A stretch of DNA of 32,000 bases. It comes from Candidatus Saccharimonadota bacterium. Lineage in GTDB: Bacteria; Patescibacteriota; Patescibacteriia; 2-12-FULL-60-25. Made by a program: the position numbers and the translations under genes. How positions within the stretch are numbered: position 1 is the first letter of the stretch; each line of letters begins with the position of its first letter. The stretch covers positions 480,001 to 512,000 of the forward strand of contig CP060222.1 of NCBI GenBank assembly GCA_023898425.1, in the 5' to 3' direction. The notes below the pieces were generated by a model, which did no database searches, was not told the origin of the DNA, and worked only from the letters and a program-made list of their open reading frames with translations. Shown one piece after another: positions 1 through 32,000 of the stretch.

Positions 1-1155
1 TGTGACATTTTCATCATGTCCTATAGCCCGAAAACGCCCTGCAGACTCTGACTGAACAGTGGCTACGATAAAGCATTCATCAATGCCAGCTTCTCTGGCA
101 GCGATCCTTGCTAGGGCAACCGCCTGACGAGACGCATCACTGTCATTGGCGGGTGCTGCCCCTGAACTATAGGATGATTGAGATGTTATTGCTGTCCATT
201 GATCCAATGGAATTAATTGAAACTCTACAGGATCAATTCTCTTAAATTTCAATGTCTCTAGTGAGAGTAGCGCTGGATTCACGGTATTCAAAATTACATA
301 AGCTCCGAGAACTAGCCCCATACCGATAAGTGCGTCAGTGATTGTTTTCTTACCATTTTTAACACCAAGAGGCGTTGCTGCTAATAAATATTGAAAACCG
401 CCATAAACCACCATTACGATAGCCACCGTTAAAACAATAGCCGTTAGATAGCGATATAGCGCATTTACGTATTGCCCGAGGTAGGGAACAGAAACAATAC
501 CACCTGACTCTGTGGCTGGTGTAAAAGAGAAGCCAGGGATTTCTACGCCTAACACTGGAACAATAGGGACGAAGGGAGCTTCTCCAGAATCCGCTGACTC
601 TGATACCCCGGATGACGTCGCTACATCTGCTAAACATTTCTTACTTCCATCTGTTGGACGGCAAGCGAGGCCATTCGCGCAATTTACCTGCGTGCCTGAA
701 TCACCAGAGCACAATTGACCTTCTTTTAATTTACAGAAATTTTCTTCGCACGCATAAGCTGTGCCAGCTCCGCAATCAGCCTCTGTTTCGCAGCGCGCAT
801 GTGCGGTAAGCGGCGTAGAGTTTACTGTTGCACATGTAGCCGATCGCGTTGTGGCAGTGCCGCAAACACCTGAGTTGTTAGCATCATTAACAATCCAATT
901 TGCTGTTTGACCTTGATAATTTACATAGTGCTGGGGTACATTCAAGCATTTATATTGCTGAAAATTACGCATCACACTCTTTTCATCTTCAGAGGGAGAT
1001 CCAGGCAAAACATCTGTAAACTGAAAGCATGAATTTACTGTTGACTCAGACAACAAAATACAACAAGACTTTACCGCCACATCAGCAAATGCAACGGAAG
1101 GCAGCGCAAGAGCGGCGACGGCAAAAATAGCCGCTATTCGTTGAAAATATCTCAT
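1..1155 (-). CDS. Secreted Cys-rich protein with TrbC/VirB2-like pilin membrane hairpin and SLT-like lytic transglycosylase start; C-terminus runs off the window
   Basis: Absent from the ORF track because it is open at the window edge. ATG (rc) at 1155-1153; I hand-translated 385 codons to base 1 with no stop. MRYFQRIAAIFAVAALALPSVAFA is a signal peptide. It is followed by a Cys-rich region (CETEADCGAGTAYACEENFC...). Two hydrophobic helices, LTAIVLTVAIVMVVYGGFQYLLAA and ALIGMGLVLGAYVILNTV, are joined by a short Lys-containing loop (pilin-type topology). The last residues, ATVQSESAGRFRAIGHDENV, resemble the catalytic Glu-Ser motif of SLT transglycosylases. Confidence 0.7.
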   Translation of the reverse strand, partial: MRYFQRIAAIFAVAALALPSVAFADVAVKSCCILLSESTVNSCFQFTDVLPGSPSEDEKSVMRNFQQYKCLNVPQHYVNYQGQTANWIVNDANNSGVCGTATTRSATCATVNSTPLTAHARCETEADCGAGTAYACEENFCKLKEGQLCSGDSGTQVNCANGLACRPTDGSKKCLADVATSSGVSESADSGEAPFVPIVPVLGVEIPGFSFTPATESGGIVSVPYLGQYVNALYRYLTAIVLTVAIVMVVYGGFQYLLAATPLGVKNGKKTITDALIGMGLVLGAYVILNTVNPALLSLETLKFKRIDPVEFQLIPLDQWTAITSQSSYSSGAAPANDSDASRQAVALARIAAREAGIDECFIVATVQSESAGRFRAIGHDENVT

Positions 1156-1156
1156 A

Positions 1157-1828
1157 CTACTTTTTTAATCGTGCCTTAAATACCTCCCAACGCAAGCTAT
1201 TTACACTGATATCTTGTGGCATCACTTTGGATTCAATAAAAATCGTTGGAGATGTCCCAATATTATACTGCGCTGCCAAAGCATTATCTTGTTGGATAAT
1301 AGCGGCATCTTTTCCTGTTGCGAGACAGGTATTAAATCCACTGACATTCATACCTGCGGTTCTCGCATATTCTTGAAGTCTATCAACCGTTAAATCACCC
1401 GTAGCTGCCATAACAAGTCCACGAAACTCCCAAAAACGTTGTTGGTCATTTGCGCAACGTCCAGCAGCTGCGGCTAAGATGGCCGAAGGATTGTCTGAGG
1501 CTAAAATAAGATCTCTCCAAACGATTCGTGTATCAGGGATTTCGTTAATAATAGCCACGACAGCTGGCTCAAGAGACTTGGTAGAAAGATCGGTCATATC
1601 ACCAAAAATCGTAACAACTACGGCATTAGTAGACGATGAACCTGTCCAAGGATCGGTTTCGCGATTAGGAGGGAGTTTTGCATCGTTTGATGGTTGCAAA
1701 AAAGTAAGCGCAGGTTTAGAGCCCGCTGGAAAATAGGACGTTGATCGTACTAAGAACTCTAAGGACGCTAAGGCAAAAAGTACGACAAGCCCGCCTATGG
1801 CAATCCAGACCATTCGATGATTCTCCAT
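1157..1828 (-). CDS. DsbA-like thioredoxin-fold protein, membrane anchored, lacking the CXXC active site
   Basis: The track ORF 1157..1840 begins at a TTG. The ATG at 1828 (MENHRMVWIAIGGLVVLFALA, TM anchor) lies 1 nt after the upstream stop. DsbA-type landmarks appear in order: VVVTIFGDMTDLSTKS where F-x-D-x-x-C-P-x-C is expected, then AAAAGRCANDQQRFWEF, then the NIGTSPTIFI cis-Pro loop. The CXXC is replaced by T-D-L-S. Confidence 0.7.
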   Translation of the reverse strand: MENHRMVWIAIGGLVVLFALASLEFLVRSTSYFPAGSKPALTFLQPSNDAKLPPNRETDPWTGSSSTNAVVVTIFGDMTDLSTKSLEPAVVAIINEIPDTRIVWRDLILASDNPSAILAAAAGRCANDQQRFWEFRGLVMAATGDLTVDRLQEYARTAGMNVSGFNTCLATGKDAAIIQQDNALAAQYNIGTSPTIFIESKVMPQDISVNSLRWEVFKARLKK

Positions 1829-1829
1829 A

Positions 1830-3068
1830 CTACAATTCAAAACGTATTAGTTGACCAGAAATTGTATCGGTAAAAATAACGGCTGAACCATCAGGTGTCG
1901 CTACCATTTGCTGAATTGCAACATCGTTAACGCTAGGGGATCCATAGACAACGGTTTCTCCTGTATCAACATTTACTCGTACTAATTGATCTGGCGTATT
2001 TGCAAAGAGTGATCGCTGTAATCCAGCGCCTGTACCCAAGCTCGTTGGTACACCGCAAATAATCTCTGATTCGTTTCTCCAGGTGCATTTATCAGCCCAA
2101 GTATTTAATTGAAGTTCACGACGGTTTGTGCCGATATCATCACCAACGGCACCGCTCACCCAAAGCGAAGGCAAATAACCGCTCCCTGATTGATAGGCAC
2201 TATAAAGAAGGTTATTACCAGAAGGGGACCAGTTTGGAATAAAACCACGTCCCTCAACATCTAAGCCACGAAAATTTTCTTGATTCTTGCCCAAAAGAAG
2301 CACCTGCTGTCGATCAAAGCCTAGTGGGTTACCTGTAAATGAGTACGCAACAATTTGATCATTAGGAGACCAGCTCACATGCACTTTATCTGCATTATTT
2401 CCTAATTCTTGAATAGGCTGTGAATTTGTTCCATCTGGATTAGAAATAATCAAGAAACGATTATCTTCGTTGATACCAAGGCTTTTTGCTGCGATAGCAT
2501 CATCCTGTGGCGAGAAATCAAAATCATCCCAGTGCTTAGGGAGTGTGACTTGTTTTTGTGTCTGAAAGTCATACAGCACATTATTACCATCCGGATAACT
2601 CAAAACTGCTTTATCCGAGTTGTTTCCCCAAGCAACTTGATCAACACCATAAAATGTCTGCGACGAAAGATCGGTTACGCTACCATCAGCATTAACACGG
2701 TAAAACTTACCAGAAAGCGGGTCATAACCTCGTAACGCACCCGAGTTTGACATGGCAATATTTCGTGAGACGTCAGATCGGAGTACGGTTGATCTTTGCT
2801 GGGTCGGAATACCCGTTGGCAACAATGGATTAAAGGGTCGTCTTTGATTAACCGGCAAAACACCCGTACCACCAGGATCAGTACCCGTTGTTGAGACACC
2901 GCCAGGACCACTTGTAGGCAATTGTCCAGGCGTTGTTGAAGTGGATGATGGTGGGCGTAAAATAGGGGACTCTCCCTTAAAAAAGAGGATATAGAGACCA
3001 AATCCTGCGCCAATCACGATTACAAGAAAGGCGAAGATAAAAAGTGCGCGTTTTAAATTCTCATTCAT
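1830..3068 (-). CDS. TolB-like beta-propeller (PD40 repeat) protein with N-terminal membrane anchor
   Basis: The track ORF is 1830..3149. The ATG at 3068 (MNENLKRALFIFAFLVIVIGAGFGLYILFF) lies 4 nt after the upstream stop. A Pro/Thr/Gly-rich linker is followed by repeated blade motifs: LSYPDGNNVLY, ISNPDGTNSQP, WSPNDQIVAYS, WSPSGNNLLYS, ATPDGSAVIFT. Confidence 0.7.
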   Translation of the reverse strand: MNENLKRALFIFAFLVIVIGAGFGLYILFFKGESPILRPPSSTSTTPGQLPTSGPGGVSTTGTDPGGTGVLPVNQRRPFNPLLPTGIPTQQRSTVLRSDVSRNIAMSNSGALRGYDPLSGKFYRVNADGSVTDLSSQTFYGVDQVAWGNNSDKAVLSYPDGNNVLYDFQTQKQVTLPKHWDDFDFSPQDDAIAAKSLGINEDNRFLIISNPDGTNSQPIQELGNNADKVHVSWSPNDQIVAYSFTGNPLGFDRQQVLLLGKNQENFRGLDVEGRGFIPNWSPSGNNLLYSAYQSGSGYLPSLWVSGAVGDDIGTNRRELQLNTWADKCTWRNESEIICGVPTSLGTGAGLQRSLFANTPDQLVRVNVDTGETVVYGSPSVNDVAIQQMVATPDGSAVIFTDTISGQLIRFEL

Positions 3069-3072
3069 AGAC

Positions 3073-3363
3073 TTATTGTAACACGGATGACAGGGCATTA
3101 TCGAATACGGCACGGATTGGCTCAGGGAGAATAGCGCGAGCAGCAGCAAAAACCGCTAAGAAAAAGACGATCGGCTGAATAATGACCCAAATCATAGAAA
3201 GTATACTTACGATATCAACAAGAATCGTAAGCAATATCTTCCAAGCTGGTTGTTTGCCTTCGATAAAGACTTCGTAGTTCCAAATAGCAAAGACGGCTAA
3301 TAAACCGATGCCGGTTCCTGCCATGGTCGCTTTGAGCCACTTCTTGCCAGCTTTTCTTGCCAT
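3073..3363 (-). CDS. Small membrane protein (about 3 TM helices), possibly the C-terminal part of the upstream acidic protein
   Basis: 96-aa ORF with hydrophobic segments GIGLLAVFAIW, ILLTILVDIVSILSMIWVII and IVFFLAVFAAA. It overlaps ORF 3297..3905 by 67 nt in another frame, at an A-run. Confidence 0.5.
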   Translation of the reverse strand: MARKAGKKWLKATMAGTGIGLLAVFAIWNYEVFIEGKQPAWKILLTILVDIVSILSMIWVIIQPIVFFLAVFAAARAILPEPIRAVFDNALSSVLQ

Positions 3364-3905
3364 GGCTTTTCTGTTTTTTCCGTCTCATCGTCTGTATCAG
3401 CGTCTTGAAGCGCTTTTTCTTGCAGGAATCTTTTTATAAAATTTGCTTGCGATCGAGCAAAGGCAATGGCATTTTGCTGATCTCGTTCTTCTATGCTCTG
3501 CGGAGCATCATATGTTTGACGATCATCGTACTCTTGTTCATAAGCGTATTCATCAGCGTATTCATTTTGTTGCGGTTCTTCGGGATAGACCTCTTCTTCA
3601 TCGCTATACTCTTCATTAGCACCACTGCTGTGGATCGCTTGCATACGGCTATCAGAAGCTTTTTGTTCTGCGCCATAGATATCTTCGTCATTTTCTTCTT
3701 CTTGTGGCTGTAATGCGGGATTTGATAGGGTAGGAAGCACCGTTTGACCGCTATTTTGATTTGCTGGACGTTGACGATCACGAAGATACGAAAGCGCTCT
3801 TTCGGTATCTCCGCTTTGTCTTGGCATATTACCAAGCTGGCGTACCGTTGGTACGCTATTTGGTTGCCGTGTAGGTGTAGGGAGCTTACGCGCTGGCTCA
3901 GCCAT
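3297..3905 (-). CDS. Acidic low-complexity (probably disordered) protein
   Basis: 202-aa ORF starting 12 nt after the clpC stop. A Pro/Gln/Arg-rich N-terminus is followed by a Glu/Asp/Tyr-rich tract (EEYSDEEEVYPEEPQQNEYADEYAYEQEYDD). I recognise no domain. Confidence 0.5.
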   Translation of the reverse strand: MAEPARKLPTPTRQPNSVPTVRQLGNMPRQSGDTERALSYLRDRQRPANQNSGQTVLPTLSNPALQPQEEENDEDIYGAEQKASDSRMQAIHSSGANEEYSDEEEVYPEEPQQNEYADEYAYEQEYDDRQTYDAPQSIEERDQQNAIAFARSQANFIKRFLQEKALQDADTDDETEKTEKPWQEKLARSGSKRPWQEPASVY

Positions 3906-3917
3906 GCCCTAATGATA

Positions 3918-6449
3918 TCATGAAACCTTCAATCCTTGCTTGGTCAGTTTTACTGAGGCTTTTTTCTTGGTTGTTTTTAGGAGGTGAGGGGCAAGTACGG
4001 TCATCAACTCACGTTCAACGACGCTACGTAATGAACGTGCGCCTTCTTGTGTAGATGCTGGACGCTGCAAAAGCCATTCTAGAACGTCATCAGAAAGCGT
4101 TAGAGCAACTTTTCGAGATTCACGAAGGCGTTTTGCTAGCGCATCAACCTCTTTACGTAAAATCTTTTTGAGGGACTTTTGATCCAATGGCTGAAAGACA
4201 ATCACTTTATCCAAACGACTAAGAAGCTCTGGTTTAAAGCGTTCTTTTAATTCTCCTTGGATCATTGCTGTAAATCCTCTTGCATCGGCATCACCAAATC
4301 CGAGGGATTTACGTTTTGCGAGTTCGGCGCCAGCATTTGACGTCAACACAATATACGAATGCTTAAATGGGATTTTTTTGCCCACGCCATCGGTCATATA
4401 GCCATCCTCCAAAGCCTGCAATAACAAGTTTTGTACATCTGGATGTGCTTTTTCGAATTCATCAAATAGTAAAACAGCGTGAGGATGTTTACGAATCGTG
4501 TCAGAAAGACGATTACCTTCGCGATAACCGACATAACCAGCAGGGGAGCCAAGCATCTTAGAGATAGAATGCCCCTCGGAGAACTCTGACATATCAAGCT
4601 TAACGAGAGCATCCTCTTTACCAAAAAGGGACTTTGCAAGAGCTTTTGCCATCGCCGTTTTACCAGTGCCTGATGGACCGACAAAGAGAAGACTTGCACG
4701 TGGACGGGCATTATCTGTTAGGCCTAAACGTGCATGACGCACAATTTGTGCAACATCTTGAATGGCTTCATCTTGTCCAACGATATCTTTTGCAAGAATA
4801 TTTTCTAGATCTAATAGCTGCGCTTGTTCGGTTTGCTCGATAATCTCAAGCGGGACACGTGATAAACGAGATACCACAAGTGAGATATCGCTCATCTCAA
4901 CAGATGCACGATCTTTTTTACGGTTTGCTTCAAAGGTTTTTTGATAGTCATTATACTGCGCTCTCAAGCGCTCTACATCTTTTGCGGCTTTTGAAGCAGC
5001 TTCCATATCACCTTTTTCGATTGCTTGTGATTTGAGCATTTCTGTTGCTCCAATGCCCACCTCAAGCGAACGTAGCATCTCCATTTCTGTATGCGAAGAA
5101 CGCCGTGCGTTTACGATCGCGGCGCTTTCATCTAAAACATCGATTGCTTTGTCAGGAAAGTGTCGGTCCGTAAGGTAACGATGCGCAAGATTGACGGCGT
5201 AGTCTAATGTTCCTTTTGAGAACTTCACGCCATGATGTGTTTCATAACGGGTTTTAATACCCTTCAACATCGTGAGTGTGTCTTTTACAGACGGCTCTTC
5301 TACGTCAATTGGTTGAAAACGACGATCGAGCGCAGCGTCTGGCTCTAGATGCTTTTTGTATTCTGCATTTGTCGTAGCACCGATACAACGAATCTCCCCA
5401 CGCGCAAGCGCAGGCTTTAGCATATTTGCCGCATCCATAGACCCTGATGTTGATCCAGCGCCAATAAGCGTGTGGATTTCATCAATAAACAAAATAGCAT
5501 TTTTATCTTGTTTTACTTCTTCTACGAGTTGTTTTAAACGCGCTTCAAATTCACCTCGATACATGGTACCGGCAACCATCAACGCCAAATCAACAGCATA
5601 GAGACGCTTTCCGAAAAGAATATCTGGCACCTCACCAGCCGCTAAGCGTTGTGCTAAGCCTTCTACAATAGCTGTTTTACCCGTACCTGGCTCCCCAAGC
5701 AGAATTGGATTATTTTTTGTGCGGCGGCATAAAATCTCAAGCAAGCGATCCGTTTCTTTATCGCGTCCAATAACGGGGTCGAGTGTTGCAACATGCTCAG
5801 GTGCCGTTAACTCACGCGTAAAGACTTCGAGAGCTTTTGGCTTTTTTTCACGTCCTGGACGTGTTGAAGCAAGTGACGGGTCTTGTCGACTAAAACTTGG
5901 ATTTGGTCCAGCGTCGGGCGATGGGTCAGCTGGTTCGCCGTCTTCATCGGATTCGATGGTATTCTCGGCCATCTTTTCTGTAAATTCTGGAAAACGAGAC
6001 GTTGATTGTAAAACGCCACGCAATTGCTCCTTTGCGAGTTGCTGATCTAATCCATGACTATTTAAAAAGATAATGACGTCTTCTGGTGCGATTTCAATAA
6101 TCGCCAATAACAAATGTTCGGTACCTATGTAACGATGTTCGTGTAGATGCGCGAGAAGGACAGCCTTTTCGAGAATACGCTTTACGATCGCCGAAAGATC
6201 AGGAGCAATCGCGGCTCCTGGCTCATGGGGCGTAGGTGTGCCACGAAACTCACGTTCTGCTTCTTCTGTTAGCATTGATGCTTTGCTAAGGACTTCGGCT
6301 GCAATAGACGAGGACTCTTGCAAAAGACCCACAATCAAATCACCAGGCGAAACCTGGTCACGACCAGAAGAAATCGTAAAAGCCAAAGACTTTTGCAAAG
6401 CTTCTTTGAGGTGATGCGTAAAACGTGAAAGGAGGTCTGGTTGCAGCAT
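3918..6449 (-). CDS. clpC: ATP-dependent Clp protease ATP-binding subunit, ClpC-type AAA+ chaperone
   Basis: 843 aa. It has a Clp_N repeat ([11 protein letters not shown]) and two AAA+ modules with Walker [10 protein letters not shown] and GPSGTGKTA. The short middle region carries a UVR-like motif ([26 protein letters not shown]), which fits ClpC rather than the long ClpB coiled coil. Confidence 0.9.
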
Positions 6450-6459
6450 AGGTGGAGGG

Positions 6460-7350
6460 TTAACGGGCTTCGCCCATGAGTTTCAATCTCTTAATACGTT
6501 CTTCTACTGGAGGATGTGTTGAAAAAAGCGAAGCAATTTTTTTGCTATTACCGAATGGACTCGAAATCCATAAATGCGATGTTGCCGTAGAGGACCTTGC
6601 GAGTGGCTGTGCATTAGCTGAGATTTTTGCAAGTGCCGAAGCGAGACCATCTGGATAACGTGTAAGCAATGCGCCGGATGCGTCTGCAAGATACTCACGT
6701 TGGCGACTAATAGCGAGCTTAATGATTTCTCCAATAATAGGGGAGAGAATGAGAAATACGATACCGAGAATCATAAAGATACCACCGCCGCTATTATTAT
6801 TCTTGGATCTATTACCACCTAAACCAATACGAAAGAATAGATCACCCATGAGTGACAATGCACCCACCATAACAGCGACGAGTACCATATAGAGCGTGTC
6901 ACGATTTTGCACATGAGAAAGCTCATGTGCAGCCACACCCTCGAGCTCTTCGTTTTCGAGCAGGGAGATAATTCCTGTCGTAAAGGCGACAGATGCGAGC
7001 TCAGGATTTCGGCCGGTAGCAAATGCGTTTGGCGCCGTGTCTTCGATCACATAAAGCTTAGGCATTGGCATGCCAGCGGTAATCGTCAGATTCTCAACGA
7101 TATTCCAAAGATAAGGATATTGATCACGTGACTTGATTTGTTTAGCGCCTGTTGTCGCAAGCACAACCTTATCACCAGCAAACCAAGAAAACGCGGTCAT
7201 ACCAAGTGAAATCAATAAAGCGAAGACGAGTCCGGCATAACCGGACCCGTTTAGCGCTCCATAGACATAACCCGCCGCAGCGAGCACACCCGTGAAGACC
7301 GCGATCAGTAAAACGCTTTTGCGTTTGTTTGATGCGATGTGGTTGTACAT
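6460..7350 (-). CDS. htpX: Zinc metalloprotease HtpX (peptidase M48)
   Basis: 296 aa with N-terminal and central TM helices. The HExxH motif is HELSHVQNRD, and the typical C-terminal STHPPVEERI is present. Confidence 0.9.
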   Translation of the reverse strand: MYNHIASNKRKSVLLIAVFTGVLAAAGYVYGALNGSGYAGLVFALLISLGMTAFSWFAGDKVVLATTGAKQIKSRDQYPYLWNIVENLTITAGMPMPKLYVIEDTAPNAFATGRNPELASVAFTTGIISLLENEELEGVAAHELSHVQNRDTLYMVLVAVMVGALSLMGDLFFRIGLGGNRSKNNNSGGGIFMILGIVFLILSPIIGEIIKLAISRQREYLADASGALLTRYPDGLASALAKISANAQPLARSSTATSHLWISSPFGNSKKIASLFSTHPPVEERIKRLKLMGEAR

Positions 7351-7353
7351 TGT

Positions 7354-7908
7354 TTAGAACTGAACGTTTGGCGTTGCGCGTTCTGCTTCATTGGTAAGTT
7401 CGAAGAACTCACGCTTTACAAAACCAAGCATGCCAGCGATCAAGTTAGTAGGGAAGACCTGCAACTTTGTGTTGAAGTCACGAACATTGCCATTGTAGAA
7501 ACGGCGTGAAGCTTGCACTTTGTTTTCTGTGTCAGACAATTCGTCTTGAAGCTTTAAGAAACCTTCGTTTGCTTTAAGCTCAGGATATGCCTCAACAACA
7601 GCAAAGAGTGACTTAAGCGTACCAGCGAGCATGTTTTCTGCTTCACCTTTTGCTTGAGGACCAGTTGCATTCATTGCAGCATTACGAGCGGCGATGACTT
7701 TTTCGAGCGTACCGGACTCATGCGTGGCGTATCCCTTTACCGTGTTAACAAGGTTAGGAATCAAATCATAACGACGCTTTAATTGAACATCGATATCTGA
7801 CCAAGCTTCGTCTGTTTGGTTACGAAGTGTGATGAGACCGTTATAAACACCAATTGCCCAAAGCGCAGCAACAACCAAGACACCGAGTAAAATCCACAAT
7901 ACAATCAT
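7354..7908 (-). CDS. lemA: LemA family membrane protein
   Basis: 184 aa with a single N-terminal TM helix. LemA-type sequence follows (YNGLITLRN, WSDIDVQLKRRYDLIPNLV, RRFYNGNVRDFNT). It lies immediately upstream of htpX, a common pairing. Confidence 0.88.
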   Translation of the reverse strand: MIVLWILLGVLVVAALWAIGVYNGLITLRNQTDEAWSDIDVQLKRRYDLIPNLVNTVKGYATHESGTLEKVIAARNAAMNATGPQAKGEAENMLAGTLKSLFAVVEAYPELKANEGFLKLQDELSDTENKVQASRRFYNGNVRDFNTKLQVFPTNLIAGMLGFVKREFFELTNEAERATPNVQF

Positions 7909-7958
7909 ATTTTTGGCTAAAGTAAGCTAAATATTTAGCGCCTAAAAGGCTTACCTAT

Positions 7959-7986
7959 AGAATAGCATGACTACAGGTGGGGTCAA
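7959..7986 (-). promoter_or_regulatory. Candidate promoter of the lemA-htpX-clpC operon
   Basis: On the minus strand: TTGACC (7986-7981), a 16-nt spacer ending in TGC, then TATTCT (7964-7959). This is about 50 nt upstream of the lemA ATG. Confidence 0.4.
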
Positions 7987-8093
7987 CACTATTGTTCTAT
8001 AATATTCTCCCTACTCTCCGTGTGAACGAAGAGCTACACCCTTTCATGAGGAACTTTGTCATAGATCGAGCGACTTCCGCCCTTGTGCTATCC

Positions 8094-8102
8094 TGCTATT
8101 AT
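8094..8102 (+). promoter_or_regulatory. Extended -10 box TGCTATTAT upstream of the small-protein/LRR cassette
   Basis: TGCTATTAT lies at 8094-8102 with no good -35. The ATG of the first cassette gene is at 8128. Confidence 0.35.
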
Positions 8103-8127
8103 ATGAGGTCATCTAGCATTAGATTTT

Positions 8128-8362
8128 ATGCGTAATATTGAAAATCCGTTCATTCCACCAAGCGAGAAAAAGTCGACTTCGTTCTTTGCGGAGAGGAACA
8201 AACCTAAACCAAAAAATACCACAAGCTTCTGCTGAAACTATGGTTGATCTTGAGGATAGATTTGTCGTTAAAGAGTATTTGGGCGTGAAGATGGATTATG
8301 AGACGCGGACATTTCTAAAGGCTCTGATAGACCAAGGGGAGAAGAGGAGGTTATGTCGTTAG
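8128..8362 (+). pseudogene. Small conserved protein, cassette copy A; frame broken by one extra base in an A-run as written
   Basis: The ATG at 8128 gives MRNIENPFIPPSEKKSTSFFAEERNKPKPK, then the frame changes at A6 (8211-8216). The track ORF 8138..8362 continues with IPQASAETMVDLEDRFVVKEYLGVKMDYETRTFLKALIDQG. The joined protein aligns along its length with copy B (8783..8988). Confidence 0.55.
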
Positions 8363-8770
8363 TAAAGAAGGTTATCAGAGAAAAAATGAGAAAATGCGTG
8401 CAATAAATGAAGATGGCGCACTTACACATTTTAATTACGGGAACCTGGAAATTGCCCAGCTTCCCAAATTACCGTCCACTCTTGAAAGTCTTTATTGCTA
8501 TTGTTCGAGCTAAAAACCCTTCCGGAGCTACCAGAAGGACTAAAAACACTCAATATCGAAGGTAGTACGCGAATAAAATCTCTTCCTACACTTCCAGAAG
8601 GCCTTGAAGAACTTATTCTTACAAGTACTGAGATTCCTCGGCTACCCAACCTACCCTCATCGCTTCTCGTGCTCGATTGCTCTTGGAATCCCATCGCGCT
8701 AGATCCAGAGTATCAAGCAGAGCTAAAAGCACAGCGTCCAGGCTTAGAGATCATTGCTCATGTTTCTTGA
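8353..8770 (+). pseudogene. Leucine-rich repeat protein (20-22-residue LxxLPxLPxxLxxL type); frame broken twice as written
   Basis: An AGGAGG lies 2 nt before the ATG at 8353 (MSLVKKVIREK). Break 1 is at A6 (8381-8386), leading to MRAINEDGALTHFNYGNLEIAQLPKLPSTLESLYCYCSS. Break 2 is near 8510, leading to LKTLPELPEGLKTLNIEGSTRIKSLPTLPEGLEELILTSTEIPRLPNLPSSLLVLDCSWNPIA... (track ORF 8495..8770). The repeat register continues across both breaks. Confidence 0.6.
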
Positions 8771-8782
8771 TACCCCAAACTA

Positions 8783-8988
8783 TGGAATTCAACCCTTTCG
8801 CTAAAAACAACCTCCCTTCTGTTTCGATGTTTGCTAAAGAAAAGAAGAAAACGATACGAGCCACTGCCGAGGTAGTGGATGATCTTGAACGCAAATACTT
8901 GATTGAGGAATTTCTGGGTGTCGATATGAACTTTAAAACACGTCAGTTCTTTAAAGAGTTGGTTGGACGGGTAGGGAGTCAGACGTGA
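8783..8988 (+). CDS. Small conserved protein, cassette copy B
   Basis: The ATG at 8783 lies inside track ORF 8677..8988. The product is MEFNPFAKNNLPSVSMFAKEKKKTIRATAEVVDDLERKYLIEEFLGVDMNFKTRQFFKELVGRVGSQT. It is a paralogue of copy A: NPF, S-x-FA-x-E, DLE-x-[RK]-[FY], E-[YF]-LGV-x-M-x-[YF]-x-TR-x-F. Confidence 0.6.
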
Positions 8989-9134
8989 AGATCATATTGG
9001 GGAATATTTTTACCTTTTTCTCTCCAAAAGGTGAGCTTTTTTGTCTCGACTTATCGAATATCTCTCTTGCAAAAGACAAAGCATTCATCGATCAACTAAA
9101 AGTAGACTTTCCAGATATTGAAGTCGTGCTGTAA
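8985..9134 (+). CDS. Short LRR C-terminal-cap remnant, cassette copy B
   Basis: The GTG at 8985 overlaps the upstream stop (GTGA), with GGGAG 8 nt upstream. The 49-aa product KIILGNIFTFFSPKGELFCLDLSNISLAKDKAFIDQLKVDFPDIEVVL aligns with the tail of the copy A LRR protein (LLVLDCSWNPIALDPEYQAELKAQRPGLEII). It is below the track length cutoff. Confidence 0.4.
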   Translation: MKIILGNIFTFFSPKGELFCLDLSNISLAKDKAFIDQLKVDFPDIEVVL

Positions 9135-9173
9135 GCTCTATTATTGCCTTTTTTCGAGTGTCTACTGCCCTTA

Positions 9174-9182
9174 TGCTATCCT
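9174..9182 (+). promoter_or_regulatory. Extended -10-like box TGCTATCCT, 8 nt before the phosphomannomutase ATG
   Basis: TGCTATCCT lies at 9174-9182 and the ATG at 9191. This is the same TGCTAT pattern seen before several other genes. Confidence 0.3.
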
Positions 9183-9190
9183 CTCCCCAT

Positions 9191-10546
9191 ATGCAGCCAT
9201 CTATATTTAAATCTTACGATATTCGTGCGCTTTCGCCAGGAGAAATTGAGATTTCTGATGCGGAGAGGATTGGGCGAACGCTCGGAGCGATCTATAAACC
9301 AAAACGCGTGATAGTTGGACATGATATGCGTACAACTTCACAAGAGCTTGAGGAAGCGTTGATAGAAGGCTTGCGTTCACAAGGCGCTGATATCGTTAGA
9401 ATAGGATTGTGCTCAACGCCGATGTTTTATTTTGCCATGACCGAAGCACGAGAGAGTGTAGATCTAGGCGTGATGGTTACGGCATCTCATAATCCGTCTG
9501 AGTATAATGGATTCAAGATGATGCTAGGTAATGGCTTACCCATTGGTCAGGGGAGTGGCATGGAAGACATTCGTGACATGGCTTGCTCTGAGATGCCTAT
9601 CCCGCATGCAGCACAAACCGGATCTGTTACTGATGATGAGCACGTATTAGAGCATTATATCGAAAAGATGTGGCAGCTTTCTGGTTTAGCAGGTGATTTT
9701 TCTGATTTACGTATCGCTGTAGACGCGGGCAATGGCATGAATGGTCACACCCTACCAAAACTTCTTGGACGCTTGCATGGTGCGCATATCGAAAAGCTCT
9801 ATTGGGACCTTGACGGACGTTTTCCAAATCACGAAGCAAACCCTGTAAAAACAGAAACGCTGGATGCATTGCGCGCTGTGATGAAAAAACATCAATGCCA
9901 CGTTGGCTTTGCTTTTGATGGCGATGGTGATCGTATTGGTGTTGTTGATGAAGAAGGAACCCCGATTCCGGGCGATATGTTGGGCGCGCTTTTATCCCAA
10001 GAGATTTTGCGTGATCATCTACAAGCAACCATTCTTTATGATTTGCGTTCATCATCAAGCCTACCTGAACTCATCACATCACTAGGTGGCACAGCAAAAA
10101 TGTGTCGCGTCGGTCATGCCCACATTAAAAAACAACTTATTGAAGAAAACGCCGCTTTTGCTAGTGAGCTCTCCATGCACTTTTACTTTGGTGATTTACG
10201 CGGATCCGAAGCCACTGATCTTGTCTTGCTCCTTGTCTTAAAATTCATGCAGCGTGAAGGCAAACCTCTCTCTCAACTTTGGAAGCCATTAAAAAAGTAC
10301 GCTCATTCAGGCGAAATCAATTTTAAAGTCGCTGATACACAAGCAACTATCGAGCGGATTCAAGAACATTTTGTATCTAAGGCAAAAGACATTATTACCA
10401 TTGATGGTGTGCGCATGAACTTTGAAGGCTGGTGGTTTTCGGTACGCGCATCTAATACGGAACCGCTTTTACGCTTAAATCTTGAAGCGAAGACCGTAGA
10501 AGAGATGGAGGCGCATAAAAAAGAGTTGACTGATCTTATTTACTAG
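9191..10546 (+). CDS. Phosphomannomutase/phosphoglucomutase (alpha-D-phosphohexomutase family)
   Basis: The track ORF starts at GTG 9158. I prefer the ATG at 9191 (MQPSIFKSYDIR, the usual N-terminus of this family). Family landmarks are the phosphoserine loop VTASHNPSEYNGFK and the metal site FDGDGDRIGVVD. Confidence 0.85.
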   Translation: MQPSIFKSYDIRALSPGEIEISDAERIGRTLGAIYKPKRVIVGHDMRTTSQELEEALIEGLRSQGADIVRIGLCSTPMFYFAMTEARESVDLGVMVTASHNPSEYNGFKMMLGNGLPIGQGSGMEDIRDMACSEMPIPHAAQTGSVTDDEHVLEHYIEKMWQLSGLAGDFSDLRIAVDAGNGMNGHTLPKLLGRLHGAHIEKLYWDLDGRFPNHEANPVKTETLDALRAVMKKHQCHVGFAFDGDGDRIGVVDEEGTPIPGDMLGALLSQEILRDHLQATILYDLRSSSSLPELITSLGGTAKMCRVGHAHIKKQLIEENAAFASELSMHFYFGDLRGSEATDLVLLLVLKFMQREGKPLSQLWKPLKKYAHSGEINFKVADTQATIERIQEHFVSKAKDIITIDGVRMNFEGWWFSVRASNTEPLLRLNLEAKTVEEMEAHKKELTDLIY

Positions 10547-10547
10547 T

Positions 10548-11315
10548 ATGCTCGGGCTTTTTGATTCGGGTTTAGGCGGACTTACCGTAGCAAAAGCGGT
10601 GCTCGAAGCTTTTCCTGACACAGATTTACTTTATCTTGGTGATACGGCTCGCGCACCTTACGGAAATAAAGGCCGTGAGCTCATCCAACAATATGCATTA
10701 GAAAATGCGCGTTGGTTGATTGAACATGGCGCAACGTCAATTGGCATTGCCTGCAATACCGCTTCGGTAGCGGCTACCGAACTCTTGCGAGAAACATTTC
10801 CAGAAATACCTATTTATAATGTGATTGAGCCGGTGATTTCTGAAATCAAAAAACTACAACCAAAGTCCGTAGCGATATTAGGCACACGTGGGACTCTTGC
10901 CTCACACGTTTACCAAGATTCTATTCGCGAAATAACAAGCGACATTCGTATCGAAGCGATCGCTTGTCCATTATTTGTCCCATTTGTGGAGGAGGGGATG
11001 AGTGACTCGCCAGAAGTGCTTAGTATCGCAAAAAAATACCTTGCCCCGCTTAGAGAACATCCACCGGAGCTTCTCGTGCTTGGCTGCACTCATTATCCTT
11101 TTTTAGAAAAGGTCATCGCTGAGCTTTTACCATCAACAAAGATCTTAAACGGTCCTGCGCTTTTCGCGGCTTCACTTCAAACTCCTTTACCCCCTTCTAC
11201 GAGAAAGAGCGCGCAACAAAGCTTTTATTTCACCGATTTACCTACACATACAAAAGATCTCGCGCAGAGATGGCTGAATTGCGATGAAGGTGTTATCTCG
11301 CACGTACCTTCTTAG
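10548..11315 (+). CDS. murI: Glutamate racemase
   Basis: 255 aa with FDSGLGGLTV and the catalytic Cys motifs ACNTAS and LGCTHYPF. It starts 1 nt after the upstream stop. Confidence 0.88.
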   Translation: MLGLFDSGLGGLTVAKAVLEAFPDTDLLYLGDTARAPYGNKGRELIQQYALENARWLIEHGATSIGIACNTASVAATELLRETFPEIPIYNVIEPVISEIKKLQPKSVAILGTRGTLASHVYQDSIREITSDIRIEAIACPLFVPFVEEGMSDSPEVLSIAKKYLAPLREHPPELLVLGCTHYPFLEKVIAELLPSTKILNGPALFAASLQTPLPPSTRKSAQQSFYFTDLPTHTKDLAQRWLNCDEGVISHVPS

Positions 11316-11559
11316 TCTCTCGATCCTCTCCAGCCTCGCCGCGGAGCGAAGAGGTACACGGCCTTACTGTCATCTCGACCGACTGAGCAAAGCGAAGAAG
11401 TGGAGAGATCTCGCAGCACGGGCAGATGCCTCCACTCCTCCTTACGTCGTCGGTCGGCATGACGGAAGCGTAACCCTTCGTTCACACGGAGGGACAGGGA
11501 GGATAACGAAGCGAGGGCGGATGCACCTTTCACCTCCTCTGTACGAAAGACGTTATTTT

Positions 11560-11568
11560 TGCTATTTT
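11560..11568 (+). promoter_or_regulatory. Extended -10-like box TGCTATTTT, 6 nt before the rseP ATG
   Basis: TGCTATTTT lies at 11560-11568 and the ATG at 11575, with no SD between them. Confidence 0.3.
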
Positions 11569-11574
11569 CTCCCC

Positions 11575-12732
11575 ATGTCTGTCTTGATTTTTCTCCTCAT
11601 TTTATCGGTTCTTGTTCTTGTTCACGAGCTTGGTCACTATGTTGCCGCTCGTATTTTTGGCGTAAAGGCCGAAGAGTTTGGCTATGGCTTTCCTCCTCGT
11701 GCTATTGGTTTTGTAAAAGTCGGTAAAAAATGGAAGCGCGTTTCTGGTTCGGACCAACGTAACTATGAAAATACCGTCTGGTCTCTTAATTGGTTGCCTT
11801 TAGGTGGATTTGTGAAATTAAAAGGCGAACAAGGTGACGGTACAGATCAACCGGACTCGTTTCAATCAAAAGCTGGTTGGAAGAAATTTATCATTCTTGC
11901 CGCTGGCGTCTTTATGAATTGGTTACTCGCATCGGCGATTTTTGCTTTTGGCTTTGCCTCTGGAGTGCCAGCTGAGCTTTCAGGATTGCCGCAAAACGCG
12001 ATTATCACCAACCAACATATCGAAATCACCGAGATTGTTGCCGGGAGTGCCGCACGCGAAGCAGGCCTTGAAGCAGGAGATTACATTTTGACACTTGATA
12101 ACCGTCAACCAACAAATGCAGACGACGCTCAACTCATCCTAAAAGGATACGGCGAAAATCAACCCATTAATTTCACTATTCGACGTGATGGCGAAGAAAA
12201 AGTGATTACAACTTCAGCAAAATTCTTACCCGAACTTGAGCGTGCGGGCTTTGGTATCGCGATTACAGATATTGGTATTGTAAAGTTTCCGTTCTTCTCG
12301 GCAATTGGACAAGGATTTGTGACAGCCACCTCTTATGCAGGTGCGATTATCGCAGGATTCGGACAGCTCATTCATGATCTCTTTTCTGGCGGTGGTCAGG
12401 CAGCAGATGTGTCCGGACCTGTTGGTATCGCAATTATTACTGGCCAAGTCTCAGAACGTGGCTTTTGGGCATTGATACAATTTACCGCCATCCTCTCGTT
12501 AAACCTTGCTGTTATCAACTTCTTACCAATCCCAGCTCTTGATGGTGGACGTGCGCTTTTTGTCATTTTTGAGACGCTACGTCGCAAAAAGAACGATCCT
12601 CGTATCGAGGCGGCCGTCCATCAGATCGGTTTTCTCGTTTTATTGGGCTTAATCCTCATTGTGACCCTTAAAGACCTCCAAAAGTACGGCTCCTCAATTT
12701 GGAGTGGATTATTAGGCGTATTTGGTATATAA
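11575..12732 (+). CDS. rseP: Site-2 protease, RseP/M50 family zinc metalloprotease with PDZ domain
   Basis: The track ORF 11284..12732 includes an implausible upstream extension. The ATG at 11575 gives MSVLIFLLILSVLVLVHELGHYVAARIFG, placing HExxH in TM1. A PDZ-like segment follows (ITEIVAGSAAREAGLEAGDYILTLDN), and the C-terminal NFLPIPALDGG motif is present. Confidence 0.88.
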   Translation: MSVLIFLLILSVLVLVHELGHYVAARIFGVKAEEFGYGFPPRAIGFVKVGKKWKRVSGSDQRNYENTVWSLNWLPLGGFVKLKGEQGDGTDQPDSFQSKAGWKKFIILAAGVFMNWLLASAIFAFGFASGVPAELSGLPQNAIITNQHIEITEIVAGSAAREAGLEAGDYILTLDNRQPTNADDAQLILKGYGENQPINFTIRRDGEEKVITTSAKFLPELERAGFGIAITDIGIVKFPFFSAIGQGFVTATSYAGAIIAGFGQLIHDLFSGGGQAADVSGPVGIAIITGQVSERGFWALIQFTAILSLNLAVINFLPIPALDGGRALFVIFETLRRKKNDPRIEAAVHQIGFLVLLGLILIVTLKDLQKYGSSIWSGLLGVFGI

Positions 12733-12744
12733 ACAGCATATCCT

Positions 12745-13812
12745 ATGTATATCGATGAAGCATTGCGCCTTCTTGCTAAAGAAGCGCGTGACCTGGTGCC
12801 TGCAATCTCCACACTAGAGTCCTTAGAGGAGGCCAAAACCAACTTCTTAGGACGCAAAGGTCAACTCGCAGAGCTCATGAAGCGAATGGCCGAAGCAACT
12901 ACCGAAGAGCGCCCAAAACTCGGCGCCATGGCGAACGAGATCAAAGTCGAACTCGAAGCGCTCTTTTCTGATACCGAATCACGACTAAAGCGCGAGGCAC
13001 TTAATGAAAGTCTTGCCTCAGAGACCGAGGACATCACTGAACCTGGCATCATGCCGCCTCGTGGTCATATTCATGTCATGAATCAAGCCATGGATGAAAT
13101 CGAAGGCATCTTTACCAAGGCTGGCTTTACACGCGTACGCTATCCAGAAGTTGAATGGGATGATTTTGCGTTTGAACGCTTAAACATGCCTAAAGACCAT
13201 CCTGCACGTGATGAATGGGAAACCTTCTTTATGGATGCGCCTTCACATCCACAATTTGGAAAGATGTTATTAACGCCTCATGCAACAAGTGGCACAGCAC
13301 GTATCTTAAACGAAAAACAATTACCGATTCGTGCCATCAACATCACAAAAACGTATCGTCGCCAAATGGGTATTCGTCATTTGCCAATGTTTCATCAATT
13401 TGATGGTGTTTACGTAGATAAAAATGTTTCGATCACACATTTACGTGGACTCTTTGATTACTTCGTTCACGAATTCTTTGGTCCAGAACGCAAGACACGT
13501 TATCGCCCATATCACTTTAGATTTACTGAGCCGTCATTTGAAATTGATATTTCCTGCGCTGCTTGTGACGGAACGGGTGTACTCAAAGACGAAAGCAAAT
13601 GCCGTATCTGTAAACATGGCTGGCTCGAACTTGGCGGCGCTGGCATGCTTCATCCAAATGTCTTAAAAGCAGCCGGTATCGATCCGGACGAATATTCTGG
13701 TCTTGCCTTTGGCTGGGGAATCGAACGCACCTACATGATGAAAGAAGGCTTAAACCTCGACGATATTCGTACCCTCTACAAGAACGACGTGCGTTTCTTG
13801 GAACAATTCTAG
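12745..13812 (+). CDS. pheS: Phenylalanine--tRNA ligase alpha subunit
   Basis: 355 aa. An N-terminal coiled coil (FLGRKGQLAELMK) is followed by the class II core: HPARDEWETFF, FRFTEPSFE, GWLELGGAGMLHPNVL, GWGIERTYM. Confidence 0.92.
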   Translation: MYIDEALRLLAKEARDLVPAISTLESLEEAKTNFLGRKGQLAELMKRMAEATTEERPKLGAMANEIKVELEALFSDTESRLKREALNESLASETEDITEPGIMPPRGHIHVMNQAMDEIEGIFTKAGFTRVRYPEVEWDDFAFERLNMPKDHPARDEWETFFMDAPSHPQFGKMLLTPHATSGTARILNEKQLPIRAINITKTYRRQMGIRHLPMFHQFDGVYVDKNVSITHLRGLFDYFVHEFFGPERKTRYRPYHFRFTEPSFEIDISCAACDGTGVLKDESKCRICKHGWLELGGAGMLHPNVLKAAGIDPDEYSGLAFGWGIERTYMMKEGLNLDDIRTLYKNDVRFLEQF

Positions 13813-13815
13813 AGT

Positions 13816-14154
13816 ATGCCCCAGCCCACTGCTCTTGACCGTGTTCTACACCATGTAGGTAGATTCATCGCAAAGCTCTTTGTACTGATACTCTTCCTCG
13901 GTATTTATCGCTTGGCAGATATCCTTGAATTATCCTCCTATGGTCAACTAGAATTTACGGTAGGCTGCGGCTGTGTGGCACTCTTTCTTAGTCGGATACT
14001 GCTGATATTTCGCGCAAAAGGGCTCGGGCACGATGATATGAGAACAGTTATCACTAGAGCATTGAGCGACGATAAAAATTCTATCTTAGTTCGTGACATT
14101 TTCCTTGTCTTTACCGGCCTTTTCTTCATCGTAATTAGCTTTATTGATTTCTAA
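13816..14154 (+). CDS. Small hypothetical membrane protein wedged between pheS and pheT
   Basis: 112-aa ORF. The ATG is 3 nt after the pheS stop, and its own stop is 3 nt before the pheT ATG. It has three hydrophobic segments: LFVLILFLGIY, GCGCVALFLSRILLIF, IFLVFTGLFFIVISFI. Confidence 0.5.
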   Translation: MPQPTALDRVLHHVGRFIAKLFVLILFLGIYRLADILELSSYGQLEFTVGCGCVALFLSRILLIFRAKGLGHDDMRTVITRALSDDKNSILVRDIFLVFTGLFFIVISFIDF

Positions 14155-14157
14155 CCT

Positions 14158-15435
14158 ATGAACCTCCTCACTTCTTATCGCTGGTTGCGTGAATACGTTG
14201 ACCTTGGCAAAACAACAGCTGAAGAATTCGCTGAACGCGTTTCGCTTTCTGGTCCGGGCGTAGAGCAGCTTATCCCTCAAGGCAAAGATCTTGAGAATAT
14301 TGTTATTGGTAAAATTCTTCGCATCGAAGAGCATCCAAAAGCACAAAAATTACGCTTGCCGATTGTTGATATTGGTGGACGCGAACTCACCATTGTTTGC
14401 GGTGGTACCAATATCGTCGAAGGTCAGCTTGTTGCGGTGGCACTGGTTGGCGCAAGTGTGCGTTGGCACGGAGAAGGGGAGCTAATCGTGCTTGAACCAA
14501 TCGAAATTCGCGGCGTAAAGAGCGAAGGGATGATTTGTGCGGCAAATGAGATTGGTTTATTTGACGCGTTTCCACACGGAGATGGAGAAATTTTAGATCT
14601 TGGTAAAAGCATCCCAGAATTATCTGTTGGACTTGGCACACCACTTGCTGATGCGCTTGGATTATCTGATGACACCGTCATGGACATCGAAGTTACGACC
14701 AATCGTCCTGATGCGATGGGAATGGTCGGTATGGCGCGTGAAGCATCTGCCATTTTAGACGCAGACTTCACCTGGAAAGCCCCAAAACTCCCATCAAAAA
14801 TCAAAGTTTGCGAAAAGCTCGAAGTAAACGTCGAAGAAAAAGAGCTCGCACCTCGCTATATGGCGGTGCGTATGGATGGCGTAAAGGTCACCGACTCTCC
14901 ATGGTGGATTAAACGTCTCCTGCTTGGTGCTGGAGTACGTCCACATAATAACGTCGTAGATATCACAAATTTGATTCGTCTTGAGCTTGGCCAACCGATG
15001 CATGCTTTTGATGCGGGCAAACTCGTTGGTGATACGCTTCACATTCGCAAAGCCAAAGCAGGAGAGAAGATCGCTGCACTTGATGGCATTACATACGAAC
15101 TAAGCGAAACAAATCTTGTTATTGCTGATGATGAGCAACCTCAATGCATTGCAGGCATTATGGGTGGCGAACACTCTGCTATCACGACTGATACCGTGAG
15201 CGTTATTTTTGAAGCGGCAACATTTGATCCTGTCTTTACTCGTCGAAGTGCGCGTAAACTCAATGTCTACAGCGACTCGCAAAAACTTTTCGAAAAAGGC
15301 CTCTCAACACAAGCGCCAGAATTTGCGCGCTCGCTCGTGCCATTGAGATGTGTAAGGAGCTTTGTGGAGGAGATGTTTCAAGCGAAATCGTCGACAAGAT
15401 GGCTCACGTCTATAAACCTCAAGAATTCTCCGTAA
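14158..15435 (+). CDS. pheT: Phenylalanine--tRNA ligase beta subunit, fragment 1 of 3 (frame lost near 15325)
   Basis: It contains the tRNA-binding domain (ILRIEEHPKAQKLRL...VCGGTNI) and the B3_4 domain (VTTNRPDAMGMVGMAREA). PheT-like sequence ends at ...GLSTQAPEFA; the remaining ~35 codons are out-of-frame tail. Confidence 0.9.
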   Translation: MNLLTSYRWLREYVDLGKTTAEEFAERVSLSGPGVEQLIPQGKDLENIVIGKILRIEEHPKAQKLRLPIVDIGGRELTIVCGGTNIVEGQLVAVALVGASVRWHGEGELIVLEPIEIRGVKSEGMICAANEIGLFDAFPHGDGEILDLGKSIPELSVGLGTPLADALGLSDDTVMDIEVTTNRPDAMGMVGMAREASAILDADFTWKAPKLPSKIKVCEKLEVNVEEKELAPRYMAVRMDGVKVTDSPWWIKRLLLGAGVRPHNNVVDITNLIRLELGQPMHAFDAGKLVGDTLHIRKAKAGEKIAALDGITYELSETNLVIADDEQPQCIAGIMGGEHSAITTDTVSVIFEAATFDPVFTRRSARKLNVYSDSQKLFEKGLSTQAPEFARSLVPLRCVRSFVEEMFQAKSSTRWLTSINLKNSP

Positions 15436-16010
15436 AAACCGAGCAGGTTACCACGCTCATTGGCTTACCTATCGAAGACAAAGAGATGTTGAGCTCCCTC
15501 AAGAAGCTTGGCTTTGATGCATCCATTAAAAAAGGTGTCTTAACAGCCGAAGTACCTTGGTGGCGTGACCACGATATCGAGTCAGGTCGTGATTTTATCG
15601 AAGAGATTGCACGTTTGCGTGGCTATGCGCATCTACCGGCGGTGTTTCCGGCGGGTATTTCGAATCGTCGTATTACCAAGCAACAAGTTATCGAGAAAAA
15701 GACACGCACGATTCTTAAAGGCGCTGGTTTAAGCGAAGCGTTTACCTATTCATTTGTGTCAGGAGACATGATGAAGAAAGCAGGTTTTGATCCAAGTCAC
15801 ATGTTGAGAATCGATAACCCTCTCACCACCGACTTTGAGTTCATGCGTGCATCGCTCTTACCATCCATGCTCGAAACGATTAGCGAAAATCATGAGCGTC
15901 GCAAAGAGCTCGCATTCTTTGAGATGGCACATATCTACCTCAATACGAGTGAAACTGGTACATGGAATGATCTCCTCAAGAAACCATGCAATTATCCCTT
16001 GGTATTTTGA
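15348..16010 (+). CDS. pheT: Phenylalanine--tRNA ligase beta subunit, fragment 2 of 3
   Basis: This frame already reads ALARAIEMCKELCGG from about 15326. It continues through the B5 region and core (EVPWWRDHDIE, FSYSFVS-like FTYSFVSGD, NPLTTDFEFMRASLLPSMLE). The frame is lost again near 15975. Confidence 0.9.
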   Translation: MCKELCGGDVSSEIVDKMAHVYKPQEFSVKTEQVTTLIGLPIEDKEMLSSLKKLGFDASIKKGVLTAEVPWWRDHDIESGRDFIEEIARLRGYAHLPAVFPAGISNRRITKQQVIEKKTRTILKGAGLSEAFTYSFVSGDMMKKAGFDPSHMLRIDNPLTTDFEFMRASLLPSMLETISENHERRKELAFFEMAHIYLNTSETGTWNDLLKKPCNYPLVF

Positions 16011-16573
16011 GCGATGATGCAGCCTGGAAAAAAGCAAAAGGCGCTACTGAACATCTTCTAAAAGAACTCGGCATTAAAAATGTGACTTGGAAGAAACATG
16101 AAAGCGATCCATTCTGGCACCCAGGACGTTCTGCTCAAGGATTTGTTGGCGAACATCTCGTCGCAACAATTGGTGAAATCCATCCAGAACTTCGTGAGCG
16201 TTATAAGTTTGAAGGTCGTGTTGCCTTAGCCGATATCTCCGTCAAAGAATTAGCTGAGCTTGCCTCCCACGCTGACTATCAACCAATGAATGCCTACCCT
16301 GAGGTTAAGCGTGATCTCGCCTTTATCTTGGATAGCTCCATCGAGGTTCAGTCGATTGTAGACTCTATCAAACAACTCAATCCACTCATCAGACAAGCAG
16401 AATGGTTTGATACCTATAAAGGCAAGGGGATTGCACCAGGCAAAAAATCTGTCGCTATCCGCGTGACGATCGGATCTACCGAGCGCACACTTGAATCAAG
16501 CGAAACCGAGAAAGTCATTGAAGACATAAAAGAACACGTTACCAAAGAGTATCGTGCAGAAAGCAGAAGTTAG
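15986..16573 (+). CDS. pheT: Phenylalanine--tRNA ligase beta subunit, fragment 3 of 3
   Basis: This frame is open from about 15967 (SPQETMQLSLGIL). It contains FWHPGRSA and the C-terminal ferredoxin-fold domain (DLAFILDSSIEV..., FDTYKGKGIAPGKKSVAIRVT). Confidence 0.9.
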   Translation: MQLSLGILSDDAAWKKAKGATEHLLKELGIKNVTWKKHESDPFWHPGRSAQGFVGEHLVATIGEIHPELRERYKFEGRVALADISVKELAELASHADYQPMNAYPEVKRDLAFILDSSIEVQSIVDSIKQLNPLIRQAEWFDTYKGKGIAPGKKSVAIRVTIGSTERTLESSETEKVIEDIKEHVTKEYRAESRS

Positions 16574-16580
16574 TTCAATT

Positions 16581-16604
16581 AAAAACGCCGATAAGGCGTT
16601 TTTG
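16581..16604 (+). terminator. Rho-independent terminator after pheT
   Basis: AAAAACGCC-gataa-GGCGTTTTT: a short GC stem flanked by an A-run and a T-run, 8 nt after the pheT stop. Confidence 0.55.
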
Positions 16605-16648
16605 CTACATAAAGCCATTTTACTATATCAATTATGTCTATTTTACTG

Positions 16649-16677
16649 TTGACAAAAGTGTCATTTTATGGTATTAT
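16649..16677 (+). promoter_or_regulatory. Strong sigma70-type promoter of the lipoprotein array
   Basis: TTGACA (16649-54), a 17-nt spacer ending in TGG, then TATTAT (16672-77). The layout is nearly identical to the promoter at 20653. Confidence 0.6.
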
Positions 16678-16753
16678 TTCGCGTTGACTACAGGAGTATT
16701 CTGCTTCTAAGTCATCACGATTTATGCCGTTTTGCGGCAGAAAGAGGGTTCGA

Positions 16754-18136
16754 ATGTCCTTTTCAAGCAAGATTCTATTGGCGTTTTGCGCCTTCGTTGC
16801 CCTCATGGGCTGCGAAAGTCGCAGAGTAGATGTCTACATCCATGAAGCAACCGGCTGTGAGTCCGACGCGGACTGCGACGCCGTCTATGGCGGTGACACG
16901 TTCACCTGGTGCGACATGGAGGCCGGCAACGGCACCTGTCACTACGAAACGTACTACGAGTACGAGATTCCGAATTGCTACAGCGATCTGGACTGCGACG
17001 ACGGTGACAGCACCTCATCCGACACGTGTAACGCTAATGGGTGTACGCACGTGATCCGTGAAGTCGAAGTCATCGAGGTTTCGGCTCCTTCCGAAGGAGC
17101 CAACATCACCGCAACATTTGCCACCGAAGGACGGCTCACGATCGTCGACGGAAACACCTGGGGTCACCTCGGCGATCTCACCATCACGGCCAATAACACC
17201 ATTGGACGACGCCAAATCCTTGGCATCGTCTTCAGTGGCGCGAACGCCGGCGCGTGGTCGGGAGTTGCTCTGGCGCAAAACGGAGCGGTCGTGAATACGG
17301 CCGTTCCGGTGTCCACCGGCTCCTTTCGAAGCAGTATCGTCTTCAACTTCGACAGCCTCTTCCTAGCGGCTGGCGAAACGATGACCTACCAAGTCTGGGG
17401 CAAGACGGACGAGACGTATTTCACCTCGACGTCGAGGTCGGATCCGACCGTCTCGCTCTCACTCGATGGCTTGCGTATGAATGGCAACGCAGAAGATATC
17501 ATCGTCTCTGAAGAGAGCGGTACCTTCTGGACCATGCTACGCAAAACCAAGCCCACGGTGACGCGCCAAGCGCTCGCAACCACGACGCTCGGCAATACGA
17601 CACAGGATCTGTACAGAATGCAGATCAGTGCCGACGCCCATGGCTCGGTCGAGGTGCATAGCCTCGCCTTCGAGCTCGACGGCAACTCGACAAATCTCGC
17701 ACTATCACACTTCGAAGTCCGCGTCGGCAGCCAACCGCTCCCTCCCAGCGACTACACCGTTCGCGGCGAGGTTGGACTCACCGACTATAGGACGAGCGGA
17801 CTAGCGTTGGGAGATGGAGCTATTCTCATCATCCACTTCATCAATCCGCAAATTGTGACGGGTTCGGGAGTGGTTCTGACGCTCAGCGCCACTATCTCTG
17901 GTACACAGAGCGGCGATCAGGTCACGATCCGCCCCTATACCAGTGCGCCTTGGGGACACGTCGCAAGCGGATGGATGAATGCCGCCGGACGTCTCGTCTT
18001 CTCGAGCGAGGAGGTCTATACCTCTTCAATCGTCTGGCGTGACGGTGCCCATAACTTCAGCGACACGCTTGGTCACTGGGCTTACGGCGACTACGATATC
18101 TTGGACCTTACTCAGGTCCAAGTACTGACCCGCTAG
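16754..18136 (+). CDS. Lipoprotein-like surface protein, paralogue 1 (two 4-Cys modules plus a large beta-rich C-terminal region)
   Basis: The ATG at 16754 is preceded by AGAGGG with a 5-nt spacer; an alternative in-frame ATG is at 16724. MSFSSKILLAFCAFVALMGC is a signal peptide with a lipobox-like LMGC. The Cys modules are C-x5-C-x11-C-x8-C and C-x5-C-x10-C-x4-C. About 360 aa rich in Thr/Ser/Gly/Val follow. I recognise no known domain. Confidence 0.75.
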   Translation: MSFSSKILLAFCAFVALMGCESRRVDVYIHEATGCESDADCDAVYGGDTFTWCDMEAGNGTCHYETYYEYEIPNCYSDLDCDDGDSTSSDTCNANGCTHVIREVEVIEVSAPSEGANITATFATEGRLTIVDGNTWGHLGDLTITANNTIGRRQILGIVFSGANAGAWSGVALAQNGAVVNTAVPVSTGSFRSSIVFNFDSLFLAAGETMTYQVWGKTDETYFTSTSRSDPTVSLSLDGLRMNGNAEDIIVSEESGTFWTMLRKTKPTVTRQALATTTLGNTTQDLYRMQISADAHGSVEVHSLAFELDGNSTNLALSHFEVRVGSQPLPPSDYTVRGEVGLTDYRTSGLALGDGAILIIHFINPQIVTGSGVVLTLSATISGTQSGDQVTIRPYTSAPWGHVASGWMNAAGRLVFSSEEVYTSSIVWRDGAHNFSDTLGHWAYGDYDILDLTQVQVLTR

Positions 18137-18155
18137 TCAGCCCGACAACTCACTA

Positions 18156-18198
18156 CCCCCACCCTCTGATTTCCGTTCTGGAATGACGAGGGTGGGGG
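18156..18198 (+). repeat. GC-rich hairpin element, copy 1 of 3
   Basis: CCCCCACCCTC (18156-66) pairs perfectly with GAGGGTGGGGG (18188-98) around a 21-nt loop (tgatttccgttctggaatgac) that contains an inner TTCC/GGAA pair. It lies 20 nt after the paralogue 1 stop. Confidence 0.8.
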
Positions 18199-18280
18199 AT
18201 CAGTAATGAAGGCTTTACAACGATGTAGAGCTTTCATCTCTGGTTTCAATGCCGTTTCACGGCAGAAAGTTAAGGTTTAT

Positions 18281-19646
18281 ATGTCCTTTTACAGGTTCGC
18301 CCTCATGTTCTGCGCCCTTACCATTGGCTGCAATAGTGCTCCTATGGAGGAATTCATCCATGAGTCGGCAGGATGTCAAACAAGTGAAGACTGCGACCTA
18401 CAGTACGGGCCCAATACCCGTATTTGGTGCACCGTTAGCACGGATGGCGGCACCTGCCACTATCAAACATCCTTTGATCGTGAAGCTCCAGGCTGTGTAA
18501 GCGACCAAGACTGCGATGACAGCGACCCGATATCTCTGGATTCATGTGAAGCAAACGGCTGTAGACATGTTTTTTCTGGGCTCGAAATTTATTTCGAGCC
18601 CATTAGTAGCGTCCTGACTAGCAATAGCGAGGTGTGGCAGAAAATCGGTACGGTCACACTCGTCAGCGCTATCACGCGTCGTATCGACTACCTGGCTCTA
18701 AATTCAGTTGTAATGGATCTTGAGACAGGTACCGGTATTGTTGACACAGCCTTTGTAGGAGATCGAATTTTTGATTCTTTTGCACTCGCGCAGGAAGGTA
18801 ACGTTCGCGTGACAGCCCCAAATACGGGCCTTAACCGAGTTGAGTTCTTCACGCCAGATTTCTTCGTGGAGCTAGCCCCTGGGCATTCCGCATCCTTAGA
18901 GCTCTGGGCTAAGGTCAACCCTTCCTACCACGCCATCTTCCCTGATGACGGTGTGGCGGCACGAGTCACCCTTGCGGCGATCAGTGATCGCAATGGCCAA
19001 ACCTTCTACGGGAATCCGTTCTCTCGTCCGTCGGTGAGTGTGATTCATCGCAGCAAGCCTAGCCTATTGAGGCAGGCCATCGCAACAACGAGGATCAGCA
19101 ATGGTCCACAGCAAGATCTCTACCGGGTGCAAATCACTGCCGATCCAAATGGACCCGTTCGTGTTTACTCACTGAACTTTATCCTCAACGGATCTACGCT
19201 CGGCGGAACGGTCGGAAACTTCTCTCTAAGGAGAGGGCGGTCCAAATTCCCAACGAGGATGCAGAGATCGTCTATTGGGCCCACGAATCCGGTGAGTGGG
19301 TAAAAACGAGCCTTGCTTCTGGAATAGAAGTGTCACCTAGTGATACGGAGTTCTGGATCAACGTGATCTTTCGGGAGCCGTTGATCATCACGAGCAGCGG
19401 CATCGTTCTAACTCTCTCGGCTTCTACATCTGGTTTTGTAGATGGAGACTCGCTGAGCACGACAATTGAGGAGTAGGGCTCGATGGTGTTTGTGGAACAG
19501 ACGGTACTATCGTCCGCGGTCCCGACACCAATCCGATCGTCTGGCGCACTTCTGCCATCGTATGGGACGATTTCGGAATGAATGGTTCCTGCTTCGGCAC
19601 AACTTCTATCGGGACCCTCACATGGGTCACAACGCTGACCCGCTAG
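18281..19646 (+). pseudogene. Lipoprotein-like surface protein, paralogue 2; frame broken twice as written
   Basis: The ATG at 18281 gives MSFYRFALMFCALTIGC, and Cys-module spacing matches paralogue 1. Track ORF 18206..19303 stops being homologous after ...VGNFSL (~19227). The next frame reads KERAVQIPNEDAEIVYWAHESGEW...LTLSASTSGFVDGDSLSTTIEE up to 19476. A third frame reads GVGLDGVCGTDGTIVRGPDTNPIVWRTSAIVWDDFG...TWVTTLTR with its stop at 19644-46. All three pieces align with paralogue 1, including the shared terminal LTR. Confidence 0.7.
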
Positions 19647-19667
19647 TCAGCCCAACAACTCTGAAGA

Positions 19668-19710
19668 CCCCCACCCTCCGATTTCTGTTCTGGAATGACG
19701 AGGGTGGGGG
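19668..19710 (+). repeat. GC-rich hairpin element, copy 2 of 3
   Basis: The same 11-bp stem: CCCCCACCCTC at 19668-78 and GAGGGTGGGGG at 19700-10. The loop differs from copy 1 at two positions. Confidence 0.8.
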
Positions 19711-19789
19711 ATCAGCAATGAAGGCTTTACATGGTAGTAGAGCTTTCATCTCTGGTTTAACGCCGTTTCACGGCAGAAAGAGGGTTCGA

Positions 19790-20560
19790 ATGTCCTTTTC
19801 CAGCAAGCTTTTCCTGGCGCTTTGCGCCGCGTTCGCCCTCATGGGCTGCCAGGACCACCGGGTGGATGTCTACATCCACGAGGATACGGGCTGTCAGTCC
19901 GACGCGGACTGCGACGAGGCGTATGGCGATGACACGATCGCCTCGTGCATCCAAGAGACGGGCGCTTGTCGCTACGTCACGACAAACGTGACGGAGGTCG
20001 AAGCACCTCCTTGCTTCACCGATGCAGAGTATGCTGACGACAACGCGTCGTCGGCAGACACCTGCGACGAAGGCACTTGTATTCATACCGTCCGTCTGGG
20101 CGGTGTGAGCACAATCGTGTTCGGCACGCAAAGGATGTACGGGGAGTATGCCGCTCCCTATGTTTCGTCGACAACAATCTCGACGGAGATCGAGTCCCCG
20201 CAGCTATTGGGGACGTTCCAGATCATCAATGATTCTGGAAGCGAGTTCGTCATCGACGAACTCGACTTCGGCGCAACGACCGCCCTCGGCCACTGTGCCG
20301 AGGTAACAGCCGACTATCGGTACTACACAGAATTTGTGTACGAACCGATAGAGGGACTGGAGCTTAGCGAGGAAGGCCTCATCCTGAACTTCGACGCCGT
20401 GTCAATCCCGGCATCCGAGATGGTCTGGATTGGCCTTTACTGCCGCGTGAACGCGGCAACAGAGGCCGCTGAGGCGGTACTTTTCACTCCGCGCTGGGAG
20501 TGGAACCCTGACATCCCCGTGTACACGGACAGCGCGCCTGTCATCGTGTACTTCAACTAA
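19790..20560 (+). CDS. Lipoprotein-like surface protein, paralogue 3 (short form with an unrelated C-terminal half)
   Basis: The ATG at 19790 follows AGAGGGTTCGA, as for paralogue 1. MSFSSKLFLALCAAFALMGC is the signal/lipobox-like sequence. The first Cys module is conserved; the second has Tyr in place of its second Cys (PCFTDAEYADD). The C-terminal ~150 aa do not resemble paralogues 1 or 2. Track ORF 19466..20560 carries a spurious 5' extension. Confidence 0.75.
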   Translation: MSFSSKLFLALCAAFALMGCQDHRVDVYIHEDTGCQSDADCDEAYGDDTIASCIQETGACRYVTTNVTEVEAPPCFTDAEYADDNASSADTCDEGTCIHTVRLGGVSTIVFGTQRMYGEYAAPYVSSTTISTEIESPQLLGTFQIINDSGSEFVIDELDFGATTALGHCAEVTADYRYYTEFVYEPIEGLELSEEGLILNFDAVSIPASEMVWIGLYCRVNAATEAAEAVLFTPRWEWNPDIPVYTDSAPVIVYFN

Positions 20561-20567
20561 CTTCGAG

Positions 20568-20610
20568 CCCCCACCCTCCGATTTCCGTTCTGGAATGACG
20601 AGGGTGGGGG
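20568..20610 (+). repeat. GC-rich hairpin element, copy 3 of 3; probably also the array terminator
   Basis: The same stem (20568-78 / 20600-10), 8 nt after the paralogue 3 stop. Only this copy is followed by a T-rich tail (atttctattattt). Confidence 0.8.
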
Positions 20611-20652
20611 ATTTCTATTATTTAAATATATGTATTAACGTCAACAACTTAC

Positions 20653-20681
20653 TTGACAAAATGACTATTCTATGGTATTAT
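20653..20681 (+). promoter_or_regulatory. Strong promoter giving an apparently leaderless mRNA
   Basis: TTGACA (20653-58), a 17-nt spacer ending in TGG, then TATTAT (20676-81). The ATG at 20688 lies only 6 nt after the -10 box. Confidence 0.6.
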
Positions 20682-20687
20682 ATTGCC

Positions 20688-21251
20688 ATGAATAAATACT
20701 TGTCATCCCTATCTTTGGCTATTATCGGTACATTAACGATTAGCTCACAAGCGCTTGCAGCGCCAGGTGTTGTGTATAAAAAACGTTTGTCATTACCAAC
20801 TGTTCCAACATCTATTATCTCACAAGCGGAGAAGTCCTTGTGGCGTCTCCCGACAGAAAAAAGCACAAAACTTGGTCAGCCAGTATTTGAAAACTTTACG
20901 AATCTAAAAACAAATCCTCCTGTTTTTATAGGTGAAAAAGACTGTTCGGGCGTCACGTATCGCGCATGGTCTGTAACCGTTGATTTAGAGACGGAAAGAA
21001 AAAATCATCCGACGTTACTTCCTTATTCTCGTTATTATAAAGATGCAGACGGTATTTACGAGCAACAGAAATATCTTTTTGAAGCAAGAACACCCGAGGA
21101 GGTGAAATGGCATATTGATACAACGAAAAATGTTCGCTACTCAACGGAGCCATTCTTTTCTTGTAGAAACAAAGACGTTGTCTTGGAGTACTCTGTAAGA
21201 GATTTAGAGAGTGAGCGTCCATACTACGCACCAAGATTTTTAAAACCGTAA
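20688..21251 (+). CDS. Secreted Tyr-rich hypothetical protein, N-terminal fragment (frame lost at 21237-21245)
   Basis: The ATG at 20688 inside track ORF 20595..21251 gives MNKYLSSLSLAIIGTLTISSQALAAP, a signal peptide with an A-x-A cleavage site. No known domain. Confidence 0.65.
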   Translation: MNKYLSSLSLAIIGTLTISSQALAAPGVVYKKRLSLPTVPTSIISQAEKSLWRLPTEKSTKLGQPVFENFTNLKTNPPVFIGEKDCSGVTYRAWSVTVDLETERKNHPTLLPYSRYYKDADGIYEQQKYLFEARTPEEVKWHIDTTKNVRYSTEPFFSCRNKDVVLEYSVRDLESERPYYAPRFLKP

Positions 21252-21409
21252 ATTATAACGGCTTTGCAAATTCAAATTCTTGGAATACAGGAGCTGCGCA
21301 AATTCCTAATAACTACAATACGGAGTCTGTTATCGTTGACGGTATTAAGCAATATCCTGGGCAGTTAACGGTAGGATACACTAGCTATCAAACTACTGGC
21401 GACAGTAGA

Positions 21410-21931
21410 GTGATGTCAGCGGACGTAAAAAACGGTTTTCATCTCCATACATTGCCTCATTATCGAGACCTCACACAGATTACACAAAGTGATACCAAAG
21501 TAATTTACGCGAACTTCTACCGCTTATCTGACGGCTATGGTGTTGTTGAAACAACATATGACTATACAGTGGACAGAGCTGCGCCAAAGATCACCTATTA
21601 TCGTATTCGCAATGGTGAGGCCCGTTATTCTGTTGTAGATTCTTTGCCATTCGAGAGTCGCTCCGTGATTATCACGTACGATAAAGGTGTCACGATGTTT
21701 TCAGGTGCTAAGACCCTTGAAAGCTACTACCTTGGCTACCCATACTTTGGCAAAACTGACGCCTACTTGATTCACGGTATAGCTTCTGGTCATCTTGGCC
21801 CTGAAGCCGTTTACCAAGTAATCCCGTCAATCCTCTGGGAAACCGATGCTCAAGTGTATACACGTTACATGATCACTGATCGTATCACAGGCAAACAACA
21901 GTATTGGGAAGCAACAGTGAATAAACAATAA
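21410..21931 (+). CDS. Continuation of the secreted Tyr-rich protein (C-terminal fragment)
   Basis: This frame is already open from 21215. Upstream of the track start it reads KTVNYNGFANSNSWNTGAAQIPNNYNTESVIVDGIKQYPGQLTVGYTSYQTTGDSR. It joins the previous ORF if one base is restored in the T5A4 run at 21237-21245. The composition is the same (Tyr/Thr/Asn rich). Confidence 0.6.
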   Translation: MMSADVKNGFHLHTLPHYRDLTQITQSDTKVIYANFYRLSDGYGVVETTYDYTVDRAAPKITYYRIRNGEARYSVVDSLPFESRSVIITYDKGVTMFSGAKTLESYYLGYPYFGKTDAYLIHGIASGHLGPEAVYQVIPSILWETDAQVYTRYMITDRITGKQQYWEATVNKQ

Positions 21932-21956
21932 AAAAAATTAATTTGTGAAAACAAAA

Positions 21957-21988
21957 ACTCCTCCGATATTTTTCGGAGGAGTTTTTTG
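21957..21988 (+). terminator. Rho-independent terminator
   Basis: ACTCCTCCGA-tatttt-TCGGAGGAGT: a perfect 10-bp stem flanked by an A-run upstream and TTTTTT downstream. Confidence 0.8.
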
Positions 21989-22053
21989 TCCACACAATTT
22001 TTCTGAAGAGAAATTTTTTCATGTTAAAATTCTTTTTGTCGAAAGGAGAAATT

Positions 22054-22461
22054 GTGACGCGATATCAGCGCAAACCTACGAGCTCAATTCTTCCAACGTC
22101 ACACTCTGACATTGGCGCGCCGATATCAAGCAAAGATTCAGGCGTTGCAAAAATTGCACTCTATAAAGTACATGTTCTTATTCTTCACGAGAATACAACG
22201 CCGCAATATTGTACAGGCAAGCTCTATATTAGACATGGACACTACCAACTTGAGTCTCATTTCTTTTTTACCTCTCTCGACATCGAACTTGATTCGTTGC
22301 CGGTGGTGAGCCTAGAAAGAAAACTAACAAGTGGTATCGGTGCACGCTATGAACATATCGACGACCTCGGTGAAAAACATCAAGCGCGTGTTATGATCTT
22401 TGACACGTCCGAAAATGCTATGACCTGGCAAAACGATTTTCTTTGTAAGACTTCACACTGA
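22054..22461 (+). CDS. Hypothetical protein
   Basis: The track ORF is 22021..22461. The GTG at 22054 is preceded by AAAGGAGAA with a 6-nt spacing, the best SD in this block. The 135-aa product has no recognisable domain or signal peptide. Confidence 0.5.
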   Translation: MTRYQRKPTSSILPTSHSDIGAPISSKDSGVAKIALYKVHVLILHENTTPQYCTGKLYIRHGHYQLESHFFFTSLDIELDSLPVVSLERKLTSGIGARYEHIDDLGEKHQARVMIFDTSENAMTWQNDFLCKTSH

Positions 22462-22488
22462 GAGAGCGCGACAAACGCTCTCTTTCTT
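22461..22488 (+). terminator. Rho-independent terminator
   Basis: AGAGAGCG-cgacaaa-CGCTCTCT followed by TTCTT. It overlaps the stop codon. Confidence 0.6.
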
Positions 22489-22489
22489 A

Positions 22490-22518
22490 TTGACAAAAGC
22501 GTTGAATAAAGGTAATAG
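22490..22518 (+). promoter_or_regulatory. Candidate promoter of the pentapeptide-repeat gene
   Basis: TTGACA (22490-95, the same TTGACAAAAG context as at 16649), a 17-nt spacer, then TAATAG (22513-18). Confidence 0.4.
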
Positions 22519-22553
22519 ATTATAGACAAGCGTTTCCCCGAAAGGGCGGTGTC

Positions 22554-22940
22554 ATGGGCCAACGAGGCAGTAAATATGAGTTTTACTTTAACTTGCTCGA
22601 CCAAGGAGTTCCTGCCTGGAATACCTGGCGCAAAGATCATCCAGACAAGATTATTGATCTATCTGGGGCAAATCTTAACTACCTAGATCTAAGCAAGGTA
22701 AACTTCTCAAAAGTGAACCTCGACAATGCACGTTTTCAAGGTACAAACTTTAGAGATGCTGACTTTCAGCTATCATCGTTACGTTTCGTCAATATCTATC
22801 GCTGTACGCTTGATGGTGCAAATTTTTATGGCGTTAAGTCGTCTTTTGTCACTATTGTTGATACTTCACTTGCTACTGTTCAAGGCAAAGAATTTCTCAA
22901 TGGTGCACTTTGTCGAACGTCACGTTCTTCTATGCTTTAA
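22554..22940 (+). CDS. Pentapeptide repeat protein
   Basis: 128 aa. The N-terminal GVPAWNTWRKDHPDKIIDLSGANL is typical of this family. Tandem A(D/N)LxX-type pentads follow: ANLNYLDLSKVNFSKVNLDNARFQGTNFRDADFQLSSLRFVNIYRCTLDGANFYG. Confidence 0.75.
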   Translation: MGQRGSKYEFYFNLLDQGVPAWNTWRKDHPDKIIDLSGANLNYLDLSKVNFSKVNLDNARFQGTNFRDADFQLSSLRFVNIYRCTLDGANFYGVKSSFVTIVDTSLATVQGKEFLNGALCRTSRSSML

Positions 22941-22950
22941 TCCTGACAAG

Positions 22951-22977
22951 ACGGATGCCTCCTGCATCCGTTTTATT
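22951..22977 (+). terminator. Rho-independent terminator after the pentapeptide-repeat gene
   Basis: ACGGATGC-ctcct-GCATCCGT followed by TTTATT, 10 nt after the stop. Confidence 0.65.
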
Positions 22978-23073
22978 GTTCTCAATAGTGTAGACAAAAA
23001 CATCAAAATCAGTTACTGTCTTGCCTGCTGCAAAAATGTGGCCGGTTCCTAAATCAAATAGAAAAGGTGATGT

Positions 23074-23409
23074 GTGAGTCGTCTTATTCTCCCAATCTAC
23101 ACAGTCGTTGATAATGGCGAAGATTCTGATGTCACCATTGGTGTATTCAGATCTTTCGAGAAACAAGCTACTCTGACGATTAAGCCTGCGCACAATGGAG
23201 AGCCTTTTATCCTCGATATCAGCCAACCCAAAGCCTTCTTGCAACGGCTCGTTGATCACAAGGCAATCTTTTTGCGACAACCAATAAAGGACGAGCCTCT
23301 TAAGTTATTTGCTCTACAAATATTTTCTGACGAGAGTACGGCAAAGAAAGCTCTTGCTGATAAAATGCTTTCGACGGTTGATGCTCATAGCGACCCAGCT
23401 CACGCTTAA
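23074..23409 (+). CDS. Hypothetical protein
   Basis: The GTG at 23074 has AAGGTG 4 nt upstream. The ORF is bracketed by plus-strand terminators at 22951 and 23426. It contains two similar segments, VTIGVFRSFEKQA and LQIFSDESTAKKAL. A mutually exclusive minus-strand ORF (22930..23280) exists; see the rejected list. Confidence 0.45.
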   Translation: MSRLILPIYTVVDNGEDSDVTIGVFRSFEKQATLTIKPAHNGEPFILDISQPKAFLQRLVDHKAIFLRQPIKDEPLKLFALQIFSDESTAKKALADKMLSTVDAHSDPAHA

Positions 23410-23425
23410 CGAGCAAAATCTACTG

Positions 23426-23456
23426 ACAGCGCACAACTCGTGCGCTGTTTCTCTTT
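23426..23456 (+). terminator. Rho-independent terminator
   Basis: ACAGCGCAC-aactc-GTGCGCTGT followed by TTCTCTTTCT. Confidence 0.6.
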
Positions 23457-23484
23457 CTAGATTCTTTTTCTTTCTCTGCAATGT

Positions 23485-23493
23485 TGCTATACT
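23485..23493 (+). promoter_or_regulatory. Extended -10 box TGCTATACT, 8 nt before an ATG (leaderless layout)
   Basis: TGCTATACT lies at 23485-93 and the ATG at 23502. Confidence 0.45.
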
Positions 23494-23501
23494 CTTTTCA
23501 T

Positions 23502-23840
23502 ATGTACATTTCTCTTCAAGATCTTTTACTTATTGCTGGCATCGTCTCTTTGTTGTTTGTTGCTGGTTTTTTAAGCTGGACACTCTATGAAGCAGCGCGT
23601 CTACTTCGTAACGTAAACTATATTGCAAATATTATCCGCCGAGGCACAGAAAAAGCAGAAGACCTTGTAAATCTCGTTGGCGATAAGCTTACTGGTCTTG
23701 CTGGATACTCAGGTATGGCAGCAAAAGCAGGGGAGAAGGTGCTTGGATATATCATGGACCATATGGAGACAGACTCCGCGCCAACAAAAAAAAGAGCCAA
23801 AAGAAAGATGCCAAGTCTAACGGATTTAGATGAGGAGTAA
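23502..23840 (+). CDS. Small membrane-anchored protein with a helical C-terminal part (YtxH/DUF948-like by appearance only)
   Basis: The ATG at 23502 inside track ORF 23481..23840 gives MYISLQDLLLIAGIVSLLFVAGFLSW, an N-terminal TM helix. An Ala/Lys/Glu-rich segment follows, then the basic tail KKRAKRKMPSLTDLDEE. Confidence 0.55.
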   Translation: MYISLQDLLLIAGIVSLLFVAGFLSWTLYEAARLLRNVNYIANIIRRGTEKAEDLVNLVGDKLTGLAGYSGMAAKAGEKVLGYIMDHMETDSAPTKKRAKRKMPSLTDLDEE

Positions 23841-23930
23841 TCATCTCCCTCATTCCCTCTTCTTTAAATAAAGAAGAGGGAGGCCAGAATCAGTCGCCCT
23901 TCTTTAACAAAGAAGGGGCAGGGGATGATT
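23839..23930 (+). other. Nested multi-hairpin structure (outer stem enclosing two similar hairpins)
   Basis: The outer stem pairs AATCATC(t)CCC (23839-49) with GGGGATGATT (23921-30). Inner hairpin a is CCCTCTTCTTTA/TAAAGAAGAGGG (23855-80). Inner hairpin b is CCCTTCTTT-aac-AAAGAAGGG (23897-917). Confidence 0.5.
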
Positions 23931-23961
23931 CGGTTACGAAGAATAAGTAGGTTGCAAAAGC

Positions 23962-23984
23962 GGTACCCAACGGGTACCTTTTTG
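23962..23984 (+). terminator. Rho-independent terminator
   Basis: GGTACCC-aac-GGGTACC followed by TTTTT, with an A-run upstream. Confidence 0.6.
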
Positions 23985-24036
23985 TTACTAAATCTGTTTC
24001 TCCGCAGGCCTTGCGCCGACAGCGGAAACATACCCT

Positions 24037-26676
24037 ATGGCTGACCAAATCCCTCAAGAGGCTGAAATAAAGCCTCGTTCTCCATTTGTGCAGCTTCATG
24101 CGCATTCGATGTATTCATTATCTGATGCTATGGGGAGTCCTGATGACATCGTAAAGCATGCCCTAAGCCTTGGATACGATGCACTAGCTCTTACCGATCA
24201 CAATGGACTTTATTCTGCGATCGAATTTTACGAGTCAGGCAAAAAGCACGGTCTCAAAACCATTGTTGGCGTAGAGGTTAATGTCGCACCAAATAAACAT
24301 ACGGATAAACGCGCTGGTATTGATCAACATACCACGCATCTCACTTTACTCGCAGAAACCAATGAGGGGTATCACAATCTTTTGCGTTTAGTTTCTATTT
24401 CAAATATCGATGGTTTTTACTATCGTCCACGTGTTGATAAAGAGCTTTTAAAAAAACACAACGAAGGCATCATTGCATTGTCGGGTTGTCTCAAGGGCGA
24501 AATCCCAAAAGCAATCCACATGCATGACGAAGAAAAAGCGCTTAAGTCTGTTGAGGAGTTTAAAGAGATCTTTCGTCCAGATTGTTTTTTTATCGAACTC
24601 ATTCATCATCCAGAGTCTCCAACACAAAATGAAGTCAATGAAGGACTTATTGCTTTAGCCAAAAAAACCGATCTCCCCGTTGTTGCAACGCGTAATGTTC
24701 ATTATCTGGTAGAAGAAGACCGCGAAGCACAAGATGTTTTATGCTGTATTCACGATGGTAAAATCTTGGATGATCCACGTCGTTCTACCATGTCGAGCCT
24801 TGATCTCTCGATGTGTCCACCCGAATACATGGTGGAGGCATTTGTAGATTTACCAGAGGCCATCGAAAATACACGAAAGATTGCTGATCGTTGCAATGTC
24901 GAAATTGAACTTGGGGTAAACCACTTGCCTAAGTTTGATGTTCCAGAAGGGGAGACGGAGTTTACTCAATTAAAAAAACTTTGTGAGATTGGCCTTCTTG
25001 AACGTTATCCGGATCCTGAGCAACTCGTAAAAGCAAAAGAACGTCTTACCTTTGAGCTTGAGACGATTGAGCGCATGGGTTTTGCTGCCTACTTTTTGAT
25101 TGTAGCGGACTATATTAACTGGGCAAAAGACCACGATGTGATTGTAGGGCCCGGCCGTGGATCAGCCGCAGGCTCCATTGTTGCCTATGCGCTAAAAATC
25201 ACAAACCTAGATCCGCTCTATTACGGATTACTCTTTGAGCGTTTTTTAAATCCGGATCGTATCTCAATGCCTGATATTGATACCGATTTTGATGATGTAA
25301 AACGTAAAGATGTTATTGAGTATGTGACACAAAAATACGGAGCTGACCGTGTAGCGGGTATTATTACTTTTGGTACTATGGCGGCTCGTGCTGCTGTGCG
25401 TGATGTGGGTCGTGTATTAGACATGCCTTATGCTGATGTCGATAAAGTAGCTAAAGCGATTCCGCCACCTCAACAAGGTAGACATATCCCATTAAAAGTC
25501 TCTAAAGAAGAAGCGCCGGAGTTGCGTGACATGTACCAAAACGATCCACGTATTAAGCGTTTGATCGATTTAGCGATTCGTCTCGAAGGTACAACACGCC
25601 ATGCCTCACAGCATGCCTGTGGCATTGTGATTGCTCCTGAGGCGCTCTCTGAACTCTCCCCACTCCAAAAGGCACAGGGTGGTGATGTTGATCAGGTTGT
25701 GCAATATGCCAACCATTCCGCCGAAGTGACAGGATTATTAAAGATGGATTTTTTGGGTCTCTCTAACTTATCAGTCATCCGTGATTGTCTTGAGATTACA
25801 GAGGCGGTTTATGGTGACGTGATTGATATTAACGAGATACCACTTGATGATCCAAAAACGTACGAGCTATTAGGAAAAGGGGAGACGACTGGTGTTTTTC
25901 AACTCGAGTCAGATGGCATGAAAAAGTATATCCGTGAATTACGTCCATCTGTCATCGAAGATATTATCGCTATGGTGGCGCTGTATCGTCCTGGTCCGAT
26001 GCAATTTATCGAATCCTTTATTAATCGTAAGCATGGACGCGAAAAGGTGACCTTCATGCATGAGCTCACCAAAAGCGCCCTTCAAAACACCTATGGTATT
26101 CCGGTGTATCAAGAGCAAGTGATGCAAGTGGCCAAAGACATGGCCGGTTTTACTCCTGGAGAAGCTGACACCCTCCGTAAAGCGATGGGTAAGAAGATCG
26201 CAAAACTCATGGCCGAGCTACGCGTAAAGTTTATCGAAGGCTCCATCAAAAAAGGCGTGGAGGCAAAAACAGCTGAGGCGATTTTTACCCAGTTTGAAGA
26301 GTTTGCTGCCTATGGCTTTAATAAGTCACATGCGGCTTGTTATGCATTGATTGCTTATCAAACAGCCTATTTAAAAGCGCATTATCCAGATGCATTTATG
26401 GCGGCGCTCTTAAATAGCGACATTAACAATATTGATCGTATTACGATCGAGGTCGAGGAGTGTAAGCGCATGAATATGCCGGTATTACCACCGGATGTAA
26501 ATGAATCATTCGCGCGCTTTGCCGTTGTTAAGGGCAAAAACTCGCTTCGCTTTGGTCTTGCTGCGGTAAAAGGGCTCGGTGAAGATATTTCTGAAGCAAT
26601 CATCAAGAAGAAAAAACCAATGGATCATTTAAAGATCTCGAGGACTTTGTTACGCGCATGGATCCATTTGGTTTAA
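24037..26676 (+). CDS. dnaE: DNA polymerase III alpha subunit, fragment 1 of 2 (frame lost at A6, 26611-26616)
   Basis: It has a PHP domain (FVQLHAHSMYSLSDAMGSP, ALTDHNGLY) and a polymerase core (GPGRGSAAGSIVAYALKIT, MPDIDTDF, YRPGPM, FNKSHAACYA). DnaE-like sequence ends at ...GEDISEAIIKKKK; the last ~20 codons are out of frame. Confidence 0.92.
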   Translation: MADQIPQEAEIKPRSPFVQLHAHSMYSLSDAMGSPDDIVKHALSLGYDALALTDHNGLYSAIEFYESGKKHGLKTIVGVEVNVAPNKHTDKRAGIDQHTTHLTLLAETNEGYHNLLRLVSISNIDGFYYRPRVDKELLKKHNEGIIALSGCLKGEIPKAIHMHDEEKALKSVEEFKEIFRPDCFFIELIHHPESPTQNEVNEGLIALAKKTDLPVVATRNVHYLVEEDREAQDVLCCIHDGKILDDPRRSTMSSLDLSMCPPEYMVEAFVDLPEAIENTRKIADRCNVEIELGVNHLPKFDVPEGETEFTQLKKLCEIGLLERYPDPEQLVKAKERLTFELETIERMGFAAYFLIVADYINWAKDHDVIVGPGRGSAAGSIVAYALKITNLDPLYYGLLFERFLNPDRISMPDIDTDFDDVKRKDVIEYVTQKYGADRVAGIITFGTMAARAAVRDVGRVLDMPYADVDKVAKAIPPPQQGRHIPLKVSKEEAPELRDMYQNDPRIKRLIDLAIRLEGTTRHASQHACGIVIAPEALSELSPLQKAQGGDVDQVVQYANHSAEVTGLLKMDFLGLSNLSVIRDCLEITEAVYGDVIDINEIPLDDPKTYELLGKGETTGVFQLESDGMKKYIRELRPSVIEDIIAMVALYRPGPMQFIESFINRKHGREKVTFMHELTKSALQNTYGIPVYQEQVMQVAKDMAGFTPGEADTLRKAMGKKIAKLMAELRVKFIEGSIKKGVEAKTAEAIFTQFEEFAAYGFNKSHAACYALIAYQTAYLKAHYPDAFMAALLNSDINNIDRITIEVEECKRMNMPVLPPDVNESFARFAVVKGKNSLRFGLAAVKGLGEDISEAIIKKKKPMDHLKISRTLLRAWIHLV

Positions 26677-27596
26677 ATCGTAGGTCACTAGAAGCCCTTA
26701 TTAAATCTGGTGCGCTTGATCGTTTTGAGGATCGCAATCAACTTTATTTTAACATTGAGATTATCTTGCAATATCAAAAACGCATGACGCAAGAAACAAA
26801 TTCGGGGCAATTTAATCTCTTTGCGCTCTCAAGCGAAACAGCGGCACGCGATAGACTCACTTTAAAACCTGCGCCTCCAGCCATCACACGAGACATTCTT
26901 ACATGGGAAAAGGAGCTATTAGGCCTCTACCTTTCTTCTCATCCGTTTAAAGAATACGCCGATAGACTTGGCGATCTTGTCCATCCAATCTCCAACTTAC
27001 CAAAATTTGTTGCCGAAAAGTCCGTACGCACCGCAGGAACCTTTACCATCGCAAAAAAGATCCTGACAAAAGCAGGAGAGCCGATGGTCTTTGCCAAGCT
27101 CGAAGATATGACGGGGGATATCGAAGCCGTGATCTTTCCACGAACCTATAAAGAAAAGCCCGAGCTATGGAATACCGATAATTCCGTTGTGCTCCATGGG
27201 CGCGTTCAAGATAAAGACGGCGAATGGAAGTTTCTTGTTGAATCCGGTTATCCACTTACACCTGATAATATAGATACTGTCATTGATCACTTACAAACAC
27301 AGAGTGGTAAGCGCATTGATCCACGATTAGAACCAGACGCACCGCTCCCCAAAAAGCGTGCTGAGCAAGCCATCTCGATCTATTTACGAGCGCATTTACC
27401 ACCAAGCATTCTCCATCGTATTCGTGAGCTTTTTGATCAGAATCCGGGCCGTTACCGCGTTTACTTTGTCGTTGATAATGCTGGAGGCAAGCAAAAGGTC
27501 TTATCAAGTTATCGTATTCGTTTTGATGATGCGATCTCTAAAGAGTTAGAGCAGACACTTGGCCCTGACACCGTAAAGGTAGAAACAGGGGAGTGA
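26658..27596 (+). CDS. dnaE: DNA polymerase III alpha subunit, fragment 2 of 2 (C-terminal OB-fold region)
   Basis: This frame reads TNGSFKDLEDFVTRMDPFGLNRRSLEALIKSGALD from 26616 onward. It continues through EKELLGLYLSSHPF and the OB-fold segment (MVFAKLEDMTGDIEAVIFP). Confidence 0.92.
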   Translation: MDPFGLNRRSLEALIKSGALDRFEDRNQLYFNIEIILQYQKRMTQETNSGQFNLFALSSETAARDRLTLKPAPPAITRDILTWEKELLGLYLSSHPFKEYADRLGDLVHPISNLPKFVAEKSVRTAGTFTIAKKILTKAGEPMVFAKLEDMTGDIEAVIFPRTYKEKPELWNTDNSVVLHGRVQDKDGEWKFLVESGYPLTPDNIDTVIDHLQTQSGKRIDPRLEPDAPLPKKRAEQAISIYLRAHLPPSILHRIRELFDQNPGRYRVYFVVDNAGGKQKVLSSYRIRFDDAISKELEQTLGPDTVKVETGE

Positions 27597-27600
27597 ACTG

Positions 27601-27609
27601 TGGTATAAT
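27601..27609 (+). promoter_or_regulatory. Extended -10 box TGGTATAAT
   Basis: TGGTATAAT lies at 27601-09. The ATG at 27621 is 11 nt downstream, and the track start (TTG) is at 27615. Confidence 0.45.
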
Positions 27610-27620
27610 CCGCTTTGACT

Positions 27621-28097
27621 ATGGCTCGCACTTTGAAGAAACGTTCTTCACCCACTCAACATGATGTAGATCATCATTTTGGCATGTCGAAAAAAAGCAC
27701 CACTTTTTGGGCGGTGCTTACGATTATTGCTTTTCCCATAGGGCTGTTAGCAGCAGGCGCTGCGAATGCCTCATCATTACAAGCGTTCATCACCGGTGTC
27801 GTCGCTTGTTTTGCGGTGCTCTTTGCCAATGCAGCTGCCGATGGCCGTCTGTGGATGTTTCATCCCAGTTGGAAAGAACGCTTTGACCATCCTGAGTTTT
27901 CTTATCGTCTAGCGATTTTTTCTGGCGCCGTCCTCCTAATGATACAAACAATATTCCTGGTCTTTGTTCTCTTTGGATCTACCGGAAACAAGGCCATGTT
28001 AATGCTTGTCTTCGAGCGAGAATGTATGGCGCCAAGATATGGAATAGAAGTATTTTGTCAGTCATTAGAAACAACCATGAACACACTACCTCGGTAG
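27621..28097 (+). CDS. Hypothetical membrane protein (about 4 TM helices)
   Basis: MARTLKKRSSPTQHD... is followed by the hydrophobic segments FWAVLTIIAFPIGLLAAGAA, FITGVVACFAVLFANAAA and LAIFSGAVLLMIQTIFLVFVLF. Confidence 0.55.
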   Translation: MARTLKKRSSPTQHDVDHHFGMSKKSTTFWAVLTIIAFPIGLLAAGAANASSLQAFITGVVACFAVLFANAAADGRLWMFHPSWKERFDHPEFSYRLAIFSGAVLLMIQTIFLVFVLFGSTGNKAMLMLVFERECMAPRYGIEVFCQSLETTMNTLPR

Positions 28098-28111
28098 TGT
28101 GTTCTGTTTTT
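28081..28111 (+). terminator. Rho-independent terminator
   Basis: ACACACTAC-ctcg-GTAGTGTGT followed by TCTGTTTTT. It overlaps the stop codon. Confidence 0.55.
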
Positions 28112-28153
28112 GAGTCATAAAAATGTGCTAGGGGTGATTCTGTCTGCACGGCA

Positions 28154-28162
28154 TGCTATTAT
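28154..28162 (+). promoter_or_regulatory. Extended -10 box TGCTATTAT, 7 nt before an ATG (leaderless layout)
   Basis: TGCTATTAT lies at 28154-62 and the ATG at 28170. Confidence 0.5.
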
Positions 28163-28169
28163 GCAATGT

Positions 28170-29519
28170 ATGCGGATAACTTTTTTTGGCGCCTCACGTG
28201 AAGTCACTGGCTCTTGTTACCTTGTAGAAAGCGCAAAAGGCAAAATCCTTATTGATTGCGGGATGTTTCAAGGCTGTAAACTCTGCGGAGCGCAAAACTT
28301 TGCTGACTTTCCTTTTAATGCCTCAGAAATCGATGCGGTTTGCATCACTCATGCGCATTTAGATCATACTGGCCGTATCCCAAAGCTTATGAAGGCCGGT
28401 TTTCGCGGTAAAGTATATGCGACACCTCCATCAGTAAAACTAGCCTCTCTTGTATTAGAAGACGCCTACAAAATCATGGATTCGGATTATCGACGCGAAT
28501 ATCGACCAAAGCTCTACGAAGAAGAGGATATTGCGAGAGCTCTCAAAAGCTTCGTTGGCGTTGAGTATTTAAAACCTATTACCATCAAAGACCTCACTAT
28601 TACCTTTAAAGACGCGGGTCATATTTTTGGTAGTTCATTTATCGAAGTACGCGAGAAAAATGGAGGGTCAGCTGCTTTTTCGGGCGACCTAGGCAATGAC
28701 GGTGCACAGATTTTAAAAGAAACAAATGCCCTAGGCGCTGTAGATGCACTTATCATTGAATCCACCTATGGCAATCGTATCCATGAAGACGAGAAGACAA
28801 GGGAGTCTAAATTAAGAACGGTCATTGAAAGAACAATAAAACAAAAAGGCGTTCTTATTATCCCAGCATTTGCGATCGAACGCACCCAGCAATTACTCTA
28901 TGAGATGAATCATCTTGTCGAAAATCGCATTATCCCACGCGTGGATACCTATTTAGATAGCCCAATGGCCATTAAAGCGACCGACATCGTAAAAGAGTAC
29001 CCACAATATTACGATCAAGAAGCATTTAAACTTGTCGCAAGTGGTGACGATATGTTTGATTTTCCGGGCTTAACACTCGCACTAACAAAAGACGAATCCA
29101 AGCTTATTAACTCTGCACCAAAACCAAAGATTATCATCTCTGGCTCTGGCATGATGAATGGCGGCCGAGTATTACATCACTTGATTCGTTATTTGAGCAG
29201 TCCATCAACGACGGTATTAATTATTGGCTATCAAGCCGAAGGTACGCTAGGCAGACAACTCTATCACGGAGACAAGTCAGTAGAGATTTATGGGGAGCGG
29301 GTAAGTGTAAAAGCAAAGATCGAAAGTATTGGGGCGTATAGTGCTCACGCCGATCAAAATAAACTTGTGAGCTGGGTAGCAAATGCTGAGGCAAAACCTA
29401 AGCGTATTTTCTGCACCCATGGAGAAGAGGGCGCGGCAATAGCCCTCGCGACGCGTTTACAAAAAGAACTTGGTATTATTAGTGACGCGCCACGTTATGG
29501 TGATAGCTTTACCGTATGA
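28170..29519 (+). CDS. Metallo-beta-lactamase / beta-CASP family RNA-processing nuclease
   Basis: The ATG at 28170 inside track ORF 28110..29519 gives MRITFFGASREVTGSCYLVES. The HxHxDH motif is ITHAHLDHTGRIP. FKDAGHIFGS, IIESTYG and the C-terminal GAYSAHADQNKL and CTHGE motifs are also present. Confidence 0.85.
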   Translation: MRITFFGASREVTGSCYLVESAKGKILIDCGMFQGCKLCGAQNFADFPFNASEIDAVCITHAHLDHTGRIPKLMKAGFRGKVYATPPSVKLASLVLEDAYKIMDSDYRREYRPKLYEEEDIARALKSFVGVEYLKPITIKDLTITFKDAGHIFGSSFIEVREKNGGSAAFSGDLGNDGAQILKETNALGAVDALIIESTYGNRIHEDEKTRESKLRTVIERTIKQKGVLIIPAFAIERTQQLLYEMNHLVENRIIPRVDTYLDSPMAIKATDIVKEYPQYYDQEAFKLVASGDDMFDFPGLTLALTKDESKLINSAPKPKIIISGSGMMNGGRVLHHLIRYLSSPSTTVLIIGYQAEGTLGRQLYHGDKSVEIYGERVSVKAKIESIGAYSAHADQNKLVSWVANAEAKPKRIFCTHGEEGAAIALATRLQKELGIISDAPRYGDSFTV

Positions 29520-30424
29520 GCGCTATCTTTTTTGCCATTATTGGGCATCTTGCCAATGCCATTGCCTCGCTCATTGATAAACTTCTTTTAGAGACTGGTT
29601 TTAAACACCCTGCGACGTATGCGGTTGCAATAGGTGGGCTCTCTACAATCACCTTATTCGCTTGGCCATTTTTCAGCTTTCCAACGTTAAGCTGGCAAAT
29701 CATTGCGCATGCTATTTTATTTGGCGCAGGATTCTTTCTAGGGCTATGGAGATTCTTTGCGGGATTAAAGAAAACAGAGGCAGGATCATTTGTGCCATTA
29801 ACAGCAGCCGCTGTCGCACTATTTAGCCTTTCACTCGAAGTCTTTCTCGCTTGGGACTTTACTGCCTTCACGACACATCCAATGCTTTTGGGAGGTATCG
29901 TCTTGCTCGTCTCTTCGATGTTATTGATCGCCGTTACAAATCGAACCTCTGGACAAACCGTTGCGTTGCAGCCGTCATTAGAAAGTGCTGCGTTCTTTGC
30001 CATCTCATCGGTAAATGCAACGTTTCTTTATCATGAAACAGATTTCGTCCAAGGATTTTTCTTGTCACGTGTTGCTGTACTTATCTGTGTAGCACTCGCC
30101 CTTGTACTTATTACGGATGTAAGAACTGAACTTTTCCAGAAAAAAGCAAAAGAGAAGAAACCATTTAAGCTCTTTTTCGTGGGGCAAGCAATTGGAGCGG
30201 TAGGATTTTTTGGCGTGCAGTATGCACTTTCGTTGCCAGACGGATCAGCATCGGTTGTAAACGCCCTTCAGGCCGTTCAGTTTGGTGCATTAGCGATTAT
30301 AACAGGGCTATTCGGCAAGTGGCTTCCACATGCTCTCAAAGAACACTGGTCGGGTATGGTTGCCTTCCTTAAGATTTTAGCATTGGTTTTTGCGGCACTT
30401 GGCTTGTCACTGATCACAAAGTAA
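29516..30424 (+). CDS. Polytopic membrane protein, EamA/DMT-like (about 10 TM helices)
   Basis: 302 aa. The start overlaps the upstream stop (ATGA). It has two halves of about five helices each. The family assignment rests on topology and general appearance only. Confidence 0.45.
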   Translation: MSAIFFAIIGHLANAIASLIDKLLLETGFKHPATYAVAIGGLSTITLFAWPFFSFPTLSWQIIAHAILFGAGFFLGLWRFFAGLKKTEAGSFVPLTAAAVALFSLSLEVFLAWDFTAFTTHPMLLGGIVLLVSSMLLIAVTNRTSGQTVALQPSLESAAFFAISSVNATFLYHETDFVQGFFLSRVAVLICVALALVLITDVRTELFQKKAKEKKPFKLFFVGQAIGAVGFFGVQYALSLPDGSASVVNALQAVQFGALAIITGLFGKWLPHALKEHWSGMVAFLKILALVFAALGLSLITK

Positions 30425-30439
30425 TACAGTATTGTATTT

Positions 30440-31462
30440 ATGAAACGTTTTTCTCTTTGGCGGTATCGTTTTCTCTGCGTCTTTATTTTCACGCTGGGAC
30501 TTCTGCTCGCATTTCTTTTTATTGGCTGGCCAAAGACAACAAAGCACATCACTTATGGCATCACTTGGAGCATCCCGTATGCGCAGTTTTTAGGCGTTGA
30601 CTCACAGGATGGACTATCTGCCGTTTTAACGGAAATGAACATAAAACATGTACGCCTTCCTGCTTACTGGCCTCTCGTAGAACCGTCACCAGATCTTTTA
30701 CAGACTGCTTGGCTAAAAGCACAGCTAGACATTGTAGAAAAAAACGGAGCAAAAGCGACGGTTGTATTAGGCGCTCGTCAACCGCGCTGGCCAGAATGCT
30801 GGATCCCTGACTGGGCGCTGGCACGAACAGAGCAAGAACAGAAAGACGCCCAGCTGGTTTATATTGATCATGTTTTTGAGACGCTTAAAGACCATCCGGC
30901 TATCAGCGCCTGGCAAATAGAAAACGAAGCTAACCTACGCTCATTTATGAAATGTCGAGGTAACGATAATGCATTTGTAAAACAAGAGATCGACCGTATA
31001 CGAGCCATGGAGCAATCAAGACCAAACCCAAGACCTATTGTCACAACCGAGAGCGGAGAGCTAACAAGCTGGCTTACTTTTGCAATGAACGCCGATCAAA
31101 TTGGTTTTAGTGTTTATCGTGTGGTACGTCAGCCTTCTGGTTGGGTATTTCGCTACACTCTCGTACCTCCATGGTTCTATGGACGCAAAGCCGCATTACT
31201 ATCGCCATTTATCAAAAAAACTTACGTAAGTGAGTTTCAGATGGAGCCTTGGGCGACAACGGATATTCGAGAGGCCACCCCACAAGAGAATAATGAGACC
31301 TTTTCCGTAAAAGATGTTGATGCGCACTTTGATTATGCGGAAAAAATGGGCTACCAGCAGATTGATCTCTGGGGAGCTGAATGGTGGTATTGGATGAAGA
31401 CGCAAAAGGGGAATGCTGACTATTGGAATGCGATAAAAGAACGCGTAAATCTAGCGCAATAA
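30440..31462 (+). CDS. Membrane-anchored glycoside hydrolase-like protein (clan GH-A TIM barrel, GH5/GH42-like)
   Basis: 340 aa with an N-terminal TM helix ([20 protein letters not shown]). WQIENEAN is a candidate acid/base Asn-Glu motif. [10 protein letters not shown] is a candidate nucleophile Glu. Confidence 0.5.
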
Positions 31463-31478
31463 TCTAAAATTCTTTGAG

Positions 31479-31507
31479 TTGACAATTATCGCGTATTTCT
31501 TTATAAT
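31479..31507 (+). promoter_or_regulatory. Consensus sigma70-type promoter of typA
   Basis: TTGACA (31479-84), a 17-nt spacer, then TATAAT (31502-07). The ATG lies 13 nt downstream with no SD. Confidence 0.6.
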
Positions 31508-31520
31508 CCGCGCATTCTCT

Positions 31521-32000
31521 ATGTTAGACATCCGAAATATTGCGATTATCGCCCACGTTGACCACGGTAAAACAACCCTCGCCGACGCCCTCATGAAACA
31601 GTCAGATACTTTTAAAGACGCAGGTCTTGAAGGTGAGGCTATTCTTGATTCTAATGAACTCGAACGTGAGCGTGGTATTACCATTCTCGCAAAGAACATT
31701 GCCGTTATGTACAACGGCACAAAGATTAATATTGTTGACACTCCAGGTCACGCGGACTTTGGTGGTGAAGTAGAACGTATCATGAGCCTTGTAGACGGCG
31801 CTCTTTTGCTTGTTGATGCAAAAGAAGGTCCAATGCCTCAAACGCGCTTTGTATTAAAGAAGGCGATCGAAGCAGGTCATCGCATTATCGTTGTTATTAA
31901 CAAGATTGATAAACCAGAAGCTCGTCTTGATTGGGTACTTGATCAAACATTTGATCTTTTCGTTACCCTTGGCGCTTCTGACGCGCAAGCTGACTTCCCA
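31521..32000 (+). CDS. typA: Translational GTPase TypA/BipA, N-terminal part (runs off the window)
   Basis: Not in the track because it is open ended. The ATG at 31521 gives [25 protein letters not shown] (G1). [14 protein letters not shown] (G3) and VVINKIDKP (G4) follow. I read 160 codons with no stop. Confidence 0.9.

Follow-up and report, generated by a model that had tools for sequence, protein, structure and literature searches.

The cell-wall-associated island of Haloquadratum walsbyi is a flexible ("replacement") genomic island that encodes cell-envelope proteins (PMC4535781). Islands of this type lie at a fixed position in the chromosome, flanked by conserved genes; their surface-protein gene content varies among coexisting strains, their composition is atypical, and contigs tend to break there (PMC4535781). 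The locus described here shares all these properties, but it is small (about 4 kb), consists of a single lipoprotein family, in which the 5' module and the structured spacers are conserved, and displays a compositional shift that is equal in all lineages. The Vsp, Vlp, and Vsa proteins of Mycoplasma and the Vmp and Vls proteins of Borrelia form variable surface-lipoprotein multigene families in wall-less and spirochete bacteria. Like the present array, they are encoded by lipoprotein paralogues arranged in tandem, in which the leader and signal peptide are conserved and the mature parts diverge; unlike them, the array varies between strains and not as a switch, and no sequence relationship connects them.

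The window, the whole 32-kb stretch of DNA analyzed, comes from a Patescibacteria (CPR) genome; the bacterium is uncultivated. Three paralogous lipoprotein genes (p1, p2, and p3) were found in the ORF list at 16.7 to 20.6 kb. The gene order clpB-M48-LemA-PGM-racemase-M50-pheS-pheT-locus-dnaE is common to the window and the Patescibacteria metagenome-assembled genome L001. Our best explanation, to which we assign a probability of roughly 60%, is that the array is a three-gene surface lipoprotein unit with a Cys stalk, variable binding domains, and strain-level diversity, located in the variable left half of a conserved "surface-protein" interval that extends from pheT to dnaE.

Three tandem lipoprotein genes under purifying selection

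The genes and the domains of their products are as follows.

End at 16573: pheT ORF fragment (ORF list)
16577..16603, plus strand: pheT terminator hairpin and T-run, left border of the locus (sequence reading)
16754..18136, plus strand: p1, 460-aa lipoprotein (ORF)
16754-16813, plus strand: p1 signal peptide and lipobox, codons 1 to 20 (lipobox rule)
16811-17059, plus strand: two 4-Cys modules of p1, residues 20 to 102
17060-18133, plus strand: type-A all-beta C-terminal region of p1 (AlphaFold2 model)
18281..19646, plus strand: p2, type-A paralogue (ORF readable only with two frameshifts repaired)
19790..20560, plus strand: p3, 256-aa lipoprotein (ORF)
20096-20557, plus strand: short type-C C-terminal domain of p3
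20682..21931, plus strand: gene for a secreted 415-aa protein, part of the locus (ORFs and relatives' contigs)

The three genes had been called at these positions in a first-pass annotation, and the ORFs bear this out, in the case of p2 after frameshift repair. The signal peptides end, as described there, in LMGC (p1), TIGC (p2), and LMGC (p3), and all three pass a PROSITE-PS51257-like lipobox rule, with the Cys at residues 20, 17, and 20, respectively. A pair of 4-Cys modules, claimed for every product, follows the signal peptide of p1 and p2, while p3 has a 4+3 arrangement because Tyr replaces one Cys in its second module. Consistent with the reported N-terminal identity of less than one-half, p1 and p2 are 47% identical over the Cys-module region and 33% overall. 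p1 and p3 share 53% identity across residues 1 to 102 and no alignable sequence past residue 102, in agreement with the C-terminal half of p3 having been considered unrelated. The C-terminal part of all three proteins appears to be all-beta.

A decaying paralogue array without current function, in which p2 is a pseudogene, would account for the two p2 frameshifts and for the Cys lost from p3. Compared with the near-identical metagenome contig L003, however, the frameshifts are two 1-nt deletions (about positions 19234 and 19467) present in the window only; p2 of L003 is intact (455 aa) and otherwise differs by a single substitution (position 19203). Since similar small indels occur in the window copies of pheT, dnaE, and the 415-aa gene (in the last, a 1-nt deletion near 21241 splits the ORF), sequence errors are the simplest cause. 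The Cys-to-Tyr change of p3 is also present in L003, and pairwise dN/dS is 0.06 to 0.24 in the array genes versus 0.05 in pheT. Decay is thus highly improbable: p1, p2, and p3 are real genes under purifying selection. No signal of diversifying selection was seen, every pairwise dN/dS being below 1.

Base composition of the array

The array is GC-rich relative to its flanks (52 to 58% versus about 45%), as the first-pass annotation had it, with GC contents of 0.575 (p1), 0.518 (p2), and 0.582 (p3) against 0.44 to 0.47 in housekeeping genes; the block after the array is lower still (0.39 to 0.42). The excess sits at third codon positions, GC3 being 0.69, 0.54, and 0.735 for p1, p2, and p3 and 0.34 to 0.43 for housekeeping genes. 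Tetranucleotide distance to the rest of the 32 kb, a check proposed earlier, exceeds the mean plus 2 SD in every 2-kb segment between 16.5 and 21 kb.

This composition had been read as foreign. Recent import from a higher-GC donor would fit the GC3 of p1 and p3 (0.69 to 0.74), the tetranucleotide peak, and the extreme rarity of the array family. Against it, family genes occupy the same site in at least five lineages, and their GC3 stays at 0.70 to 0.77 in all lineages examined, whereas that of the backbone varies from 0.39 to 0.61. Moreover, dS between p1 and its L005 counterpart is 1.7, similar to the 1.3 to 3 of pheS and pheT, which fits long residence without amelioration, and neither an integrase or tRNA nor a flanking att-like repeat was found. 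Because family GC3 is constant across this backbone range and the dS of p1 resembles that of the backbone, recent import is unsupported, and we consider it unlikely; the locus has long had this high GC3, which is no proof of recent foreign origin.

An undescribed protein family with a predicted beta-sandwich fold

No sequence match to p1, p2, or p3 was obtained in Pfam, NCBIfam, PHROGs, or PDB. A word-indexed search of 5.8 billion proteins returned only 6 relatives, and the N-terminal module is present in 2 of 185,579 species genomes, both copies directly after pheT. The type-A C-terminal domain is more widespread, being common to 263 cluster representatives in an exhaustive profile search. 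Among 51 representatives aligned with p1, 28 satisfy a lipobox rule, some of the others being fragments, and most end in the motif ...WSD.SE.PH...DWT...DLTQ.QTLTR. The C-terminal region, earlier described as matching nothing, indeed lacks a named family, but that of p1 and p2 belongs to a wider unnamed family of mostly lipoproteins.

AlphaFold2 predicts an all-beta structure for p1, with pLDDT 80 to 89 over about residues 270 to 430. Foldseek matched this model to tandem Ig-like sandwiches of integrin alpha legs, of the adhesins SdrG, FnBPA, and SdrD, and of pilins; E-values are 1e-6 to 1e-3, but TM-scores are only about 0.2. In its predicted tandem beta-sandwich architecture, the C-terminal region of p1 resembles these MSCRAMMs and the integrin alpha thigh and calf domains, while sequence identity is 8 to 12%, the anchor is lipid instead of the LPXTG of Ig-like-fold adhesins, and the ligand-binding trench of the latter cannot be inferred for p1. 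As the structural matches are generic, the term "adhesin" reflects nothing beyond topology and fold class. Model confidence is low for the Cys modules (pLDDT about 57 to 72), and they match nothing known, so that a disulfide- or metal-stabilized stalk is a guess. The p3 C-terminal domain has pLDDT 42, and no link to type A was detected.

Instead of adhesins, the products could be surface lipoproteins that capture nutrients or glycans in the manner of Bacteroides surface glycan-binding proteins. Carbohydrate binding is frequent among beta-sandwich lipoproteins, CPR bacteria rely on scavenging, and surface glycan-binding protein B appears at Foldseek rank 37. That match, however, has a probability of 0.21 and a TM-score of 0.08, the locus is devoid of transporter and glycoside hydrolase genes, and no carbohydrate-binding-module family was detected, which leaves glycan capture doubtful.

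We are equally skeptical that the products are polymorphic self/non-self (kin) recognition receptors whose variable distal domain binds its own kind. The model for such receptors is TraA, the outer-membrane exchange receptor of Myxococcus xanthus (NCBIfam NF033759; Cys-rich repeat TIGR04201), which similarly has a Cys-rich repeat stalk beside a membrane anchor and a polymorphic recognition domain on the stalk. The topology of anchor, Cys-rich modules, and variable domain and the variation of allele types between strains agree with this idea, as do Cys-module matches to the TraA Cys-repeat region that stay below threshold (E 0.12 for p1 and 0.001 for the relative P0014). Yet the TraA matches reach 11 to 18 bits against a cutoff of 750, the domain order is reversed, the PA14 domain and MYXO-CTERM are absent, no TraB-like partner gene was seen, and one genome encodes several different paralogues.

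The locus differs in gene content among relatives

The pheT-dnaE site is retained in relatives, where the number and type of array genes vary, with 1 to 4 cassettes and C-terminal domains of at least three kinds; the locus is therefore a flexible surface-protein island. The window has cassettes A-A'-C; L002 and L003 have a coiled-coil lipoprotein, C', A, A', and C; L005 has one A cassette alone; L001 has B and an SLT lipoprotein; and L006, L015, and L018 have B and a three-module A followed by further, different lipoproteins. The low-GC gene for the 415-aa protein (signal peptide ...ALAAPGVVYKKRL, C terminus ...YWEATVNKQ) is present in one or two copies in relatives.

These loci are mosaic. 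Past codon 38, p1 of L003 is identical to window p1 except for one substitution, while its first 38 codons are 76% identical to window p1 and 87% identical to p3. The near-identical block common to the window and L003 is 5.7 kb long and not peculiar to the island, the flanks also being a patchwork of segments with 100% and 82 to 94% identity; pervasive recombination or chimerism in the metagenome assembly could explain this pattern. No homopolymer or simple-repeat tract, invertible promoter, or silent-cassette expression site was found at the locus; there is no sign of an in-cell switching mechanism, and the variation is seen between strains.

Promoters and structured RNA spacers

Control elements around and between the genes are as follows.

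16649..16677, plus strand: promoter P1 (TTGACA, 17 nt, TATTAT, TG extension; 11/12 consensus positions)
16685..16753, plus strand: p1 5' leader (sequence reading)
16685-16714, plus strand: leader stem-loop (sequence reading)
16726-16738, plus strand: small leader hairpin HP3 (GCCG-loop-CGGC)
16741-16748, plus strand: purine-rich p1 ribosome-binding site
18154..18246, plus strand: RNA element copy 1 (HP1, 11-bp G+C stem; HP2, 5+13-bp stem)
18251..18263, plus strand: HP3 directly 5' of the p2 ribosome-binding site
19666..19758, plus strand: RNA element copy 2 (HP1 and HP2)
19762-19774, plus strand: HP3 after copy 2
20566..20629, plus strand: HP1 (20568-20612) and T-rich tail, probable terminator of the p1-p2-p3 unit
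20653..20681, plus strand: promoter P2, paralogue of P1 (42 nt at 74% identity; repeat family D7)

P1 is as strong a match as first annotated, and the extended pattern TTGACA-N12-TATGGTATTAT has only two sites in the 32 kb, P1 and 20653. A P1-type promoter lies upstream of the first cassette in L003, L005, L001, and L008, and the core CCGTTTCACGGCAGAAAG lies upstream of every cassette. The leader stem varies in sequence among L003, L005, and L008 with complementarity kept (by eye). A consensus scan of the spacers between p1, p2, and p3 found no promoter-like sites. P2 would drive the next transcription unit. The T-rich tail does, as first reported, follow the last copy only, but that account was incomplete: one and the same 11-bp G+C-rich hairpin type follows each of the three genes (6 arm matches versus 0.13 expected).

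Copies 1 and 2 of the RNA element have fold z-scores of -7.0 and -6.1 and covariance-model matches of 110 and 107 bits, respectively. The model has 23 strong matches in 12 loci, every one of this locus type, with none elsewhere in the DNA searched; no Rfam match was found. In the alignment, which was fitted to the model and contains many closely related copies, 98.9% of cells are paired, and double changes occur at 8 pairs versus 2.3 ± 1.1 in shuffles and 0 to 2 with partners slid. The element is rich in G-U pairs, and as conserved G-U pairs are C-A mismatches on the opposite strand, the constraint acts on the sense-strand RNA. The spacers are thus conserved structured RNA backed by covariation.

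Were the hairpins recombination sites, the locus would be an integron-like or other site-specific cassette array. The same imperfect hairpins follow each gene, cassette order varies between strains, and in relatives the same spacers separate unrelated genes (coiled-coil lipoprotein, SLT lipoprotein, 358-aa lipoprotein, and 412-aa secreted protein). The pheT-dnaE interval of the window and of L001, however, contains no integrase or other recombinase, no attC-type core sites were seen in the hairpins by eye, the conserved G-U pairs place the constraint on sense RNA, and the cassettes have about 300 nt in common at their coding 5' ends, which suffices for ordinary homologous recombination. We therefore give site-specific recombination very little credence. 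Intercistronic mRNA hairpins (REP-type, as in malEFG) make the cistrons of an operon differ in stability or cause partial termination. Like them, the spacers place stable hairpins between cistrons of what is probably one transcription unit, which here also ends with the same hairpin and a T-run; unlike them, the element is composite (three hairpins, about 110 nt) and locus-specific.

Discussion

The observations of the first-pass annotation are confirmed and its interpretation is partly supported. Exported, lipoprotein-like paralogues with conserved N-terminal and divergent C-terminal parts agree with its surface-variation reading, and the composition differs from the flanks, no characterized family matches, and the array differs in relatives. 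The array is an ordinary type of cell-surface variation locus, while the protein family itself is undescribed.

In the surface lipoprotein unit that we favor, the near-consensus P1 probably transcribes p1, p2, and p3 as a single unit, with the HP1-HP2-HP3 spacer most likely controlling the polycistronic mRNA through its processing, stability, or partial termination. Export of each product would be followed by lipid anchoring at the Cys ending its signal peptide, and the two small 4-Cys modules may form a conserved stalk between the membrane and the outer domain, presenting a C-terminal beta-sandwich region that diverges among the paralogues (type A in p1 and p2, short type C in p3). Diversity would arise at the population level, whole genes being duplicated, lost, and swapped via homologous recombination; the swapped unit would be a gene bounded by conserved sequence, namely the leader, signal peptide, and Cys modules at its 5' end and the hairpin at its 3' end. 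The predicted fold suggests that the most likely role is binding, in adhesion or recognition at the cell surface, which could include host-cell contact, in line with epibiotic CPR bacteria.

Three lipoprotein genes between pheT and dnaE

A tandem array of three genes had been annotated at first pass in the interval between pheT and dnaE, and three same-strand ORFs, here p1, p2 and p3, fill the island exactly where these genes had been placed. We read the locus, at a probability of about 0.6, as an operon of three lipid-anchored surface proteins that would make up the changing section of a flexible island for the cell envelope.

Features of the interval
16649-16690: promoter before p1
16754-18136: p1, lipoprotein gene, same strand as p2 and p3, 460 aa, intact
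18281-19646: p2, lipoprotein gene, same strand, legible after two frame repairs
19790-20560: p3, lipoprotein gene, same strand, 256 aa, intact
20653-20694: promoter before the next gene
20682-21931: secreted-protein gene (415 aa), next transcription unit after p3

A lipobox rule of the PROSITE PS51257 type (K/R near the N-terminus, a hydrophobic stretch, [LIVMFWSTAG](2)-LIVMFYSTAGCQ-[AGS]-C, and the Cys at about residue 15 to 35), fits all three products (Cys20 in p1, Cys17 in p2, and Cys20 in p3), in agreement with a bacterial-lipoprotein signal and with the Cys-ending signal peptides already noticed by eye. Neither lgt nor lspA lies within the window. Paired four-Cys modules had been described for all three proteins; they follow the signal peptide in p1 and p2, with the pattern C-x-(S/T)-D-x-(D/E)-C-D...C...G-x-C-H and invariant His and Gly residues, while the second module of p3 has three Cys because one is replaced by Tyr. 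The p1 and p2 proteins are 33% identical overall and 47% across the Cys-module region, which bears out the estimate of less than half for the N-terminal stretch. Identity between p1 and p3 is 53% over residues 1-102 and the two are unalignable beyond, as expected from the unrelated C-terminal half ascribed to p3. With dN/dS of 0.06 to 0.24 against 0.05 for pheT, the locus genes bear the mark of purifying selection and appear to be real and functional; the pairwise dN/dS data gave no signal of positive selection.

A near-identical metagenome contig, L003, differs from the window over 16869-22615 by 4 substitutions and three single-base gaps; at each gap the window lacks a base of a short run, the positions being about 19234, 19467 and 21241. 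In L003, both p2 (455 aa) and the downstream 415-aa gene are intact. In the window, the 415-aa gene is in two pieces (break at about 21241), pheT (14158-16573) in three (an extra CG at about 15323, absent from three relatives, and a 1-nt gap at about 15973) and dnaE (24037-27596) in two (overlap 26658-26676). The indels in these genes are peculiar to the window, the genes being intact in relatives, and no similar breaks were seen in its first 14 kb. The window indels are probably sequencing or assembly errors, and because this is the simplest explanation p2 is treated as a functional gene. Broken frames could also mark a decaying array, but the intact p2 of L003 and dN/dS below 1 speak against decay, which we place below the surface-protein operon.

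Composition of the island

GC content in 500-nt windows is 0.51 to 0.59 over 17001-20500, 0.41 to 0.47 almost everywhere else, and 0.39 to 0.42 just downstream of the island; tetranucleotide distance, taken against the rest of the window, exceeds the mean by more than 2 SD in every 2-kb window within 16.5-21 kb. Both profiles peak over the island, so that the claim of a composition unlike the flanks stands. GC1 and GC2 of the three genes are ordinary and the excess sits at synonymous sites, GC3 being 0.69 in p1, 0.54 in p2, and 0.735 in p3 versus 0.34 to 0.43 in ten housekeeping genes.

The first-pass annotation called this composition foreign, as a recent import would be. However, the GC3 of the family genes is 0.70 to 0.77 in every lineage, while that of the backbone moves from 0.34 to 0.43 in the window and 0.39 in L003 to 0.52 to 0.56 in the related contigs L005 and L018 and 0.61 in L001, a Patescibacteria metagenome-assembled genome (MAG). 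The same departure in every lineage is unusual for a recently imported island. At synonymous sites, p1 and its L005 counterpart have diverged (dS 1.7) to a degree comparable with pheS and pheT (1.3 to more than 3). Given constant GC3 and backbone-like dS, a foreign origin is therefore not established, and recent import is contradicted by these data and ranks below the surface-protein operon. The simplest reading would be that the lipoprotein genes have long been co-resident with the backbone and that a locus-specific force holds their GC3 high. Candidates for this force are GC-biased gene conversion (PMC4450053) in a hot spot of recombination, codon-usage selection, and recurrent replacement out of a common GC-rich pool.

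Promoters and spacer RNA

The strong promoter claimed at 16649 was found there in near-consensus form. The 32 kb contain just two promoters of its type, TTGACA-N12-TATGGTATTAT, one before p1 and one before the next gene (20653). The two promoters are 74% similar to each other over 42 nt, and the same type heads the locus in L003, L005, L001, and a further contig, L008; such paired promoters could reflect shared regulation or a duplicated promoter module.

An 11-bp G+C hairpin, CCCCCACCCTC-N21-GAGGGTGGGGG, follows all three genes (6 arm matches versus 0.13 expected). A terminator-like T-tail had been ascribed to the last copy only, and indeed a T-rich tail follows the hairpin only there. The spacers between the genes (147 nt and 146 nt) each fold into three hairpins, with a minimum free energy of -64 kcal/mol each and z-scores of -7.0 and -6.1.

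Hairpins of the spacer RNA
HP1: 11-bp G+C stem enclosing a small hairpin
HP2: 5+13-bp stem
HP3: GCCG-loop-CGGC, adjoining the ribosome-binding site

Where ATCAG comes after HP1, the hairpin lies within a transcription unit; where a T-run comes after it, the unit ends. A covariance model of HP1 and HP2 detects 23 strong copies (67 to 110 bits) at 12 loci, all between locus-type genes; the rest of the window has no copy, nor do the loci that carry the wider protein family. Among 17 distinct copies, pairing holds for 98.9% of cells. Compensatory double changes occur at 8 pairs, compared with 2.3 +/- 1.1 after shuffling (0 of 500 shuffles reach 8) and 0 to 2 with slid partners, in an alignment that is fitted to the model and contains many related copies. 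Several spacer positions are fixed G-U pairs, which would mismatch on the opposite strand, and constraint therefore acts on the sense RNA. Rfam 15 returned nothing at gathering thresholds for the whole window; at E<=1 over 16550-20750, its sole match was a chance one to the pheT terminator. Two of eight metagenome pattern matches, L011 and L013 (66% GC), were discarded as chance, neither matching the covariance model; L011 also has no partner arm and no bacterial-style ORFs.

Genes each followed by a hairpin bring to mind an integron-like cassette array, in which one would expect an IntI integrase beside attI and, behind every cassette, an attC site with conserved cores. Nevertheless, the pheT-dnaE interval holds no integrase-like ORF in the window or in L001, no attC core motifs were seen in the hairpins, and the pairing is of the RNA type. 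We rejected the integron-like array, ranking it below the surface-protein operon, in which the spacer RNA may tune processing or attenuation.

The locus in relatives

The gene order clpB-M48-LemA-PGM-racemase-M50-pheS-pheT-[locus]-dnaE is common to the window and the MAG “Patescibacteria group bacterium STL-PAT1,” with 74 to 78% DNA identity in pheS, pheT, and dnaE. The locus begins right after pheT in L001, L002/L003, L005, L008, and L018; only in the window and L001 can the interval be followed as far as dnaE. Relatives carry one to four cassettes with C-terminal domains of types A, B, and C, as well as other lipoproteins, so that the site is kept and the array differs in number and type. 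Several of the related contigs bear sample labels of a sludge type.

Content of the locus in the window and in related contigs (A' denotes the type-A domain of p2)
Window: promoter, A (p1), A' (p2), C (p3)
L002/L003: 126-aa coiled-coil lipoprotein, second type-C gene (67% identical to p3), A, A', C
L005: 125-aa lipoprotein and a single A
L001: 153-aa lipoprotein, B, SLT lipoprotein (signal peptide of the same kind)
L006, L015, L018: B, A with three Cys modules, then coiled-coil or 358-aa lipoprotein

A flexible genomic island for envelope proteins is by definition a fixed site with varying content (compare PMC4535781). The same flanks with different content between them, and a composition departing from the backbone, were both found here, and the locus matches such an island.

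Several other genes of the region were recorded. An optional small coiled-coil cassette, not present in the window, occurs in L003 (1411-1791, 126 aa, with a lipoprotein-like N-terminus) and L006 (3070-3471, 133 aa, with the HP1-HP2-HP3 spacer and leader upstream, as for Cys-module genes). In L001 (11418-11900) and L019 (11520-11972), the lipoprotein gene is succeeded by a small gene for an SLT (lytic transglycosylase) protein, which in L001 has a signal peptide almost identical to that of the neighboring family member; the window has no SLT gene. L019 and L020 each have a DUF2207 membrane-protein gene some few genes further downstream, and SLT and DUF2207 possibly belong to a conserved envelope module.

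A second secreted-protein family shares the interval, with one copy in the window (20682-21931), one in L005 (9438-10676), and two in L001 (12007-14454), 44 to 45% identical between lineages. Its members have a signal peptide ...ALAAPGVVYKKRL and a C-terminal ...YWEATVNK, match nothing in Pfam or NCBIfam, and have a GC3 that in each lineage either falls short of the backbone range or lies in its lowest part, opposite to the lipoprotein genes. Within the same interval, 22554-22940 encodes a 128-aa pentapeptide-repeat protein (PF00805, E 1.4e-16). Between LemA and the phosphoglucomutase gene, the window has about 1.2 kb (8007-9172) absent from L001 and holding short ORFs only, including a leucine-rich-repeat-like one of 91 aa (8495-8770); two of the ORFs contain a repeated ...DLE(D/R)(R/K)(F/Y)...EE(Y/F)LGV.M...T..F motif. 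Extra sequence between pheS and pheT, not found in the window, was seen in L002 (about 2355-2510, 155 nt) and L005 (4589-4900), with small called ORFs of 112 aa and 103 aa, respectively.

Recombination

Past codon 38, p1 of L003 equals that of the window except for one substitution, while its first 38 codons differ from window p1 at 24% of positions and are 87% like p3. The L003 gene is thus a mosaic whose breakpoint falls within the conserved 5' module. The flanks are also a patchwork: identity between the window and L002 alternates between 99 to 100% (11801-12700 and 14201-15100) and 82 to 94% (12701-14200 and 15101-16600), so that either two diverged lineages (pheS dS 0.75) recombine pervasively or the assemblies are chimeric. 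Island-specific exchange, suggested by a 5.7-kb block 99.9% identical to L003, was dropped when a sliding comparison found the flanks equally mosaic. The right-hand end of the near-identical block lies at about 22616, inside the pentapeptide-repeat gene.

Phase-variable lipoprotein families of the Mycoplasma or Borrelia type require a switching device, such as a homopolymer or simple repeat within the promoter or coding sequence, an invertible element, or silent cassettes that feed an expression site. The window locus differs from them: no tandem repeats, no homopolymers of 7 or more, no dinucleotide repeats, no inverted repeats flanking the promoter, and no invertible elements were found. Phase variation was rejected for want of such a device for within-cell expression switching.

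Protein families and structure

None of the three proteins reaches a cut-off in Pfam-A or NCBIfam, the listed matches being far below, and scans of Pfam, NCBIfam, and PHROGs assign no family to p1-p3 or their neighbors (PHROGs has no match for the lipoproteins). A PDB profile search with the whole protein gave nothing at E<=1; with the Cys modules it gave a single match (E=0.12). Used alone, the modules have only weak compositional matches (Nodulin_late, WAP, Dicty_CTDC). All leads are sub-threshold and compositional, pointing to the TraA Cys-repeat region, Dickkopf_N, and late nodulin. A role in TraA-like kin recognition would be in line with the first of these leads, and NF033759 (TraA-type receptors) scores p1 at 10.9 bits and the relative P0014 at 17.7 bits, against a cut-off of 750 bits. 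But the TraA-type set of a PA14-like variable domain, Cys-rich repeats, and MYXO-CTERM was not found, with no PA14 in Pfam; the likeness is one of topology only, and kin recognition ranks below the surface-protein operon. We found no relevant literature on Cys-rich lipoproteins of the candidate phyla radiation (CPR).

A word-indexed search of 5.8 billion proteins returned 6 relatives of p1 and 2 of p3, and only 7 proteins with a 52-sequence profile; the family is carried by just 2 of 185,579 species genomes, directly downstream of pheT in both. An exhaustive profile search (1.84 billion cluster representatives, E<=1e-3) yielded 263 proteins. N-terminal Cys modules occur in only about a dozen of the top 150, and the remainder share the type-A C-terminal domain. 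In a set of 51 representatives that align with p1 and range in length from about 210 to 1300 aa, 28 satisfy the lipobox rule, some of the others being fragments; the domain lies at the extreme C-terminus, and most end ...WSD.SE.PH...DWT...DLTQ.QTLTR. We defined the type-A family by a core ...KSKPTVTRQ.L..T.L.NG..QDLYK.Q..AD..G.V... and a C-terminal ...(I/V)W.D...W...DL....TL(T/S)R. Since p1 and p2 have the core motif and end ...IVW(R/D)D...TLTR, they are divergent members of this unnamed lipoprotein family. The earlier statement that the C-terminal region matches no family is thus correct for curated families but not for type A. Type-B domains were found in the relatives P0005, P0006, P0009, and P0010. 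Type C, represented by p3, is a third kind known only from the population of the window; a profile-profile comparison found no significant similarity between its C-terminus and the type-A profile, placing p3 outside that family. Some type-A members have three Cys modules, not two (L006 1513-2925, L015 1592-3004, L018 909-2321, and P0007), and the number of stalk modules therefore varies.

An AlphaFold2 model of p1 from an 8-sequence alignment (mean pLDDT 65; 80 to 89 over about residues 270-430; about 57 to 72 in the Cys modules) is all-beta after the signal helix. Foldseek against the PDB matched it to tandem Ig-like sandwiches (integrin alpha legs, pilins, transglutaminase barrels, and three adhesins, SdrG, FnBPA, and SdrD), with E of 1e-6 to 1e-3 and TM-scores of only about 0.2; these matches suggest a fold class and nothing more specific. 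The single-sequence model of p3 (pLDDT 42) was too poor for a structure search. A phage origin was rejected, as Foldseek of a viral library gave nothing specific.

Interpretation

We infer that the lipoproteins are lipidated, exposed, co-transcribed, and capable of binding. The three products would share a conserved Cys-rich stalk and bear divergent beta-sandwich binding domains. Their diversity would stem from duplication and from the homologous exchange of cassettes that have conserved sequence on either side. Such domains might instead capture nutrients or glycans, but no genes supporting that role were found, and we prefer the surface-protein operon.

A bolder reading, which we hold to be unlikely, is that the locus is a modular cassette-exchange system of one Patescibacteria clade. 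HP1-HP2-HP3 and the module of leader, signal peptide, and Cys stalk would frame every surface-protein gene, and these frames would double as RNA processing signals and portable homology arms. Strains would swap the distal binding domains, which would set the host cell to which the epibiont attaches, and the GC3 of 0.70 to 0.77 would be the footprint of unusually frequent recombination acting via GC-biased gene conversion (PMC4450053).

Flexible islands of surface-protein genes are well known as a general phenomenon. In the libraries searched, no description exists of the protein family or its Cys module, of the type-C domain, or of the spacer RNA. The locus-specific structured RNA between cistrons is a side result testable by itself, and a constant synonymous GC excess despite the drift of backbone GC offers a clean natural test of biased gene conversion versus selection on codon usage.

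A life attached to other cells is ascribed to CPR/Patescibacteria, yet few of their surface molecules are known. The locus provides a short, well-delimited list of candidate surface proteins, with an undescribed four-Cys stalk module and three kinds of distal domain. The pheT-dnaE site is fixed, easily amplified, and different between strains, so that it could act as a marker for strains and give experiments on host specificity a place to begin.

Follow-up and report, generated by a model that had tools for sequence, protein, structure and literature searches.

A three-hairpin RNA element in the spacers of a surface-lipoprotein operon from a small Patescibacteria group

The spacers that separate the fast-evolving surface-lipoprotein genes of one operon, found in a small group of Patescibacteria, are a real three-hairpin RNA element. 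This spacer module is a new example of an already familiar type of intercistronic mRNA structure, and is neither a mobile repeat nor hidden coding sequence. With moderate confidence, we read it as an RNA structure that acts in cis, on the sense strand, and serves as punctuation between the cistrons of a surface-lipoprotein operon in this small Patescibacteria (CPR) clade. Covariation, locus specificity and the single-promoter operon favour cis-acting mRNA roles.

The lipoprotein array and the anatomy of its spacers

The window, meaning the whole 32,000-nucleotide stretch analysed, carries an array of three paralogues on the + strand, as are all the array features below. A promoter at 16649-16677 (TTGACA, 17 nt, TG-extended TATTAT; 11 of 12 consensus positions) has counterparts upstream of the arrays in the related loci L002, L004, L005, L007 and L008. 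The only other promoter-like site on the + strand of the array region, with none between the two, is a second promoter copy (repeat D8, 20653-20681), which lies 7 nt upstream of ATG 20688, the start of the unrelated gene that comes next, and marks the end of the operon. Paralogue 1 (16754-18136) is an open reading frame whose product is a lipoprotein (lipobox LMGC) that combines a Cys-rich N-terminal domain with a beta-rich body. It has no Pfam or NCBIfam match; its predicted model is all-beta and of low confidence (pLDDT 60.7), with weak matches to tandem beta-sandwiches. Paralogue 2 (18281-19646) carries two frameshifts: compared with L013, an independent assembly that is 99.9% identical, it lacks 1 nt at 19234 and 1 nt at 19467. 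The gene is intact at 455 aa in L013 and L002. Since pheT and dnaE are likewise split, the window probably has assembly indel errors. Paralogue 3 (19790-20560), identified from its reading frame and by alignment, is a short lipoprotein paralogue of 256 aa.

Module 1 (18137-18280) and module 2 (19647-19789) are intergenic, ~150 nt each, and 86-89% identical from stop to start. All sequence-level statements of the original prediction were reproduced, among them that the spacers are identical at roughly nine positions in ten while the flanking coding sequences have diverged: 18125-18280 and 19635-19789 match in 138 of 158 alignment columns (87%), versus 38-43% amino-acid and 41-53% nucleotide identity for the flanking paralogues over the full CDS alignment. 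TAG stops occupy 18134-18136 and 19644-19646, and the next starts are ATG 18281 and ATG 19790.

On the sense strand the module folds into three hairpins, hp1, hp2 and hp3, with a predicted energy of -64.6 kcal/mol for the whole (z = -6.2 against dinucleotide shuffles) and z-scores of -4.6 to -7.4 across the module and its hairpins. In module 1, hp1 (18156-18198) folds at -28.6 kcal/mol, hp2 (18199-18244) at -22.8 kcal/mol (z = -7.4) and hp3 at -7.8 kcal/mol, the last as GCCG-UUUCA-CGGC (18251-18263) within a segment, 18251-18283, that continues through the AGAAAG/SD region to ATG 18281. The corresponding elements of module 2 are hp1 (19668-19710, -27.5 kcal/mol), hp2 (19711-19756, -21.3 kcal/mol, z = -6.1) and a segment at 19762-19792 with hp3 (19762-19774), the AGAAAGAGGG SD region and ATG 19790. 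The predicted perfect 11-bp GC stem of hp1 is confirmed, its two 11-nt arms being 100% complementary and 21 nt apart, and it is followed by a 4x4 internal loop and a distal 4-bp stem. The second hairpin exists as well but is longer than had been described, with a 13-bp inner stem containing an invariant U·G, and an outer 5-bp AUCAG/CUGGU stem. The small GCCG-loop-CGGC hairpin, hp3, is present immediately 5' of the ribosome-binding site and ATG; its loop varies while its stem is kept (CCGC/GCGG in L005). Between hp2 and hp3 runs a linker of 3-8 nt that, in the alignment of copies, is G-poor and mostly A/U-rich in every copy; in module 1 it is UUCAAU (18245-18250), unpaired in both the MFE and centroid structures and proposed as an endonuclease entry site, where cleavage would take place.

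The module is composite, consisting of an hp1-hp2 3' piece and an hp3-SD 5'-UTR piece. The stretch of ~35 nt said to be shared with the region upstream of paralogue 1 is found at 16720-16744 as a member of repeat family D5 that shares 80% identity with the module copies. Its portion at 16726-16744 in the paralogue 1 5' UTR folds as an hp3 copy, GCCG-TTTTG-CGGC (16726-16738), followed by AGAAAG. In the single-paralogue relative L004, the two pieces are still apart. Additionally, hp2 occurs directly upstream of an unrelated MNK-family gene, with no hp3, in L004, L006, L014 and L015, implying that the three hairpins are not an obligate unit.

The 43-nt hp1 occurs at 18156, 19668 and 20568 (three copies in the window; none expected from 100 shuffles), the third copy (20568-20610) following paralogue 3 as predicted and closing the lipoprotein array. 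Copies 1 and 2 do lack a T tail; the AUCAG that comes after them forms part of hp2 by pairing. Copy 3 runs on into ATTTCTATTATTT, a tail that the original prediction missed; together with this T-rich tail, AUUUCUAUUAUUU, it spans 20568-20625, folds at -29.7 kcal/mol and is a probable array terminator. Similarly, a 124-aa gene of L002 is followed by an hp1 variant, in which one C-G pair has become U-A by compensatory change, and then by ATTCTGTTTTAT. Like intrinsic (Rho-independent) terminators, hp1 is GC-rich (about -28 kcal/mol), it is found 5-25 nt 3' of stop codons, and its terminal copies carry T-rich tails. These features would suit a U-tail-less partial terminator, with transcription falling along the array and hp2 and hp3 either modulating it or serving as mere leader structure. 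We consider this unlikely, as the internal copies have no U residues after hp1, and hp1 has a 21-nt loop with an inner stem, unlike the short stems and 4-6-nt loops of canonical host terminators with clear T tracts at 16581-16603 and 21953-21986. The tail-less form is therefore not the host's normal terminator. Moreover, T content 3' of hp2 varies, L005 having CCCUGACCAG there, and the downstream paralogues, which are intact in independent assemblies, must be expressed although none has its own promoter.

Covariation, strand and sequence constraint

The covariation that the original prediction called for in relatives is found among 18 distinct copies. They were drawn from some nine related loci in metagenomes or MAGs, represent few and related lineages, and are not independent of one another. 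A plain MAFFT alignment of these copies has 95.9% of pair cells paired and double changes at seven pairs. The highest counts, 98.2% paired and compensatory double changes at 11 pairs, derive from a model-fitted alignment, that is, one fitted to the structure itself; slid controls return 43-50% and 0-2 pairs. Across the 18 copies, hp1 is 100% and hp2 98% paired, each with double changes at three pairs. For instance, the L005 hp1 stem is kept by four compensatory changes (C-G to G-C, C-G to U-A, A-U to U-A and U-A to C-G), and hp2 in the second L005 copy by three. G·U cells number 56 at 13 pair positions, A·C cells two at one position, a sign that selection acts on the RNA of the sense strand. 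To illustrate, three transitions in the L004 5' arm are all pairing-compatible only in sense-strand RNA. This asymmetry and the compensatory changes support the view, drawn from sequence comparison, that the module is under RNA-level constraint.

The same substitutions bear on whether the module is coding, either as an N-terminal extension of the downstream lipoprotein, as had been suggested, or as a conserved upstream ORF from the hp2 ATG. In the window, ATGs 18206 and 19718 do open frames that run without a stop into the downstream starts, GGGGGA lies before each of them at good SD spacing, and AAUGA is invariant in 18 copies. Nevertheless, the frame meets a stop after 5-75 codons in 14 of the 18 distinct copies, is out of frame in L010, and is open and in frame in only three of the 18; a diverged L005 copy has AUA in place of AUG. 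The substitutions are compensatory for the stem and non-synonymous for the frame, the SD-like run and AUG both lie inside helices, and an extension would move the lipoprotein signal peptide off the N terminus. The N-terminal extension is rejected, and a coding role of any kind is extremely improbable.

Conservation also extends to the sequence itself: the hp1 3' arm is 97% conserved, CAGYAAUGA and the hp2 UAGAG are kept, and the U·G is invariant. This is more sequence conservation than a generic exonuclease block needs. Because these elements are conserved beyond structure, a specific binding partner is hinted at, and hp1-hp2 might be released as a stable small RNA or dock a dedicated RNA-binding protein that coordinates array expression. 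Most copies also share a symmetric hp1 internal loop with tandem G·A/A·G. Such a trans-acting role is nonetheless very unlikely. The hp1-hp2 piece has no promoter or terminator of its own, the module has no Rfam relative, and the tandem G·A loop gives way to Watson-Crick pairs in L004 and to other arrangements in L002, L010 and L014. Pairing tolerance is a simple explanation for why the G-rich arm is the better conserved one: C-to-U is tolerated as G·U and G-to-A is not.

Locus distribution and cassette turnover

In related loci the module always resides in the order pheST, variable lipoprotein array, dnaE, where it is also found beside unrelated cassettes, either before or after them: an SLT-domain lipoprotein, a 133-aa membrane protein and lipoproteins of 107, 120 and 358 aa. 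This independence of context supports the punctuation reading. Being palindromic and repeated at the ends of small, partly unrelated genes that are arrayed like cassettes, the element invites comparison with REP/MITE-like or IS-derived dispersed repeats, or with integron attC sites. However, genome and metagenome searches agree on one locus. The hairpin has three copies in the 32 kb window, all at the array; the one searchable genome of the clade has one site and none elsewhere; and the six metagenome contigs with a match all represent this locus. Viral contigs give no hp2-pattern match and two matches to a 20-nt hp1-arm pattern, both chance and without a hairpin. All module copies share a single orientation, and no transposase, RAYT or integrase is nearby. 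With attC and the Vibrio cholerae repeats of sedentary chromosomal integrons, the module shares the layout of a strain-variable array in which several small co-oriented genes, partly unrelated to one another, are each followed by a nearly identical structured repeat of ~120 nt. Yet there is no attI here, R''/R' cores (RYYYAAC/GTTRRRY; the R and L core boxes) were not seen on reading the sequence, three independent hairpins replace one long, bulged imperfect palindrome, and the evidence is of selection on sense-strand RNA. We give the dispersed-repeat reading next to no credence and, at the depth of the data searched, reject both its REP/MITE and attC forms on locus specificity and the lack of mobility genes and R cores. 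A DGR reading was likewise rejected.

Recombination is a different matter. Modules and the conserved signal-peptide/Cys-rich 5' coding block could provide portable homology through which recombination or gene conversion adds, deletes, swaps and homogenises cassettes, in which case conservation would be a side effect of concerted evolution and of exchange between lineages. Strains that share 99% identity over the array do not carry the same cassettes, L001 and L002 having an extra 256-aa paralogue and the 124-aa gene. Identity between the window and L002 jumps from ~75% to 100% at ~16870, within the conserved 5' coding block; pheT is only 86-92% identical. L006 copies 2 and 3 have a common private hp1 loop with different hp2 types, window-lineage copies group together in the copy tree, and the module adjoins unrelated cassettes. 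Relative to L015, the window is 77% identical in pheS and pheT and 91% in hp1-hp2, the paralogues being alignable only over the first ~430 nt (~70%), a contrast that speaks for constraint on the module beyond that on the genes. At equal housekeeping distance, however, module identity is uneven (91% to L015, 69-76% to L005 and L004), and cassette GC3 is ~0.72 whether host GC3 is 0.40 or 0.53, so that part of the conservation may be horizontal exchange rather than constraint. As the main explanation this is still rather unlikely. Homogenisation alone yields neither compensatory double changes nor a G·U to A·C ratio of 56:2 among mismatches on the transcribed strand; the only mapped strain breakpoint is in coding sequence, outside the modules; and none of the loci has a linked recombinase gene. 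Same-position copies cluster across genomes, which implies that orthology is kept and homogenisation is incomplete. The earlier suggestion of a recombination substrate thus stands as a secondary process, as the L006 loop and strain cassette differences indicate, but not as the main reading.

Proposed operon punctuation and comparison with known systems

Under the preferred reading, operon punctuation, hp1 and hp2 would be old 3'-UTR hairpins of a lipoprotein gene, and hp3, SD and ATG the last ~35 nt of the same gene's 5' UTR, the two pieces having been joined by tandem duplication of the gene unit. The strong promoter at 16649 would drive the entire array, with RNA polymerase mostly reading through internal hp1, as the missing U tract suggests. 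The primary transcript may then be cleaved in the short AU-rich hp2-hp3 linker. As adjacent, very stable helices, hp1 and hp2 would stop 3'-to-5' exonucleases on the upstream cistron, while hp3, at the new 5' end immediately before the SD, would shield the downstream cistron with its ribosome-binding site still exposed. Each cassette could thus be expressed as its own stable mRNA, whatever its coding sequence, and hp1 with a T-rich tail would act as terminator at the array end. RNA-level purifying selection and occasional gene conversion may hold the modules at about 90% identity as the bodies of the coding sequences, which specify surface-exposed lipoproteins, diverge fast.

This anatomy agrees with stem-loops that have been studied experimentally as protective or processing elements between cistrons (selective RNA processing and stabilisation): malE-malF REP, the papBA 5' hairpin and cip-cel of Ruminiclostridium cellulolyticum (PMC5927463; PMC4423207; PMC10311766). 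The malE-malF element is a 3' protective structure and the papBA hairpin lies downstream of cleavage in unstructured RNA (PMC5927463), while in cip-cel stoichiometry is set by processing sites with flanking stem-loops (PMC4423207). As in these systems, stable hairpins 3' of one cistron and a hairpin 5' of the next enclose an unstructured stretch, in a single-promoter operon for secreted or surface proteins, with hairpins conserved among relatives. Cleavage sites have been mapped and half-lives measured in those cases, whereas the module is known from sequence alone, and the host RNase repertoire only from one beta-CASP/RMMBL RNase gene in the window (28110-29519). The module differs further in being a near-identical ~110-nt three-hairpin unit at every junction, conserved in sequence and shape.

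A second parallel comes from Borrelia plasmids, where conserved RNA stem-loop motifs lie beside highly variable lipoprotein genes (Delihas 2009, PMC2674063). Both cases combine repeated intergenic stem-loops, compensatory changes, lipoprotein families with widely varying proteins and a function inferred in silico, although the phylum is another and there is no sequence relation. Some of the Borrelia motifs, which are scattered on plasmids, are IS605-related (PMC2775950); the present module, in contrast, is on the chromosome, occurs in a single operon only and always has the same orientation.

The paralogue array and its spacers

Three lipoprotein paralogues, each with a Cys-rich N-terminal domain, lie head to tail on the forward strand: paralogue 1 (16754-18136, lipobox LMGC), paralogue 2 (18281-19646, lipobox TIGC) and paralogue 3 (19790-20560, lipobox LMGC). 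Protein identity among them is 38-43% and gene identity, over the full alignment, 41-53%, whereas the two spacers that separate them (18137-18280 and 19647-19789) are 86-89% identical from stop to start, with 138 of 158 columns matching over the extents first drawn. The original prediction that the spacers are better conserved than the genes is thereby borne out. The lipoprotein family has no sequence match in Pfam, NCBIfam or PDB. Its AlphaFold model is of low confidence (pLDDT 60.7) and matches generic tandem beta-sandwich proteins at a TM of about 0.2, while a sensitive search with the C-terminal domain returns 132 distant relatives, none of them annotated. The array block has a GC content of 51-59% versus about 44% in its surroundings, an excess that arises at third codon positions: GC3 stands at 0.69-0.74 in paralogues 1 and 3 and at 0.35-0.43 in the housekeeping genes of the window.

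A consensus scan of the forward strand finds two promoter-like sites in the region and no others, namely the array promoter, which precedes paralogue 1 at 16649-16677 (TTGACA-17-TGGTATTAT), and a second copy of it at 20653-20681. With no such site between the two, the three genes look like one operon. The promoter duplicates, taken as 16649-16690 and 20653-20694, are 74% identical over 42 nt, the second lying just downstream of the array. This second copy ends 7 nt before the ATG (20688) of the next, unrelated gene, a member of the MNK family, and such a spacing would imply a leaderless mRNA for that gene.

Paralogue 2 is pseudogene-like in the window and intact both in L013, an independent assembly 99.9% identical over 7 kb, and in the related locus L002. 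Against these independent assemblies the window carries 1-nt deletions at 16617, 19234, 19467 and 21241, which interrupt both paralogue 2 and the MNK-family gene; pheT (14158-16573) is broken up into three ORFs and dnaE (24037-27596) into two. The breaks in paralogue 2, pheT and dnaE are probably assembly indel errors, and apparent pseudogenes here are not to be trusted.

Both modules fold on the forward strand, in the sense of the mRNA, into three hairpins (hp1, hp2 and hp3, 5' to 3'), and the whole-spacer fold of -64.6 kcal/mol has a z-score of -6.2 against shuffled sequences. The first, hp1 (18156-18198 and 19668-19710; about -28 kcal/mol), consists of an 11-bp GC stem and, beyond a 4x4 internal loop, a distal stem of 4 bp. 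Complementarity between the 11-nt arms is complete, as was claimed at the outset, and this 43-nt hairpin does occur three times in the region, where none is expected by chance. Abutting it, hp2 (18199-18244 and 19711-19756; about -22 kcal/mol) consists of a 5-bp outer pairing, AUCAG/CUGGU, and a 13-bp inner stem. An AU-rich linker of 5-6 nt (18245-18250 and 19757-19761) leads on to hp3 (18251-18263 and 19762-19774), a GCCG-loop-CGGC hairpin followed by AGAAAG, a purine-rich ribosome-binding site (RBS) and the ATG. The hp3-AGAAAG unit also ends the 5' UTR of paralogue 1 (16726-16744). After the third hp1 copy (20568-20610) comes AUUUCUAUUAUUU instead of hp2, and then the second promoter copy.

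An intrinsic terminator joins a GC-rich stem to a U tract. The internal hp1 copies are followed by AUCAGYAAUGA and no U tract, in agreement with the initial view that they are not canonical terminators. T-rich tails follow hp1 only in the terminal copy (20611-20625) and in the copy at a 124-aa lipoprotein gene of L002, and a terminator scan did not call hp1. The ordinary terminators of this host have a short stem and a T tract, which argues that hp1 without a tail is not a terminator in the usual form.

Selection on RNA structure

Eighteen distinct module copies from about nine related loci were aligned. In a plain MAFFT alignment, 95.9% of pair cells are standard, seven pairs have changed on both sides, and the covariation score is reached by none of 500 shuffles; controls in which the pairing partner was slid along give 41-49% paired cells and one to three double-change pairs. 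Realignment with a covariance model raises these figures to 98.2% and 11 pairs (slid controls 43-50% and zero to two), although the model was built from the MAFFT alignment and the realignment, being fitted to the structure, is biased in its favour. The structure-preserving changes called for in the original prediction are thus present, at 7-11 pairs, and the module is a conserved structured cis-RNA motif, more stable than shuffled sequence and maintained by compensatory change.

Individual copies illustrate the point. In L005, hp1 (GCCUCUCCCCC / GGGGGAGAGGC) keeps all 11 pairs by way of four double changes, and a diverged second copy at that locus keeps 12 of the 13 hp2 pairs, with three. The terminator copy of L002 has a C-G to U-A change, a U·G pair has been completed to U-A in copy 3 of L012 and copy 1 of L015, and the hp2 variant upstream of MNK genes has exchanged G-C for A-U and C-G for U-A. 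The loop of hp3 is free to vary; the stem below it is retained or, as in L005 (CCGC/GCGG), covaries.

The kind of mismatch tells the strands apart. There are 56 G·U cells, spread over 13 pair positions, versus two A·C cells at one position. To illustrate, three transitions in the 5' arm of L004 all lead to G·U, where the opposite strand would have C·A mismatches. This excess argues for selection on the sense-strand RNA, as opposed to a cruciform in the DNA or an antisense RNA. Conservation is also higher in the G-rich 3' arm (97%) than in the C-rich 5' arm (93%), because selection on the sense strand tolerates G·U and not A·C. Selection therefore acts on the RNA structure of the transcribed strand. 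Some sequence is invariant beyond the needs of pairing (CAGYAAUGA, UAGAG and an invariant U·G) and may mark a site that a protein or RNase recognises specifically.

Further readings of the same sequence fare less well. An ATG within the module had been put forward as the possible start of an N-terminally extended protein. Only three of the 18 copies keep its frame open and in phase; in 14 it reaches a stop after 5-75 codons (after 5-6 codons in five), in one more it is out of frame, and a diverged further copy has ATA in place of the ATG. As neither start codon nor frame is kept in homologues, an upstream ORF or N-terminal extension is ruled out. A tandem G·A loop in hp1 resembles a K-turn in most copies, yet Watson-Crick pairs take its place in L004 and still other copies have a rearranged loop, and hence it is not conserved. 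About 10 nt after the paralogue stops (TAG, TAA or TGA), most relatives (L004, L006, L007, L010, L012, L014 and L015) keep UCGCACCUUC, which resembles an anti-Shine-Dalgarno (anti-SD) sequence and is not conserved in the window lineage. Long-range pairing of the motif after the stop, CGCACCUUC, with the GAAGGUG-type RBS, as a means of translational coupling, was rejected: in 12 copies the duplex energies are no better than those of shuffles, with a fraction of 0.11-0.88 of the shuffles at least as good. Some minimum-free-energy folds suggest a long-range helix that would sequester the SD, but this helix does no better than shuffles and is likewise rejected.

Related loci and cassette exchange

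A protein search with paralogue 1 returns six proteins, one of them from a Patescibacteria MAG; their contigs, together with those from a genome-collection scan and a metagenome scan with the hp2 pattern, make up the 15 related loci (the L numbers). All occupy one chromosomal place, in the order pheS-pheT, variable array, one to three MNK-family genes and dnaE. Across the array, L001 and L002 match the window at about 99% identity, and they have in addition a 256-aa paralogue and the 124-aa lipoprotein gene, while L004 has a single paralogue. In other arrays, cassettes of unrelated genes are interspersed: L005 has an SLT-domain lipoprotein, L006 and L007 have a membrane protein of 133 aa, and L010, L012 and L014 have proteins of 107, 120, 358 and 220+ aa, with signal-peptide-like N termini and in most cases a lipobox Cys. 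The module is present at nearly every array junction. In L004, L006, L014 and L015 the MNK-family gene is without a promoter and is preceded by hp1 and a variant hp2. The L004 array has hp1 and hp2 after its one paralogue and the hp3-SD unit only in the 5' UTR of that gene, which shows that the window module is composite, a 3'-UTR piece joined to the final ~35 nt of a 5' UTR, as tandem duplication of a gene unit would produce.

A generic dispersed repeat lying next to unrelated genes had been named as the alternative to a locus-specific element, and it was not seen: covariance-model matches are confined to this locus, in one orientation. The model, run over the window and the flanking DNA of 12 loci, finds nothing elsewhere save one match at E = 0.17. 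A pattern search of a genome collection gives one site in the only genome of the clade held there, the metagenome scan gives six contigs, all of this locus type, and among viral contigs the hp2 pattern has no match and the hp1 3' arm pattern two chance matches lacking the 5' arm. This single locus and single orientation, across the window, 12 loci, searched genome and metagenome contigs, speak against a REP, BIME, MITE or other mobile repeat. An integron attC site would be a single extended palindrome, imperfect and with bases left outside the helix, and the module has three separate hairpins; a reading of the 18 copies showed no attC cores R''/R' (RYYYAAC ... GTTRRRY). No locus has an integrase (intI) domain or an attI, the arrays being bounded everywhere by pheST and MNK-family genes/dnaE, and no transposase domains occur in the loci examined. 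By reading, the IS200/IS605-like cleavage motifs (TTAC/TCAA) are represented by a TCAA after hp2 in some copies only, with no transposase nearby. A diversity-generating retroelement target is ruled out as well, there being no TR/VR-type repeat in the 32 kb and no reverse transcriptase domain among the scanned window proteins.

In comparison with L015, pheS and pheT are 77% identical and hp1-hp2 91%, and the paralogues can be aligned over no more than the first ~430 nt (about 70% identity). L004 and L005 lie equally far off in their housekeeping genes, with hp1-hp2 identities of 76% and 69%. To judge from these identities, the module equals or exceeds essential genes in conservation and far exceeds the genes between which it lies; the excess is uneven. 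Copies cluster partly by genome and partly by array position across genomes, the latter showing retained orthology. Copies 2 and 3 of L006 (2950-2991 and 3477-3518) have in common a private hp1 loop, CUGAAAAGAAUGAA, and differ in hp2 type, a clear short gene-conversion tract. Identity between the window and L002 rises from about 75% to 100% at ~16865-16870, inside the conserved block encoding the Cys-rich N terminus of paralogue 1, and pheT, upstream of this breakpoint, is only 86-92% identical; the pattern is a mosaic made by recombination between strains. A strain breakpoint at hp3 is ruled out by the same sliding comparison, which places it in coding sequence (~16870). Cassette GC3 is about 0.72 in hosts with a housekeeping GC3 of 0.40 or 0.53. 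Stated by locus, it is ~0.7 whatever the host, in the window (16754-20560; host 0.35-0.43) as in L004 (8027-9316) and L015 (reverse strand), both with a host value of ~0.53. Such independence of the host points to a common pool from which cassettes are exchanged, or to GC-biased conversion. Conversion tract, strain breakpoint and cassette GC3 together argue that recombination and exchange contribute, atop constraint at the RNA level.

A proposed role in operon processing

The module is not a described RNA family, as Rfam 15 has no match at gathering thresholds in the whole window and a permissive scan of 16600-20700 returns only noise (E = 2-7). Its anatomy is the textbook layout for selectively processing and stabilising segments of an operon. 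As in the SRPS class, two very stable helices follow a cistron, a short unstructured AU-rich linker comes next, and a small hairpin abuts the next RBS, all inside a single-promoter operon; the modules lie between apparently co-transcribed cistrons with no internal promoter in the consensus scan. Parallels have been studied in malE-malF, with a 3' protective structure, in papBA, with a 5' hairpin downstream of cleavage in unstructured RNA (PMC5927463), and in cip-cel, whose stoichiometry is set by processing sites flanked by stem-loops (PMC4423207). From this anatomy and these parallels we infer a mechanism in which RNA polymerase would read through the internal modules and the transcript would be cut in the AU-rich linker between hp2 and hp3; hp1 and hp2 would then shield the 3' end of the upstream mRNA and hp3 the 5' end of the downstream one, while hp1 with a T-rich tail would serve as the array terminator. 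The nearest relative in mechanism is the SRPS class, and the nearest described phenomenon the conserved stem-loops that Delihas reported next to Borrelia genes for highly variable lipoproteins (PMC2674063).

The module is a lineage-restricted cis-acting mRNA element, seen so far in only about nine closely related loci and novel within an already known class of such elements. Its unusual trait is the repeated use of one near-identical three-hairpin unit, at one junction after another, in an array of surface-protein cassettes that varies among strains of CPR bacteria. As a mechanism, it would extend the well-known principle of operon reshaping by protective hairpins and would found no new one. 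Patescibacteria (CPR) are uncultured epibionts with reduced genomes, and to our knowledge almost nothing is known of their post-transcriptional control or surface variation. The locus gives a compact, covariation-supported RNA motif tied to a strain-variable surface lipoprotein array, a defined ~110-nt element with a clear expected processing site that is testable in metatranscriptomes or heterologous reporters, and a sequence tag for finding variable surface-protein arrays in related genomes.

A bolder reading, which we regard as unlikely, makes the module the junction element of an undescribed integrase-free cassette system, an RNA expression adaptor that is also an exchange homology arm. 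Each surface-protein cassette would carry the adaptor (3' protector, cleavage site, 5' protector and RBS) and would be exchanged between strains and lineages of episymbiotic, DNA-scavenging bacteria. If true, this would explain why one spacer is common to unrelated genes, why cassette GC3 is independent of the host, why array content differs between 99%-identical strains and why conservation of the spacer exceeds that of housekeeping genes.

For the preferred reading, as a processing element, the window itself encodes a candidate enzyme: a gene at 28110-29519 specifies a 469-aa ribonuclease of beta-CASP / RMMBL metallo-beta-lactamase fold, RNase J-like, which may process structured operon transcripts in this organism. 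Downstream of the array, a pentapeptide-repeat protein gene (22554-22940) lies among small ORFs without a family match. Another structured 3' region directly follows the ORF at 23481-23840, where two related tandem hairpins (23854-23881, UCCCUCUUCUUUA.., and 23894-23920, GCCCUUCUUUA..), both without T tails, precede a canonical terminator at 23962.
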